The notes beneath the pieces are model-generated. The model had not been told where the DNA came from. It was given only the letters and a program-made list of their open reading frames with translations, and did not search any database. Made by a program: the position numbers and the translations under genes. 64,000 bases of DNA from Geosiphon pyriformis uo1. Taxonomy: Eukaryota > Fungi > Glomeromycota. Shown here piece by piece: positions 1-64,000 of this stretch (its first letter is position 1; the number at the start of each line of letters is the position of its first letter). Location: assembly GCA_016748015.1 (NCBI GenBank), contig JAAOMT010000639.1, positions 62,001 to 126,000 on the forward strand. Direction: 5' to 3'.

Positions 1-391
1 CCTTGACTTATTTCCTTATTTCATTTTCTTTTATTTTTCTTTTATTTTTTGTTGTTATTACTAACTCTATTAAAGAGGATTATCACACAGAGGTACTAAC
101 GTCAGAATATAGCACTAATAAAAAACCCAAAAATAAGGGTAGGATACTCGATTGAGGATAGCTTACCAGGAAAAATACTGGCCATCAAGCTGAGAAAGAA
201 ATTGACAAAACTGTGGTTTTGAGAAGCTACAAATAAAACTATTACTACTGAATCTTTGTCTATTATACAAAGAACTCAATCAAAACCTTCAGAGAAACAC
301 ATCTTCAGATTTCCAACATTAACAACAGCTTTGAGCACCAAGTTATGGGTTTTATTACTTACTCTAACATCCCAAGTAATCATTTGTAATA
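1..391 (+). repeat. 5' LTR of copy A (starts outside window)
   Basis: Similar to the D 3' LTR (37140-37561); ends TGTAATA immediately before TT-TGG. Confidence 0.85.
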
Positions 392-393
392 TT

Positions 394-410
394 TGGTGCT
401 CTCTATGAGG
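394..410 (+). promoter_or_regulatory. Primer binding site TGGTGCTCTCT(G/A)TGAGG, resembles complement of elongator tRNA-Met 3' end
   Basis: TGG 2 nt after the LTR end; same motif at 9328 and 10862. The complement CTCAC-AGAGAGC-A-CCA fits tRNA 3' geometry; tRNA identity is inferred. Confidence 0.8.
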
Positions 411-452
411 TATAATCTTACAGAAAACCAGCACCAACAACTCCATCCAAAA

Positions 453-3400
453 GTGGCAGAATCAGAAAACGTAAGAGCAAACCATCTAAGATTTACAAAA
501 TTATTATTTCAACACTACTGTTAACACTTGAGATTAATCCCAAATTACATATCAGCAGAATCAGTCTTTAACTTTTATGTCAATGAAAGAATTGTTTACT
601 TATTAGGAACAGCAACAAATACTGAATCAGCAAGAGAAACTTTTTACAACAAATTAATCCAAAACAGCAGCTTACCAACAAACTATAATTTCACATCCAT
701 CATTACTAAGATTAATAAAGAAATTAAACATCATACACAACAGAGATACCCAATTACCTACACAAGTAAAGGCAAAAGAAAACTACAAACATCAACAGTA
801 ATACCTAAAGGAATACAACCACCTACTTGAAAGAAACACAGAGTTGAATTACCTACTAATTCATCATATCATTATACTTCTGAAAGTGCTATCAATATTG
901 CATCAACAGGTGTGTCCACATCAAACATGACATCAACATTTGGATGATTTCCATTTCAAAATAAACAAAGGAAAAAAGACTTATTAAGACCATATAGCAC
1001 ATATTTTAAAGGATTTAAATCATGATTGCCAACACCATTAGGATTTCAATCATCACCACCTCAACCAGATTTTGGAACTGTGAGTCCTTAAGAAGTCACA
1101 AAATTGGAAGGAGAACAAGAAGAAAAGGAAGAAGAATCTGAGGATCAGAAATTTACTTACCAAAACCCGATTCCAGAAAACCCAGAATTTGGAATTTTGA
1201 ATGCTCAAACTCTGAAAAATCCAAATCAAGAAAATCTGGAAATTAAAACTCCGAATTTTCAAGCTCAGCCAAATCAGAATGATTGAAACCCCGAAGCAAT
1301 CAATTAGCTGAACTTACCTCCAAATATTATTATTGATCATCCACCCATTGATTCAATAGCACAACTACTACTACAGCAACTTATCCAGCAACTGATTCAA
1401 CAACTGCAACAACAGCTTCAATTACCAATACAATAACAGCAACCAATTGCACCAATGGCTTTTGTACCAATTGTAAAACTTGAGAAGTTCACCAACAAAG
1501 AGGATGACACCCAAGCATAGATTAATGATGTCGCCAAAGTCATCACCACAAATAATTGGGATGACACAAGAACAAGCAAGTCATCCTATATTTCTTAAAG
1601 GATACCACCAACTTATGATATTATAGCTTGGCCCAGAAACCCCAAAATTTTAATGCATTTAAAATAGAATTCCTAAGATATTTCAGTGATAATAACAGCA
1701 TCAACTGCCTGGCAAGTACTTTTACCACCATAAAACAAGGGGACACAGAAGCAGTTACCACTTACTTGGGACGTTTCCACAGAAATCTGTGTCAAATCCA
1801 AGCTATCTAAGCTGATTACTTTATAGCACCACAAATCTTAAATCAGAACATCAGAGGCTTATGCAGCAGCATCCTCCAATAAGTATATCCAATGTATCTG
1901 GTAGACCTTCCTACCATAGTTACTTATGCTAGAGATTTTGAAACTGCTGAGTTAAAAGCCAATCACGCCCAAGCTGTGAATTTAGTAATGAATGGATCAT
2001 CTGACTTGGATTCTAAACTAAAACAATTCAGTAATTCCATTAATTAGAAATTAGAGGGATATTTAGCTGACAATCACCCAATCTATCAACCTCTACAATG
2101 ACGCAGTAATTAAGAAAATGCCAATTGTTTCCAAAATCAGTCATGTCTTCCAATATCTTCCAATCAGTGGTGGCAGCAAGAAACGTGTGTCTGCCACAAC
2201 TGTGGTAAACAAGAACATTTTAGAGCTGACTGCTGAGTGTATAATAACCCATAATCAAAAAATCAATATCAAAACCCTGATTGTAGATTTCAAACTCTGA
2301 ATCATTATACCAATCAAGAGCAATATTAATCCATTTACTTATTAATGACACAGCAACCACTATATTAACCACTAGTGTATTAAGCTCTAATTTATCAACC
2401 ACAGCCACAAGCAATCTATCAGCTGCAGCCACTAATACTATATTAATTGCAAACCTCAACAATCTATTAACCTCAACAAATTCAAACACCACCACAAAAC
2501 TTATCTCAAAACAGAACCCAAAGATCAAGAATAACACAACAAAACTGGAGATTGACAATGGTAGTACATCAACTGATTTTCAGTTCATCAAATCAACCAT
2601 CAGAATCATGTCAGCAGAGTTCAAAAACCAGGTATAACCAAAACCCGAGTTCCCAGAACTACTTAAGTCTTCTGGTTACTCCAGAAAATACTGCATCCAA
2701 CGAACAAGAAACCAACCAGAAGCCACTTACCAGCAACATTCTACCAGCTGCCAGCACTGAGAACAAATTACTTGCTGCCATATTTCCATTTGAACTTGAG
2801 GAAATCACATCAGTTCCATTATTTAGTGGAGCCATTCTGGACACCAAACCAATAACCATAATGTATACTGATGCCAAAGTTGATGGTCAATATATCAAAC
2901 TGATCCTGAATAATGGATTAGCTGGCAGCATTATTACCAAACAACTCATAGATCAATTAGATCACTGAATTAACAAAGCTGCCAATGCAAAGATTATCAC
3001 AGCCAATAGAGCAACCAAAATTCCTATTGATGAGATTAACAACTTCCTTTTTGAAGTTAATGGCATTATAGTCCTTATCAAAGTTTTGGTAATGGAAGCC
3101 ACTCAATACCAAGCCCTAATTGGTAATGACTGGCTCACTAAAACAAACACCATACTTGATTAAACAATGCAAGAGCTTCAACTCAGCCAAAATGGTCAAC
3201 ATACATGTGTACCAGCCACGTGTGACCACTTTAAGATCATCAACATGCCAGCACTACTCATTGAATTTGAGAAAAAAGAGAAGAAACCAACTTGGGAAGT
3301 GTATCAAGTTTTCTGGGCCAATAATGACCACAACGAGCTGCCACCAATACTAGCATAGGATAACAACATGAAAAGAAAACAAAGAGAAAAGGAAAAGCAA

Positions 3401-6400
3401 AAGAAAAAGAATTATTACCAACCACTCTTTACATTTCTTATAACTACACAATATCACTACCAACTAACTATTGTCGGCCAAAGCTTATATGCATCAATTG
3501 CAGCAAAAAATTGTCATCAATAGGCACATGCTGTGGCAATGACAAGAAATACCATGTGGCAACCAAGTTTTATTGTTATCTGTGCATCATAGAATGGTTT
3601 AGATGACCAAAAAGGCAAGGGAAATGAGACAACAAATCCTGTCTGGCTTGTGGAAAAACACTACTTGACAAAGGAATATGGAACAACATTTCTGGTCAAG
3701 GAGGAACTTGTGATGAATTGTGTCAATACACAATTCTGATAAGTGACTGGGTTAGGAAAAAAACACCAATAGAAGCTGTCTGGAGAAGAGCTGTAAGATG
3801 TCTGGATGGTTGTCTACATAATGATGATGAAATATGGCAAAGAGTCATTGCCAAAATTAAGAGAACATTGCCTGAAGAGATCAGAGAAATCAAAAACAAC
3901 CCACCAGAACCTGTAGAACTTGACTGAGACAAAAAACCAGTCATAAATCTTCTAGAACTGGAGGAAATTCATGAACACTATCAAACTTTGGCACCTATAA
4001 AAGAAGAACAGGAAGAGCATTTAGTACAGCTAAACACTCAACTATGTAATCATTGTTTGATTCCATATGACTTTCAGTATTGTGACAAGTGTAACTTTAT
4101 CTACAATTTACCACCACGCATGATCTACACAATTTCAGAGGAAATCAAACCAATCAGCAGCTGTGCATTGAAATCAGAATCAATTTTCAATTCCAATTCA
4201 AACTCTGACAACAATGATAACAAAAACACCAGTTCTAGCTCCATTTAATATGGCAACAAAAATAACAGCAATTTGGACTTAGATTTAAACTCTGAAACAT
4301 TTATAGTGCTTCCTGATTTTACCAAAGAGCAAGAGCTAAAGTGGTTTAGTAACAATAATGAAGATATTATGCCAGAACGTGTGCATAATACTGATGCAGG
4401 GTTTGATCTGAGATATCCAGGAAAAAAAGCCATTAAATTGGAACCATATTCACACATCTACATAGATCTGAAAATTGCCATAAAAATACTAGCAACTACA
4501 ATGATTCAATTAGCTTTTAGAAGTAATTTAGTGAAAAAGGGAATCCACATCAGAGGAAGAATAATTGACGCAGGATATATAGAAAATATCATTGCTATGC
4601 TACAAAATGATTCAGAAAAGGCCTATGTAATAGAGCCAAATAAAAAAATAGTGCAGGCAATATTCCTGCCTCTGGTCAAAATAGCTCAGTTAGTGTTAGT
4701 GGGAAATAGGAAAAAATTAGGAATAACAGCAAAAGGGATACAGGGATTTGGATCAACAGATAGAGTAGAAATATCAGTTAATATGATAGAAGAAGAGATT
4801 ATTGACAAGAAAGAAATTATCTCCACCAGTCAACCAATTTCCATTCCACCATATAACCAGTATATGGTAGTCATAGAAAGGAAAGTAAAGAATCAGAACC
4901 AGATTTTTGAAGCAGAAGCAGCACATTGTAAATTAGGAGAAATTGGACTCATCTATCTTTACATACCAGCCAGAAATTATAGTTGCATCAAAATTCCCAT
5001 CTACAATAACACCAGAAAGGTTATAGAGATACCAGAAAGAACTATTATAAGACACTTAACTACTGAAATAGAGGACCAACCACCAAACCCTGTTCCAAAC
5101 TTTTTACAGCTTTGTGGTTATGTTGACATCACATTACAAACAATATATGGATAAAATAAATATTATTTGCTCCAACCAGAACGATTGGAACAAATAAACA
5201 TGAGGAATCTAGATCTACTCCAATGCATGCAGCTAAAGATGCTGCTCAACAAATTCAATAACATCTTTACCAATGAGAATAAATTTGGCAGAATTGATAT
5301 CATTTAGTATTAGATCAAAACTGGAGATGCTATGCCAATAAAATAATGAGCATACAGAGTACCACTTGCCAGCCATGAGATCATTCATTAAGAAATCAAC
5401 CAAATGTTCAACAACAGGCTAATTCAGTCATCAATAAGCCCATGGTCATCACTAGTAGTACTTGTTCAGAAAAAGAATGAGAAAATCCACTTTTGCGTGG
5501 ACTACAGAAAGCTTAATGAAGTTATGTGTGGAAACAACTATTCAACTCCACAGATTCAAGAACTATTCAATGCTTTTGGTAGAAACAAATGGTTCTCAAC
5601 ATTGGATTTAGATAGTGGTTATTGACAAGTAGCCATGGATTCAGTGGACAAAGAAAAGACCACATTCACAACACAAAAAAGAAATTTTGAATTCGAAGTG
5701 ATGCTATTTGGCTTAACAAATACACCAGCAACATTTCAACAGCTAATAGAAATAGTATATACTGGCTTATTGTGGAAATCAATAGTTGTTTATTTAAATA
5801 ACACCAATGTGTTCTCCAAAACATTCAATAATCATTTGCATCATCTACAACAAGTGTTTGAAAGGCTACAACAAGCAAAGCTAAAGTTAAATGCCAATAA
5901 GTGCTTCTTTGGCAAGACAAAATTGAACTTTTTAGGGCACATAGTAAGCAAAGATGACATCAAAACAGATCCAGAAAAGATAAAGATAGTCAAGAACTTT
6001 CCAGTTCCAATCAATGTGACAGAGTTAAAATTATTCTTGGAATTCACAGGCTATTATTGATGCTTTATCAAAAACTTTTCCAAAATAGCCCAGCCAATCA
6101 ATCATCTCCAAACCAAGAATGTGAAATATGAATAGACAGAAGCACAACAAAAAGCTTTTGATATTCTAAGAAAAAAGCTTATACAAGCTCCAGTACTAAT
6201 CTATCCAGATCACAACAAACCATTCATTATTACTACTGATGTATTAGACCAAGCATTAGAAGCAGTATTATTACAGAAAAGACCAGATGGAAGAAAACAT
6301 CCAATTGCATATGCCAGTTGAGGTTTAACTCCAGCTGAAAGAAATTATGAAACACCAGAATTAGAACACTTAGCAATTTATTGGGCAGTCATGAAATAGA

Positions 6401-6594
6401 GCAAATACTTGAGCCAGAAATTTGATGTATACACAGATCACAAGGGATTAACAGTATTTTATAAACAGGAATTTGGAGACAAAAGACAATCAAAATGGAA
6501 AATAGCATTATCACCATATACTTACACTATACATTATAAAAAGAAAAAAAACAATGGAAATGCTGATGGGTTGTCACAAATGAGACAAATCTGA
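453..6594 (+). pseudogene. gag-PR-Cys-rich-dUTPase-RT-RNaseH polyprotein of copy A
   Basis: ORF fragments 528-830, 1628-1810, 2552-2968, 3718-4248, 4273-5154, 5404-6060, 6409-6594; ends NADGLSQMRQI-stop. Confidence 0.9.
4273..5154 (+). pseudogene. dUTPase domain plus second degenerate dUTPase-like fold (copy A)
   Basis: Motifs HNTDAGFDL, RSNL, IIDAGY, KIVQAI, GIQGFGST, followed by IKIPIYNNTRKVIEIPERTII. Confidence 0.85.
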
Positions 6595-6624
6595 AAACAT
6601 TTCAACTCAAAAATATAACAAAAG

Positions 6625-7755
6625 ATAAATATACAAAAATACCAACAATTTCAACACTATATAAATACCCAATTGTTCAAGAAGAAATTATCTCAAAAGG
6701 AACAAAACAACATAAAACAACAATCAAAATATTTTATTAACCACTAAAATATACTTTACTAGAAAAACAAAAAAAATCCAGATCAATTAGCCAGAATAAT
6801 TACAGAGCCAAAGAAAGAGACAATATTATTTAACATACACTTAGATCCAACAGTAAGACATTTTCATAAAAAGGCAACTATAGAAAAAATTAGGAAAAAA
6901 TACTATTGGCCATCAATGTATCCAGACATTATCCAATATGTTCAAAATTGTAATACTTGTCAAAAAAGAGGAGAAACAAAATCCAGTAAACTATTAAGAC
7001 CAATCAAAGTGAGACAACCATTCAATTGCATTGGAATTGACTTAGTCAAATTATTAACAATCACCAGTAGAGACAACTGATATATTGCAGTAGCCATGAA
7101 CTATCTCACTAAATGGCCAAAAGCAAAAGCAATTCAAAAAGCAGATGCAGAATCTGTTGCCAAATTTGTTCATTAAGATTTGATTTGTTGATATGGATGC
7201 CCAAAAAAATTACTATCAGATCAAGGAACTTATTTTGTGAATAGAACATTAGCAGAATTAAGTCAGAGATTCGAAATTAAGAGACCATTATCATCACCAT
7301 ACCATCCACAAACCAATGGATTAGTCAAAAAATTCAACAGGACATTATGTGAAGCTATCACCAAGTTCAGCCAAGATGAATGAGATTTGTTTATATCATC
7401 AGTATTATTTGCTTATCAAACAATGAAACAAGATACTATACAAGAAATACTATTTGAATTAGTATATGGTAAAACAGCAATATTACCAGTAGAGATAGAA
7501 GTCAACATATATCCAACTGAACCAATAACAAAAGAAAATTTCCAAGAAACATTATTGAGAAGAACATATAATCTAATGGAAACTCTAGAGAACAAACAGC
7601 AAAGAACAGCTGATAACATACAAAAATTACAAGAGAAACAAAAAGAAAGACATAATAACCAACTTCCAGATAAACCAGTTGAATTCAAGATTGAAGAGAA
7701 AGTACTTTTATATTGTACCAAAGTGGAAAAACAATAGAGTGGAAAATTTAATCTG
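6625..7755 (+). pseudogene. Integrase ORF of copy A (separate from pol, truncated)
   Basis: HHCC remnant (YYWPSMY..CNTC), YLTKWP, SDQGT, YHPQTNGLV. Confidence 0.88.
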
Positions 7756-8078
7756 ATAATAACAACAATGATTTAAACTCCACTGACAATAACAACAATG
7801 ATTCAAACTCTGCTTCAAACACCAAACAATATATTACACTTCTAGATCTTACAATAGAGCAGGAATTAACTCAATTCAGTGATAATAATGAGGGCATTAT
7901 GGCTGAATGTGCACATAATATGAATACAAGATTTGAAATTAGATATCTTGAACAGACTCCTATAGTTTAAAAACACCATTCATGTACCAAAACAGATTTA
8001 AAAATAGCAATAGAAATTATAGCAACAACATAGAAACAAGAGAGAAAAATAGATGATTTTGCAGGAGCTCAATTTTAA
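7756..8078 (+). pseudogene. Rearranged fragment: dUTPase N-terminus fused to the 3' end of ORF3
   Basis: QYITLLDLT.EQEL..FSDNNEGIM.E.AHN, then EKIDDFAGAQF-stop before the PPT. Confidence 0.7.
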
Positions 8079-8092
8079 AAAGAGAGGGATAA

Positions 8093-9101
8093 TATTATCT
8101 GAGTAAAAAAACCAAAAAGCTATAGAAAAATGTAACAAAGAAATGTAACAAGAAAAACATGATACAACTCGAGGTAATACAGAACAAATGCGAACAATAG
8201 CTAACAATAACAAGTAATAGCTAGCAATAATAAGCAATAACTAGTAATAATGAGCAATAGCTAGCAATAACGAGCAATAGTTAGCAATAACAAGCAATAA
8301 TTAGCAATAACAAGCAATAGCTAGCAATAACGAGCAATAGCTAGCAATAATAAGCAATAGCTAGCAATAGTGAAACAATTAAAAGCAATCCTGTAGAACA
8401 AAAAGAATGTATAAAAACGAGTAGCTGTAGAAATTAAAAAGACATTCAGAGAGAAAATTAGACTTTTAGGAGTCAATTAGACTCTCAGAGTCAATTAGAC
8501 TTACAGACCATAATTATTAAATACTTCTCTTTTCAAGGATAGTTGCTATCAACCAAAATAGAATTATATTAATAAAATATCTCTTTAATTCTTTAAATCT
8601 ATGTTAATATTCACTACTTAATCTGTTGGCACAATAATTCTTGATCACAGCTATTGACAGGACACTTATTTTTTATTTTATTTTCTTTATTTCTTTATTT
8701 TCTTTTATTTTCTTTATTTTTTTTTTGTAGAATGACAACATAAAAAAATTGACTGTCTAAAAATAAATTTCATGATAGCCTGGTAAAAGAGGAAAGCTTT
8801 CTCTAAGTTTTTGAATATTAATGTTATCTTGATAGCTTACCAAAAGGGTGAAAAGATAATGCTGGACCCTAATAACTATGCTTGTTAGCTCAGAGAAGAA
8901 AGCTCACTATTATAAGAAGTTGCAATCAGTGAAAACCAATATTCTATGCCTTATAACCAAAGAATTCAATGGGTAAATTTTCATCCAGAAAAGACCTTTA
9001 GAGACTAATAAACATCAACCCTGTGAAAAACATACAACCTTACAATACTAAATTAGAGCACCAAACATTACCACTATACTCCACCAAGTTTACCTTTAAC
9101 A
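8093..9101 (+). repeat. Orphan 3' LTR (C-family) preceded by PPT AAAGAGAGGGATAA; inserted in the 5' LTR of D
   Basis: Homologous to 9936-10859 and 28109-28976; ends CCTTTAACA; 9102 onward matches the D 3' LTR. Confidence 0.8.
8195..8370 (+). repeat. Tandem array, ~8.8 copies of 20-bp CAATAGCTAGCAATAACGAG, in LTR U3
   Basis: Units read directly; they differ only by transitions. Confidence 0.95.
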
Positions 9102-9325
9102 CCACTATACTGAAGACAAAAATTAGAAAAACTACTTAAAAAATGTCACAAACATCAGCTGTTAAATTTCTGTTCATTATACAAAAAACTCAAACTAAAA
9201 TCTTCAGATCTATTAAAACTTTCAGATCCATCAAAATTTTCAGATATTACCAATTATATTAGCTATTGAGCACCAAGTTACAGGTTTGTTATTTGATTTG
9301 AGACTCCAAATAATCAACTATAACA
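9102..9325 (+). repeat. Remnant of D 5' LTR
   Basis: Matches 37357-37561; ends TATAACA before the PBS. Confidence 0.8.
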
Positions 9326-9327
9326 TT

Positions 9328-9344
9328 TGGTGCTTTCTATAAAG
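9328..9344 (+). promoter_or_regulatory. PBS of copy D
   Basis: TGGTGCTTTCTATAAAG, a transition-mutated version of the A and C PBS. Confidence 0.75.
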
Positions 9345-9388
9345 TATAATTCTACAGAAAACCAGCATTAACCAACCACCATTCAAAA

Positions 9389-9935
9389 GTGGCAGAATCA
9401 GAAAGAATAGGAACAAATCATTTAAAATTTGCAAAATTCTTATTTCAAAACTACTGCCAATATTTGGGATTAACCAACAATCACCTATCAGCTGAATCAG
9501 CCTTTAATTTCTATGTTAATGAAAGGATATTATATTTTCTAGAAGCACAAGTAGATACTAAATCAACAAAAGAAAATTTTTACAATAAACTAATTCAAAA
9601 CACCAGCCTACTAATAAATCATAATTTTACATCAATCATTACTAAAATTAATTGAGAAATTGAAAATCACACCCAACAAAATATCCAATTATTTACACCA
9701 ACAATGGCAAAAGAAAACTACAAACACCAGCAGCTACACTAAAAGAAATACAACTACCAACTTGGAAGAAACAAAGAGTTGAATCCCTAATCTATTTATT
9801 ATATTACCATACATCTGGAAGCACTATCAACATTTCATTAGCTGGTATGTTCACATCAAACATAAAAACACTATTAGCAATACTCTTGTTTCAAAGTAAA
9901 CAAAAAAAAGTAGAGTTGTTAGAAACCTATGGTGA
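9389..9935 (+). pseudogene. gag 5' part of copy D
   Basis: AESAFNFYVNERI motif homologous to copy A gag. Confidence 0.8.
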
Positions 9936-10389
9936 TGTTACCCAAGTAGAAAAACCAAAAAGCTATGGAAAAAACATGACAAAGAAATGTAACAAAAAAA
10001 ATGCAGTACAACTCGAGGTAATACAAAGCAAATGTGAACAATAGCTAGCAATAGTGAAGCAATTAAAAGCAATCCTGTAAAACCAAAAGAATGTATAAAA
10101 GCAAGTAGTTGTAAAAGTTGAAAAGACAATTAGTTAGCAATTAATTTTACTTTGTATTATATTTATTATATATCCATAGTCCGAAATACAATAAAATATC
10201 AAAAACCAAAAAGAAATCCAATTTACTACTTTATGTTTGCCAATATTACAGATTTCAATTAAAAATCAAAATCAGTATTTTCTACCTTTGTTTTAGAACA
10301 AATGCCATTAGCATAAATACCTCAAATCTTAACGATTTGGACCAATTGCTCTTGATCACAGTGATTGATGAAAACTAATTCTTTTTTTT

Positions 10390-10448
<59 letters not shown>

Positions 10449-10859
10449 CTTTATTTTTTTTTTCTTTCTTCTTTTGTTTGGAATGGTAACATAGAAAAAT
10501 TGACTGTCTTGGAATAAACTTTGTGATAGCCTGGTAAAAGAAGAAAGCTCTCTCTAAATTTTGGATATTAACATTATTTTGGTAGCTTACCAGAAGGGTG
10601 AAAAGACAACACCAGACTCTAATGACTGTGCTTGTTAGTGTAGAAAAAAAAACTTACAATTACAGAAAATGTTGCAATTGACAAAAGACAAACTCTGTGC
10701 CTTATAACCAAAGAACTCAACAGGTAAATTTACATCTAGGAATAGATCTTTAGAGACTGATAACACTGACACAGTGAAAAAAGCAGACAATCTTGAAAGA
10801 TAACCCAAAAATAGAGCACCAAACATTACTACCATATCCCATCAAGTTTACCTGTAACA
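9936..10859 (+). repeat. 5' LTR of C (with expanded poly-T ~10382-10480)
   Basis: TGTTACC...TGTAACA; near-identical to 28109-28976. Confidence 0.93.
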
Positions 10860-10861
10860 TT

Positions 10862-10878
10862 TGGTGCTTTCTGTGAAG
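10862..10878 (+). promoter_or_regulatory. PBS of copy C
   Basis: TGGTGCTTTCTGTGAAG 2 nt after the LTR end. Confidence 0.8.
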
Positions 10879-11081
10879 TTATAAATCTACAGAGACAGAG
10901 CACTCCAGAGATACACAAAAGTGGTGACTATTGAAACAATAGAAAAAGACCACTCCTTATATAGAAGAGCATTATTTCAATACTTTCGAAAAAATTTAGG
11001 AATATCAGCAGAAACCACCATCACAGAAAGTGATTTTTGTAACTATATCAATGCAAAAATCAACTGCTTGTTAAGCTGTGC

Positions 11082-11508
11082 TGTTACGGGATGGTTTTCT
11101 TGTTATATTTAATTGCTGATATCCCGCTTTAATTGCAATCAGTCTTTCGTGAGTTCCTCAATTCTATTTGTGTGATAATGTCACTGTTACACTGAAGGCT
11201 TTTTTTTTACTGTTGCGATATAAGTTATTCTTTAATTCTTGATTGTNNNNNNNNNNNNNNNNNNNNGTATATATACATGTTTGTAGTTCTACGAGAAAAT
11301 ACTTTCTTTTTGATATTTCAACCTGGTGTTTGCTGCTATCACCAGTTGGTGTTGGCTGCTATTGTGAACTGGTGCTTACCACTATTGCGAGATGGTGTTT
11401 GCTACTATGTTAATCATTACCTTTCTAAGATTATTACTGTGCTATATTATGATTGAATAGTTTGTATTATTTTTATGATTCTTTTTTCTAAATTCTTAAA
11501 CTGTAATA
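11082..11508 (-). repeat. 3' LTR of B (internal N gap); PPT AAAGGAGGGGATAA at 11509-11522
   Basis: Matches both ends of 19398-20263. Confidence 0.9.
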
Positions 11509-11521
11509 TTATCCCCTCCTT

Positions 11522-12175
11522 TCAAGATTGAGCTCCATCAAAATCGAAGTTAATTTCTTCATTAAATTCTAAGTTACTATAGTGGTTCAATACTGTGTTA
11601 TTAATTTGTTGTTGTAATTCTTGAAATTGCGAGTTGGTAAGTCGTCCAATACTGTTGGTTGTTATTATGTTCATAGTTGGGTCCAACAATAATTTGTGAC
11701 AGTTTTCAAATGCTTTGAAAATTCTGTAAACTGTTTTTGAATGGAATGTAGTGTTGGTTTTTCCAATGAAAGGTTCTAATAGTTGGATAGTTGTTTTGTC
11801 AAACACTCTAGTTGAGTCTTTTGAGTATAATGTTTGTATGTTCAAGTGCTTTCCTAGTTGATAATAACAGTAATTAATTGGGAATTTCGTTTTCAAGTTG
11901 CTAAATGTGTCTGGTGTTAATTCACTTATTTCTATTTCTTTCATTATTAATGTATTGCCCAATGCTATCTCTAATTTTTCAATAACTTTGCTAATAAATT
12001 TGTTGTTATATTTGGCAATATTATATGGTTCGAAATTATGTTCTTTTCTTGTTTTTGGATTTTCTATTGTTCTTTTGGAGCTATTAACTGTGATTTCTAG
12101 ATTGGATTTTAATTGTTGTAAGCTTTCAACTAATTGTTGAATTATATTGTTGATGTTTTCTGGAATAAATATCAT
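11522..12175 (-). CDS. ORF3: intact 217-aa retrotransposon accessory protein of unknown function (env position)
   Basis: Open ATG-to-stop ORF between integrase and PPT; homologs at 27362-28094, 35941-36588, ~8030-8078 and ~41840-42440. Confidence 0.85.
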   Translation of the reverse strand: MIFIPENINNIIQQLVESLQQLKSNLEITVNSSKRTIENPKTRKEHNFEPYNIAKYNNKFISKVIEKLEIALGNTLIMKEIEISELTPDTFSNLKTKFPINYCYYQLGKHLNIQTLYSKDSTRVFDKTTIQLLEPFIGKTNTTFHSKTVYRIFKAFENCHKLLLDPTMNIITTNSIGRLTNSQFQELQQQINNTVLNHYSNLEFNEEINFDFDGAQS

Positions 12176-12259
12176 TGTTTTAATTTTGAATGTTATTTTG
12201 GAATCTTTTGCATGTGTTTTTATGGTTGTTAAATCATTTTTGCTGTGATCTAAGATTAA

Positions 12260-13936
12260 TTATCTTTTCGAATAATGTTCAATTAAAACTATTGGTTCTA
12301 AATCTCGTGGAATTTGTTCTGGTAGAATTAAAGGTAATTGTGTTCCAATTCTGGGTGTTTTTGTTGTTATTACTGGTTTACTGTAATAGAATTTCAGCCG
12401 GTTACCATGTGCTGCTTTTCTTAATATTTTATCATCTAGTCTTAGCTTGTATGCTCCATTTCCAAGTATTTTGTGAATATAAAATAGTCCATATAACTTG
12501 TGATCANNNNNNNNNNNNNNNNNNNNTTCAATAAATAATACAAGTAGGTTTCTTAATACTTTGGGTTGTGATAGTTCAGTTTTAAATATTCTTTTTCATT
12601 TCTTTTTGATTTTAAAGATTTCTTGGGATATTTAATTTGAAAGTATGATTTAAAGTGGAGTTTGTTGAATAAAATTGGATCTATTGCTTGATAAGTTATG
12701 ATTTTTATTACTTGATTGATTATTTCCCAATATTAAAACTACTGTATATATACATGTTTGTAGTTCTACGAGAAAATACTTTCTTTTTGATATTTCAACC
12801 TGGTGTTTGCTGCTATCACCAGTTGGTGTTGGCTGCTATTGTCAACTGGTGCTTGCCACTATCGCAAGATGGTGTTTGCTACTATGTTAATCATTACCTT
12901 TCTAAGATTATTACTGTGCTATATTATGATTGAATAGTTTGTATTATTTTTATGATTCTTTTTTCTAAATTCTTAAACTGTAATATTATCCCCTCCTTTC
13001 AAGATTGAGCTCCATCAAAATCGAAGTTAATTTCTTCATTAAATTCTAAGTTACTATAGTGGTTCAATACTGTGTTATTAATTTGTNNNNNNNNNNNNNN
13101 NNNNNNAATTGTGTAGTATCTTGTTTTACTGTTCTATATGCTAATAGTACTGCTGGTATGAACAAATCCCATTCTTTTTCATGTTCGTTACTAATTTTCG
13201 CCAGTGATTCACATAATGTGCAATTAAATCTTTCAACTAATCCATTTGTTTGAGGGTGGTATGGTGATGACAGTGGTCGCTTGATTCCAAATTTTTGGCT
13301 AAGTTCTTTTAAGGTGCTGTTTACAAAGTGTGTGCCTTGATCTGATAGCAATTCTTGTGGACATCCATGTCGGCAAATTAAGTCTTCATGTATGAATTGA
13401 GCTATGGAAATAGCATCAGCTGTTTTAATAGCTCTAGCTTCTGGCCATTTGGTGAGATAGTCCATGGCTACTGCAATATAACGGTTGTTTCTTGTTGTTA
13501 TTGATAAGGGTCCAACTAAATCAATTCCGATTCTGTCAAATGGCTGTCCAACTTTTATTGGTCTTAATAATTCCGTTGTTTTTGCTCCTCCTCTTCGTTA
13601 GCATGGGTCACAATTTCTTATGTATTGGATTATGTCTGAGCTCATTTTTGGCCAATAGTAACGGCTAGTTGCATGTTGGATGGTTGCTGTTTTTCCAAAG
13701 TGGCCTGAATGAATATCTGAGTGCATGTTAAATAAGATAGTTTTTTTTTCATCTGTGCTTATAACTCTTAATGGATTATCTGGATTTTGTCGATTCCAGT
13801 AATAAAGTATGTGATTTTGGATGAAATAGTGTTTTGCTAATTTTTGGAGCTTAATTAGCTCTTTTACTGGCATTTCTTTGTCTATTTGTAGTGTTTCCAA
13901 GTATTGGCTGAGGTTTTTGTAAAGGTGGTTGTTCAT
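12260..13936 (-). pseudogene. Integrase ORF of B (own ATG at 13936; interrupted by a stop and gaps)
   Basis: MHSDIHSGHFG..CDPC HHCC, DYLTKWPEA, SDQGTHF, YHPQTNGLVERFN; C-terminal LGNGAYKL at ~12450. Confidence 0.9.
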
Positions 13937-13965
13937 TGTTGTTGTGGCGGGTGGGTTGGTGATTT

Positions 13966-16900
13966 TTATGTGTGTCTCATTCTTGACAAACAGTTGGCAT
14001 TAGCATTTTTGGTATCTTCTTTGTATTTGATAATATAATCGTATGGTGCTAACGTTTGTGACCATCTGGCGTATTTTTCTTTTAGCACTTTCTTGTTATT
14101 TAACCAGACCAGACCTCTATGATCTGTCGTAATCTCAAAGGGTTGGTACCGTAAATATGTGTCAAAGTGACACACAACTCCAGACTACTGCTAAGCATTC
14201 AAGTTCATGTGCTGCGTAGTTTTGTTCTGCCGTACTGAGACTTCTGTTGGCATAAGCGATTACACGTTCTCTTCCATTATCATCTTTTTGTGACAGAATG
14301 GCTCCAAGTCCAGTTCTAGAGGCATCTGTGGCCAAAATGAATTTCTTGTTGAAATTCGGATAGATCATTATTGGTAATTCAATGAGCTTTTGTCTAAGAT
14401 ACTTAAAAGCTTTTTGTTGTGCTTCAGTTCATTCAAACTTCACATTTTTAGATAGTAGGTAATTAAAGGGTTTGGCGATGTTTGAAAAGTTTTCTACAAA
14501 GCGGCGGTAGTAAGATACGAGTCCTAAAAAGCTTCTAACTTCTGAAACGTTTCGAGGTACTGGAAAATTTTTCACTTTGTCTATTTTTGATGGATCTGGT
14601 TTTATTCCATCTTTACCAACTATGTGTCCTAAAAATACTAGCTCATTTTTCCCAAAGAAACATTTTTCTAGATTTAGTTTAAGTCCAGCGTGTCTCAATC
14701 TCTCAAAAACTTGTTGTAAATGTTGGAGATGATCTGTGAATTTTGACAAGAAAACATTTGTATTATTCAAGTAGACAACAACGGATTGCCACAGGATTCC
14801 GGAGTAAATTACGTCCATTAGTCTTTGGAATGTCGCGGGAGCATTTGTTAATCCAAATGGCATTACATTGAACTCATAATTGCCATTTTGNNNNNNNNNN
14901 NNNNNNNNNNGTTGTTTTTCAGGTCTGGCGTCTCCAGTGGGGATTTGGTGTTGAACCAAGTTGGTTCTTCCAAATTTGCCATTTCTTGAAAATATATCAG
15001 AGTATTTTAAAATTAATGCTTTTAATTGTTGCTGTTGGTCGGGATCCATTGTTCCAATGTTTAATTTGGCCAATTCTTCTGGCGTAAATTAATAGCATTC
15101 TACTGGTTGTTGCCAATTTATTGAAGTGAGTTCACAATAGAGGGCAATTTCTGGGAAATTTAGAATTTCTTGTGGTGTTGACGTGTTTTCTAGCTCCGTT
15201 CCGAGGTATCCAATGATGGTATCTTCTGGAATGTAGACGGGTTCTTCTGTGGTGTTTGCGATAGGAATTTTTATCCATTGAGCTTTATCAGCTGGAATAA
15301 AAAGGTTAGTAAGTTTCTGAGTAAGGCTCAAATATTAGGTCTTTTTCTTTAATTGTCCTTTTTATTCTTATTTCTGATTTTCCATATGGTAGGAGCGTGA
15401 TGGACTGCTCATTTTTAATTACTTTACCTTTTTCCTCTATTGTTTCAGCGAAATTCGCTTCAATTCCTTTTTCTGTCGATCCGAAACCAAAAGTTTCTCT
15501 CGTTGTTTGTGACAATTCCTCACGATTTTCCACTGGCACGAATTTCCCAATTTTTACCAATGGTAGGAAAATTGCTTGTGCAATCTTTTTCTTAGATTCA
15601 ATAGTATAAGGCTTTTCTGAATTGTTCTGTAGCAAAACCATCAAATTTCCAGTGTATCCGGAGTCAATTACTCCTCCTTGAATGCTTATTCCTTTTTTCG
15701 CGAGGCTTGATCGCGACATCATTTGAACCATTATTCCTGGCAGAATTTCAACCGCTATTTTTAGGTCGATTTTGGTGATGCTTCTGGGTGGTAACGTTGT
15801 GGATTGGTCTTCTGGATAACGTAGATCAAATCCGGCGTCAGTTGGATGGGCTCTTTCGGGTATTATTCCTAAGTGCCCGTTGTCGAAGTATCGGATGTCG
15901 GTCACCTGTTCTATGTCAGTATAAGCTACAAATTTTTCTGACTCGGAACCGTCAGGTGAGTCTTGTTGATTTATTGATTGATTTTGAGACTGCTGATTCT
16001 CAATTTCCATTTTTCTTTCTAAGTCCTTTTCATCTTGACACTTTTCACAGCACTGACTTTGGCACGAGATGAGACAGTTTTCACAGAGGTAAGTGTTGAT
16101 TTGGGTGAGGTATTGTTCTTGCTCTTGTCGAGTGGGGCATAGTTGTTGGTAGTAGTTCTGGAATTCGTCCACTGGGTCGAACATGTTGTAGCTGGTGACT
16201 TTGTCGGCTACTTCGGCTGACTCTTTCCAATGTTGTATTTCTTCGGCAGTTCTTTCTCTTACTTTGGCTTGTACGGTGTTGTACAACTTGTCCTCGTTGT
16301 GTGGGTAGTGCTGTAGTCTTTTTAACGCTCTGTTGAACGCTGCTTCGAACAGCGTTCCTCCTCTTACCCAGTCACAGATGAGGATTGTGTATTGGCAAGT
16401 TGCGTTACACATTCCTCCTCTGCCTGGTAAGTCGTTCCAGTCGCACCCTCTTGGTAATGGTTCTCCACAAGTGAGGCACGGTTCCTCGTTCCATTTTCTG
16501 TGTCTTTCTGGGTAACCGTATTTTTCTTTGTTACAACGGTTACAATAGTAGTGGGTGGGGTTTCTTGGGTCTTCGTCCAGTGCGCTGCACGCAGTCATAG
16601 ATGAGAGTTTCTTCTTGCAAACCGAGCATTCTAGCTTTGGTCTGCGTCGCTGGTGGTTTCTTCGTGAACTTACCTGGTTCTATTCGGATCTTTTTTCGCT
16701 GGTCCACGTTGGTACGGCTGGTAGTCCTGTTCTTTGGTCATCAGCCCAAGAGAGCTGATAGGTTTCGATGGCTGGTAGTGCTGAATTTTTCTCAAATTTG
16801 AAGGTAGGTCTTTGGTTGGCGCTGGGTTTTTGGAAGTGGCCACAGGTGGCTGGAATTTTGGCCTGGTGGCCATTATAATTGATCAGAAGCTCTTGGGTGG

Positions 16901-19315
16901 TCCAGTTTAGGGTGGCGTTGGCTTTTGTTAGCCAGTCATTTCCTACTAACGCTTGATATTGTGTAGTGTCCATTACTAATACTTTTGTAGGTATTACTAT
17001 GCCGTTAATTTCGAAAGGGAATGAGTCGATTTCGCCATAAGGCAGCTTTGTACTTCCATCGGCTGTTATGATTTGGGATGTCGCGGCACGATCAACTTTG
17101 AAACCCAGTTGGTTTACTAGTTGAAGCATTACGATGCTTCCAGCGGATCCACTGTCTAAGATAAGTTTGATTGGGGTATTGTTTACAGTGGCTTCCATAT
17201 ACATAGCAGTGATTGGGCATTTTTCGTCCAATGCTGCTCCACTGAACATAGCCTCGTTTTCCTCTAATTCAAAAGGAAAAATAGCTGCAAGGCTGCTATC
17301 TTTGGTGGCAACTGCTGGTGGTATTGTCTGGCTCAATTTGGAGGAATTCTTGGTTCTGTTTATGTTTCTACCATCATTGTTTCCGATGATCAAGTTTTCC
17401 AGTATATTAAGGTAAGTTTGTTGATAATTTTGGTAGTTTGGATTGGTTTGCTGATTGGTTCCGGCGCGGTTTGGATTCCTCTGGACCAATGCATTCTGGT
17501 TCTACATGAGCTGATTTCGGGCCTCGGGACGCCAATTTGGGTTGGCTATCATGGGCTGTTGCTGGTAAGCTCCTTGATTTTGATATGTAGTGGGATATTG
17601 GCGTGGTATTGGCGTGTACTGGTTTCTGGGCATTTGGGGTGGTGCGTAGTAATTATTTTCGCGTGCTTCCTACATCATTCGCGTTCGACATTGACTAATC
17701 AAATGTCCTACGCGTTTGCAAAAATGGCAGGCGCGTGTTTCTGTTCTGAATTCCTGGCGCGACGAGCAATTATTTCGACTGTCGCTGACTTCCTAGCTGC
17801 GTCTTTGGGGTGGTTGGTATGTATTTTTTCTCAGATCCGGGATGAGATAACTTTCTATTTTCTTAAAAAGTTCCTCCCCTAATTGCGTTACTCTTTTCTC
17901 TAATGTTTCTGTCTTATTTTCTTCCATTACCATGTTAACCATTTGACTATGGTTAGCTTCTTTCTCAGCCAATTCAAGGGCTCTGGTGAGCGTAACGGCT
18001 TCTGGTAAGGAATTAGGGTGGGCAGGGCGTACTCTTCCTAAAATGCTGCTTTTTAATCCTCTAATAAACTGATTTAAAACCTGAGGATCAGTGTAGTATC
18101 CTTGTTCAATCGCTTCAATCTGACGGCGAATTCGATTGAATCGAGCAAGGTATTGGGTAACAGTTTCACCGGTATTTTGCTTGATAGTATTGAATTCGTT
18201 CTGTAGTTGAATTACGGCATTTGGGTCGCTAAAATACTCCAGGAGTGCATTTTTAAATTCGACAAAGCTCGTGGGTTTTGTTTCCAGGCTTTGATACCAC
18301 GAGTCGGCTGTGTCTTTCAGGAAGAAAGGTAATGTTTGAATTGCTCTTTGGTCATTCTAGTTATTTGCCTGGATGGCTTTTTGTGTTTTTCTGAGCCATG
18401 TGTGCATGTCCGTTTCTTCTTCCTCTCCTGAGAAATCTGTTAGTCTTGCAATGTATGGTGTGGTCATTTCGTTGCCGTTTTCTGCTGGTGGGTTTATTGG
18501 TCTAAGAGGAGGTGGGATGATATTTCCTTGAGTGTTCCTAAAAGTGGCTTCCCTTATATCCGGTTCTTCCTTTTGCTCACGAGTTTCTTGGTTTCTGGAC
18601 TGGCTGCTTGTTCCAGTGACTGGTCTTGTGATTGTTTTTTCGCTGGTCTTTTTTTCGGATTCTGATTCAGACTCTTCTTCACGGTTTTCAAACCCGTTCT
18701 AAATTTTGGCTGAAAAAGAGGGTTTTGGAATAGTGATGAATATCCTCCTGTAATTGGTATGTCTCCCCAGTTACGTTGTTTAATTTTATCAATATAACTA
18801 GGAGTTTTTGGCGTTTGTGGAGTTGATATTGATGATGATGCAGCTCCTAATGGAATTTGTATCTTATTTTCTGGTGAAAAATGGTATGATTTATCTTCTG
18901 GTGAATAAATACGTTGTTTCTTTATTGATTGAGTGACAGTTTTCTTTGGCGTTTGAGCTGGTGTTCCTAGTTTTTGCTGGTTACTTTTCTGATTAGTTTC
19001 TAAATTTTCTTTGGTTTTGTTGGCATGTTCTCTAGTGTTTTTTGTGAATATTAAAAAATTTTTGTTGGTGTATTGCTCAATTTTTCGATGGATTTTGACA
19101 ATAGTTATGGCTATTACTGCTACTTCCTTTCTAAGTTTTGCATCATGTGGTTCTTCTTTCTTTCCTATATAATAATTTATTCTGGCATTGATATAATAAG
19201 TGAGGGCAGATTCTGCTGGACAACACCCTTCTGGTAATCCAAGATCACTTTGATTTTGTGTGTAAATAGCACGGCAGAATTCAAGAACAGTAAGATTAGG
19301 GATTTTTGTCGCTAC
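13966..19315 (-). pseudogene. gag-PR-Cys-rich-dUTPase-RT-RNaseH polyprotein of B
   Basis: ORF pieces 16680-17489 (gag end fused in frame to PR), 15306-16598, 14429-15073, 14162-14368, 13966-14175; a few nonsense transitions; YLDD mutated to YLNN. Confidence 0.92.
15470..15870 (-). other. dUTPase domain of B with all five motifs
   Basis: AHPTDAGFDL / SRSSLA / GVIDSGYTG / KIAQAI / RETFGFGST. Confidence 0.92.
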
Positions 19316-19377
19316 TTTTGTCTTTTCCTTTTTAGCAATGAATTATTGCTAATTATTATTTCCTTTTTGATTTTCTT

Positions 19378-19395
19378 TCCTCGTAGGGTTCACCA
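19378..19395 (-). promoter_or_regulatory. PBS of B, TGGTGAACCCTACGAGGA (different tRNA from A/C/D)
   Basis: TGG 2 nt after the LTR end on the minus strand. Confidence 0.8.
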
Positions 19396-19397
19396 AA

Positions 19398-20263
19398 TGT
19401 TACGAGATGATTTTCTTGTTATATTTAATTGCTGATATCCCGCTTTAATTGCAATCAGTCTTTCGTGAGTTCCTCAATTCTATTTGTGTGATAATGTCAC
19501 TGTTACACTGAAGGCTTTCTTTTTACTGTTGCGATGTAAGTTATTCTTTAATTCTTGATTGTTGTGTGTGTTTATGTACTCCTTCTCAGAGGCTGAACTG
19601 AAATCTACTCACTGTTTGGGGTCTTCTCTGAGGCTATTCTTGCAATTGCCTGATGTGTTTCTCTAATCTAGAAACACAGAATGTTAATGGTCTTTAGTGC
19701 TTTTCTAATTCTCACAATAAAGCTTTTATCAATTAGTAACAACGTGAATAATCTTGATCAAGGATTATTCTTCCAAGGGATTCAGTTGATGAATGATAGT
19801 TTCATTCAATAAATAATACAAGTAAGTTTCTTAATACTTTGGGTTGTGATAGTTCAGTTTTAAATATTCTTTTTCATTTATTTTTTTTTTTTTTGTTTTC
19901 TTGGGATATTTAATTTGAAAGTATGATTTAAAGTGGAGTTTGTTGAATAAAATTGGATCTATTGCTTGATAAGTTATGATTTTTATTACTTGATTGATTA
20001 TTTCTCAATATTAAAACTACTGTATATATACATGTTTGTAGTTCTATGAGAAAATACTTTCTTTTTGATATTTCAACCTGGTGTTTGCTGCTATCACCAG
20101 TTGGTGTTGGCTGCTATTGTTAACTGGTGCTTGCCACTATCATGAGATGGTGTTTGCTACTATGTTAATCATTACCTTTCTAAGATTATTACTGTGCTAT
20201 ATTATGATTGAATAGTTTGTATTATTTTTATGATTCTTTTTTCTAAATTCTTAAACTGTAACA
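19398..20263 (-). repeat. 5' LTR of B
   Basis: TGTTAC...GTAACA termini; matches 11082-11508 and 12527-12985. Confidence 0.93.
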
Positions 20264-23200
20264 GCGCAACTGATACAAAAAAACTTGGAGAACAAATCCA
20301 TCAAATTTTACTAGGGTACTCAACAACTACCATTACTTGAGCAATTGTTGAAACTCTATGCATAGTTGATACAGACATTAAACACTACATGACACAACAA
20401 TTCTCTCAAGTACAACAACCAATAAAATCCAATCTGGAAGAATATGAAGACAGATCCAATAATCTTACAACTGCCCAAGACAAGTCCACAGTCACCAAGA
20501 AACCGAGGATCCTTTTCCCAACAACTCCATCATATTATTAGACACTCCAAAGTAGAATTGTATTCAATCCACCCCTGAAAACCCAGTCAAAAACATTATA
20601 AACTCCTGGAAATCTACACTCTTGAGGTCAACACAGTTGGACCAAACCACTAGGAGAATATGGATTACTGTTTGGAAATCTTATCTCAACAGCCAGTTAA
20701 ATAGAAGGAAACATGTCAACTTGGGAACAACCACCAGCACAAAACCCAGCAGAATCAGCATCTCTCTTGATAAAGGGAACAACTATCTTACAATCTATTG
20801 GTACAAGTGACAAAGGGAAACAACCAGCATTAACATCTGGAAAACACTTAAATACACGAACACCAATCTCCTTAAATGTAACCAGTAACATCCCATTCAT
20901 CAACTGAATCATGACTTACCGGAATATTGCTAAATTAGAGAAATTCTCTAGTGAAAAAAATAATGCATATTCTTAGATTGCGGATGCCAAGAAAGTTATT
21001 ACTGCTAATGGTTGGGACAATGACCACACAATTCAGGCACTGCCATTCTTTCTGACCAGAACCACTGATTTGTGGTACCAGAGTCTTGCAGAGAAGCCTA
21101 CTTTCTTTACAGAGTTTAAACTTGCATTTCTGCAATACTTCTGTGATCTTAATACACTTATCCAATTGCAAAATTAATTCAGTATAATAAAACAAAATGA
21201 CCATAAAGCAGTAACTACATATCTTGGAAGATTCAATTAGGTCCTTTGACAAATCCTAACCATCGAGCAGAATTATTATACTACTGCACAAGTTCTCAAT
21301 CAATTCATTAAAGGACTAAGAAACAGCCTCTTAAGATCCATACAATCTCGTCATTCGACAAACCTACAAGAAGCAGTTACTCTTACTTGTGATTTTGAAT
21401 CCACAGAATAAGAAGCAAACCATACCCAAGCCATAAATTTAGCCATCAATGAAACCTCTAACATCGATGTAAAGATAATCCAATTAAGTGAGAAATTAAC
21501 TCAGAAAATTAAGAGATTCTTAGCCAGAACTACAGAAAATTACCAACTACCACAATGAAAAGAAAATAACAACAACAACAGATACCCACAGCAACAGAAC
21601 CATTAACAACAACAACAACCTTGGAGATTTGATCTCCACAACTGTTACTACTGCCAGAAACCTGGACACATTGTCTATGACTGTAGAAAGAAAATAATAG
21701 ACCAAACTCAAGGAAACCAATATTAGCAATTAAGATATTAATAAAACATGGTATCCCAATATTTTATATCTTAAAATCAACTGCCCCAGTATGCACAACA
21801 AGTCCTGTACACTTAACCACTGCCCCAGAATTATTATCAATTACCACCAATAACACAAGCCATCCCTTACTATCAAACTTTCCTTTACAGCCAGCCCAGA
21901 CCTCGAGTTATAGACTATAATCAAGAATGAAGGAATCCCAACAACAATCAAGTACAAACCAATGGTAAACTGTCTCAACCAATTTTTCACGGTCCTGTTT
22001 CATCTTAACCAGCACCAACCAGATACCTGAATCAAGCTTCTTATCTCAGTCTTATAGAAGACCAGAGTTTTAATAAATCTATATCTGTGGAAGGAAAGAA
22101 TATAGAACAAATTTCTCCACCTTTCAAGCAAGCAAAAAGCAATATCCCACCAGCCATTATTACTGAGGACACCACCCTAGCCACTATCTTTTCTTTTGAC
22201 ATCAATAATTTGAACACCCATAGCCTTTTTAGTGGAACAGCCATCAATCAAGATAAACCAATAATGGCCCTATACACTGATGCCAGAGTTGGGGGAATAG
22301 ACATTAAATTAATCCTGAATAGCAGATTAGCCAATAGCATAATCACAAAACAGCTCATAGACCAACTAGGTCACTGAGTAGACCGTACTACTACTGCTCA
22401 GATCATTATAGTGGATGGAAACACAAAAACCCCAATAGGAAAAATTGACAACTTCTCTTTCAAGATTAATGGAATCCAGATCTCTACCAAGATACTTGTC
22501 ATGGAAGCTACTCAATATCAAGCTCTGGTAGAAAATGATTGGTTGTCAAAAGCCAATGCTACTCTCAACTGAAACACCCAAGAACTTCAATTCACAGTCA
22601 ATGGACAGCATGTCTGAGTCTTAGCTACGTGCAGACACTTTAAAACCCAATATATCAAGGAACCCCTTATTAAATTCGAAGACGTATCACTACCACCAAC
22701 CATTGAGATCTATCAGGTTTCATGAATGGACAATTATTGAACTGAACTACCTCCACTACCAACTTGGAAAGAAAAAGAAAAAGACAGAGCTGAAGAAGAA
22801 CTCTAATTGTCATCAATAGGATATGTAACTTCAGACCAAAGAAATCTATTTTACCAACCTCCAAGACTAATATGTGTTGATTGTGGAAAGAAGCTATCTA
22901 CTATGGGCGCATGTATCAAAGACAACAAAAAATGGCCCACTGTTACCAAATACTACTGCAGATCTTGTTTACTAGAAAAATTTAGATGACCAAAACAACA
23001 AGACAAATGGGACAACATGCTGTGCCTTGTATGTGGCAAGATTCTGCCTAATAAAAAACTCTGGAATGATGTGCCTGACAGAGGAGAAATATGCAATAAG
23101 GCTTGTTAGTACACCATATTAATCAACAATTGGGTACGAAAAGAAACCTCCATCAAGGACACTTGGAAATGAGCACTCAATAGACTGGACGGCTATTCAC

Positions 23201-25896
23201 ATGATAATCACAAAATTTGGAAAATGACAAGTGCCAAAGCCGAAAGTGTCATGCTTGAAGAAATACGAGAAATCAAGAACAACCCTTGGATGCTCAAATA
23301 TAATGAACTCGACTATCCCACAGATGATTTTGTCACTAATAACCCCAATGCATTTCAGAACCAATATTAAGAATTGGTCCTGACTCGAGAAGAGCAAAAA
23401 CAGTAATTTGATCTAAATACCAAACTATGTGACCACTGCTTAATTCCTTGTTACTTCCAATACTGTGACAAGTGTGATCTCATGTTTAATCCACCTCCCA
23501 GAATCCTATATCTGATTACTGAATTACCTGAGCTTGAGGAAGAAGAGGAATTACTTACCAGGGACATGTTATTTCAAGAGCCAAATCTGACTACCAAAAT
23601 AGAACAATACCTTGTATATCCTGACTTCTTCAAAGAATTATAATTAAAATGGTATAGTGACAACAATAAAAAAATATGCTCAGAAAAAGCACATAAAACT
23701 GATGCAGGTTTTGATTTAAGATATTCTGGACAATCACCTATAGTTATAGCCCCACATTCTTTGGTAAAAATAGATCTCAAAATAGCATTAGAAATTCCTG
23801 TTAGCACCATGATACAAATAGTGTTTAGATTGAGTTTTGCAAAGAAAAGAATTGATATAAAAGGAGGAATTATCAATGCCAGCTATATGGAAAACATTAT
23901 CATAATGCTGCAGAACAATTTAGACAAACCCTACAAGATCGAATCTCACGAAAAGATTGCCCAAGCCATCTTTTTACCTTTAGTCAAAATATCCCAACTA
24001 GTCCTGGTTATTATCCAAAAAAAATTAGGTCTTACTGTCCAAAGAATTAATGGGTTTGGCTCAAGTGGAAAAAGGAATGTAACAGTCAATTTTACAGAGG
24101 AGAATAATGACTAGGTAAAACTTATCTACACTGATACCATTATTTCTATCCCTCCTTATCAGCAGTACATTCTCAAAGTCAACAAAAGGATTCAAAACCA
24201 AGCACTAGTCTTTGAGGCTGATCCTGAAATCTGCTTGCTAGCTGACATCACTAACCTGTACTTATCAGCCAAAGCTTATAAACATTTCAAAATTCTTATC
24301 CACAATTCGACTGAAGACATTATCGAAATTTCTGAAGAAACTCTCATTGGTTCTATATCTTCAGATATTCAGAATTCAGAAAAACTCCACCCTATTCTAG
24401 ACTTCATTCAATTGTTCTTGTTCTGTAATATTATCTCACAAGTATAGAACCTGCCAAAGGAAAGTTATTTGTTCATGTTGGAAAAAATCAATAAACTCAA
24501 TTTGGAAAACCTGAGCACTTTACAGCAAATACAACTTTAGATTTTATTGAACCAATATACTGATGTTTTTGCCAGCAAAAATGAGTTCAGACACACTGAC
24601 ATCATGAAACACCAAATTGATATCAGAGATGCTCGACCTATTAAACAGTTAGCTTACCAAGTATTCTCATCTGGCAATAATCTGATTAAGCAAAAAGTAC
24701 AATGAATGCTTAACAACGGACTGATTAAAAAATCATTAAGCCTTTGGTCTTCTCCAGTAGTTTTAGTCACAAAAAAGAACAGGAAGGTATGATTTTGTGT
24801 GGATTACTGAAAATTAAATAACATTACCTGAAGAGATAGCTATCCTACTCCTCTTATCCAAGAAATCCTAGACAACTTAGAAAAAAAGAAATGGTTCTCA
24901 TCACTAGATCTAGCCAGTGGATATTGACAAGTCAAAATGGACCCAAAAAACAAAGAAAAAATGGCATTTACCACCCAAGATGGAAACTTTGAATTCAACA
25001 TAATGTCTTTTGAACTGTACAATACTCCCGCTATCTTCTAATGTTTTATGAATGTTGTGTATAAAAGAATCTTGTAGAAATTGGTCATAGTATATCTGGA
25101 TGATACCAATGTATTCTCAGAAACATTCAACAAACATTTGCTCTATTTGCAACAAGTCTTCAAACACCTTCAAGATGCTGGATTGAAATTCAACCTTGAT
25201 AAATGCTTTTTTGAAAAAACTTAACTGAAATTCTTAGAACATGTAATCAGCAAAGACAGAGTAAAACCTGATCCAGACAAAATCCAAAAGGTCAAAAATT
25301 TTCCAGCCCCAATTAACTTACGAGAGCTACAAAAATTTTTAGGATTGGCTAAATACTACTGCCAATTCATTAAAGGATTCTCAACTATCACAAAATCCCT
25401 TCATTACTTGTTGTCCAAATACATGCCATACCTGTGGAAAAAAGAGCAACAAAAGATCTTTGACTATCTTAAATAGTAATTAATTACATCTCCAATACTA
25501 ATCTATTCCAACTTTACCAAATAATTCATTGTTGCTACAAATGCATTAAAGAATGCACTAGAAGCTGTATTATTACAAATAGAACCAGACAGAAGAAAAC
25601 ATTCAATTGCCTATGTTAGTCATAGTACCAGCCCAGCAGAAAAAATATATAGCACAATGGATTTGAAATGCCTTGCCATTTATTGGGCCATACAAACATG
25701 GAAACACTATCTCAGACAATTATTTGACTTATATACCAATTATAAGGAACTTATCTGATTATTCAATAACCCACAGCTGGAAGAAAAATATGTGAAATGG
25801 AATACTTATCTGCAACAATTCTTACTCAAAGTTTATTACAAGGAAGGATCCAAGAACACCAATGCCGACAGTTTGTCGAAAATGCCACAAACCTAA
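20264..25896 (+). pseudogene. gag-pol of C (continues 10921-11081)
   Basis: Capsid IAKLEKFS, CCHC CYYCQKPGHIVYDC ~21643, PR, Cys module, dUTPase 23690-24070, RT with YLDD at 25093, RH ending NADSLSKMPQT-stop. Confidence 0.9.
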
Positions 25897-25906
25897 TCTT
25901 GGATCC

Positions 25907-27277
25907 ATGGACACACTTACTTATTAACGATTACATCAGTATCTATTGACACTACATTTTAAAGAAATATTATCTCAACAGGAACAAAATACTATATGGA
26001 AACAAGTATGAAATTACTTTATTCAAAATGACCAACTCTATCATCAAGAATAACGAAACCACATCATCTTACAATGATTAATTAAGGACAATAAAAAAGA
26101 AGCTATATTATATAGTATGCATTCTGACTCAACTGCAGAACACTTCAACAAAGACATGACTCTGAAAAGAACAACAAATCTATACTATTGGCCTATGATA
26201 TATAAGGATATCTTTGAATATGTTCTCAATTGTGACTTATGCCAGCAAAAAGGAGGAGCCAAAATAATGGAACCATTTCGACCCATTCCAATTGGAAATT
26301 CATTTGATAGAATTAGGATCAATTTGGTTGGTCCTCTCTCAATTACATCCAAAGGAAATTGTTACATTGCAGTAGCCGTAGACTACCTTACAAAATGGCC
26401 AGAAGCCAGAGCAATTCAAATAACTAACACCAAAACAGTAGCCAAATTTGTACACCAAGATCTAATATGCAGACATGGATGTCTGAAAGAACTGTTATCA
26501 GATCAAAGAACACATTTCATCAATACTATGTTAACTGAATTAAGTCAATGTTTTGATATAAAATAACTTCTATTATTACCATATCATCCACAAACAAATG
26601 GACTGGTAGAACAGTTTAACAGGACATTATGTGAAGCATTAGCAAAAATAAGTTATGAAAATAAACAAGAATGGGACTTATTCATATCTTCTGTATTCTT
26701 TGCATATCAAACATTAAAGCAAAATACGACACAGTTTGCACTATTTGAATTAGTCTATAGAAGAAAAGCAATATTACCTATTGAATAAAAAATAGTGTCC
26801 TACCCAACAAAAACTATCAATGAAAAAAATTTTAAAGTTACCTTATGCCAAAGAATATACCAGCTAATAAAAATGTTAGAAAACAATTGTAGAACAGCAG
26901 CTGACAATATTAGTAATGCTCAAGAATGACAAAAAGAAAGACATAATAATCACCTATCCAAACAACCAATAGAATTTAAAATTGGAGACCAAGTACTATT
27001 ACATTATACAAAAGCAGAAAAACAATGGAGTGGAAAGTTTGACCCAAAGTGGGATGGCTCATTTCACATACATGAAGCTTTAGGAAATGGAGCTTACAAA
27101 TTACAATTGAAAAACAAAATTTTAAAGAAAATAGCTCATGGAAATTGATTAAAAATTTATTATGTGAAACAATAGTCATTGTCATCAGTATATCAACTAG
27201 AAACACAAATCCTATTAATCAGACCAGAAGATATATCATGAAATTTGGAACCAATCATTATCATTATCAAAACATAG
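25907..27277 (+). pseudogene. Integrase ORF of C (ATG 10 nt after pol stop; 457 codons with internal stops)
   Basis: MHSDSTAEHF..CDLC, DYLTKWPEARA, YHPQTNGLVE, KFDPKWDG. Confidence 0.9.
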
Positions 27278-27361
27278 ACAACATGTAGCAAATTAAATTG
27301 GAAAATTCAAGTATATATACTACCCAGAAAACAATAAAAAAATGATAGAACCTTTTTCAAT

Positions 27362-28094
27362 ATGGATCTTTCAGATCAAATTCTACAACTTTTGAAACAA
27401 CTGTTTAACACAATTCAACAATCTTCCACTCAAATAGAAATCACAATTGATAAAAAAAAGATATAATACAGGGATAAGAGCAAGAAAAGGGTGGACAAAA
27501 ATTCAACTAGAACTAAGCTGTCCCACTTTTACAAGCAAACCTCTCTCTATGAAAGAAAAAAAAAAGAATACAGTGAGGATAGGATCCAACACAGCTAAAG
27601 AGAAGGTGAAGATGACAAAAATGGAACTATGTTAGGTGAAAATTGAGGAAATAAGGAAGGAACTGAACAGGCAAACACCAAAGCTGGTAACAGGAGAATG
27701 AACACCTAAAAATACAAAGAAATGAAAAAAGAAACTTCCACTCATTTATTGGCTATTTAAAATTGGGTTGCAATTAGGATTAAATAGCCCATATGAAGAC
27801 CTCAACCATTGAATGATTAACAAAGAAACCTACAGACAAGTAGAAGAATTCATGAGAAAAAACAACTTAAATCTATACTACAAAACAACATACCAACTAC
27901 ATTTAGCATTTAAACACTGTCCAACAGTACTACTAAACAAAACTCTGAAAACTATTACAGTCAACGACATAGAACAGATAACAAACACCCAATTTGAAGT
28001 TCTACAAAAAGCAATACTAAAGGCAACATTTGAGTTCTTTATGAAAAACACAAACTTGGCTGAAATAGATGATTTCACAGGAGCTCAATTTTAA
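27362..28094 (+). pseudogene. ORF3 homolog of C
   Basis: MDLSDQILQLLKQLFNTIQQ...ITNTQFEVLQK...DDFTGAQF-stop, then PPT. Confidence 0.82.
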
Positions 28095-28108
28095 AAAGAG
28101 AAGAATAA

Positions 28109-28976
28109 TGTTATCTGAATAGAAAAACCAAAAAGCTATGGAAAAAACATAACAAAAAAATGTGACAAGAAAAACGTGGTACAACTCAAGGTAACACAGA
28201 GCAATAGCTAGCAATAACGAGCAATAGCTAGCAATAGTGAAGCAATTGAAAGCAATCCTGTAAAACCAAAAGAATGTATAAAAGCAAGTAGTTGTAGAAG
28301 TTAAAAAGACAGTTAGTTAGCAATCAATTTTACTTTGTATTATACTTATCATATATCTATAGTCTGAAATACAATAAAATATCAAAAACCAAAAAGAAAT
28401 CCAATTTATCACTTCATGTTTACCAATATTATGGATTTCAATTAAAAATTGAAATCAGTATTTTCTATCTTTGTTCCGGAACAAATGCTATTAGCATAAA
28501 TGCCTCAAACCTTAACAATTTGGACCAATTGCTCTTGATCATGGCAATTGACAGGAACTAATTCTTTTTTTTTTTTTTTGTTTTTTTGTTTTGTTTGGAG
28601 TAGCAACATAGGAAAATCGACTGTCTTGAAATAGACTTTATGATAGCCTGGTAAAAGAAAGAAGCTCTTCTTAAATTTTGGATATTAACGTTATCTTGGT
28701 AGTTTACCAGAAGGGCAAAAAGACAATACTGAACTCTAATAACTGTGCTTGTTAGCATAGAAAAAAAAACTTACAATTATGGAAAACATTGTAATTGACA
28801 AAAGACAAACTCTGTGCCTTATAACCAAAGAATTCAACAGGTAAATTCACATCCAGGAATAGACCTTCAGAGACTGATAATACTAACATGGTGGAAAAAG
28901 CAGACAATTTTAAAAGATAACCCAAAAATAGAGCACCAAATATTACCACTATACCCCACCAAGTTTACTTATAATA
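28109..28976 (+). repeat. 3' LTR of C; PPT 28095-28108
   Basis: Pairs with 9936-10859. Confidence 0.92.
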
Positions 28977-31900
28977 GTAATTACTTTAAAGAATTTAAAT
29001 CATAATCACCAACACCATCAGAATTTTGATCACCACTACCTCCACCAAATTTCAGAACCATAAGTTCCTGGGAAATAACAGGATTAGAAGAAAAAGAAAA
29101 CAAGAATCAGGAATTTAATTATCAAAACCTGATCTCCAAAAACACCAAACTTGAAATTCTAATTAATCAACCTCCACAAAATCAGAATAATCTAAATCCC
29201 AACATTATTAATCAACAAAACTTACCTTCAGCAATCATAATCAATTCACTACCAATTGTCATATCACTGCCACAACTTCAACAACAATTACTTTAACAAT
29301 TACTTCAACAATTATCCCAACAACTGTTAATCATATTAATGGTCTATGCACCAATTGCCAAGTTAGAAAAATTTACTGGCAAAAAAAATAATGCCCAAGT
29401 TTGGCTTAATAACATAGCCAAAGCAATAACTACCAACAACTGGGATGATGCCAAAACAATGCAAACTATTCTGTATTTTCTACAAGACACTGCTAATTCT
29501 TGGTACCAAAATCTTGTAAACAAACTACAAGATTTTAATGTGTTCAAAGTCATATTTTTGCAATATTTTAGTGATCATAACAGTATTAATTACTTAAAAA
29601 TTAATTTTACTACTATTAAACAAAAAGACACTAAAGCAGTTACTACTTACTTGAAATGCTTCCACCAAAATCTGTGTCAAATTCAGACCATTGATGCAAA
29701 CTACTTTACAGTACCACAGATTTTGAATCAGTTTATTCACAGATTGTGCAGCAGCCTACTATAACACATATGCATACTATAACACATATGCCTACTATAC
29801 CCAGTTACTCTTCAAGATGCCATTAATTATGTCAAAGATTTAGAATCAGCTGAATTAGAAGCCAATCACATCCAAGCCATCAATCTAGTAATGAACAGAT
29901 TATCTGACTTGAATTTAAAACTGAAACAATTAATAGAATTTATTAATCAGAAATTAGAGAAATACTTAGCTAACAACAATCAGGCCATTTATTAACCATC
30001 ACAATGGCATGCAAATTCAGAAAATTTTAATCAGATTCAAAATTAATCATGTCCATCACCATCAAATCAATTATGGCCACAAAAAATACATAATTGCCAC
30101 TATTGTGGTAACACAGACACATCCAAAGAGATTGCCAATTACAATTAAATACACAATAATCAAGGAATCAATATAGAAATTCTGATTGCTGATTTCAGAT
30201 TTCAAATTACATCAATAATTTATTAAACAAACAATATTAATATCAGCCCTATTACCTACCAATAATGCAACAAATATACTCATCTCCAATTTATCAAATT
30301 TCAACACCCATAATATATCAATCACAGCCACAAATAATTTATCAACCTTGACCATCAAACTTAAATTAATTACTGAAAACCAAAGACTGAGAGTCACTTA
30401 TACTTAACAAAACTGGAAATCAATAATAATTATGCATCAACTGATCCCCAGTTCTTCCAATCAGTTATTAGGATCACACAAGTGAAATCCTAAAAATGGA
30501 TATCTTCAAAACCTGAATTTTTAGAACTATTTAAGCCTTCTTGTAATCTCTGAAAACACTCAAACTAATAATCCAAAAACCTACCAAAAACCATTAATTA
30601 GCAACATCCCACCAATAATAATCACTAATAATGAATTACTAGCAGTTATTTTTTCTTTTGAAATCAAAGAATTCTTAGCAATGCCTCTTTTTAGTGGAAC
30701 CACTTTGACACCAAACTTATTACTGTAATGTACACTAATGCCAAGATTGATGATTAGTCAATTAAACTGATTCTAGACAGCAGTTCAGCAGACAGTATCA
30801 TTACTAAGCAGCTTATAGACCAATTAGGTTGCCAAGTTGATCATGCAGTCAGTGCTCAAATTATTACAGTGGATGAAGCCACTAAGATGCCAATCAGCAA
30901 AATTGATGACTTTCCTTTCAAAGTCAATAGCATCATGATACTCATCAAAGTTCTTGTGATAGAAGCAACTCAATATTAAGCATTAGTTAGTAATAATTGG
31001 TTATCCAAAACCAATGCTGTATTTGATTAGACCATGCAAGAGCTCTAGCTTAACCAAAGCAGCCAGCACACACATGTACCAGTCACTTGCAATTATTTTA
31101 AGACCACTACTATGTCAACACTACTAATAAAATTTGAAGAAGAAGAAGTAAACAAACCTACCTAAGAAATCTATCAAGTCTCATGGGCTAATAATGACCA
31201 TAACAAACTGCCACTGATTTTGACCTGAAAAGAAAAGGAAAAAAGAAAAGGCAAGAAGAAAGAAGAAAAGCCAGTACAAGCCACTACCTCTACATAAATA
31301 CCATATACTTATACACCACAACAACAACCAAACTATTGCTGACCAAAGCTTATATGTGTTGATTGTAATAAAAAATTGTTATTAATAAGTGCATGCTATG
31401 GTGATGATAAGGAATGGCCAATAACAACAAAGTTCTATTGCTGCTCATGTATTCTAAAACAGTTTAGATGACTAAAAAGACAAGGAAAATAAGATAACAA
31501 ACCTTGTCTTACCTGTGAAACCATCTTGTCCAATGAAGGAATGTGGAATAACATTCCTAGGCATAAAGAAATATATGACAAAATGTGCTAATATATGATC
31601 CTAATAAACAACTGGGTACACAAAAGAACTCTAATTAATAATGCATGGAAAAAACGTTGTAACAATTGGAAGAATATCTCCATGATGAACATAAGATCTG
31701 GAGAATGGCAAGTGTAAAAGTAGAAGACACTACTCTCAGTGAACTACTGAAAATTAAAAACAACCTATTATCTCTTCCTGAACCTGAATATGTTTCAACT
31801 TTTAATGTCTTTGGCAACATTAAGAACAATTCAGAAGAATTTTATGAGCACTACTAGTGTCTAACACCAACAAAAAAAAAGCAAGAACAATGGTTAGAAT

Positions 31901-34469
31901 AGTTAAACACTTGACTATATAACCATTGTTTGATTTTATGTGACTTCCAATATTGTAATAAGTGTGATCTTATTTATAATCTACCACCATATATAATCTA
32001 CACAATCTCAGAGGACAAAAAACCAATCAGCAACTGTGTATTAAAATCAGAATCATCATTCAAATCTGATTTAAACTCCAACAATAATGACAAAAACAAT
32101 GGTTTCAGCTCTGTTCAAAATGACAATAACAGCAATAACAATTCAAACTCTAATTCAAATTCAGAACAGTACATTACACTTCCTGATCTCTCTAAAGAAC
32201 AGAAACTTAAATGGTTTAGTAATAATGATAAGAGTATTATGTCAGAATAAGCACATAATACTGATACAAAATTTGATCTGAGATATCCAGAAAAAAATAC
32301 CATAAAATTGAAATCACATTCATATATATGCATTGATCTGAAAGTAGTCTTAGAAATTCTAGCAACAACTATGGTTCAACTAGCATTTAAAAATAGTTTA
32401 GCAAAAAAAAAGATCAATATTAAAAAAGAAATAATTGATGCAAGATATGTAGAAAATATCATTACAATGCTATAAAATAACTCTGAAAAGACTTATATTA
32501 TTGAACCAAATGAAAAGATAACACAGGCAATATTCCTGCTTCTAGTTAAAATAGCTTAATTAGTATCAGTAGAAAAGAAAGAAAAATTAGAAATGATAGC
32601 AAGAGGAATAAATGGATTTAGATCCACAGATAGAATAGATGTATCAGTTAATATGGCAGAGAAAGAAATTATTGACAAAAGAAAAATTATCTCCACCTGT
32701 CAATCAATTTCCATTCCATTATATAACCAGTACATGTTAGCTATAGAGAGAAAAGTAAAAAATCAAGCCCAGATGTTTGAAGCAGAAGCAACTATTTGTG
32801 AATTAGGAGAGATTGGACTTACTAATCTTTACATACCAGTTAAAAACAAGAACCATATCAAAATTTTCATCTACAATACAACAGAAGACATCATAGAGAT
32901 ACCAAAAGAAACCATCATCAAATATTTAACTACTGAAGTAAAAGATCAACCACCAAACACTATTCTAGATTTTTCACAACTTTGTAAATATGTGAATATT
33001 ACATCACAAACAATTTATAAACAGAACAAATATTATTTGCTCTAATCAAAACAATTAGAACAGATAAACTTGGAAAATCTAGACCCACTTTAACAGATGC
33101 AACTCAAAATGCTACTTAACAATTTCACCAACATTTTTGCAAATAAAAATGAATTTGGCAGAACTAATATTATTCAGCATCAGATCAAGACTAAAGATGC
33201 CATGCCAATAAAACAAAGAACATACCAAGTACTACCAGCCAGTCATAAAATCATTTGACAAAAAATTAATAGAATGTTAGACAATGAGTTAATTTAACCA
33301 TCAATGAGTTCATGATCTTCACCAGTTGTATTGGTTTAGAAAAAAAATGAGAAAATTCGGTTTTGCATAGATTACCAAAAACTTAATGGAGTAACAAAAG
33401 AAGATAGCTACTTAACTCCAAAGATCCAAGAACTTTTTGATGTATTTGGAGAAAAGAAATGGTTTTTAACTTTGGACTTAGACAGTGGTTACTAGCAAAT
33501 AGCCATAAAACCAGAAGATAAAGAGAAAACAGTTTTTACAACCCAAAAAAAAATTTTGAATTTGAAGTTATGCTTTTTGGCTTAATGAATATCCCAGCTA
33601 TCTTTTAATGATTAATAGAAATAGTTTACAAAGGACTACTGTGGAAATTAGTAGTTGTTTACATAGATAACACCAATGTGTTCTCCAAGACATTTGATAA
33701 TTATTTACACCATCTCTAACAAGTATTTGAAAGACTAAGAAAAGCCGGATTAAAGTTAAATACAACCAAGTATTTCTTTGGAAAAACTGAACTCAAGTTT
33801 TTAGGACATGTCATAAACAAAAATGGCATTAAAACAGATCCAGACAAAATTAAGATAGTTAAAAACTTTTTAGTACCCATCAACTTGACCAAACTATAAG
33901 CATTCTTGGAATTTGTAAGTTACTACTACTGCTTTATCAAAGACTTTTTCAAACTGGCTCAGCTATTACACCAGCTCCAAACAAAAAACACCAAATATGA
34001 ATGGATAGAAAACCAGTAAGAAGCTTTTAATACATTAAAAAGAAAGCTTATTTAAGCTCCAGTATTAATTTATCCAAATCATAACAAGCTGTTTATCATT
34101 ACAACCGATATGTTAAGTCAAGAATTAGGAGCTGTACTATCTTAGAAAAGACCAGATAGAAGAGAACATCCAGTAGCATACACTAGTTGCAGTTTAAGTC
34201 CAACTAAAAAGAACTATGAAACTTTAGCACTAAAATACTTAGCAATTTATTGAGCAGTCATGAAATAGAAGGAATACTTAAGCCAAAAATTTGACATATA
34301 TACTGACCATAAAAGATTAACTTCAATTCAGAAACAAAAATTTGGAGATAATTACTATGCTAGATAAAAAATAGAACTTTTACTATTTAATTATACAGTA
34401 TATTACAAAAAGAAAAAAGAAAAAGAAAAAGAAAATACCAACAGTTTGTCACAGATAAAACAAATCTAA
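28977..34469 (+). pseudogene. gag-pol of D (3' part)
   Basis: MVYAPIAKLEKFTG capsid, PR ~30770, Cys module, dUTPase ~32250-32630, RT, RH ending SLSQIKQI-stop. Confidence 0.9.
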
Positions 34470-34500
34470 AAACATTTCAAACCCAAAAATATAACAAAAG

Positions 34501-35900
34501 ATAAACACACAAAAATACCAACAACTCTAATACTATATCAATATCTAACAGTTCAAGGAGAAATTATCTCAAAAAAAACAAAACAACATAAAGCAACAAT
34601 CAAAATATTTTATCATTTACCAAAATATACTATATCAGAAAAACAGAAAAAATTCAGAGCAACTACTTAAAGTAATTACAAAACCAGAAAAAGAAACAAT
34701 ACTATTTAACATGCATTTAAATCTAACAATAGAACATTTTTATAAAGAAGCAATTATGGAAAGAACCAGAAAAAAATACTATTGGCCATCAATGTATTCA
34801 GACATCATTCAATATGTTCAAAATTGTAATACATGTTAGAGAAAAAAAAGAACAAAACCCAGTGAATTACTAAAACCAATCAAGGTGGAACAATCATTTG
34901 ATTGTATTGGAATTGACTTAGTTGGACCATTAACAATCACCAGCAGAGGCAACAAATATATTGTAGTAACCATGGATTATCTTACAAAATGGCCAGAAGT
35001 GAAAGCAATTCAAAGAGCAGATGCAAAATCTATAACCAAATTTGTTTATTAAGATCTAATTTGTTGACATAGATGTTTAAAAAAATTGTTATCAGATCAA
35101 GAAACTCATTTTGTAAACAGAACACTAGCAGAATTAAGTCAAAGATTTGGAATCAAAAGACCACTATTATTATTATACCATCTACAAACAAATAGTTTAG
35201 TCAAAAGATTCAATAGAACATTGTGTAAAGCAATCGCTAAAATCAGTTAAAAAAACCAGAATAAATAGAATTTGTTTATACCATTAGTATTATTTGCTTA
35301 TTGGACAATGAAGCAAAATACTATACAAGCAACACCATTTGAATTAGTATATAGTAGAATAACAATACTACCAATCAAAATAAAAGTCAAGACATATTCA
35401 ATAGAACCAATAACAGAAGACAATTTCCAAGAAATATTGTTAAGAAGAACATATAACTTAATAGAAACACTAAAAAACAAATGGCAAGGAACAGTTGACA
35501 ACATTCAAAAGTTACAAGCAAAACAAAAAAAATGACATAATAACCAATTACCAGATAAACCAGTTGAATTTAAAATTGGAGACAAAGTACTTTTACATTA
35601 TACCAAAGCAGAAAAACAATAAAGTAGAAAGTTTGACTCCAAATAAGATGGATCATTTTATATTGAAGAAATTTTGGAAAATAGAACATATAAACTAAGA
35701 TTAAACAACAAAATCTTGACTAAAACAGCACATAATAATTGACTAAAATCATACCACAATATAGCATTATTATTATCTACCAATAATATTCTACAGCTGA
35801 AAGTACAAAAAATACCAGTGAAATTAGATAAGATTTTATGAGATTTAGAACCAATTATATGTATTAAAACAAAACATGTTGATCTGATTTACTAAAACAA
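34501..35900 (+). pseudogene. Integrase ORF of D
   Basis: Homologous to A and C integrase; IGIDLVGPL, DYLTKWPE. Confidence 0.87.
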
Positions 35901-35940
35901 TATATAAGGAACCAAAGTATGTAACAACAACAACAAAAAA

Positions 35941-36588
35941 ATGGAAATTTCAGACCATATTTACCAATTAGCACAACAATTATTTCAGACCATAAATCAA
36001 CAACAAACAGACATGAAAATAACGATCAATCATCAAACCATCTACTATAAAAACACTAAAAAGGAAAGAAAAAAGACTACATCATATCAACAAATACATA
36101 AAAGAATTAGCAATAATATTAACAAAATTATTGAGAAAGTAAAAAGTGCTCTCAAAAAACCAACTGTTATTGTTCAACCAGAAGAGATGACAACAGAAAA
36201 TTGGAATTAATAGATAGAACAATTTCCAATTTTATATTGCTATTGGCATCTGAGACAAAATTTAATGATCCAGAATTTATATACAGATCAAACCAAAAGA
36301 GTCTTTGATTAAAAAATTATACAAGACATAGAAAATTTTATTGGAAAGAAATTTAATTTAAGTATATACATCAAAACTATTTACTGAATATACACTACCT
36401 TTTAAGACTATCCAAAGATACTATTACAACTGAAAATTAACAGCTTATCTATTAATCAATAGGGAAGAATAACCAACAGCCAGTTTGAAAAACTCTATAA
36501 AAAAATAGATAAAATAATCTTAAAAAAAGAAATTATAAAATTATTACAAGAAGGAATATTAAGAGATTTTGATAGAACTCAATATTAA
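35941..36588 (+). pseudogene. ORF3 homolog of D (216 codons, internal nonsense transitions)
   Basis: MEISDHIYQLAQQLF..FPILYCYWHL..ITNSQFE..DFDRTQY-stop; aligns with 11522-12175. Confidence 0.85.
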
Positions 36589-36602
36589 AAAGAAGAAAAT
36601 AA

Positions 36603-37561
36603 TATTACACTTAAAAAAGAAAAAAATAATACATAATTAAAAAAAAAAACACATGATTATAAATTAGCCAATTAGAATAGAAGAAGAAAAAAGAAGATTT
36701 TTTAAGAAATCCTGGATGTTTTAAAAAATCTAGAATTATTCAAAAAATCTAAGATATTTCAGAAAAGTTGAAGATTTTTCAGAAAATCCTGTATGTTTCA
36801 AGAAATCAAGGATTTTACAAAAAATCTAGCAAAAAAAAAGATTTTTTGTGTAAAGAAAATTATGTATATATAGTAGTAGTGTTAGAAATAAAAAAAAACA
36901 GATTTTATGCAGAATAAAAAATTCTCATCTTTATCTCTACTTTATTACTTTAAGAATAATTACTATTAACTGAAGTAAAAATTATCAAATATTAAATAAA
37001 AACTATACTTGTTATTACACCATCTATGTTACTATTACTTAATTAAAAATCTGACTCAACTTTCTATTATTAACAGTTTATGTTGATAAAATCTAACACT
37101 TAACTACACTGAAACAATAGCTCTTGATCACAGCTATTGATGAGATACTAACTTAATTGTCTTGGCTTAATTTTTTTATTTTTTTTATTTTATTTTTTTG
37201 TTTTGTTTATTGTTGTTTACTAATTAATTGAGAGATTAAACACTAAGTTACTAACGTCAAGAATAGCCTGGTAAAAAACTCAGCAATAAGGATAAAACTT
37301 TGATATATATTAATGGATAGCTTACCAGAAGAGCATGACTGCCAAAATAAATCAGTTACTATACTAAAGACAGAAATTGAGAAAACTGCTTAAAAGATTT
37401 CACAAACATCAGCTGTTAAATCTCTGTTTATTATACAAAGAATTCAACTTAAAACCTTCAAATCTATCAAAACTTTCAGATATTACCAATCATATTAGCT
37501 ATTGAGCACCAAGTTATAAATTTGTTATTTGATTTAAAACCCCAAATAATTGACTATAACA
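36603..37561 (+). repeat. 3' LTR of D; eroded PPT 36588-36602
   Basis: TATTACA...TATAACA termini; 3' part matches 9102-9325. Confidence 0.85.
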
Positions 37562-38390
37562 ACATGGTAAATGCAAATTTCTGTGGTGATTTTAATATGA
37601 ATAAAACTTTTAGTATTTGACATCTCAATAACAAGATCTGTTTTGGATACATCAGCTTAATATTGGCAATACTTTGGTTGTATTTCATAAAGGCACTGCA
37701 CCATTACTTGTTAATGGCTAAAAGAAAAAGAATATATAATCTAAGATATTTAAGTATTATTTATATCTGATATAAAATGCTGGAGGACTCTAATCACATG
37801 TTATTTTGTGCTTATAACAGCAGTATTAGGAAAGGGTTATTATCTAATGCTGTTCTGAAATAGAATATGTTGCTGGGTGTTTTTGCTAAGGAAAATGTGG
37901 TTGTTTGGTCTTTAAGTAGGGCTGTTTTGTCTATTGATTTATACATGACATTGGTTAAAGGATTTGTGTTAAAAAGTTGGATGGCTAATATAATATACTG
38001 TTTGGGCACTAATTTTAAAGATGGTTTAATGATTGTTAAATTAGTCTATTGTTTTATTGAAGATCACAGATCTGTCATTTGGTTGCTTGCAGCCAAGTTG
38101 AGATCCTATTATAAGAAGCATAATTTTTTGTCCCATAATGGGTTTTTTGTTTCTTTAATATCTGGTTTGTTATCTTTGTGGTCTCCTGGAATGATTCACA
38201 GTTTTGATATTAAATTGAGTATTCATGTTTGTTTTGGATTGTATTTTTGTCTGTTCAGATTGAATTTTGGTTTTTTGAATAATGTTTTTATAGTGAATAG
38301 TTATGTAGTGCTGTCTTGATTGGTCTGAATGGGTAATTATATGTAAAAAAAGCATGAACCATGCTTAATTTAGGATCTAATTTGATTTTA
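37562..38390 (+). mobile_element. LINE-like non-LTR retrotransposon, 3' fragment (C-terminal zinc-finger region), target of D
   Basis: YFIKALHHYLLMAKRKRIYN...EDSNHMLFC resembles the zf-RVT C-terminal motif of LINE ORF2; ORF 37867-38319 continues it. Confidence 0.6.
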
Positions 38391-38399
38391 TATACTTAG

Positions 38400-40849
38400 A
38401 TAGTGGTTGGACTACATTCATTAAACTTAATAATAATAATAAAATTATATATATTAGTTATTTTATTTTTAATAATATATAATAAGATTTTTTAAAGCAA
38501 AAATTAATACAATAATATTAATTTTTTTTCTGTTATTTTTTATATTGGTGTATTATTTTTTGTTGATAATATAAACTATTTTTTTATCTTTAAATTTTCT
38601 TATTGCTTTTTGAAAAAATAATAATTAAATTATTAATAAAGTTAATTTACTTATTAAGTTAAATTATTTTTTTATTATTTATATTATTATACAATATTAT
38701 ATTTTTTGTTATTTATTAATATATTATATTTAATTCTAATAGTTTTTAATATTAATTAAGCTTAATTTAAATAATCTGAATAATTTTATATCAATATAAC
38801 TTAATAAAAATTGCTAAAAATACAAAAAAAAACTTAATAAGATAATTTAAATAAAAGTAATTTATGTTAATTAATAACTTAAATTTTTATTAATAATAAT
38901 ATATTTTAGCAATTTTTTACAAATATCAGTATGTTTATTATATATAAAAACATAATCAGAAAGCTTTATTTTAATATAATATAAATACTAAATATTAAGA
39001 TAAAATTTATTATAAAGTTATTTTTTAATTATAATTAATAGTTATTTATATATTGCTTTTATTATACAAATATATAAATCAGTTAAAAATTTACTTATAA
39101 AACCAAACAACATGTGTAAATTAGAATGTTATATTATTAAAGTCTGTATTTAATTTATATTTTTAAATAAAAAATATTAATTATCTTTAAACTAAGTCTA
39201 ATTTTTCAATAAATACAACACATATTTATGTATATATTATATATAAAATAATAAATATTATTAAATATTATAATATTATTTATTAAAATAAATTATTTTT
39301 AAATAAAAGCAAAAATAAAAATAAATAAAATAGCAGTCTTATTAATAAGTATATCTGTTTAATTATTATTTTTAATATTCAAATTATTTTTAATTTTTGA
39401 CTAAATAATTAAAACATTTTTTAAAATAATTAAATTAATTATATAACTTTTTTTAGTAACAATTACAAAAATTAAGTAAAACCAAATTAAGTTTAAAATT
39501 AAATATATTTAAAACAGCTTAATTATATAAATAGATTATTATTTTAATAGAAATTAAAATACACTTAAAAGTAAAAATAATAGCTTATAATTTAATTAAT
39601 ATTAAAAAAACCAAACTATATATCTTAATATTAATATTTAAATTCAAAAAAAAAATTATTATTTTATAAATAATTTCAGATAAATTCAAATTTTTTAAAG
39701 ACTTATTTATATAAACATTAATAAAATTAAACCATACTTTCTAAAAACACATTTGCAATTTTAAAAAATTACTTAAACCAAAAATATTACAATAATAAAA
39801 TTTACAAACCAAAACAAATTTAACAAAAACCAAACTATTAATTTACATAAATTTAATAATCAAAATAAACTAATATAATATTAAATTTTTAAGATTCAAT
39901 TTTTTTTTAGTTAAAAAGTTTTTTAAAATAAAATATTATTATACTTATTCAAAAATTTTTTATTAGAAACTATTTTAAAATGTTTTAAAAAATAAATCAC
40001 ATTATAATACAAAAAAATATTTTAATATATTAGATATAAAAAACAATTAATATTTTAAAATACACTAGACAAATTATTTACAAAAAAAATTTCACAATTA
40101 AAATTTTTTTTTATTATATTAATTAAAAAATTGTTAATTAAATTAATTTTTAACTTAACAAAAAATTGCAATAAGTTTTTAGAATCTAACCAAAAATTTG
40201 CAAATCTAAATATTAATAATCAAATAAATAGCCAAAAATACCAATAATATTAAAAAAAGCAACAACTAATAATATTTTTTTTTAGCTTGTATTTGTTTAA
40301 AAAACTTTAAATTACACCAAAAATAATAATACAAAGCTTTATTTAAAAAATTTTTAAGCAAATTAATTTTTAATTTTAAAATTTTTTTTATTATAATTTA
40401 TTATGAGCTTTGCCAAGCTATTTTTAATAACATTTTAATATTTTATTTACAATATACACTTTTTAAAACAAAACTGAACTAAAATCAAAAATTAATAATA
40501 AACTGTAAAGTAATAGAAACTAAATATGAAAAGTATTTATTTAAGACTGTTTTTTTAATATTAAATTAAAAAAAAATTAATATTAGAATATATTTTAATT
40601 ATATTAAACTTGAATAATTTTTTTATAATCAAAAAAAGATTTAAATACAAGACTTTTTTTTTACTATAAAAATTGACAAATTACTAATAAAAAATACATT
40701 TTTAATTTATTAATTGATCAAAATAGTTACTGTTTTATTATTATTAATTAAAATATTATTAATCTCAAAAAATTCATTTATAATATTCAAAATAAATTAA
40801 GTAAAAATTTAATTATTTTTAATTTAAATTATATTATTAACAAAAACAT
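38400..40849. repeat. Extremely AT-rich eroded TE relics
   Basis: Almost no G/C; 38850-38900 resembles 45980-46026. Confidence 0.45.
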
Positions 40850-43800
40850 TATTATAAGTAAACTTGATAGGATAATAATATAACTTTTGGTGTTTATAAT
40901 TTAATAATAAGAGCCAATTGAATATTAATATAATAGTTTTTTTAATTAAGTTAGTTATTAGTCTTTAAAGATTTTTTTGTTTAAAATTATATCTGTTAAG
41001 TTTTTTTGTTATAAGACAAATTTTAGTTTTTTTAATTGTGTTGTTTTTATTATATTTTTTTTTAAGCTAGTAAATACAGTTATTAGAGTCTAACATTGGT
41101 TTTTTATTCTTTTGGTAATTAATAAAATAAAATTAATATTTAAATCTAAAGAAAACTTTTTTTTTTACCAGGCTATTATGAAGTTTATTTTCAACCAGTT
41201 AATTTTCAATATTATTACTCTAAAAAAAAAAAAATTAAGAAAAAAAAAATTAATTAAGAAAAAAAAATAGAAAGAATAAAAGAAATTAGTATTATTAATT
41301 ATCATAATTAAGAACAATTGGTTTAAGTTGTTAGAATTTCAATACTGTTTTATGTTAATATTATTTAATCTAAAATAAATATAATAGAGACAATTAATTC
41401 GATTTTAATAATTAAAATAAAAAAAATTTATTAAATTGGTTTAAATATATATATATAATAAAGTTAATTTTTTTGGTTAAGATTAAGATATTTTAAAAGT
41501 AAAATAATTCTTGTTTTTTTTTGCTTTTTTTTTTTTTTGTTAAAACTACTTATTTTTTATACATATTTTTTAGTTCTATAAGATTGTTTTTAATTATTTG
41601 TTATTTTTAACTATTACTTACTATTTTTATTATTGATTTATTTTTTTATACTTTAATTAGTTATCTTATATTATAACTAGTTATTTTGTGCTATTTTATG
41701 TTATTGTATATTTTTTTGTATTATTCTAAATTATTTTATATTTTTTTGTATTATCATGTTTTTTCTGTGTTATTATGTATTAATCACGTTTTTTTAATAG
41801 TTTTAGATTGGTTTTTTATTTAAGTAACATTATTTTTTTTTAAAATTAAGCTCTTGCAAAATCGTATATATCTTTAAAAATTGGTTTTTCAATATAATAT
41901 TCAATTATTGTGTTTTGTATTGCTTTTTGTAGTTTTTTAAACTAAAAATTTGTTATTTGTCTTATGTTATTAACTGTAATAGACTTCAATAAATTGTCTA
42001 ATAATATGACTAAACAATATTTAAATACTAAATATAATTAATATGTTTCATAGTTTCTTTGTTAAATATTTAATATCTATATATAGTGTTTATAAGTTTA
42101 GTCTTTTATTAATTTTAAAAAACCAGTATATTAATAGAAGTTTTTTTTTCTATATTTTAAAAATTTTAGAAGTCTATTTTTTTGTGTTTGGTTTTATAGC
42201 TAAGTTGTTTAAGGCTTTTTTAATTTTTTTAAACATTTAAATATACATAATTTTTTTTTCTTAATTTTTTGTAAAAATAGAAACATTTAGTTCTAATTAA
42301 ACTTTTGTTTACTTTTTTTTTGTCCATATTTTTGTATTGTATTTCTTTTTTATCAATTGTAATTTCTATTGGTATTGTAGATTGTTGAATTATTTTAAAT
42401 AGTTGTTATAAAAATTTCAAAATTTTGTCTAAAAAGTTTATACTAAGAGTGTTATTAATTTTTATTTTATTTTTTTGGTATTTATATATCTATTTTATGT
42501 AATTTAAATTTTTGTATATAAGTTGTGTTTAATAATAATAATTAGTTTTAGATTTTGTAGTATATCTTCAAATCTGATTAATAAAATTTGTGTTTTTAGT
42601 TAAAATATAAATAATAACAATTTTTGGGTTATGTAATAAAGTTTTAAATAATTTTTATGTGTAATTTCTTTAAAATTTTTTTTTTTAATCATAGTTTGTA
42701 AGCTTCATTGCTCAGAATTTTGTATATGTAAAATAATCTGTTTTATTTTAAGTTAAATTTTCTATTTTATTGTTTTTTAGTTTTAGTATAATATAATAAT
42801 ACTTGATCTCCAATTTTGAATTTAATTAATTGATTTGGTAAACAATTATTATGTCTTTTTTTTTGTTATTTTTAAAAGCTATTAATATTATTAACTGCTG
42901 TTCTATAATTGTTTTTTAATGTTTTTATAACTTGGTATATTTTTTGGTATAGAATAACTTTAAAGTTTTCTTTAGTAATTGTTTTTGTTAAAAAAGAAGA
43001 CATTTTAGTTTAATAAACAGTATGGCTTTTTTTTATAAACTAGTTTAAATAATGTAAATTAGATAGTATTTTGCTTTAATATTCTATATGTAATTAATAC
43101 AAAAAATATAAATAAGTCCTATTTTTGCATATTTTTGTAACTTATTTTTATTAATGTTTTATATAATATTTGGTTAAATTGTTCTATCAATTCATTTGTT
43201 TAAAGATAATATAAGAATAACAAAAGTTGTTTTATTTTAAATTATTGGCTTAATTTTACTAAAGTATTATTAACAAAGTGAATTTTTTAATTAGATAATA
43301 ATCTTTTTGAGTATTTATGTTTATAGATTAAATCTTGATATATAAACTCAATTATTGTTTTGGCATTTGCAACTAAAATGGCTTGGGCTTTTGGTTATTT
43401 TATAAAATAATCTATAGCTATTACAATATATTAATTTTCTTTTGTAATGATTAAAAAAGATTTAATTAAATTAATTCTATTTCTTTTAAATAAATTTTTA
43501 ATTAAAATAGATTAAAATAATTCTGTTATTCTGGTTTCTCTTTTTTTTTGACAGAAGTCATATTTAAGAACATACTCAAAGATATTCTTATATATTGTTA
43601 ACTAATAATATAAATTAATTGTTTTTTTTAAGATAGTATTTTTGTTAAAGTGTTCTACTATTGAATCAGAATACATATTAAACAAAACAATTTTTTTTCT
43701 TTATTTTTTATAACTTTTTGTAATGTAATATGGTTTTGATATTATTAATAATATAATTAATTATTGTAAATAAGATAATTTTGAGTTTGTTTTTATATAA

Positions 43801-46440
43801 TACTTTGTTTTTGTTAAAATAGTTTTTTTTAATTAAAGTATTAACAGATATTAATATAATTATTAATAAATAGTTGTGTTTATTAATATGAAATTAAATT
43901 TGAGTTATTTTTAATAAGCTATTAACATTGGTGTTTTTAACTCTTTTTTTATAATGTATTTTGTATAAGAATTGCTGTAAATAAGTATTTTATATTGTAT
44001 ACTTTTCTTTAAATTGTGGTTTGTTAAGTAACCAAATAAGTTTTTTGTAATTAATATATAGATTAAATGATTAACAAAGATAATATCTCCAGTTTTGTAT
44101 AGCTTAGTAAATAGTAAAATATTTTAAATTTATAGTACTGTATATTTTTTCGGCTGTATTAGTGCTTTTATTAATATAAATAACTAGATGTTCTCTATTA
44201 TCTGGCTCAATTTGAAATAAAACTGTTCTAAGAGCATTTTTCAATGCATCAATAGCTATAATAAACTATTTGTTCAAGTATATTAAAATTGGAATTTTAA
44301 TAAGTTAATATTTAAAGTAATTAAAAGTTTTTTGCTATTTAGTTTTTTATATATATAACACATATTTTAAGAATAAATAATAAAAAAATTTAACAATATT
44401 AAAGAACTTTTTAATAAAGTAGTGGTAATATTTAACAAATTTTAAAAATTTTTGTAGTTTACAAAAATTAATTAAGGCAGAAAAATTTTTAATTTTTTAA
44501 ACTTTATTTGAAACTGATTTTATTCTATTTTTTTTAATAGTGTGTTATAAAATTTTAGTTTAGTTTTTTCAAAAAAACATTTGTTAAAGTTAAGTTTTAA
44601 TTCTGCATTTTAGAAATAATTAAAAACTTGTTAAAAGTAGAGTAAATGATCATTAAATGTTTTTAAAAACATATTGGTATTATCTAAGTAGACAATAGCT
44701 GATTTCTATAGAAGTCTCTTATATATAACATTTATTAAGTATTAAAAAGTGACAAGAATATTGCAAAATTTAAAAAGTATTATATTAAACTCAAAATTTC
44801 TATTTTAGATGATAAAAGCTATTTTTTTTTTGTCAATTCACTTTATTTTGATTTGCTAATATCTGTTGGTTAAGTTTAATAACAAAAACTATTTCTTGTT
44901 TTTTAAATTGTCTAGAATTTTTTAAATTAAAAGAATTAAATAGCCATTTTTTTAGATAATAGTATTAAGTTTTTAATAATTAACACAAAAACAGATTTTT
45001 TCATTTTTTTTTATAACTAAAATAATAGGTAAAGATTATAAGCTTAATGATTTTTTATTAGGCCATTGTTTAATATTTGCTGTATTTTTTGTTTAATTAA
45101 ATTATTTCTATTATTATTAGAAGTTTTTGGTCTTTTTTTTAGACTGTTGTTAATATTAGTTTGCTGTTTAATTTATATTTATTGAAAGCTAGTAAACTTT
45201 TAATAACTGAATTTATTTTCAAATTATCTTTTATAATTTGAACTGCTGGAGTTATAAATAGAATAATCAATTCTGTGCCAATTATTTTGTAGTTACTTTG
45301 TAATAAAAATCAATTCTTTCTTAGAAATTGCTTATTTAGAAGCTTACTAAAAATGTGTAATTACTTTGTTATAAAAGTCAATTCTTTTACAGAAATTTTG
45401 TCTGTAAGTTACTTTAATAATTATAATAAAAAAAATAAATAAATAAAAAAAATGTAAAAAAATTAGAATTTTGTTAAAGAAATCGTTTTCTATCTAGGTT
45501 TGAAGTTACTAATAATTTACTAAAATTGGTAGCTAATCAATTTCAAAATATTAGTTAAGTTTTAAAAAATATTAAGTGCAATTATTTTAAAAATTGATTT
45601 TTAAAGTATTTTTTTTTGAATTGTACTAATAAGAATAAATTTCAAGTAAAATATCTATAGTAAGATATATTTTTTCAAAAAAAAAAGCTTTTTTTTTATA
45701 CAATTTGTTATAATACTAGTCTATGAACTTGAACTTTTTTTGTTATCATTTTAACAAATTAATAATATTTTAATAGACTATTAACTATTTTGGCAAATCT
45801 TTACAAGTTTTGGTGATTTCTTAACTGTTATATAGTTTAAAGCATTGTGTAATTTGCTTATCTGAACTTTTATTTATACAAATCAAATTATTAATTAAAT
45901 AATAATTTTTGATAATTTTGATTAAATAATAAGTAATAGTTTAAATAATGATAATATATGCTAATTAATAATAGAAATTATAAAAGTAATTTCATGTTAA
46001 TTAATGCTAAAATTCTATTAATAATATTATTTAAAATAATTTAATAAACTTATTGTTTAATAGATCTGGTATTTTTAGTATTAATTTTATGTTTTACAAT
46101 ATTAGTATATCTGAATTTATTTTTATTAACAAAGATATTAGCATATTAGTTTAAAAAATTTTTGATTTGTATTTGTTAAAAAGTATTTAAATTTCTTAAA
46201 TTGAGTTTATTAATTTTTTTATAGTAAATAAATAGCTTTTTTTGGTATGTTTTATATTTAAAATGTAATATTACAGAACAGAAACAGTTATATAAAATCA
46301 AAAATAAATTGTGGTTTTTTGGAATTTTAAATATTTATAGTAATAGAACCAATAAAAGTTTTTTTAAAAATTTTAATGATATTTTATATAAAATTATAGA
46401 TAAAAATTTTGAAATGTTTATGAATTTTGGCAAATATATA
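40850..46440 (-). mobile_element. Ty3/Gypsy copy E, hyper-eroded C-family element (3' LTR 40850-41829, ORF3, IN, RH, RT)
   Basis: Reverse complement is colinear with C: LTR motifs, DFARA.F ORF3 end at ~41850, YLDN at ~44685, and 46040-46440 matching 24240-24660. Confidence 0.82.
45112..46026 (-). repeat. Solo LTR of a further family inserted in E pol
   Basis: Homologous to 47307-48080; E RT reads through across it; TSD CTAT/TTAT. Confidence 0.7.
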
Positions 46441-46639
46441 AAAATTTGCAATATTTATTGTTATCAGTAGAATTTAGTTAATAATTAACATAAAATTATT
46501 CTTATAATTTTTATCATAATTAGCATATATTATTACTAATTTAATTTATTATTTATTATTTAATTAAATTATTATAATATCTTTATCTAATTAATAATCC
46601 AATTTGTATAATATACCAATATAACCAAATACAATAATT

Positions 46640-48080
46640 AAATTATGCAATAAATCAAACTCTGTAATATTTAAAAATTTGGTTAGATTGTTATATTAAA
46701 TTTTTTAGTAATATAAAGTTTTTTGGTCTTAAAAAACAGATTAATAGTAATTTAGTATTTAACTTTAACCAAAAAAAGCTAAGAAAAATGTAATTAAAAG
46801 TAATAGTTTAGAACTGGCTTTTTATTTAAGTGTTTACAAGTATTAAAAAATTGTTTTTGGCATATTAAATATTGTATAAATTAGTTAATTGTTTTTTTTT
46901 TTGCTTTTTTTGTTTGTTTCAAGTTCAGACTTAAGTTTAAGAATAAATTGTAAATTAACAGAATATTTATTTTTACAAAATTTGATAATATTATAATCAA
47001 ATTTTTTAAAATAAATAGTGTAATTATCAGTATTAATATTTTCTAAGTCTTTATTTAAGTAATAAATAAGATTTTTAAGAAAATTTTATTTGATTTTTGT
47101 AATATTATAGTTTTCAAAAAAGTAATTGTTGATTTGGTTTTTGATGTATTAAAAAAGTGTTTTCTTAAAAGCTGTAATTCTGTTTTGGATTTCAAATTAT
47201 TGTTTACAATGAATATAAATTAACTAATAGTATTATAGAATTGTTATGTCTAATATGGTTGCTACTTTGAAATTGTTGTTGTGTTAATTCATAAGAAAAC
47301 ACTAAATATTACCAGAGGTTTTTGGTTTTTTTTCCTGAATTTTGTTAATGTCATTCTGTTGGTAATTTTTGATTATTAAAAGCTGTTAAATTTCTGATAA
47401 CTGAATTTATCTTTAAATTATTTTCTATAATTTGAATTGCTAAATTTATAAGTAAAATAACCAATTTTATGCCAATTATTTATATAGTTATTTTGCAGTA
47501 AAAGTCAACTCTTTTTTAAAAAATGCTCATCTGAAAGCTTACTAAAAATATGTAGTTACTTTGTTGTAAAAGTTAACTTTTTTACAAGAATTTTGTTTTT
47601 AAGTTACCTTAATATATATAATAATAATAAAAATAAAAAAAATGTAAAAGAAAAAAAATTTATTAGAGAAATTTTTTTCTGTTTAGATTTGGAGTTACTA
47701 ATAGATTTATTAAATTAGTAACTAATTAATTTTAAAATATTAATTAAAAATTGGGAAATTTTAAGCAAAAATAATTAAAATTTTGTTTTAAATATAGTTT
47801 TTATTAGATTAATTTGTATAGATATTTAAGGAAAATATTTCTAATGAAGATAAATTCTAGCTAAAATACATTTCAAAGAGAGAAGCTTTTTTTTTATATA
47901 ATTTGTTATAGTACTAGTCTATAAACTTGCACTTTTCTCTTTGCTATTATTTCAACAAACTAAAAATACATTTTGGTAAACTACAAGTTGTTTCTACAAA
48001 CTATAAATTATTTTGGTAAACTATTTAATTATTTTATGAAATTTTACAAATTTTGATAAATCTTTACTAGCACAAATCTT
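46640..48080 (-). mobile_element. Eroded Gypsy copy F: 5' LTR 47307-~48080, PBS ~47287-47304, gag N-terminus
   Basis: TTTAGTGTTTTCTTATGAA PBS relic next to the LTR end; KVATILDITIL..YY gag start at 47265. Confidence 0.65.
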
Positions 48081-48249
48081 CTCGATTACTTAGCAAAAAA
48101 CCAGAGTAATTACTTTAATAACATAGACAACAATAAAAATGGTTTTAAATTCACCAAGAAAAAAACTGCTAAAAACAAAGACACAAAAGAAATAACAACA
48201 ACATATATTGCAAAAATTACAGAATTCACAGGAAAAAATATTGACATTA

Positions 48250-49074
48250 GCTTTTAAGAATGACTTGACAGAGTATCAAAAACAGAAGATGCAAATAGAT
48301 AAAATGCAGCAAGAATGCTAAAAACAATTCTCTACTTTTTCCAGAGAACAGCGTGATTACTATTGGTACTGTTTTATATGTAACGACGAGTTTTAATTCT
48401 GCGTAAACGGCGTAAACTGATTTTGAAATGGTTGAGAAATTAAGAAATAATTCAAATAGAAAAAACAAAAACAAAAAGTAACACTTACTTCCACTCCTTC
48501 CAAACCCGGTAAATGTAAAATGTTTCGTATCATAAGCAGTAGTTTTTAAAAAAACTTCTATTATGCAGAGAAACCTTTTTTGACATTTCAACCAAGTTTT
48601 AAACTCCATCTCAGCTACTAATCCACCTGGTACCTGTAGATAAGGAACAGAAATTGGCTTGTCTGCAATTCAACTTGTGTATGCTTTTTCATAAGTATTA
48701 AAAGTCCATATGATTTGTTGTGAACTTGAGCCTTTTGGGGTTCCCACTAAAATTTAAAAATATTATAATTTTCTAGGTTTCAATTTTTAATCACAATTGA
48801 AAGCTAATTTTTCTTGCTTATTCTTAAGACATGCAGCTTGAGTTGCATGATAGGCATGGTTTGTCAGCATTCCGAGGACTTGTTAATCTGTTACCAAAAT
48901 TTCATCAAATTCTTCAAGCGATTGATTTTTAAGTATATGAATATTCAAGGGGTCGTGATCAAGTTTAAGATTGTTATTTATTTTCTCAGTGGCAGGATTC
49001 ACCAGTGAACCTGATAGCATATAGGTCAATATTAAGAAGAGCAGACACCACCAAAAAATTTTCAAATTTTTCAT
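48250..49074 (-). pseudogene. Secreted lipase class 3-like pseudogene
   Basis: Signal-peptide-like N-terminus; FTFTGFGRSG|GTAAGT followed by VYAVYAEL resembles the FTGHSxGGAYA elbow; premature stops. Confidence 0.4.
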
Positions 49075-50785
49075 TTTTCTATTAAATTTAAAAGGAATTC
49101 AAATATCGAGAATTTATAAGCAGATAAGAGAGAAGGGTGTTTTTTGTAATTAGGACTTTGAAAAAATATTTTGACTCCTTGTAACTAAAATATTAAATAA
49201 AGTTCTAACATTTACACATTCGAACTTTACATATATTCAGCAAGATTTTGTTATTAGGAACATAAATATTTAGACAATCTGAGATATTTTTGTTAATGAA
49301 TGTTTATTTTCACTTTCACTTGATATTTCCGTCATTTTTTAAAATTAAATATGGGGTAACTTAAAAGAATTAATTGATAACTATAATCTTTTCAAAATTT
49401 TAGCAGAGAGTTCAGCTAATTCTTATTAATCTCGGACCAACTTATTTTATTATCAAAGAGTGTATCGTTGTTTCAAGAACCTGCTTGATTTGTTCAATAA
49501 TAATTAAATTTTTTTTGGTTTTAATTTTCTTTAGCTGATATAAAAATTAGAACTTATGAAATAGAATTTTTTATTCTTGAATAAAACTTCATAATCCTGA
49601 TCAATTGAACTTTTTTCATACTAGTTCCAGGTTTAATAATAATAATTTTCCTTGGTCCTTTCCAAAAGGAAATTTGATAATAAAAAAATTCTATTGACAT
49701 CATTTCAATTTCCTCAATGAAAATTGGAAAACTCATTGTCCCATATTTATGATTTTATTCATATTCATATTCATATTCACTTCATATAAGCTGGATAATT
49801 AGTGTACCCACAGGACTATATAGTGATTCTTTAAAATCTATTCTATAAATAGACATTGGTTGCTTAACATAAAGAAATTTCTTGAGATTTGTTTCCGTCA
49901 CATAATACAAATCACTTGATCGTACCAGATTATTTGGTTTAGCTTGTTAAAGAAATTGAGAATTCAGAATTAAAAATTACAATCCGAAGATTGAGAAGGA
50001 AAAATGCAATTGAACATTAACTTTTATTTTAGGAAACTTTGAGTGTAATTTAGAAAATTGTTTAAAATTAGAGAATAGAAAATTAATAATCCAATTTTGA
50101 ATTTAATTGGCTTTTTTTATAATAAGATATTTATATTTAAATGATATTAGAAGCTGCAAGAACAAATAATCTATATTAAGCTTTTCCAAAATAAAAATTT
50201 CAGAGCAAAAGGTTTTAAGGAGCTAATTATTTAAAATTTTATTCTTTATATAATTAAAAATGTGATTTATGAAACATTTTTCTAGATATTTATTAATCAC
50301 GAATCACCTATTCCAAAAGGCATATATTCTATGAATGAACAAATAAAATATCGAAAAATGGGGAATAAATTTTCTTTGAATTTTTAATGTTTTTGTAAAA
50401 AATTAAGATATAATCCTTTCCCAAAGTAAAATATATTACTGTGAAAAAAAAGATTTTAATCGACTAAATTTGCACCATTCATTATTTTTGAATGAATATT
50501 TTCTTATTATATTTTCATTATGAATCTTACGTTATCAAGTTATTAAATCAATAAAAAAATATTGTAAAATATTAATTGCAAAATAATAAAAATAAAATAC
50601 CATATTAATTTTTTTAACAAAATAATATGCTTTAAAATAATTTATGCATGTTTTTTAATGCGTATTATTAAAAAATAAAAAAATAAAAACTTTTAATGTC
50701 AAAATATTATTACTTTTATAAATTTTAAAATAAAAAATACAGTCTACTCCGCTACAATAATCTATATAAACATCTAGCTGGACAT

Positions 50786-52513
50786 TTAAAAATGTTCTTT
50801 ATAGAAATTAAAAATTACCCCAGAATCAGTAGTGGCCTCCTTTGCCTCAACTCTCAAACATTTAGCAAGCGCAGCAGGACCACAATAATAAACGCCAATA
50901 TTGGTTCGCAGTTCCCGTTCAGAACCAGGTAAATATTTTCCACACTCGATAGCTTTCTTAATTTGTCTGAAAACATGACCAAAATTTGGACGTCCATAAT
51001 GTGTACGTGACGAGAGGTCGGTCAATGGATCAGATGAGCCACTGACATCATTAATAATGATATTATGTATGGTGGATTCACGAAGTTTCGAGGTGAGGTA
51101 GATGTGGAAATTGAGAAATCCCTTTTGCATTTGTGTGGTTTCTAAAGTTTTTAGTAAGGACTGGAACCATTCGAAGGAACCGGTTTCGCGACAAATCCAA
51201 AAAAATTCTACGCGACGAAGCTTCGATGAACGGCCGTGTTGGTGTTGATACCTGAGGACAGGGTTTATTATGTATCAAGTTTTAAAATTTGAGTTTAAAT
51301 CAAGATTAAATAGATAATTTTTTTAAGAATCAACTAGTCTTGAGATTAAATAAATGAGTCGAGGAAAAAAGTCTCACCAAATATTCTTCAAAATCGAAGC
51401 AAATGGCGTAACACCAATTCCACAACCAATCAAAATAGCAATCTCATTACCAAATACATCCTCGGCGGGAGCACCAAACGGACCATCAATTTTTAAGGAA
51501 GGTAAGGGCTGCAGTTTATTTCCGGTCTTGCCACCATCATTAACGACAACCGATAGATTTTTGTCACCTTTACGATCCCCTATTGAGTTACATCCAAGAA
51601 AATCAGCCAACGCCGTAGTATAATCCCCAATTTGTCGTATGTGTACCGAGATAAAAGGATCATCTGGTGCTGAGGTAATGGTGAATGGATGCCATTGCCA
51701 TCCGGAAATTTTCGGAACACAAAGAAACAAGTATTGTCCTGGTTTATAAGAAAATCCAGGTTTTGTGAATTGTATTTCAATCACTTTTGCCGGATGTGAG
51801 ATGATTTTTGTAATTTGTGTTGATTGTCTTGACCGAACTTCTCGTAATACACGTTCAAGAAAATAGAGTCCTCCCGACCAAACCGTAAATCTCCATGATC
51901 TATATCCACGACACTCTCCTGAAGCGGTTTTTACAAAACATCCATAACCATGAAAATATAGACATAACATAAAAAAGAAGGCTAAATGATGTGTATACCA
52001 AAATGTTTCGAAAGTTTGATGTTTCATTCGTTGATGTGCAGAAGTGTACATGAGTAACATTATCAATAACATTAAATGTCCTGTGATCCCGCCCCATGTT
52101 TGATAATGGATAGTCCAAGCTGGAAATTTTTTTAAATCTTCCAATTTCCAGAAATTTACGTAATGTGCAGAAGTGTGCACTAAAGCCCAGAATAACATCG
52201 AATAGGCGGTTTGTCGATGAAACCAAATGTTCTCATCAAATGGGATCAATAGATTTAAATATGTGAGACGTAGGTATTTGATTATATTTCGGAGAACTGG
52301 TAATAATATGATAGCACCATCGTAAGCGAGACAGAGACCTGCTCCTCGTGATGTCCATACTGACCAGCCGATAGCGTTCAGATTATTGAGCTGGATATCA
52401 TTTTTTTGTTTAAAAAACCCGTAGATGAACAAAGCGATATGGGAACCAAGCCAAAAGATCCAGAATCCCAGGCGTCTTAGGGTGAATTCTCGTTGGAAAA
52501 AATTTAGTCCCAT
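50786..52513 (-). CDS. noxA: NADPH oxidase A (gp91phox homolog), 533 aa; exons 52513-51378 and 51251-50786
   Basis: Heme His motifs (WFHRQ..SAHYVN, YTHHL..HG), FAD HPFTITS, NADPH GIGVTPFAS, VYYCGP, terminal KEHF; GT-AG intron restores frame (W-YQHQ). Confidence 0.95.
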
Positions 52514-53479
52514 TTTTTCTTGAGATCCCAAAATTACCTTAATAGGTGATATATAACTGTATTTTTCCAAGTGATACCTTTACAACGTGAATTTATCTCT
52601 TTGGAAGTTAAATTACTAAACCTTTCCACTAATGTACGTATACGTTCAAATATTCAATATTCAAAATCAGCAAGAACCAAAGCAATAAAAATGTATATGC
52701 AAAATGCAAAATAATACAATGCAACAGGATGTTGTCAAGTCTATGTAAATTTAAGATAGGTTCAGCTGATCAATCGATGGAAACCACCATCTATATATTT
52801 TGAACAGAAAGATATTAATGGATTGAATGAAAATTTTCGTTTTATAAAGTTGAACATTATTGAGTATGTAATCATATTATATCTAGCAACCATTGAGCAA
52901 CTTTCTTTTTTTTAAAGAGTTCAGAGAACCTTGTATCAGCAAGACCCAACCAAAGGTCATTAAGACGGCAATTCCTATCAAAGTTTTTGATTTGGTTTCA
53001 TCATATTTGTGCCCTTTTGCTTCGAGTTTGTTTATATTGAGGGACTAGTTAAAAACAATTCATTCAAGAAAATAAATAGTTTACTCACCGACTATAAGGA
53101 TAAGCTCCACGAATGTCAAACCTACTACTGACAGTGGGGTATATAATACAAGAAAAAATCTAATGATTTAGGTGTTATAAAAGGAAACCAGTCGAGAGAA
53201 ATCAAAGAGTGAAGGTATGGTAAACTGAGTGAAAGAGAAGATGAATAGTAATAAAAGGGGAAAATCAAGCTCGCTTCAACTTTTTCTTTTAATTTCCGGC
53301 CAGCGGAAAACTGAAGTTTATATTAAAAGCCCCACGCGGAAAAATGAAAAAAAAAACGCGAGGTCAATATATTATGTGATGGGGTATCTCTTATCTCTGC
53401 ATGATGTACAGACGGGTCACACAAAATTGGGATAAAAAATAATACCGAATATTTTTCATTATTGACAATTTCTTTAACA

Positions 53480-53800
53480 TGTTTGGGCATCGAGTCAACA
53501 AATTGAAGAATCGTCCCTAATGGAATAGCATTCCACGTAGTAAAGATTGCCTACTCTAAGTCAGCTTCTGTTCGTGGCTTTCGACTCTTATGAATTGGAC
53601 TAATATCTGGCGATTGTGGAGGCCATTCCAAAGTCACAATTCCAAAATCATTTTGGAGTGCTTTCACAAACTCGCACTTATGAATTGGTGCGTTATATTC
53701 CTGAAATATTGCTTTTTCAGCGGTCATAACCATTGAATAAACTATATCCAACATATGCTTCACCAGTCATACATCCCCTCTTTGGTCCAATGCTTGTAGG
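53480..53800 (-). mobile_element. Tc1/mariner (IS630 family) DDE transposase relic
   Basis: IFQEYNAPIH..LEWPPQSPDISPI matches the FQQDNAPIH..WPPQSPDLNPIE signature. Confidence 0.75.
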
Positions 53801-54404
53801 TTTTTAGCCCAGTTTAACCGTTTGATTTGGATTATATAGGATTTAATATTAAAGTACTAGTGGACATAGAAGTTTTGATTTAGGATGTTTTGGGATCTTT
53901 CTTACTGCTGCATTTTTTATGATTTTCCGGATAATTCGACGTTTAGTATGCTTATCAACAAAAATTTTTCGATCACTATTATTTCTTTTTAAATGACCAA
54001 TACTTTTTTGTTAATTCTAATCGTTTAGGATAATTTTTAACACAAGTAGCTGACCATTCAATGATGGGCGCAATTTTTGCCTCATTTTTACCGTATAACA
54101 TTCGTTTTTATTAAGATCTTCTTGGGGACCCATTTGTGTATATATTTCGAATTTTAAAGTCATTCTTTAATTAGTTAATAATAAATTAAACAAAGGCGAA
54201 TGTCTTTGTTATTAAAAATAACCACACGTGGAATTTTAAGGTTTTTAGTATCATTAGAATCTTACGATTTTTGAGGAAATCGTGTGACCCACCTGTACTT
54301 TATTACATAATCAAGTAAAATGAGTCCCTGCCATAAAAATATTCATAAGTCCAGTTTTTTAATTTATTAGAAATTTAAAAAAAATGTTTGATTTTTAGCA
54401 TCTT

Positions 54405-57400
54405 TTAAAAAAATGCGGTTTTAGGAACTTTATCATTGTTCCCGAGTATATATGTCCCTCCTGTTTCTCTTGATCCATGCTGTTGATGACAATCACTAAC
54501 TTTTAAAGTACTTGATGAAGATGATGAAAGTCCAATACTGCTGTCATCCCAACTAGTACGTCGAAGTGGTGGTGGTTTTTCAAACTCGAATTCAACTGTG
54601 GTCGCTGGTGCAATTAAATCATTTTTTCTAGCATTACTAGTCCCAACACCAGGAATATTACTATTACTACCAACACCACCAAGATTATTATTACCACTAG
54701 TACCCAAAACACTTTCTTCAATACGCATCAATTCTGCCACAAATCCAATGTTAGGGCATATCCCACGCCGACGTTGCATAACATAATCATATGCTTGTTT
54801 TAACGTCCATCGATGAGTTTGAATTAGGTAGGCTAGAACTGCGGTGACTGATCTTGATTTACCGGCTTTACAATGCACGTAGACAGGGGTGTGATCTTTT
54901 TCTGCTTGACCTGGTAAGAAATTAGGTAAGTTTATTTTAGATTTTTTATAAATAAATTGGAATCAAATAATCCTTTACTCACTAATAAACTCCACAGCAA
55001 TCTTTAACCCAGTTTCAACATCCTCCTCAACTGTATCCCTTACATTCAACTTCAAGTACCTATCAAAACGTTGTTGTAGTCCCAATAAATCATCACACTC
55101 AAAAGCCATATTCAAAATACGCTTTACATCTTTAGATTGCAATTCTCTAACTTCTTCTTCTTTTGTGATTTCAGGCCCGAGGTATAGAAAATCAGGTAAG
55201 ATCGTGCTGACTACGAACGCTGTTTCAGGGTGTGTTACTAGTGGGGAAGTTGTTGGTGTTTCTGGGGAATATTCACCGGTTTCTAAAGGTGGTGGTATTA
55301 ATGATTCCGGAAATGTATTTGCAGTAGCGGATGGGAGTGGGTTTGGTGGTGGTGATGTTATACTGAAATGATGTCGGGTTGGATCTGATGGAGTGCTTGG
55401 GGGGCAGTCTCCTAAACAAATAAAAGCAATAAATTTTGATTATTAAGTGAACGATTTGATTTGTTGAATGACTCAAATTAAATGAATCAATTGAATTTTG
55501 AATTAAGGATTGAACTGTGAGCAATACAATTTAATCAAGAAAAAAAAATTAACCATCACACTTCTGAAAACGCCAACCCAAAATCCTTAAAATTCATAAA
55601 TGCATACCACCAATACTATTTCGTGGATTCCCCTCACTATTAGAACCTCCAGGTACAAATAAGTATTGTAAACCATTTGAGGCACGTCTGGATTTTGCGA
55701 TTTCTGATAATCCACCATTTCCATTTCCATTACTATTACTATTTTTGGTTGTTTTTATCGTATTCATTAAATTAAGCGGTTTCGATGATAAAGGTTGTTG
55801 CTGTTGTTGTTGTTGTTTTAATAATGACAAACTCGTAATATCACTACCATTTCTTTCTTTTATTCTTCTCCCTTTATCTTGTTGGTCTTTTTTCGGCATT
55901 GATAATTTAAGTTGTTGTGGATGTTGATGGTGATTTATTTTATTCTCAGTTTTCTTATTCTGATCATTATTATTTCTAGCATCATTCACAGCATCTCCAA
56001 TTTCGACTCTCCCTTTAGTCAAATTTTCGTTGACTGGTTCTCGCTCGCTACGTCTTCGTCTAAGAGAAGTACGCTGAGTATTCACAGAAAATAATGAGTC
56101 ACGTCTTGCCAATCCTGTATTTCCTCCTCCCAATCGATCTCCAGATTCAGATTCAGTCATTACATTTGATAGTGATGATGATATTGATGAATCATCATCA
56201 ACACCCTTATTGTAATGATTTTGACTAAAATCCTTTTTACTAGAATTATGGTTGATTTTAATATTGTTGTCCAATTTCTCATCATCTCGATTTTCATTCA
56301 GCGTATTATCTATATTTGAAAATGACGACATAACAAAAACTCGATTGGCATCCCATTCTAGAAAAGATTCATAACCACCCTTTAGCCAATAAACCCTACT
56401 ATATCCCTTGGCCAATGATGAATTATCATTTGTCAAATTCTCTGATAAAGAGTTGGAAAAAGCAGAGGAAAAGAAACTGGAATTATTGTTTTTGTTATTA
56501 TTATTATTGTTGCTGTTGGTGTTGCTTTTGTTGTTCATCATTGCACGTTCTAAAACACTTAATAATGTCCATCCGGGACTAATGCGATCCGTCTCGTCCA
56601 TTGTTTCATCGAATACAATTATGTCATGTAGTATTTGATTTGGCTTTAATGATTGATCAGGATCAATATCTTTTTTGTTATTTTCTCCTTCACCCATTCC
56701 CATTCCATCATTTTCTGTTATTCCTCCCTGTTGTTGATATATAATATCCAAATACTTTTCCCGTCCCTCTGGTGTAGTAATAAAATTATCCAATGAAAAA
56801 TTACTAACATTTCCACGCCGATACCGTTTTATCAACAGTGTCGGAAGATTAACATTGAATGAATCTCGAATATGAGATTCTTGATATACTGCTAGATTTC
56901 TAACATCAATTAAAATTGGTTTTGGTAGGTGGGGTTGGTAGGTTTCGTCACTTTCATCGAATTTAGTTGCTGGTGAAGTGGAGTTATTTAAATGACTTTT
57001 AGATTCATAACTTGGTTTGGGATTTGAAGAAAAAGATGAAAATTGACGTAATCGATCTCCAAGTTCAAGTGGTGACATTGGTAACGCTTTTCGATATGGA
57101 ATCGAAGTGGTCGTCAAATTTTTTGAGGGATTTGAAGATTTTGTTGAGAATTTTGTCGGTGTTGATGATACCGATATATTATTATTGACATTCGTGTTGT
57201 TATTATCAGAAGAAGCCGAAGTCGCCGAGGGCGAGCCCTTTGAAGATCTTAAATTGAATTTCCCTAGTTTCGAAGGGGACTTTGGTACCGCTGCTGCAAC
57301 AACTGAATTATTATTCAATGATAATGAGAAAGGAGATTTAAAAAATCCAGAGGAAGATTTTTGTTTTGAAGGTGATGGCGGAGTATTCAATGAGGTTGTT

Positions 57401-58443
57401 GATGAATTTTTGGAATTAAGATTTTCAGTATCATTTCCCAATGAATAGTTAGAAGTAGATGTCATTCTAATAGGACTATCTGAACTTGATCCACGTTTGA
57501 GCAAAGGTCCAGCACTTGTTTTTCGATGTACTGTTCGTGGTGACTGATAATTATTATTGTCGATATTCTTATTATTATTTCCATAAGTAGAAGGTGATGC
57601 AACAGAAATTTTCGGAAAAGAATTAGGATGAACAGTAGCACCAGTCGGAAACTTCGGTGATTGTGGGGATTTAGGAGATTTCGGGGGTTTGAAAGTGAAT
57701 ACCGAAGAATTACCACCATTATTACTGCCGTTATTACCAATAGTAACATGATTATTATTGGGTAATGATCCAGAAGATTTGTTCCTTCCGGTTAAACCAT
57801 TTAATGAGCTACGTTGAAACGCGGCAGTGAGAGCATTGATCGGTTTCAACATGAAACGTTTTGTAGGGCTTGATGGTGTCTTTGGTGACGGGGATAAGGA
57901 GGGGGAGGTAATGTTGTAGGTAGATTGCGAAGAAATGTGATTTGTATTTGTGTTCAAGGATGAATTATTTGATTCTAAAGAACTATTCTCACAATTTGGT
58001 GAACGATGTGAATATCCAATATTATTCGAAACAGAGTTATTTTTACGATTTGAATATGGATAAGAAGGATTATGTGAGGATGCTACAACCGATGTGGTTA
58101 TCGATGGAATAATAACTGGATCTGGAATTTTACCAGCTTTCCGTTTTGTACGATATCCGGCAATTTTTAATGTTGTATCTAAGAAACTATTTCCACTATT
58201 ACAATTGCCACTTTTTGTTTCTACATCATCTCCTGGATCTAGAGTTACCCCTCCTCCTCCTCCTCCTCCTATTATTCCTGAACTCCCATTATTATTATTA
58301 TTATTACTAGTGTTGAGGGTGCTTGTATTTGAATTTTGTTTTTCAGAAGAGACCAAGGACCCAAGTAAAGAATTTTCGGTGGTAACAATTAATTCTGGAT
58401 GGATTTGGTGGTATAATGGTGAAGAGGTTGTTGGTGAGCTCAT
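54405..58443 (-). CDS. Dual-specificity (MAPK) phosphatase with rhodanese/Cdc25-like domain; exons 58443-55608, 55411-54983, 54910-54405
   Basis: LIDVR..YQESHIRDSFNV and VYWLKGGYESF rhodanese; ILPDFLYLG..RILNMA; catalytic VHCKAGKSRS; PNIGF; both GT-AG introns keep frame. Confidence 0.9.
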
Positions 58444-60561
58444 AATTTATATTAAAAATTGATTTCGATTTTTTTTTTAAGTTAAGATAGGATTGTTTTA
58501 ATTTCCTTGGAATTTTTTTAAAGAGAGAGTATGGTTATTATGGATCGTAGTAAAAGAATATCTCTAATTTTACTTATTACTACTGTGATTTTCTTCCTCT
58601 TTATCAGTTGTTATTTCTTTTGGCTAGTTCGCTCGTCTCGTATCGAAAAAAGATTGAGTCACTTGTGATGTTTTGGGTCAACTCCAATCCTGATGCGCAA
58701 ATAACAGAACGAAGATTCCACCTTTAAACAATAAATGATGATATTATTTGGTAGAATCAGACAAACGTTCAAGCTAGGCTGTATTGCTTCGCCGGTTGAA
58801 TCTATCTTTCGGCCTGTGTTGGAAACTTATTACTTTCTATAACTTAGAGTATTGCTATTATGATGGGTGGTTGGATTAGGTTGATTGGTTGACTGATTCA
58901 AGAGGACGTTGAAATGAAAAGTCGGAGTCGTTGCTTAAGTTCGTAGGTCGAATATATAATCGTTCTATTTCTGGACCTTTTCCCCAGCCAAGAATAGTTA
59001 TCGACTTACAGATTCTCAGCCTTACATCTAATCGGTTATCAAATTATCAGTTTATCACAAATCTACTTTCATTTTTACTAAGCTTATAAATAAAAATTTC
59101 AGTTTTTAATTATTAATAAATGAATAAATAAATAAACGAAATGACTGTTAATTTTTTTAAAATTATAAAAAATTTCATTTTTAAAGCAATTTAAAAAAGT
59201 AATAAATATTTTAATTAAACTTATTTGTTAACATTAATTGTCAAAATCTTAAATGTAAAGTATTTTATTATAAATATGTTGCACTTTATTACATTAACAT
59301 TTATAATCATTATGATTTAATTGTATTGCTTAAAAGTGTAATTTCAAGAATTTCATAATTTATATAAATATTTGTTATTTATAAACAAAAGATTAGAATC
59401 CAACATATAAGTTGATTTATTTTAAGCTCAATATAAAACTTAATAGCAATAATAATTATATTATTTTATAAGTATTTTGAAACTCATTTGATTTATCATC
59501 AATATGACATTTTATATCGATTCTTTTTCACATAAAGTGGGTTTAGTTTCCCATTTTTCATATTTGTGATAGGTCAAATTTCTAATAGGTTAGATTTGAG
59601 AAAATATACGATTGTTTGCATCTTTGTTAATAGACGTAACAAGGGATTATAAAATAATGAAATTTACTAAATGAGGAATACGTAAAAGTAAAAACATTAC
59701 CAGATTCAAAAATATCAATATCAATATCAATATCGATATCGATATCGATATCAACTCATCTGAAAATTGGACATTCACAATCATCTTTGTAATCTATTGA
59801 TAACATCATAATATTAAACTGATGCTCTAAAGAACTATACCTATTACCTTAATGGTATACCACCTGATTTCACCCATAAAAAGATATGCATACATTTCAT
59901 ATTCTGCAAGAACCCGCATACGTTTCATAATACAACTACTTCTTCAGCCTCTGATTTGCAATCTCTTTCTTAAGCAAGATTTAATGAACTTCATTTTCTA
60001 TAATCAAACGATCAATGGCAGATAATTGCATATGCATACATTAGTTATAGTTTAATAAATTACCTAATTTTAATTTTTTTTTTAAATTCAATATCCTTTT
60101 TTGACTTTGTTGCTAAAATAAAAAAGTTCCTTCAAGTGAGATTAACACACAATATAGATAATTGTGTGCACTTGTAAATGATCTAGTTTATTTGGAAAAT
60201 ATTAAGAATGCTCTTTATATTATTATACATATAATTATAAAAAAATCAAATATGAAATTTTGTTTAAAAAAAATATATATATAATTATTATATATTAAAA
60301 TATTCAATATATATTTTTTAATTGCATTTATATTAATCAAAAATATTCTCGTTATTAAAATATTTTATTTTTAATAATAATAACAACTAATAAAATTATA
60401 AACAATTTATCAAAATATTTTAAATTTATAATCTTGTTAATAAATATTATTAAAAATTAATATTTTAATTTATTTAACTCTTTATCATATTACATAAACT
60501 ACTTAATTAATATTATATTTAATAACTCTTTAAAATTATTAAAAATAATCACTTATTATTA

Positions 60562-60596
<35 letters not shown>

Positions 60597-61203
60597 TGAG
60601 TTAAAAATATATTTGATTTTATATTATTAATTTAAAACAATTAGTGAAAGAACCTCACTTAGTTAAAGCAATTAAAAAAAATCAATTTAAATAAACAAAT
60701 TAAAAATATAAAGTAAGAGAGGGCAAATATTATGATAATACAAAATACAAGCTTTTGAATTTTATATTTGAAAACTTCAATAAAGTTTTAAAATTAAGTT
60801 TTTTTCAATTAATGTTATTTGCAACATCTGCAAGAATAAAATAAAATTGTGAATTGTGTTATCTTTGTTATTTAAGACTGTTTTATTGGTTGGGCTGAAG
60901 ATTTGAATAAAACAATGAAAAAAACGTGATTAATGTCATAAAAACAAGTAGGCTCGCTACCAATCAATATAAACACATAATAATTATTGGCAAAACGTGT
61001 AAAAAGGTTATATTGTGAACAGAACATTAAAAACATCTAATTTCCATTCTGCTTAAAATATCTTTGAGCATGACAGCAACGAAAAGTTATGAAAGAAAGA
61101 TCAATAAGGTTAAAGAAACGAGAAAAAATAAATCTTAAGTTTTATATCATTGTTTAAATGGAAATTGCTAGCCAACAAACGATTAATCATCGTTAGCCAC
61201 AAT

Positions 61204-61467
61204 ACTATTTCCTGCATGACCCTCTGGAGAGGATAAGGCCTTCATCAAGCAATGCCATTGCGACCCCGCGATTCCGGAAATTGTACACTTCAGCCCCTCG
61301 GCTGTTTTTTATGTTACAACAATAGCTACAAGTCTTGGATGTAAAAGCCTCCTTGTCGAGCAGATATTGACAGAAGCCCAGCAGAGCATTCTCTGGATAG
61401 TCTTTCGAGTAGTTTTTCTCGCCTTACGATTCGTCATGTCTGACATTCAAACGCCAGGAACATTGAT
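61204..61467 (-). pseudogene. Degraded TnpB/Fanzor-like RuvC nuclease C-terminal fragment
   Basis: SDMTNRKARKTTRKTIQRMLCWA, then (frameshift) FCQYLLDK-EAFTSKTCSYCCNIKNSRGAEVYNFRNRGVAM-ALLD. Confidence 0.7.
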
Positions 61468-63015
61468 TTATCTTTTTACGCGTTTAATAAGTGAAGGCGA
61501 TAATAAATTGATCTTCTGCTCGATTTGAGAAGATACTTCAGATTTATCTCTATTTAAAGGATTAAATTGACTATTAGAAGTTGAGGCTGCTTCAGTAGCC
61601 TCCGAGACAACAGGGTTTGATATGCGAGCAGGAAGGTTATGATTATCCGATGATAGCCTTTTACGTTTGATGGACATTTGAAGATTATTGATTTTTGGTT
61701 GAACTAACGATGAATCAGAAGTTTTCGACAGATTCGTGGTCACTTCAGGATCACTTCTTTTTCCTTTGATTATCATACCGAAATTCTCTGAAACTTTCCT
61801 TTCCTCATGCAAAAATTTGAACAAGATAGAGGTCGAATCGATTGCTTTTTTTTGGTAAGAAAAATCCAGATTTTCGAGAATTGATAGCGTCTCGTTAAAT
61901 TTTTCTTCTTTCATTATTAATTCACATAGATGTGTGCTCTTTTCAGTTAGATCATAAGTAATATATCGAGAATTGTTTGCAACATTACCGCTGGAAATTT
62001 CTACCCAGAAAAATGCAGAACTTCTCCCAGAACCGCATTCAGGCATTATAGATATCAATTCCCAAAACTCTTTGACTGTTATTTTCATGCTCTCTTGTAT
62101 ATCGTTAAATTCCTCATTATTATCACCCTGAAAATGAGAGAAATCTTCCAAGTTTGATAAAAACCTATGTTTGACGTCATCCTCTAATCTTGGAACGACT
62201 TGAAAAGCGAGATCTGAGTCATTGTATGGATATCCATAAGTCCAAAACGTCTTCTCCCCTTGAGTGCTTCCTGACCGGTTATTTTCATAATCTAAATCTT
62301 TTATAAGAAGCCGTGCCCCATGTTCAGTTGATACGCCAGGAATAAAATACCAGCCTTTAATACCCTTCGATGAGACGGTTTCGTGTATGAATGCTTGCTG
62401 TAAAAGATTTTTCCACCATTTGATCAATTGTACATCATTAAGAAGAGTTTTGTTTTGATTTCCTTTTGATCCGGGAAATAGGTATTCAGGTTGTGCGCGA
62501 GCGAACAAATGTATCGAAACCTTGATATTAATAAAGAGGGTGTAAAAGCTCAAAAAAGCCGATATCAGGCTTTTTGAGAGGCTTTTATTACCTCCAGCGG
62601 TTAATGGCGTCTGCAGACCGGTACTATCTACTTTTGATATGAATAAAGTAATCAAGTTTTCCGTAACATTGAGATATTCATAAGCTTCTAGAGCAGTAAC
62701 GAGCACACTTTGGTCTGGAGCTACTTGCTCTTGTAAAAGCAGCAAGATTCTTCGAGAAAACTGTTGAGTACAAGCGTTGGTGTCATTTTGTGAGATTTGA
62801 GGGTTTAAGCTTTTAGGTTCGGAATATAGAACATTAACAATATAGGAAAGTGGGGAGGCTCGAAGTCTTTTTTCAAGATATTGAGATATAAATTCAAGAA
62901 GTCGACTTTGAGTATTTCCCTCTATTAGCAGAATAAAAGTTAGAGAGACACGACAATCAAGAAAAAATTGATAATTGAAGTTCTACTCAGAACTTGCCAG
63001 TTGGATTTTCGACAT
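61468..63015 (-). CDS. RTT109: Histone H3K56 acetyltransferase Rtt109 (short first exon tentative)
   Basis: FISKVDSTG, LFARAQPEYLFPGS, LIKWW, PRLEDDVKHRFL, EFWE motifs; frame open to ~62920; candidate ATG 63015. Confidence 0.88.
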
Positions 63016-64000
63016 TCTTTGAAGAACTTAAAGGTTCGCGAGAATTAGAGGCCATTTATTAATTTACACAAGGTAGACGCGAACAAAAATGATCAATTAA
63101 AAAATACTTTAAAACAATTAAGCATTATTTTTTAATTATCAAATATTGCATTGATTGTTTTTAATAAATTATTTTTATAATTATGTAAATATTTTTAATA
63201 ATATAAAAATAATTTAAACAATTCAGATATTTAATATTAAGCATAAATATATTAATGTATATTATAAGCAAACGAAAATAATAACAATAAAAATTTTTTT
63301 ATTAATACCAATTTTAAAAAATAACAAGTATGATAAAAACATTAATATTTTCAAATAACTAAGCATTTTTTATGCAAATTAAATTTTAAACTTAACTATT
63401 TTTAAAAAAATAAAACAAAGCAATAATATTTTAAATAATTAAAATATTATAAAAATAACAGAGCCAAATTATTTAACAATAAAAAAATTAAATAAAATAC
63501 AGCAGTATATTTCAAAATATTATAAAAATAAACCATTCTAACAATTTTTGCAAAACTAAAACTTGTTTTATTTGATATTAAAATATACAGAATATTATAG
63601 TATTAAATAATGTTAAAAATTCTAATTTTTCTGGTAATACTTTGATGTTTTCTGTATTAAGAGATTTGGTGTTCTATAATATTTTATGCTCACTCAGGAG
63701 GTTTGATATTGCATTTGTTGAACAATTGTATAATAAAAAAAAGTTGGTTTTCGACTAGAAAAGCTTTTGTTATTGAAGAAAGCTCAATCTTAAAGGCCCA
63801 ATTTCTATTTGATTTAAGATAATATGTAATTTTTTAATCTGTTTTGTATCTTATCTTGTTGCTCAGTTGTTTAATAAAAGTTCTTGGCCATTAACCATTT
63901 TAGTTGTTAATGATTTTTTTAAAACCAAGCTCTGTTTTTTTAATATTAATTTGGATGTAATTAACATCTATACAAATAAGTTTTTGGAGAAGTTGGGTAT

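Follow-up and report, generated by a model that had tools for sequence, protein, structure and literature searches.

On the evidence of sequence, we lean slightly towards reading the LTR elements in the window (the whole 64,000-nucleotide stretch of DNA analysed) as a three-ORF Ty3/Gypsy lineage in which integrase would be made by ribosomes that restart after the stop codon of ORF1.

Five nested copies and the composition of ORF1

The window is fungal (Glomeromycota), since the product of a host gene at 61468–62979 matches a protein of Geosiphon pyriformis at 100% identity, with the next relatives in Ambispora. Its first 48 kb holds five related LTR elements (A to E), nested such that D is split by C and C by B; A is truncated, E is eroded, and all five are dead elements. 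They carry three LTR types (A/D, B and C/E). Integrase identity is 39–70% among these copies and L001, a nearly intact element found through an ORF3 relative in a metagenome scan that yielded at least one such locus. The L001 contig starts within the reverse transcriptase (RT), has a single internal stop across ~710 codons and retains 8 Trp codons. The sequence-only reading had described, across families with unrelated LTRs, a layout common to B, C and D and partly to A and E; the common layout stands, with three LTR types among the five copies and not five. The copies other than B are as follows.

1–7749, plus strand: copy A; end of the 5′ LTR, primer-binding site (PBS) at 392, ORF1, RNase H stop at 6592, integrase truncated
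9936–28974, plus strand: copy C; both LTRs, 4-bp flanks GTGA/GTAA, contains B
25894, 25907 and 27362, plus strand: RNase H stop, integrase ATG and ORF3 ATG of copy C
~9326–9935, plus strand: 5′ part of copy D, separated from the 3′ part by C
28975–37561, plus strand: 3′ part of copy D; RNase H stop at 34467, ORF3 ATG at 35941
40950–46431, minus strand: copy E, a strongly G+C-eroded relative of C; RT, RNase H stop at 43896, integrase, traces of ORF3

Positions 11082–20263 are exactly copy B, a Ty3/Gypsy LTR element on the minus strand that sits as an insertion within the 5′ coding part of copy C.

19398–20263, minus strand: 5′ LTR, 866 bp, TGTTAC...GTAACA
19380–19397, minus strand: tRNA primer-binding site, starting with TGG, 2 nt past the LTR
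18468–19342, minus strand: N-terminal extension of ORF1, ~290 codons, no in-frame AUG; copy-specific frameshift near 18692
17682–18467, minus strand: capsid (PF03732, PF19259; Met at 18467) and CCHC knuckle
16926–17195, minus strand: aspartic protease, LDSGS
16014–16649, minus strand: Cys-rich module, several CxxC pairs, helical core
15474–15866, minus strand: dUTPase, trimeric type (PF00692, E=2e-24)
13969–15322, minus strand: linker, RT and RNase H; N gap 14891–14910, copy-specific frameshift near 14171
13937–13968, minus strand: ORF1 stop (TAA, 13968–13966) and A/C-rich spacer of 29 nt
12260–13936, minus strand: ORF2, integrase; ATG at 13936, stop at 12262–12260; HHCC, DDE core, GPF/SH3 tail
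12527–13086, minus strand: duplicate of the ORF3 tail, polypurine tract and LTR start, inside integrase between two N gaps
11522–12175, minus strand: ORF3, 217 aa, helical, its stop abutting the polypurine tract
11082–11521, minus strand: polypurine tract (PPT) and 3′ LTR; N gap 11247–11266
11078–11081, no strand: 4-bp target-site duplication, GTGC; other copy GCGC at 20264–20267

The LTR pieces of B are mutually 97–98% alike. Four 20-N scaffold gaps cross the copy and hide parts of RT, integrase and the 3′ LTR, and in the scaffold its ORF2 is broken up by two of these N gaps together with the segment 12527–13086. This segment was considered as a real internal LTR and rejected, as N gaps form its bounds and it duplicates 11267–11609; it is most likely a scaffolding or assembly artefact. 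With four gaps and a duplicate within integrase, B does not stand by itself as the complete element it had been taken for. In a comparison with contigs of DNA run X1 that covered 40 of the 202 substitutions and all 8 indels, the stops at 16681 and 17503 and the frameshifts at 14171 and 18692 proved to be specific to this copy and absent from the family majority.

Pfam matches in B run in the order gag/capsid, CCHC knuckle (weak), aspartyl protease, dUTPase, RT, RNase H and integrase. The full order of ORF1 is N-terminal extension, capsid, CCHC, protease, Cys-rich module, dUTPase, RT and RNase H, and copy C (with B left out) carries all of these motifs, between the PBS and RNase H, in a single frame of ~1,950 codons. 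Sharing that frame, Gag and the enzymes form one fusion that needs no frameshift.

The N-terminal extension gave no Pfam match at threshold. It is unbroken in other family-B proteins, and the motif AES..Y(I/V)N.(R/K)I is common to three families. This conserved domain was missing from the domain list of the sequence-only reading. The absence of an AUG at the gag start, claimed earlier, holds across the initial ~290 codons of the B ORF1, where no variant at ≥8% in run X1 supplies an AUG or removes the stops at 19351 and 19345; it does not extend to the capsid, which is preceded by a Met in copies A, B, C and D. Copy A has an in-frame ATG within its PBS, which may be a product of CpG decay. Translation of the extension requires either a near-cognate start codon or an LTR exon joined by splicing. 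ORF1 would likely begin in one of these two ways, and the capsid Met is a second candidate start.

The Cys-rich module and the dUTPase between protease and RT, both proposed previously, were recovered in copies A to D. The module, of ~210 aa, presumably binds zinc; it gave no Pfam match at threshold, and a search with it among proteins of 801–2285 aa returned 7 matches, all from Geosiphon. In an alignment the B dUTPase keeps the five motifs AGFDL, RSSLA, GVIDSGYTG, AQ and FGFGST, and the enzyme likely serves to exclude uracil from the cDNA.

Constraint on the proteins was assessed as an excess of transversions at third codon positions between pairs of copies. For A versus D the excess was significant in the Cys-rich module (p=0.0005), the dUTPase (p=4e-6), integrase (p=0.004) and the N-terminal extension (p=0.02), and for B versus D in ORF3 (p=0.002); two LTR controls gave p=0.88 and 0.86. 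No significant constraint was detected on ORF3 between C and E (p=0.5, and 0.23 for transversions) or on the extension between B and A, where 65 nt were aligned.

The stop after RNase H and the integrase ORF

In all five window copies ORF1 ends at the same codon, past RNase H and after an NADxLS motif, and in L001 it ends one codon earlier. The stop after RNase H that the sequence-only reading had described is thus present in six elements, as is the separate integrase ORF, which opens with ATG in B, C and L001 and with ATA in A, D and E, where we infer a decayed ATG. The spacers between the two ORFs measure 30 nt in A, 29 in B, 10 in C, 31 in D, 10 in E and 24 in L001; those of A, B and L001 are A/C-rich, with 0–1 G. 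Integrase is in frame with RNase H in A and L001 and out of frame in the other four. Because the spacers fall in three phases, no single readthrough or frameshift rule fits them.

A stop could also recur if a hypermutable codon of an ordinary gag-pol frame had decayed in parallel, and its spelling, TGA in A and TAA elsewhere, is like that of a decaying Trp codon. The crude chance of a common stop under average stop rates, 2e-9, is an overstatement, because parallel decay also produces common stops here: one Trp column of integrase is a stop in four of the six elements. Parallel decay of the junction is nonetheless largely refuted and, in our estimation, highly improbable. Four of the six junctions are out of frame and differ in length, the stop of near-intact L001 is displaced by one codon, and the B spacer has no majority indel (none at ≥35% in run X1, all 8 indels considered). 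Since point decay cannot yield spacers of three phases, we regard the break as design. The earlier argument for functional design over decay is upheld by the recurrence of the stop in six elements, by spacers off multiples of three in four of them and by the constraint on the modules. A homologue search with integrase residues 1–130 gave no match among 32 candidates, and a scan with the L001 integrase found none among 12 viral contigs.

In the reading that we favour, ribosomes would terminate at the ORF1 stop and restart at the integrase start 10–31 nt downstream. Restart fits because all six spacers lie within this range and are mostly A/C-rich. According to the portion of PMC10275272 consulted, viral restart works within ~20 nt and drops beyond ~30 nt, and its users include fungal viruses and the retrotransposon SART1; three of the six spacers (29–31 nt) lie at the edge of this range. 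A hairpin before the RNase H stop is weak (7 bp, −3.5 kcal/mol, with two-sided change in one of 7 pairs). Since ORF1 yields Gag and the enzymes as one fused product, at a 1:1 ratio, a restart that succeeds in a minority of cases would provide little integrase, and this free integrase would have to join the particle through contacts with RNA or Gag and not within the polyprotein.

The same layout might instead be expressed through subgenomic RNAs, spliced or internally started, from which integrase (and ORF3) would be translated; we consider this possible, if rather unlikely. The host readily splices element RNA, at least in antisense, and ORF3s, those of rotifer elements included, typically come from spliced messages (PMC5408684, in the sections consulted). 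The 316-nt spacer between integrase and ORF3 in L001 also exceeds the reach of restart. Just ahead of the RNase H stop in B, L001 and A there is an AG with an upstream CTRAY-like word, but that word consists of the conserved N-A-D codons, and copy C has no AG between the word and the ATG. None of the 15 joints listed (8 more lie beyond these) has sense-strand CT..AC ends; cover of integrase is thin, and this absence is not evidence. By itself, production from subgenomic RNA leaves unexplained why the spacers of all six elements fall between 10 and 31 nt.

ORF3 and a probable antisense transcript

ORF3 is conserved in B, C, D and E. A profile-free search of 1.84 billion representatives yielded 45 related library proteins; of the 20 looked up, 18 are from Geosiphon and 2 are metagenome proteins. 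The five closest relatives begin at the same Met, and full-length members start at the equivalent Met and end at the PPT. The predicted model is all-helical (pLDDT 76). ORF3 gave no Pfam match at threshold and no clear fold match in structure searches, and the probability of its homology with the N-terminal extension was 0.1%. Fold searches with the models of ORF3 and the Cys-rich module (the latter with pLDDT 57) reached best Z values of 5.8 and 6.0, against generic helices; with no clear structural counterpart, the two may represent new protein families. A scan with an ORF3 relative found none among 57 viral contigs.

An envelope protein was considered for ORF3 and rejected on the all-helical model, the presence of only 1–2 Cys and a hydropathy scan (Kyte–Doolittle 19-aa mean, maxima 1.05 and 0.64) that revealed no transmembrane or hydrophobic segment. 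The claim of a third conserved ORF at the env position therefore survives as to the ORF, and the env label is purely positional, because ORF3 has no envelope traits.

ORF3 follows integrase after 84 nt in B, 84 nt in C and 45 nt in D, in frame with it and with one or two stops between. Being in frame in all three readable copies has a chance of 1 in 27 (in E, ORF3 is out of frame), and the intervening stops are TAA or TAG, products of C-to-T decay; these facts could mean that the Geosiphon elements are bicistronic and that ORF3 extends the C terminus of integrase, by fusion or by readthrough, with the stops due to decay. We judge this improbable. The ORF3 Met is kept within one codon across B, C and D and recurs in many library proteins, the spacer peptides of different families do not align, and ORF3 of L001 lies 316 nt past the integrase stop in a different frame. 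Because ORF3 is in frame with integrase in B, C and D, the term tricistronic, for which B alone is insufficient, rests on L001 and on the conservation of the Met. In the three-ORF reading, ORF3 would likely be an accessory protein, soluble and translated from a subgenomic RNA of its own. Its role, a guess by position and analogy, would most plausibly be in expression of the element or in countering host silencing.

A probable transcript of the opposite strand runs across gag-pol.

15115–19535, plus strand: span of the antisense RNA of family B, spliced several times (12 joints listed) and lacking a long ORF

Ten of these joints have GT..AG ends on the plus strand and the other 2 differ by one letter at the joint; the donors are GTRAGT-like. 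The contigs come from runs X2 and X3, of two studies, which are labelled 'DNA?' and 'probably DNA'. Because DNA run X1, from the same sample as X2, has none of the 12 joints, we infer a spliced RNA antisense to gag-pol. A protein encoded by this RNA was rejected, as the longest open stretch is 120 codons and each frame has 38–53 stops (counted on the letters of B). The RNA may reflect regulation, defence by the host, or readthrough at a single locus. The fullest picture would be of an undescribed LTR branch that combines integrase outside the polyprotein, ribosome restart, packaging in trans, an AUG-less Gag, a new ORF3 family and a new zinc module, with the host or the element answering by spliced antisense RNA; we offer it tentatively, at less than even probability.

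Significance and comparison with known elements

LTR retroelements are assumed to bring integrase into their particles within Gag-Pol. Where integrase is encoded separately, its dosage and its packaging must be achieved in some other way, and such a lineage would offer a natural test case for restart in a fungus downstream of a very long ORF, and for the packaging of integrase in trans. The conserved stop after RNase H would count as damage in the eyes of annotation tools. LTR expansion, including the elements described here, covers 41% of the Geosiphon pyriformis genome, as stated in the portion of PMC11952901 consulted.

Among solved structures, to which this comparison was confined, the best matches of both RT (E=1e-45) and integrase (E=9e-37) are those of Ty3. 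The elements have the direct LTRs with TG...CA ends, PBS, PPT, target duplication and domain order (gag-PR-RT-RH-IN) of Ty3/Gypsy. Canonical members (Ty3, DGLT-A and single-ORF fungal families) share with them the LTRs, tRNA PBS, PPT, PR-RT-RH-IN order, Ty3-type capsid and HHCC/DDE/GPF integrase. The present elements differ in the ~290-codon AUG-less extension, the Cys-rich module, the non-env ORF3, the 4-bp duplication and an integrase that lies outside the polyprotein in all six of them; its inclusion in Pol is usual in Ty3/Gypsy and not formally required. No chromodomain was matched, at E up to 1, in the tail of B or the full integrase of C, both from decayed copies, and only SH3_Tf2-1 was found there.

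Several parts of the layout have been published before: a dUTPase that lies between protease and RT, additional ORFs, and Gag and Pol fused in one frame, the last described in the consulted parts of PMC2864245 and PMC5911963. The literature compared also includes parts of PMC3248453, PMC2774666, PMC2582038 and PMC6431247. A dUTPase in this place is reported for Postia PosPlaTy3-5, Phanerochaete, Tuber Tmt1, the rotifer families Juno, Vesta and TelKA, and planarian Burro. The PR-dUTPase-RT order is the same as here, where the dUTPase was recognised from sequence motifs, but integrase in those elements, in the passages compared, is part of Pol. The rotifer families also have diverse non-env ORF3s, and Juno has an extra Zn knuckle after the dUTPase. 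In those passages, however, the ORF3s of rotifers encode env, TM, GDSL or DEDDy proteins, to none of which ORF3 here gave a match, and the ~210-aa Cys-rich module lies upstream of the dUTPase, unlike the Juno knuckle. Searches of the open literature turned up no Gypsy element described as encoding integrase in a separate ORF; such a layout could be recorded in Repbase entries, subscription papers or supplements such as the structure table of PMC2864245.

Restart systems (caliciviruses, CHV1, HvV190S and SART1), in the accounts consulted, resemble the present junction in that the downstream ORF starts at most ~30 nt past the stop of a long ORF. Here, in contrast, stop and start do not overlap, no restart element was found upstream and the junction lies inside pol. 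DIRS elements encode the enzyme of integration apart from Gag, but this is a tyrosine recombinase and their termini are different. Foamy viruses encode Pol apart from Gag and make it from a subgenomic RNA, but their integrase stays within Pol and env is present; among solved structures, the foamy integrase is the second-best match of the integrase described here.

Antisense transcription of family B

The gag-pol region of family B, the family of copy B, is crossed by an antisense transcript that is multiply spliced (window 15115-19535, + strand; runs X2 and X3, from two studies), with additional links reaching the ORF3 region and the LTR. It is not present in X1, the DNA run from the same sample as X2, and no long ORF was found in the spliced transcript.

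Nesting and erosion of the copies

The elements at window 9326-37561 are nested at three levels (D > C > B). Both inner elements, C and B, went into 5' coding sequence of the element that encloses them; the 4-bp duplications are GTGA/GTAA for C and GTGC/GCGC for B. G+C over copy E and its flanks (window 38000-48000) falls to 10-18%, a sign of extreme C-to-T/G-to-A erosion; the transition bias is seen likewise in younger copies. The RT region of copy E is broken up by a repeated 690-bp segment, present twice at 76% within or beside the copy (45112-45780 and 47307-47983).

Conserved segments and a candidate ORF1 start

The LTR-end TAA and the PBS TTG GTG codons are in phase with ORF1, the gag-to-RNase H frame, in copies A, B and C, and TTG GTG is a candidate near-cognate start for ORF1. 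The 5' piece of D carries a frameshift downstream of these codons. A conserved ~150-aa linker joins dUTPase to RT (window 15000-15470); with its faint echo of dUTPase strands, it is possibly a degenerate dUTPase duplicate. Upstream of the polypurine tract, all families carry the conserved DNA word GAGCTCAATYTT, which overlaps the ORF3 end.

387-400, 9321-9334, 10855-10868, 19402-19389: LTR-end/PBS sites in the phase comparison
~11505-11540, 8060-8100, 28075-28115: GAGCTCAATYTT word; also 3090-3120 of L001, a near-intact related element on a metagenome contig
8136-8389: 10/20-bp tandem repeat within a C-type LTR

Host genes and annotation

Host genes also occupy the window:

50786-62982, - strand: NADPH oxidase/ferric reductase-like; dual-specificity phosphatase with rhodanese domain; KAT11/Rtt109 acetyltransferase

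Many 'hypothetical proteins' annotated in Geosiphon pyriformis are gene-model chimeras built from pieces of this element (proteins P0008-P0059).
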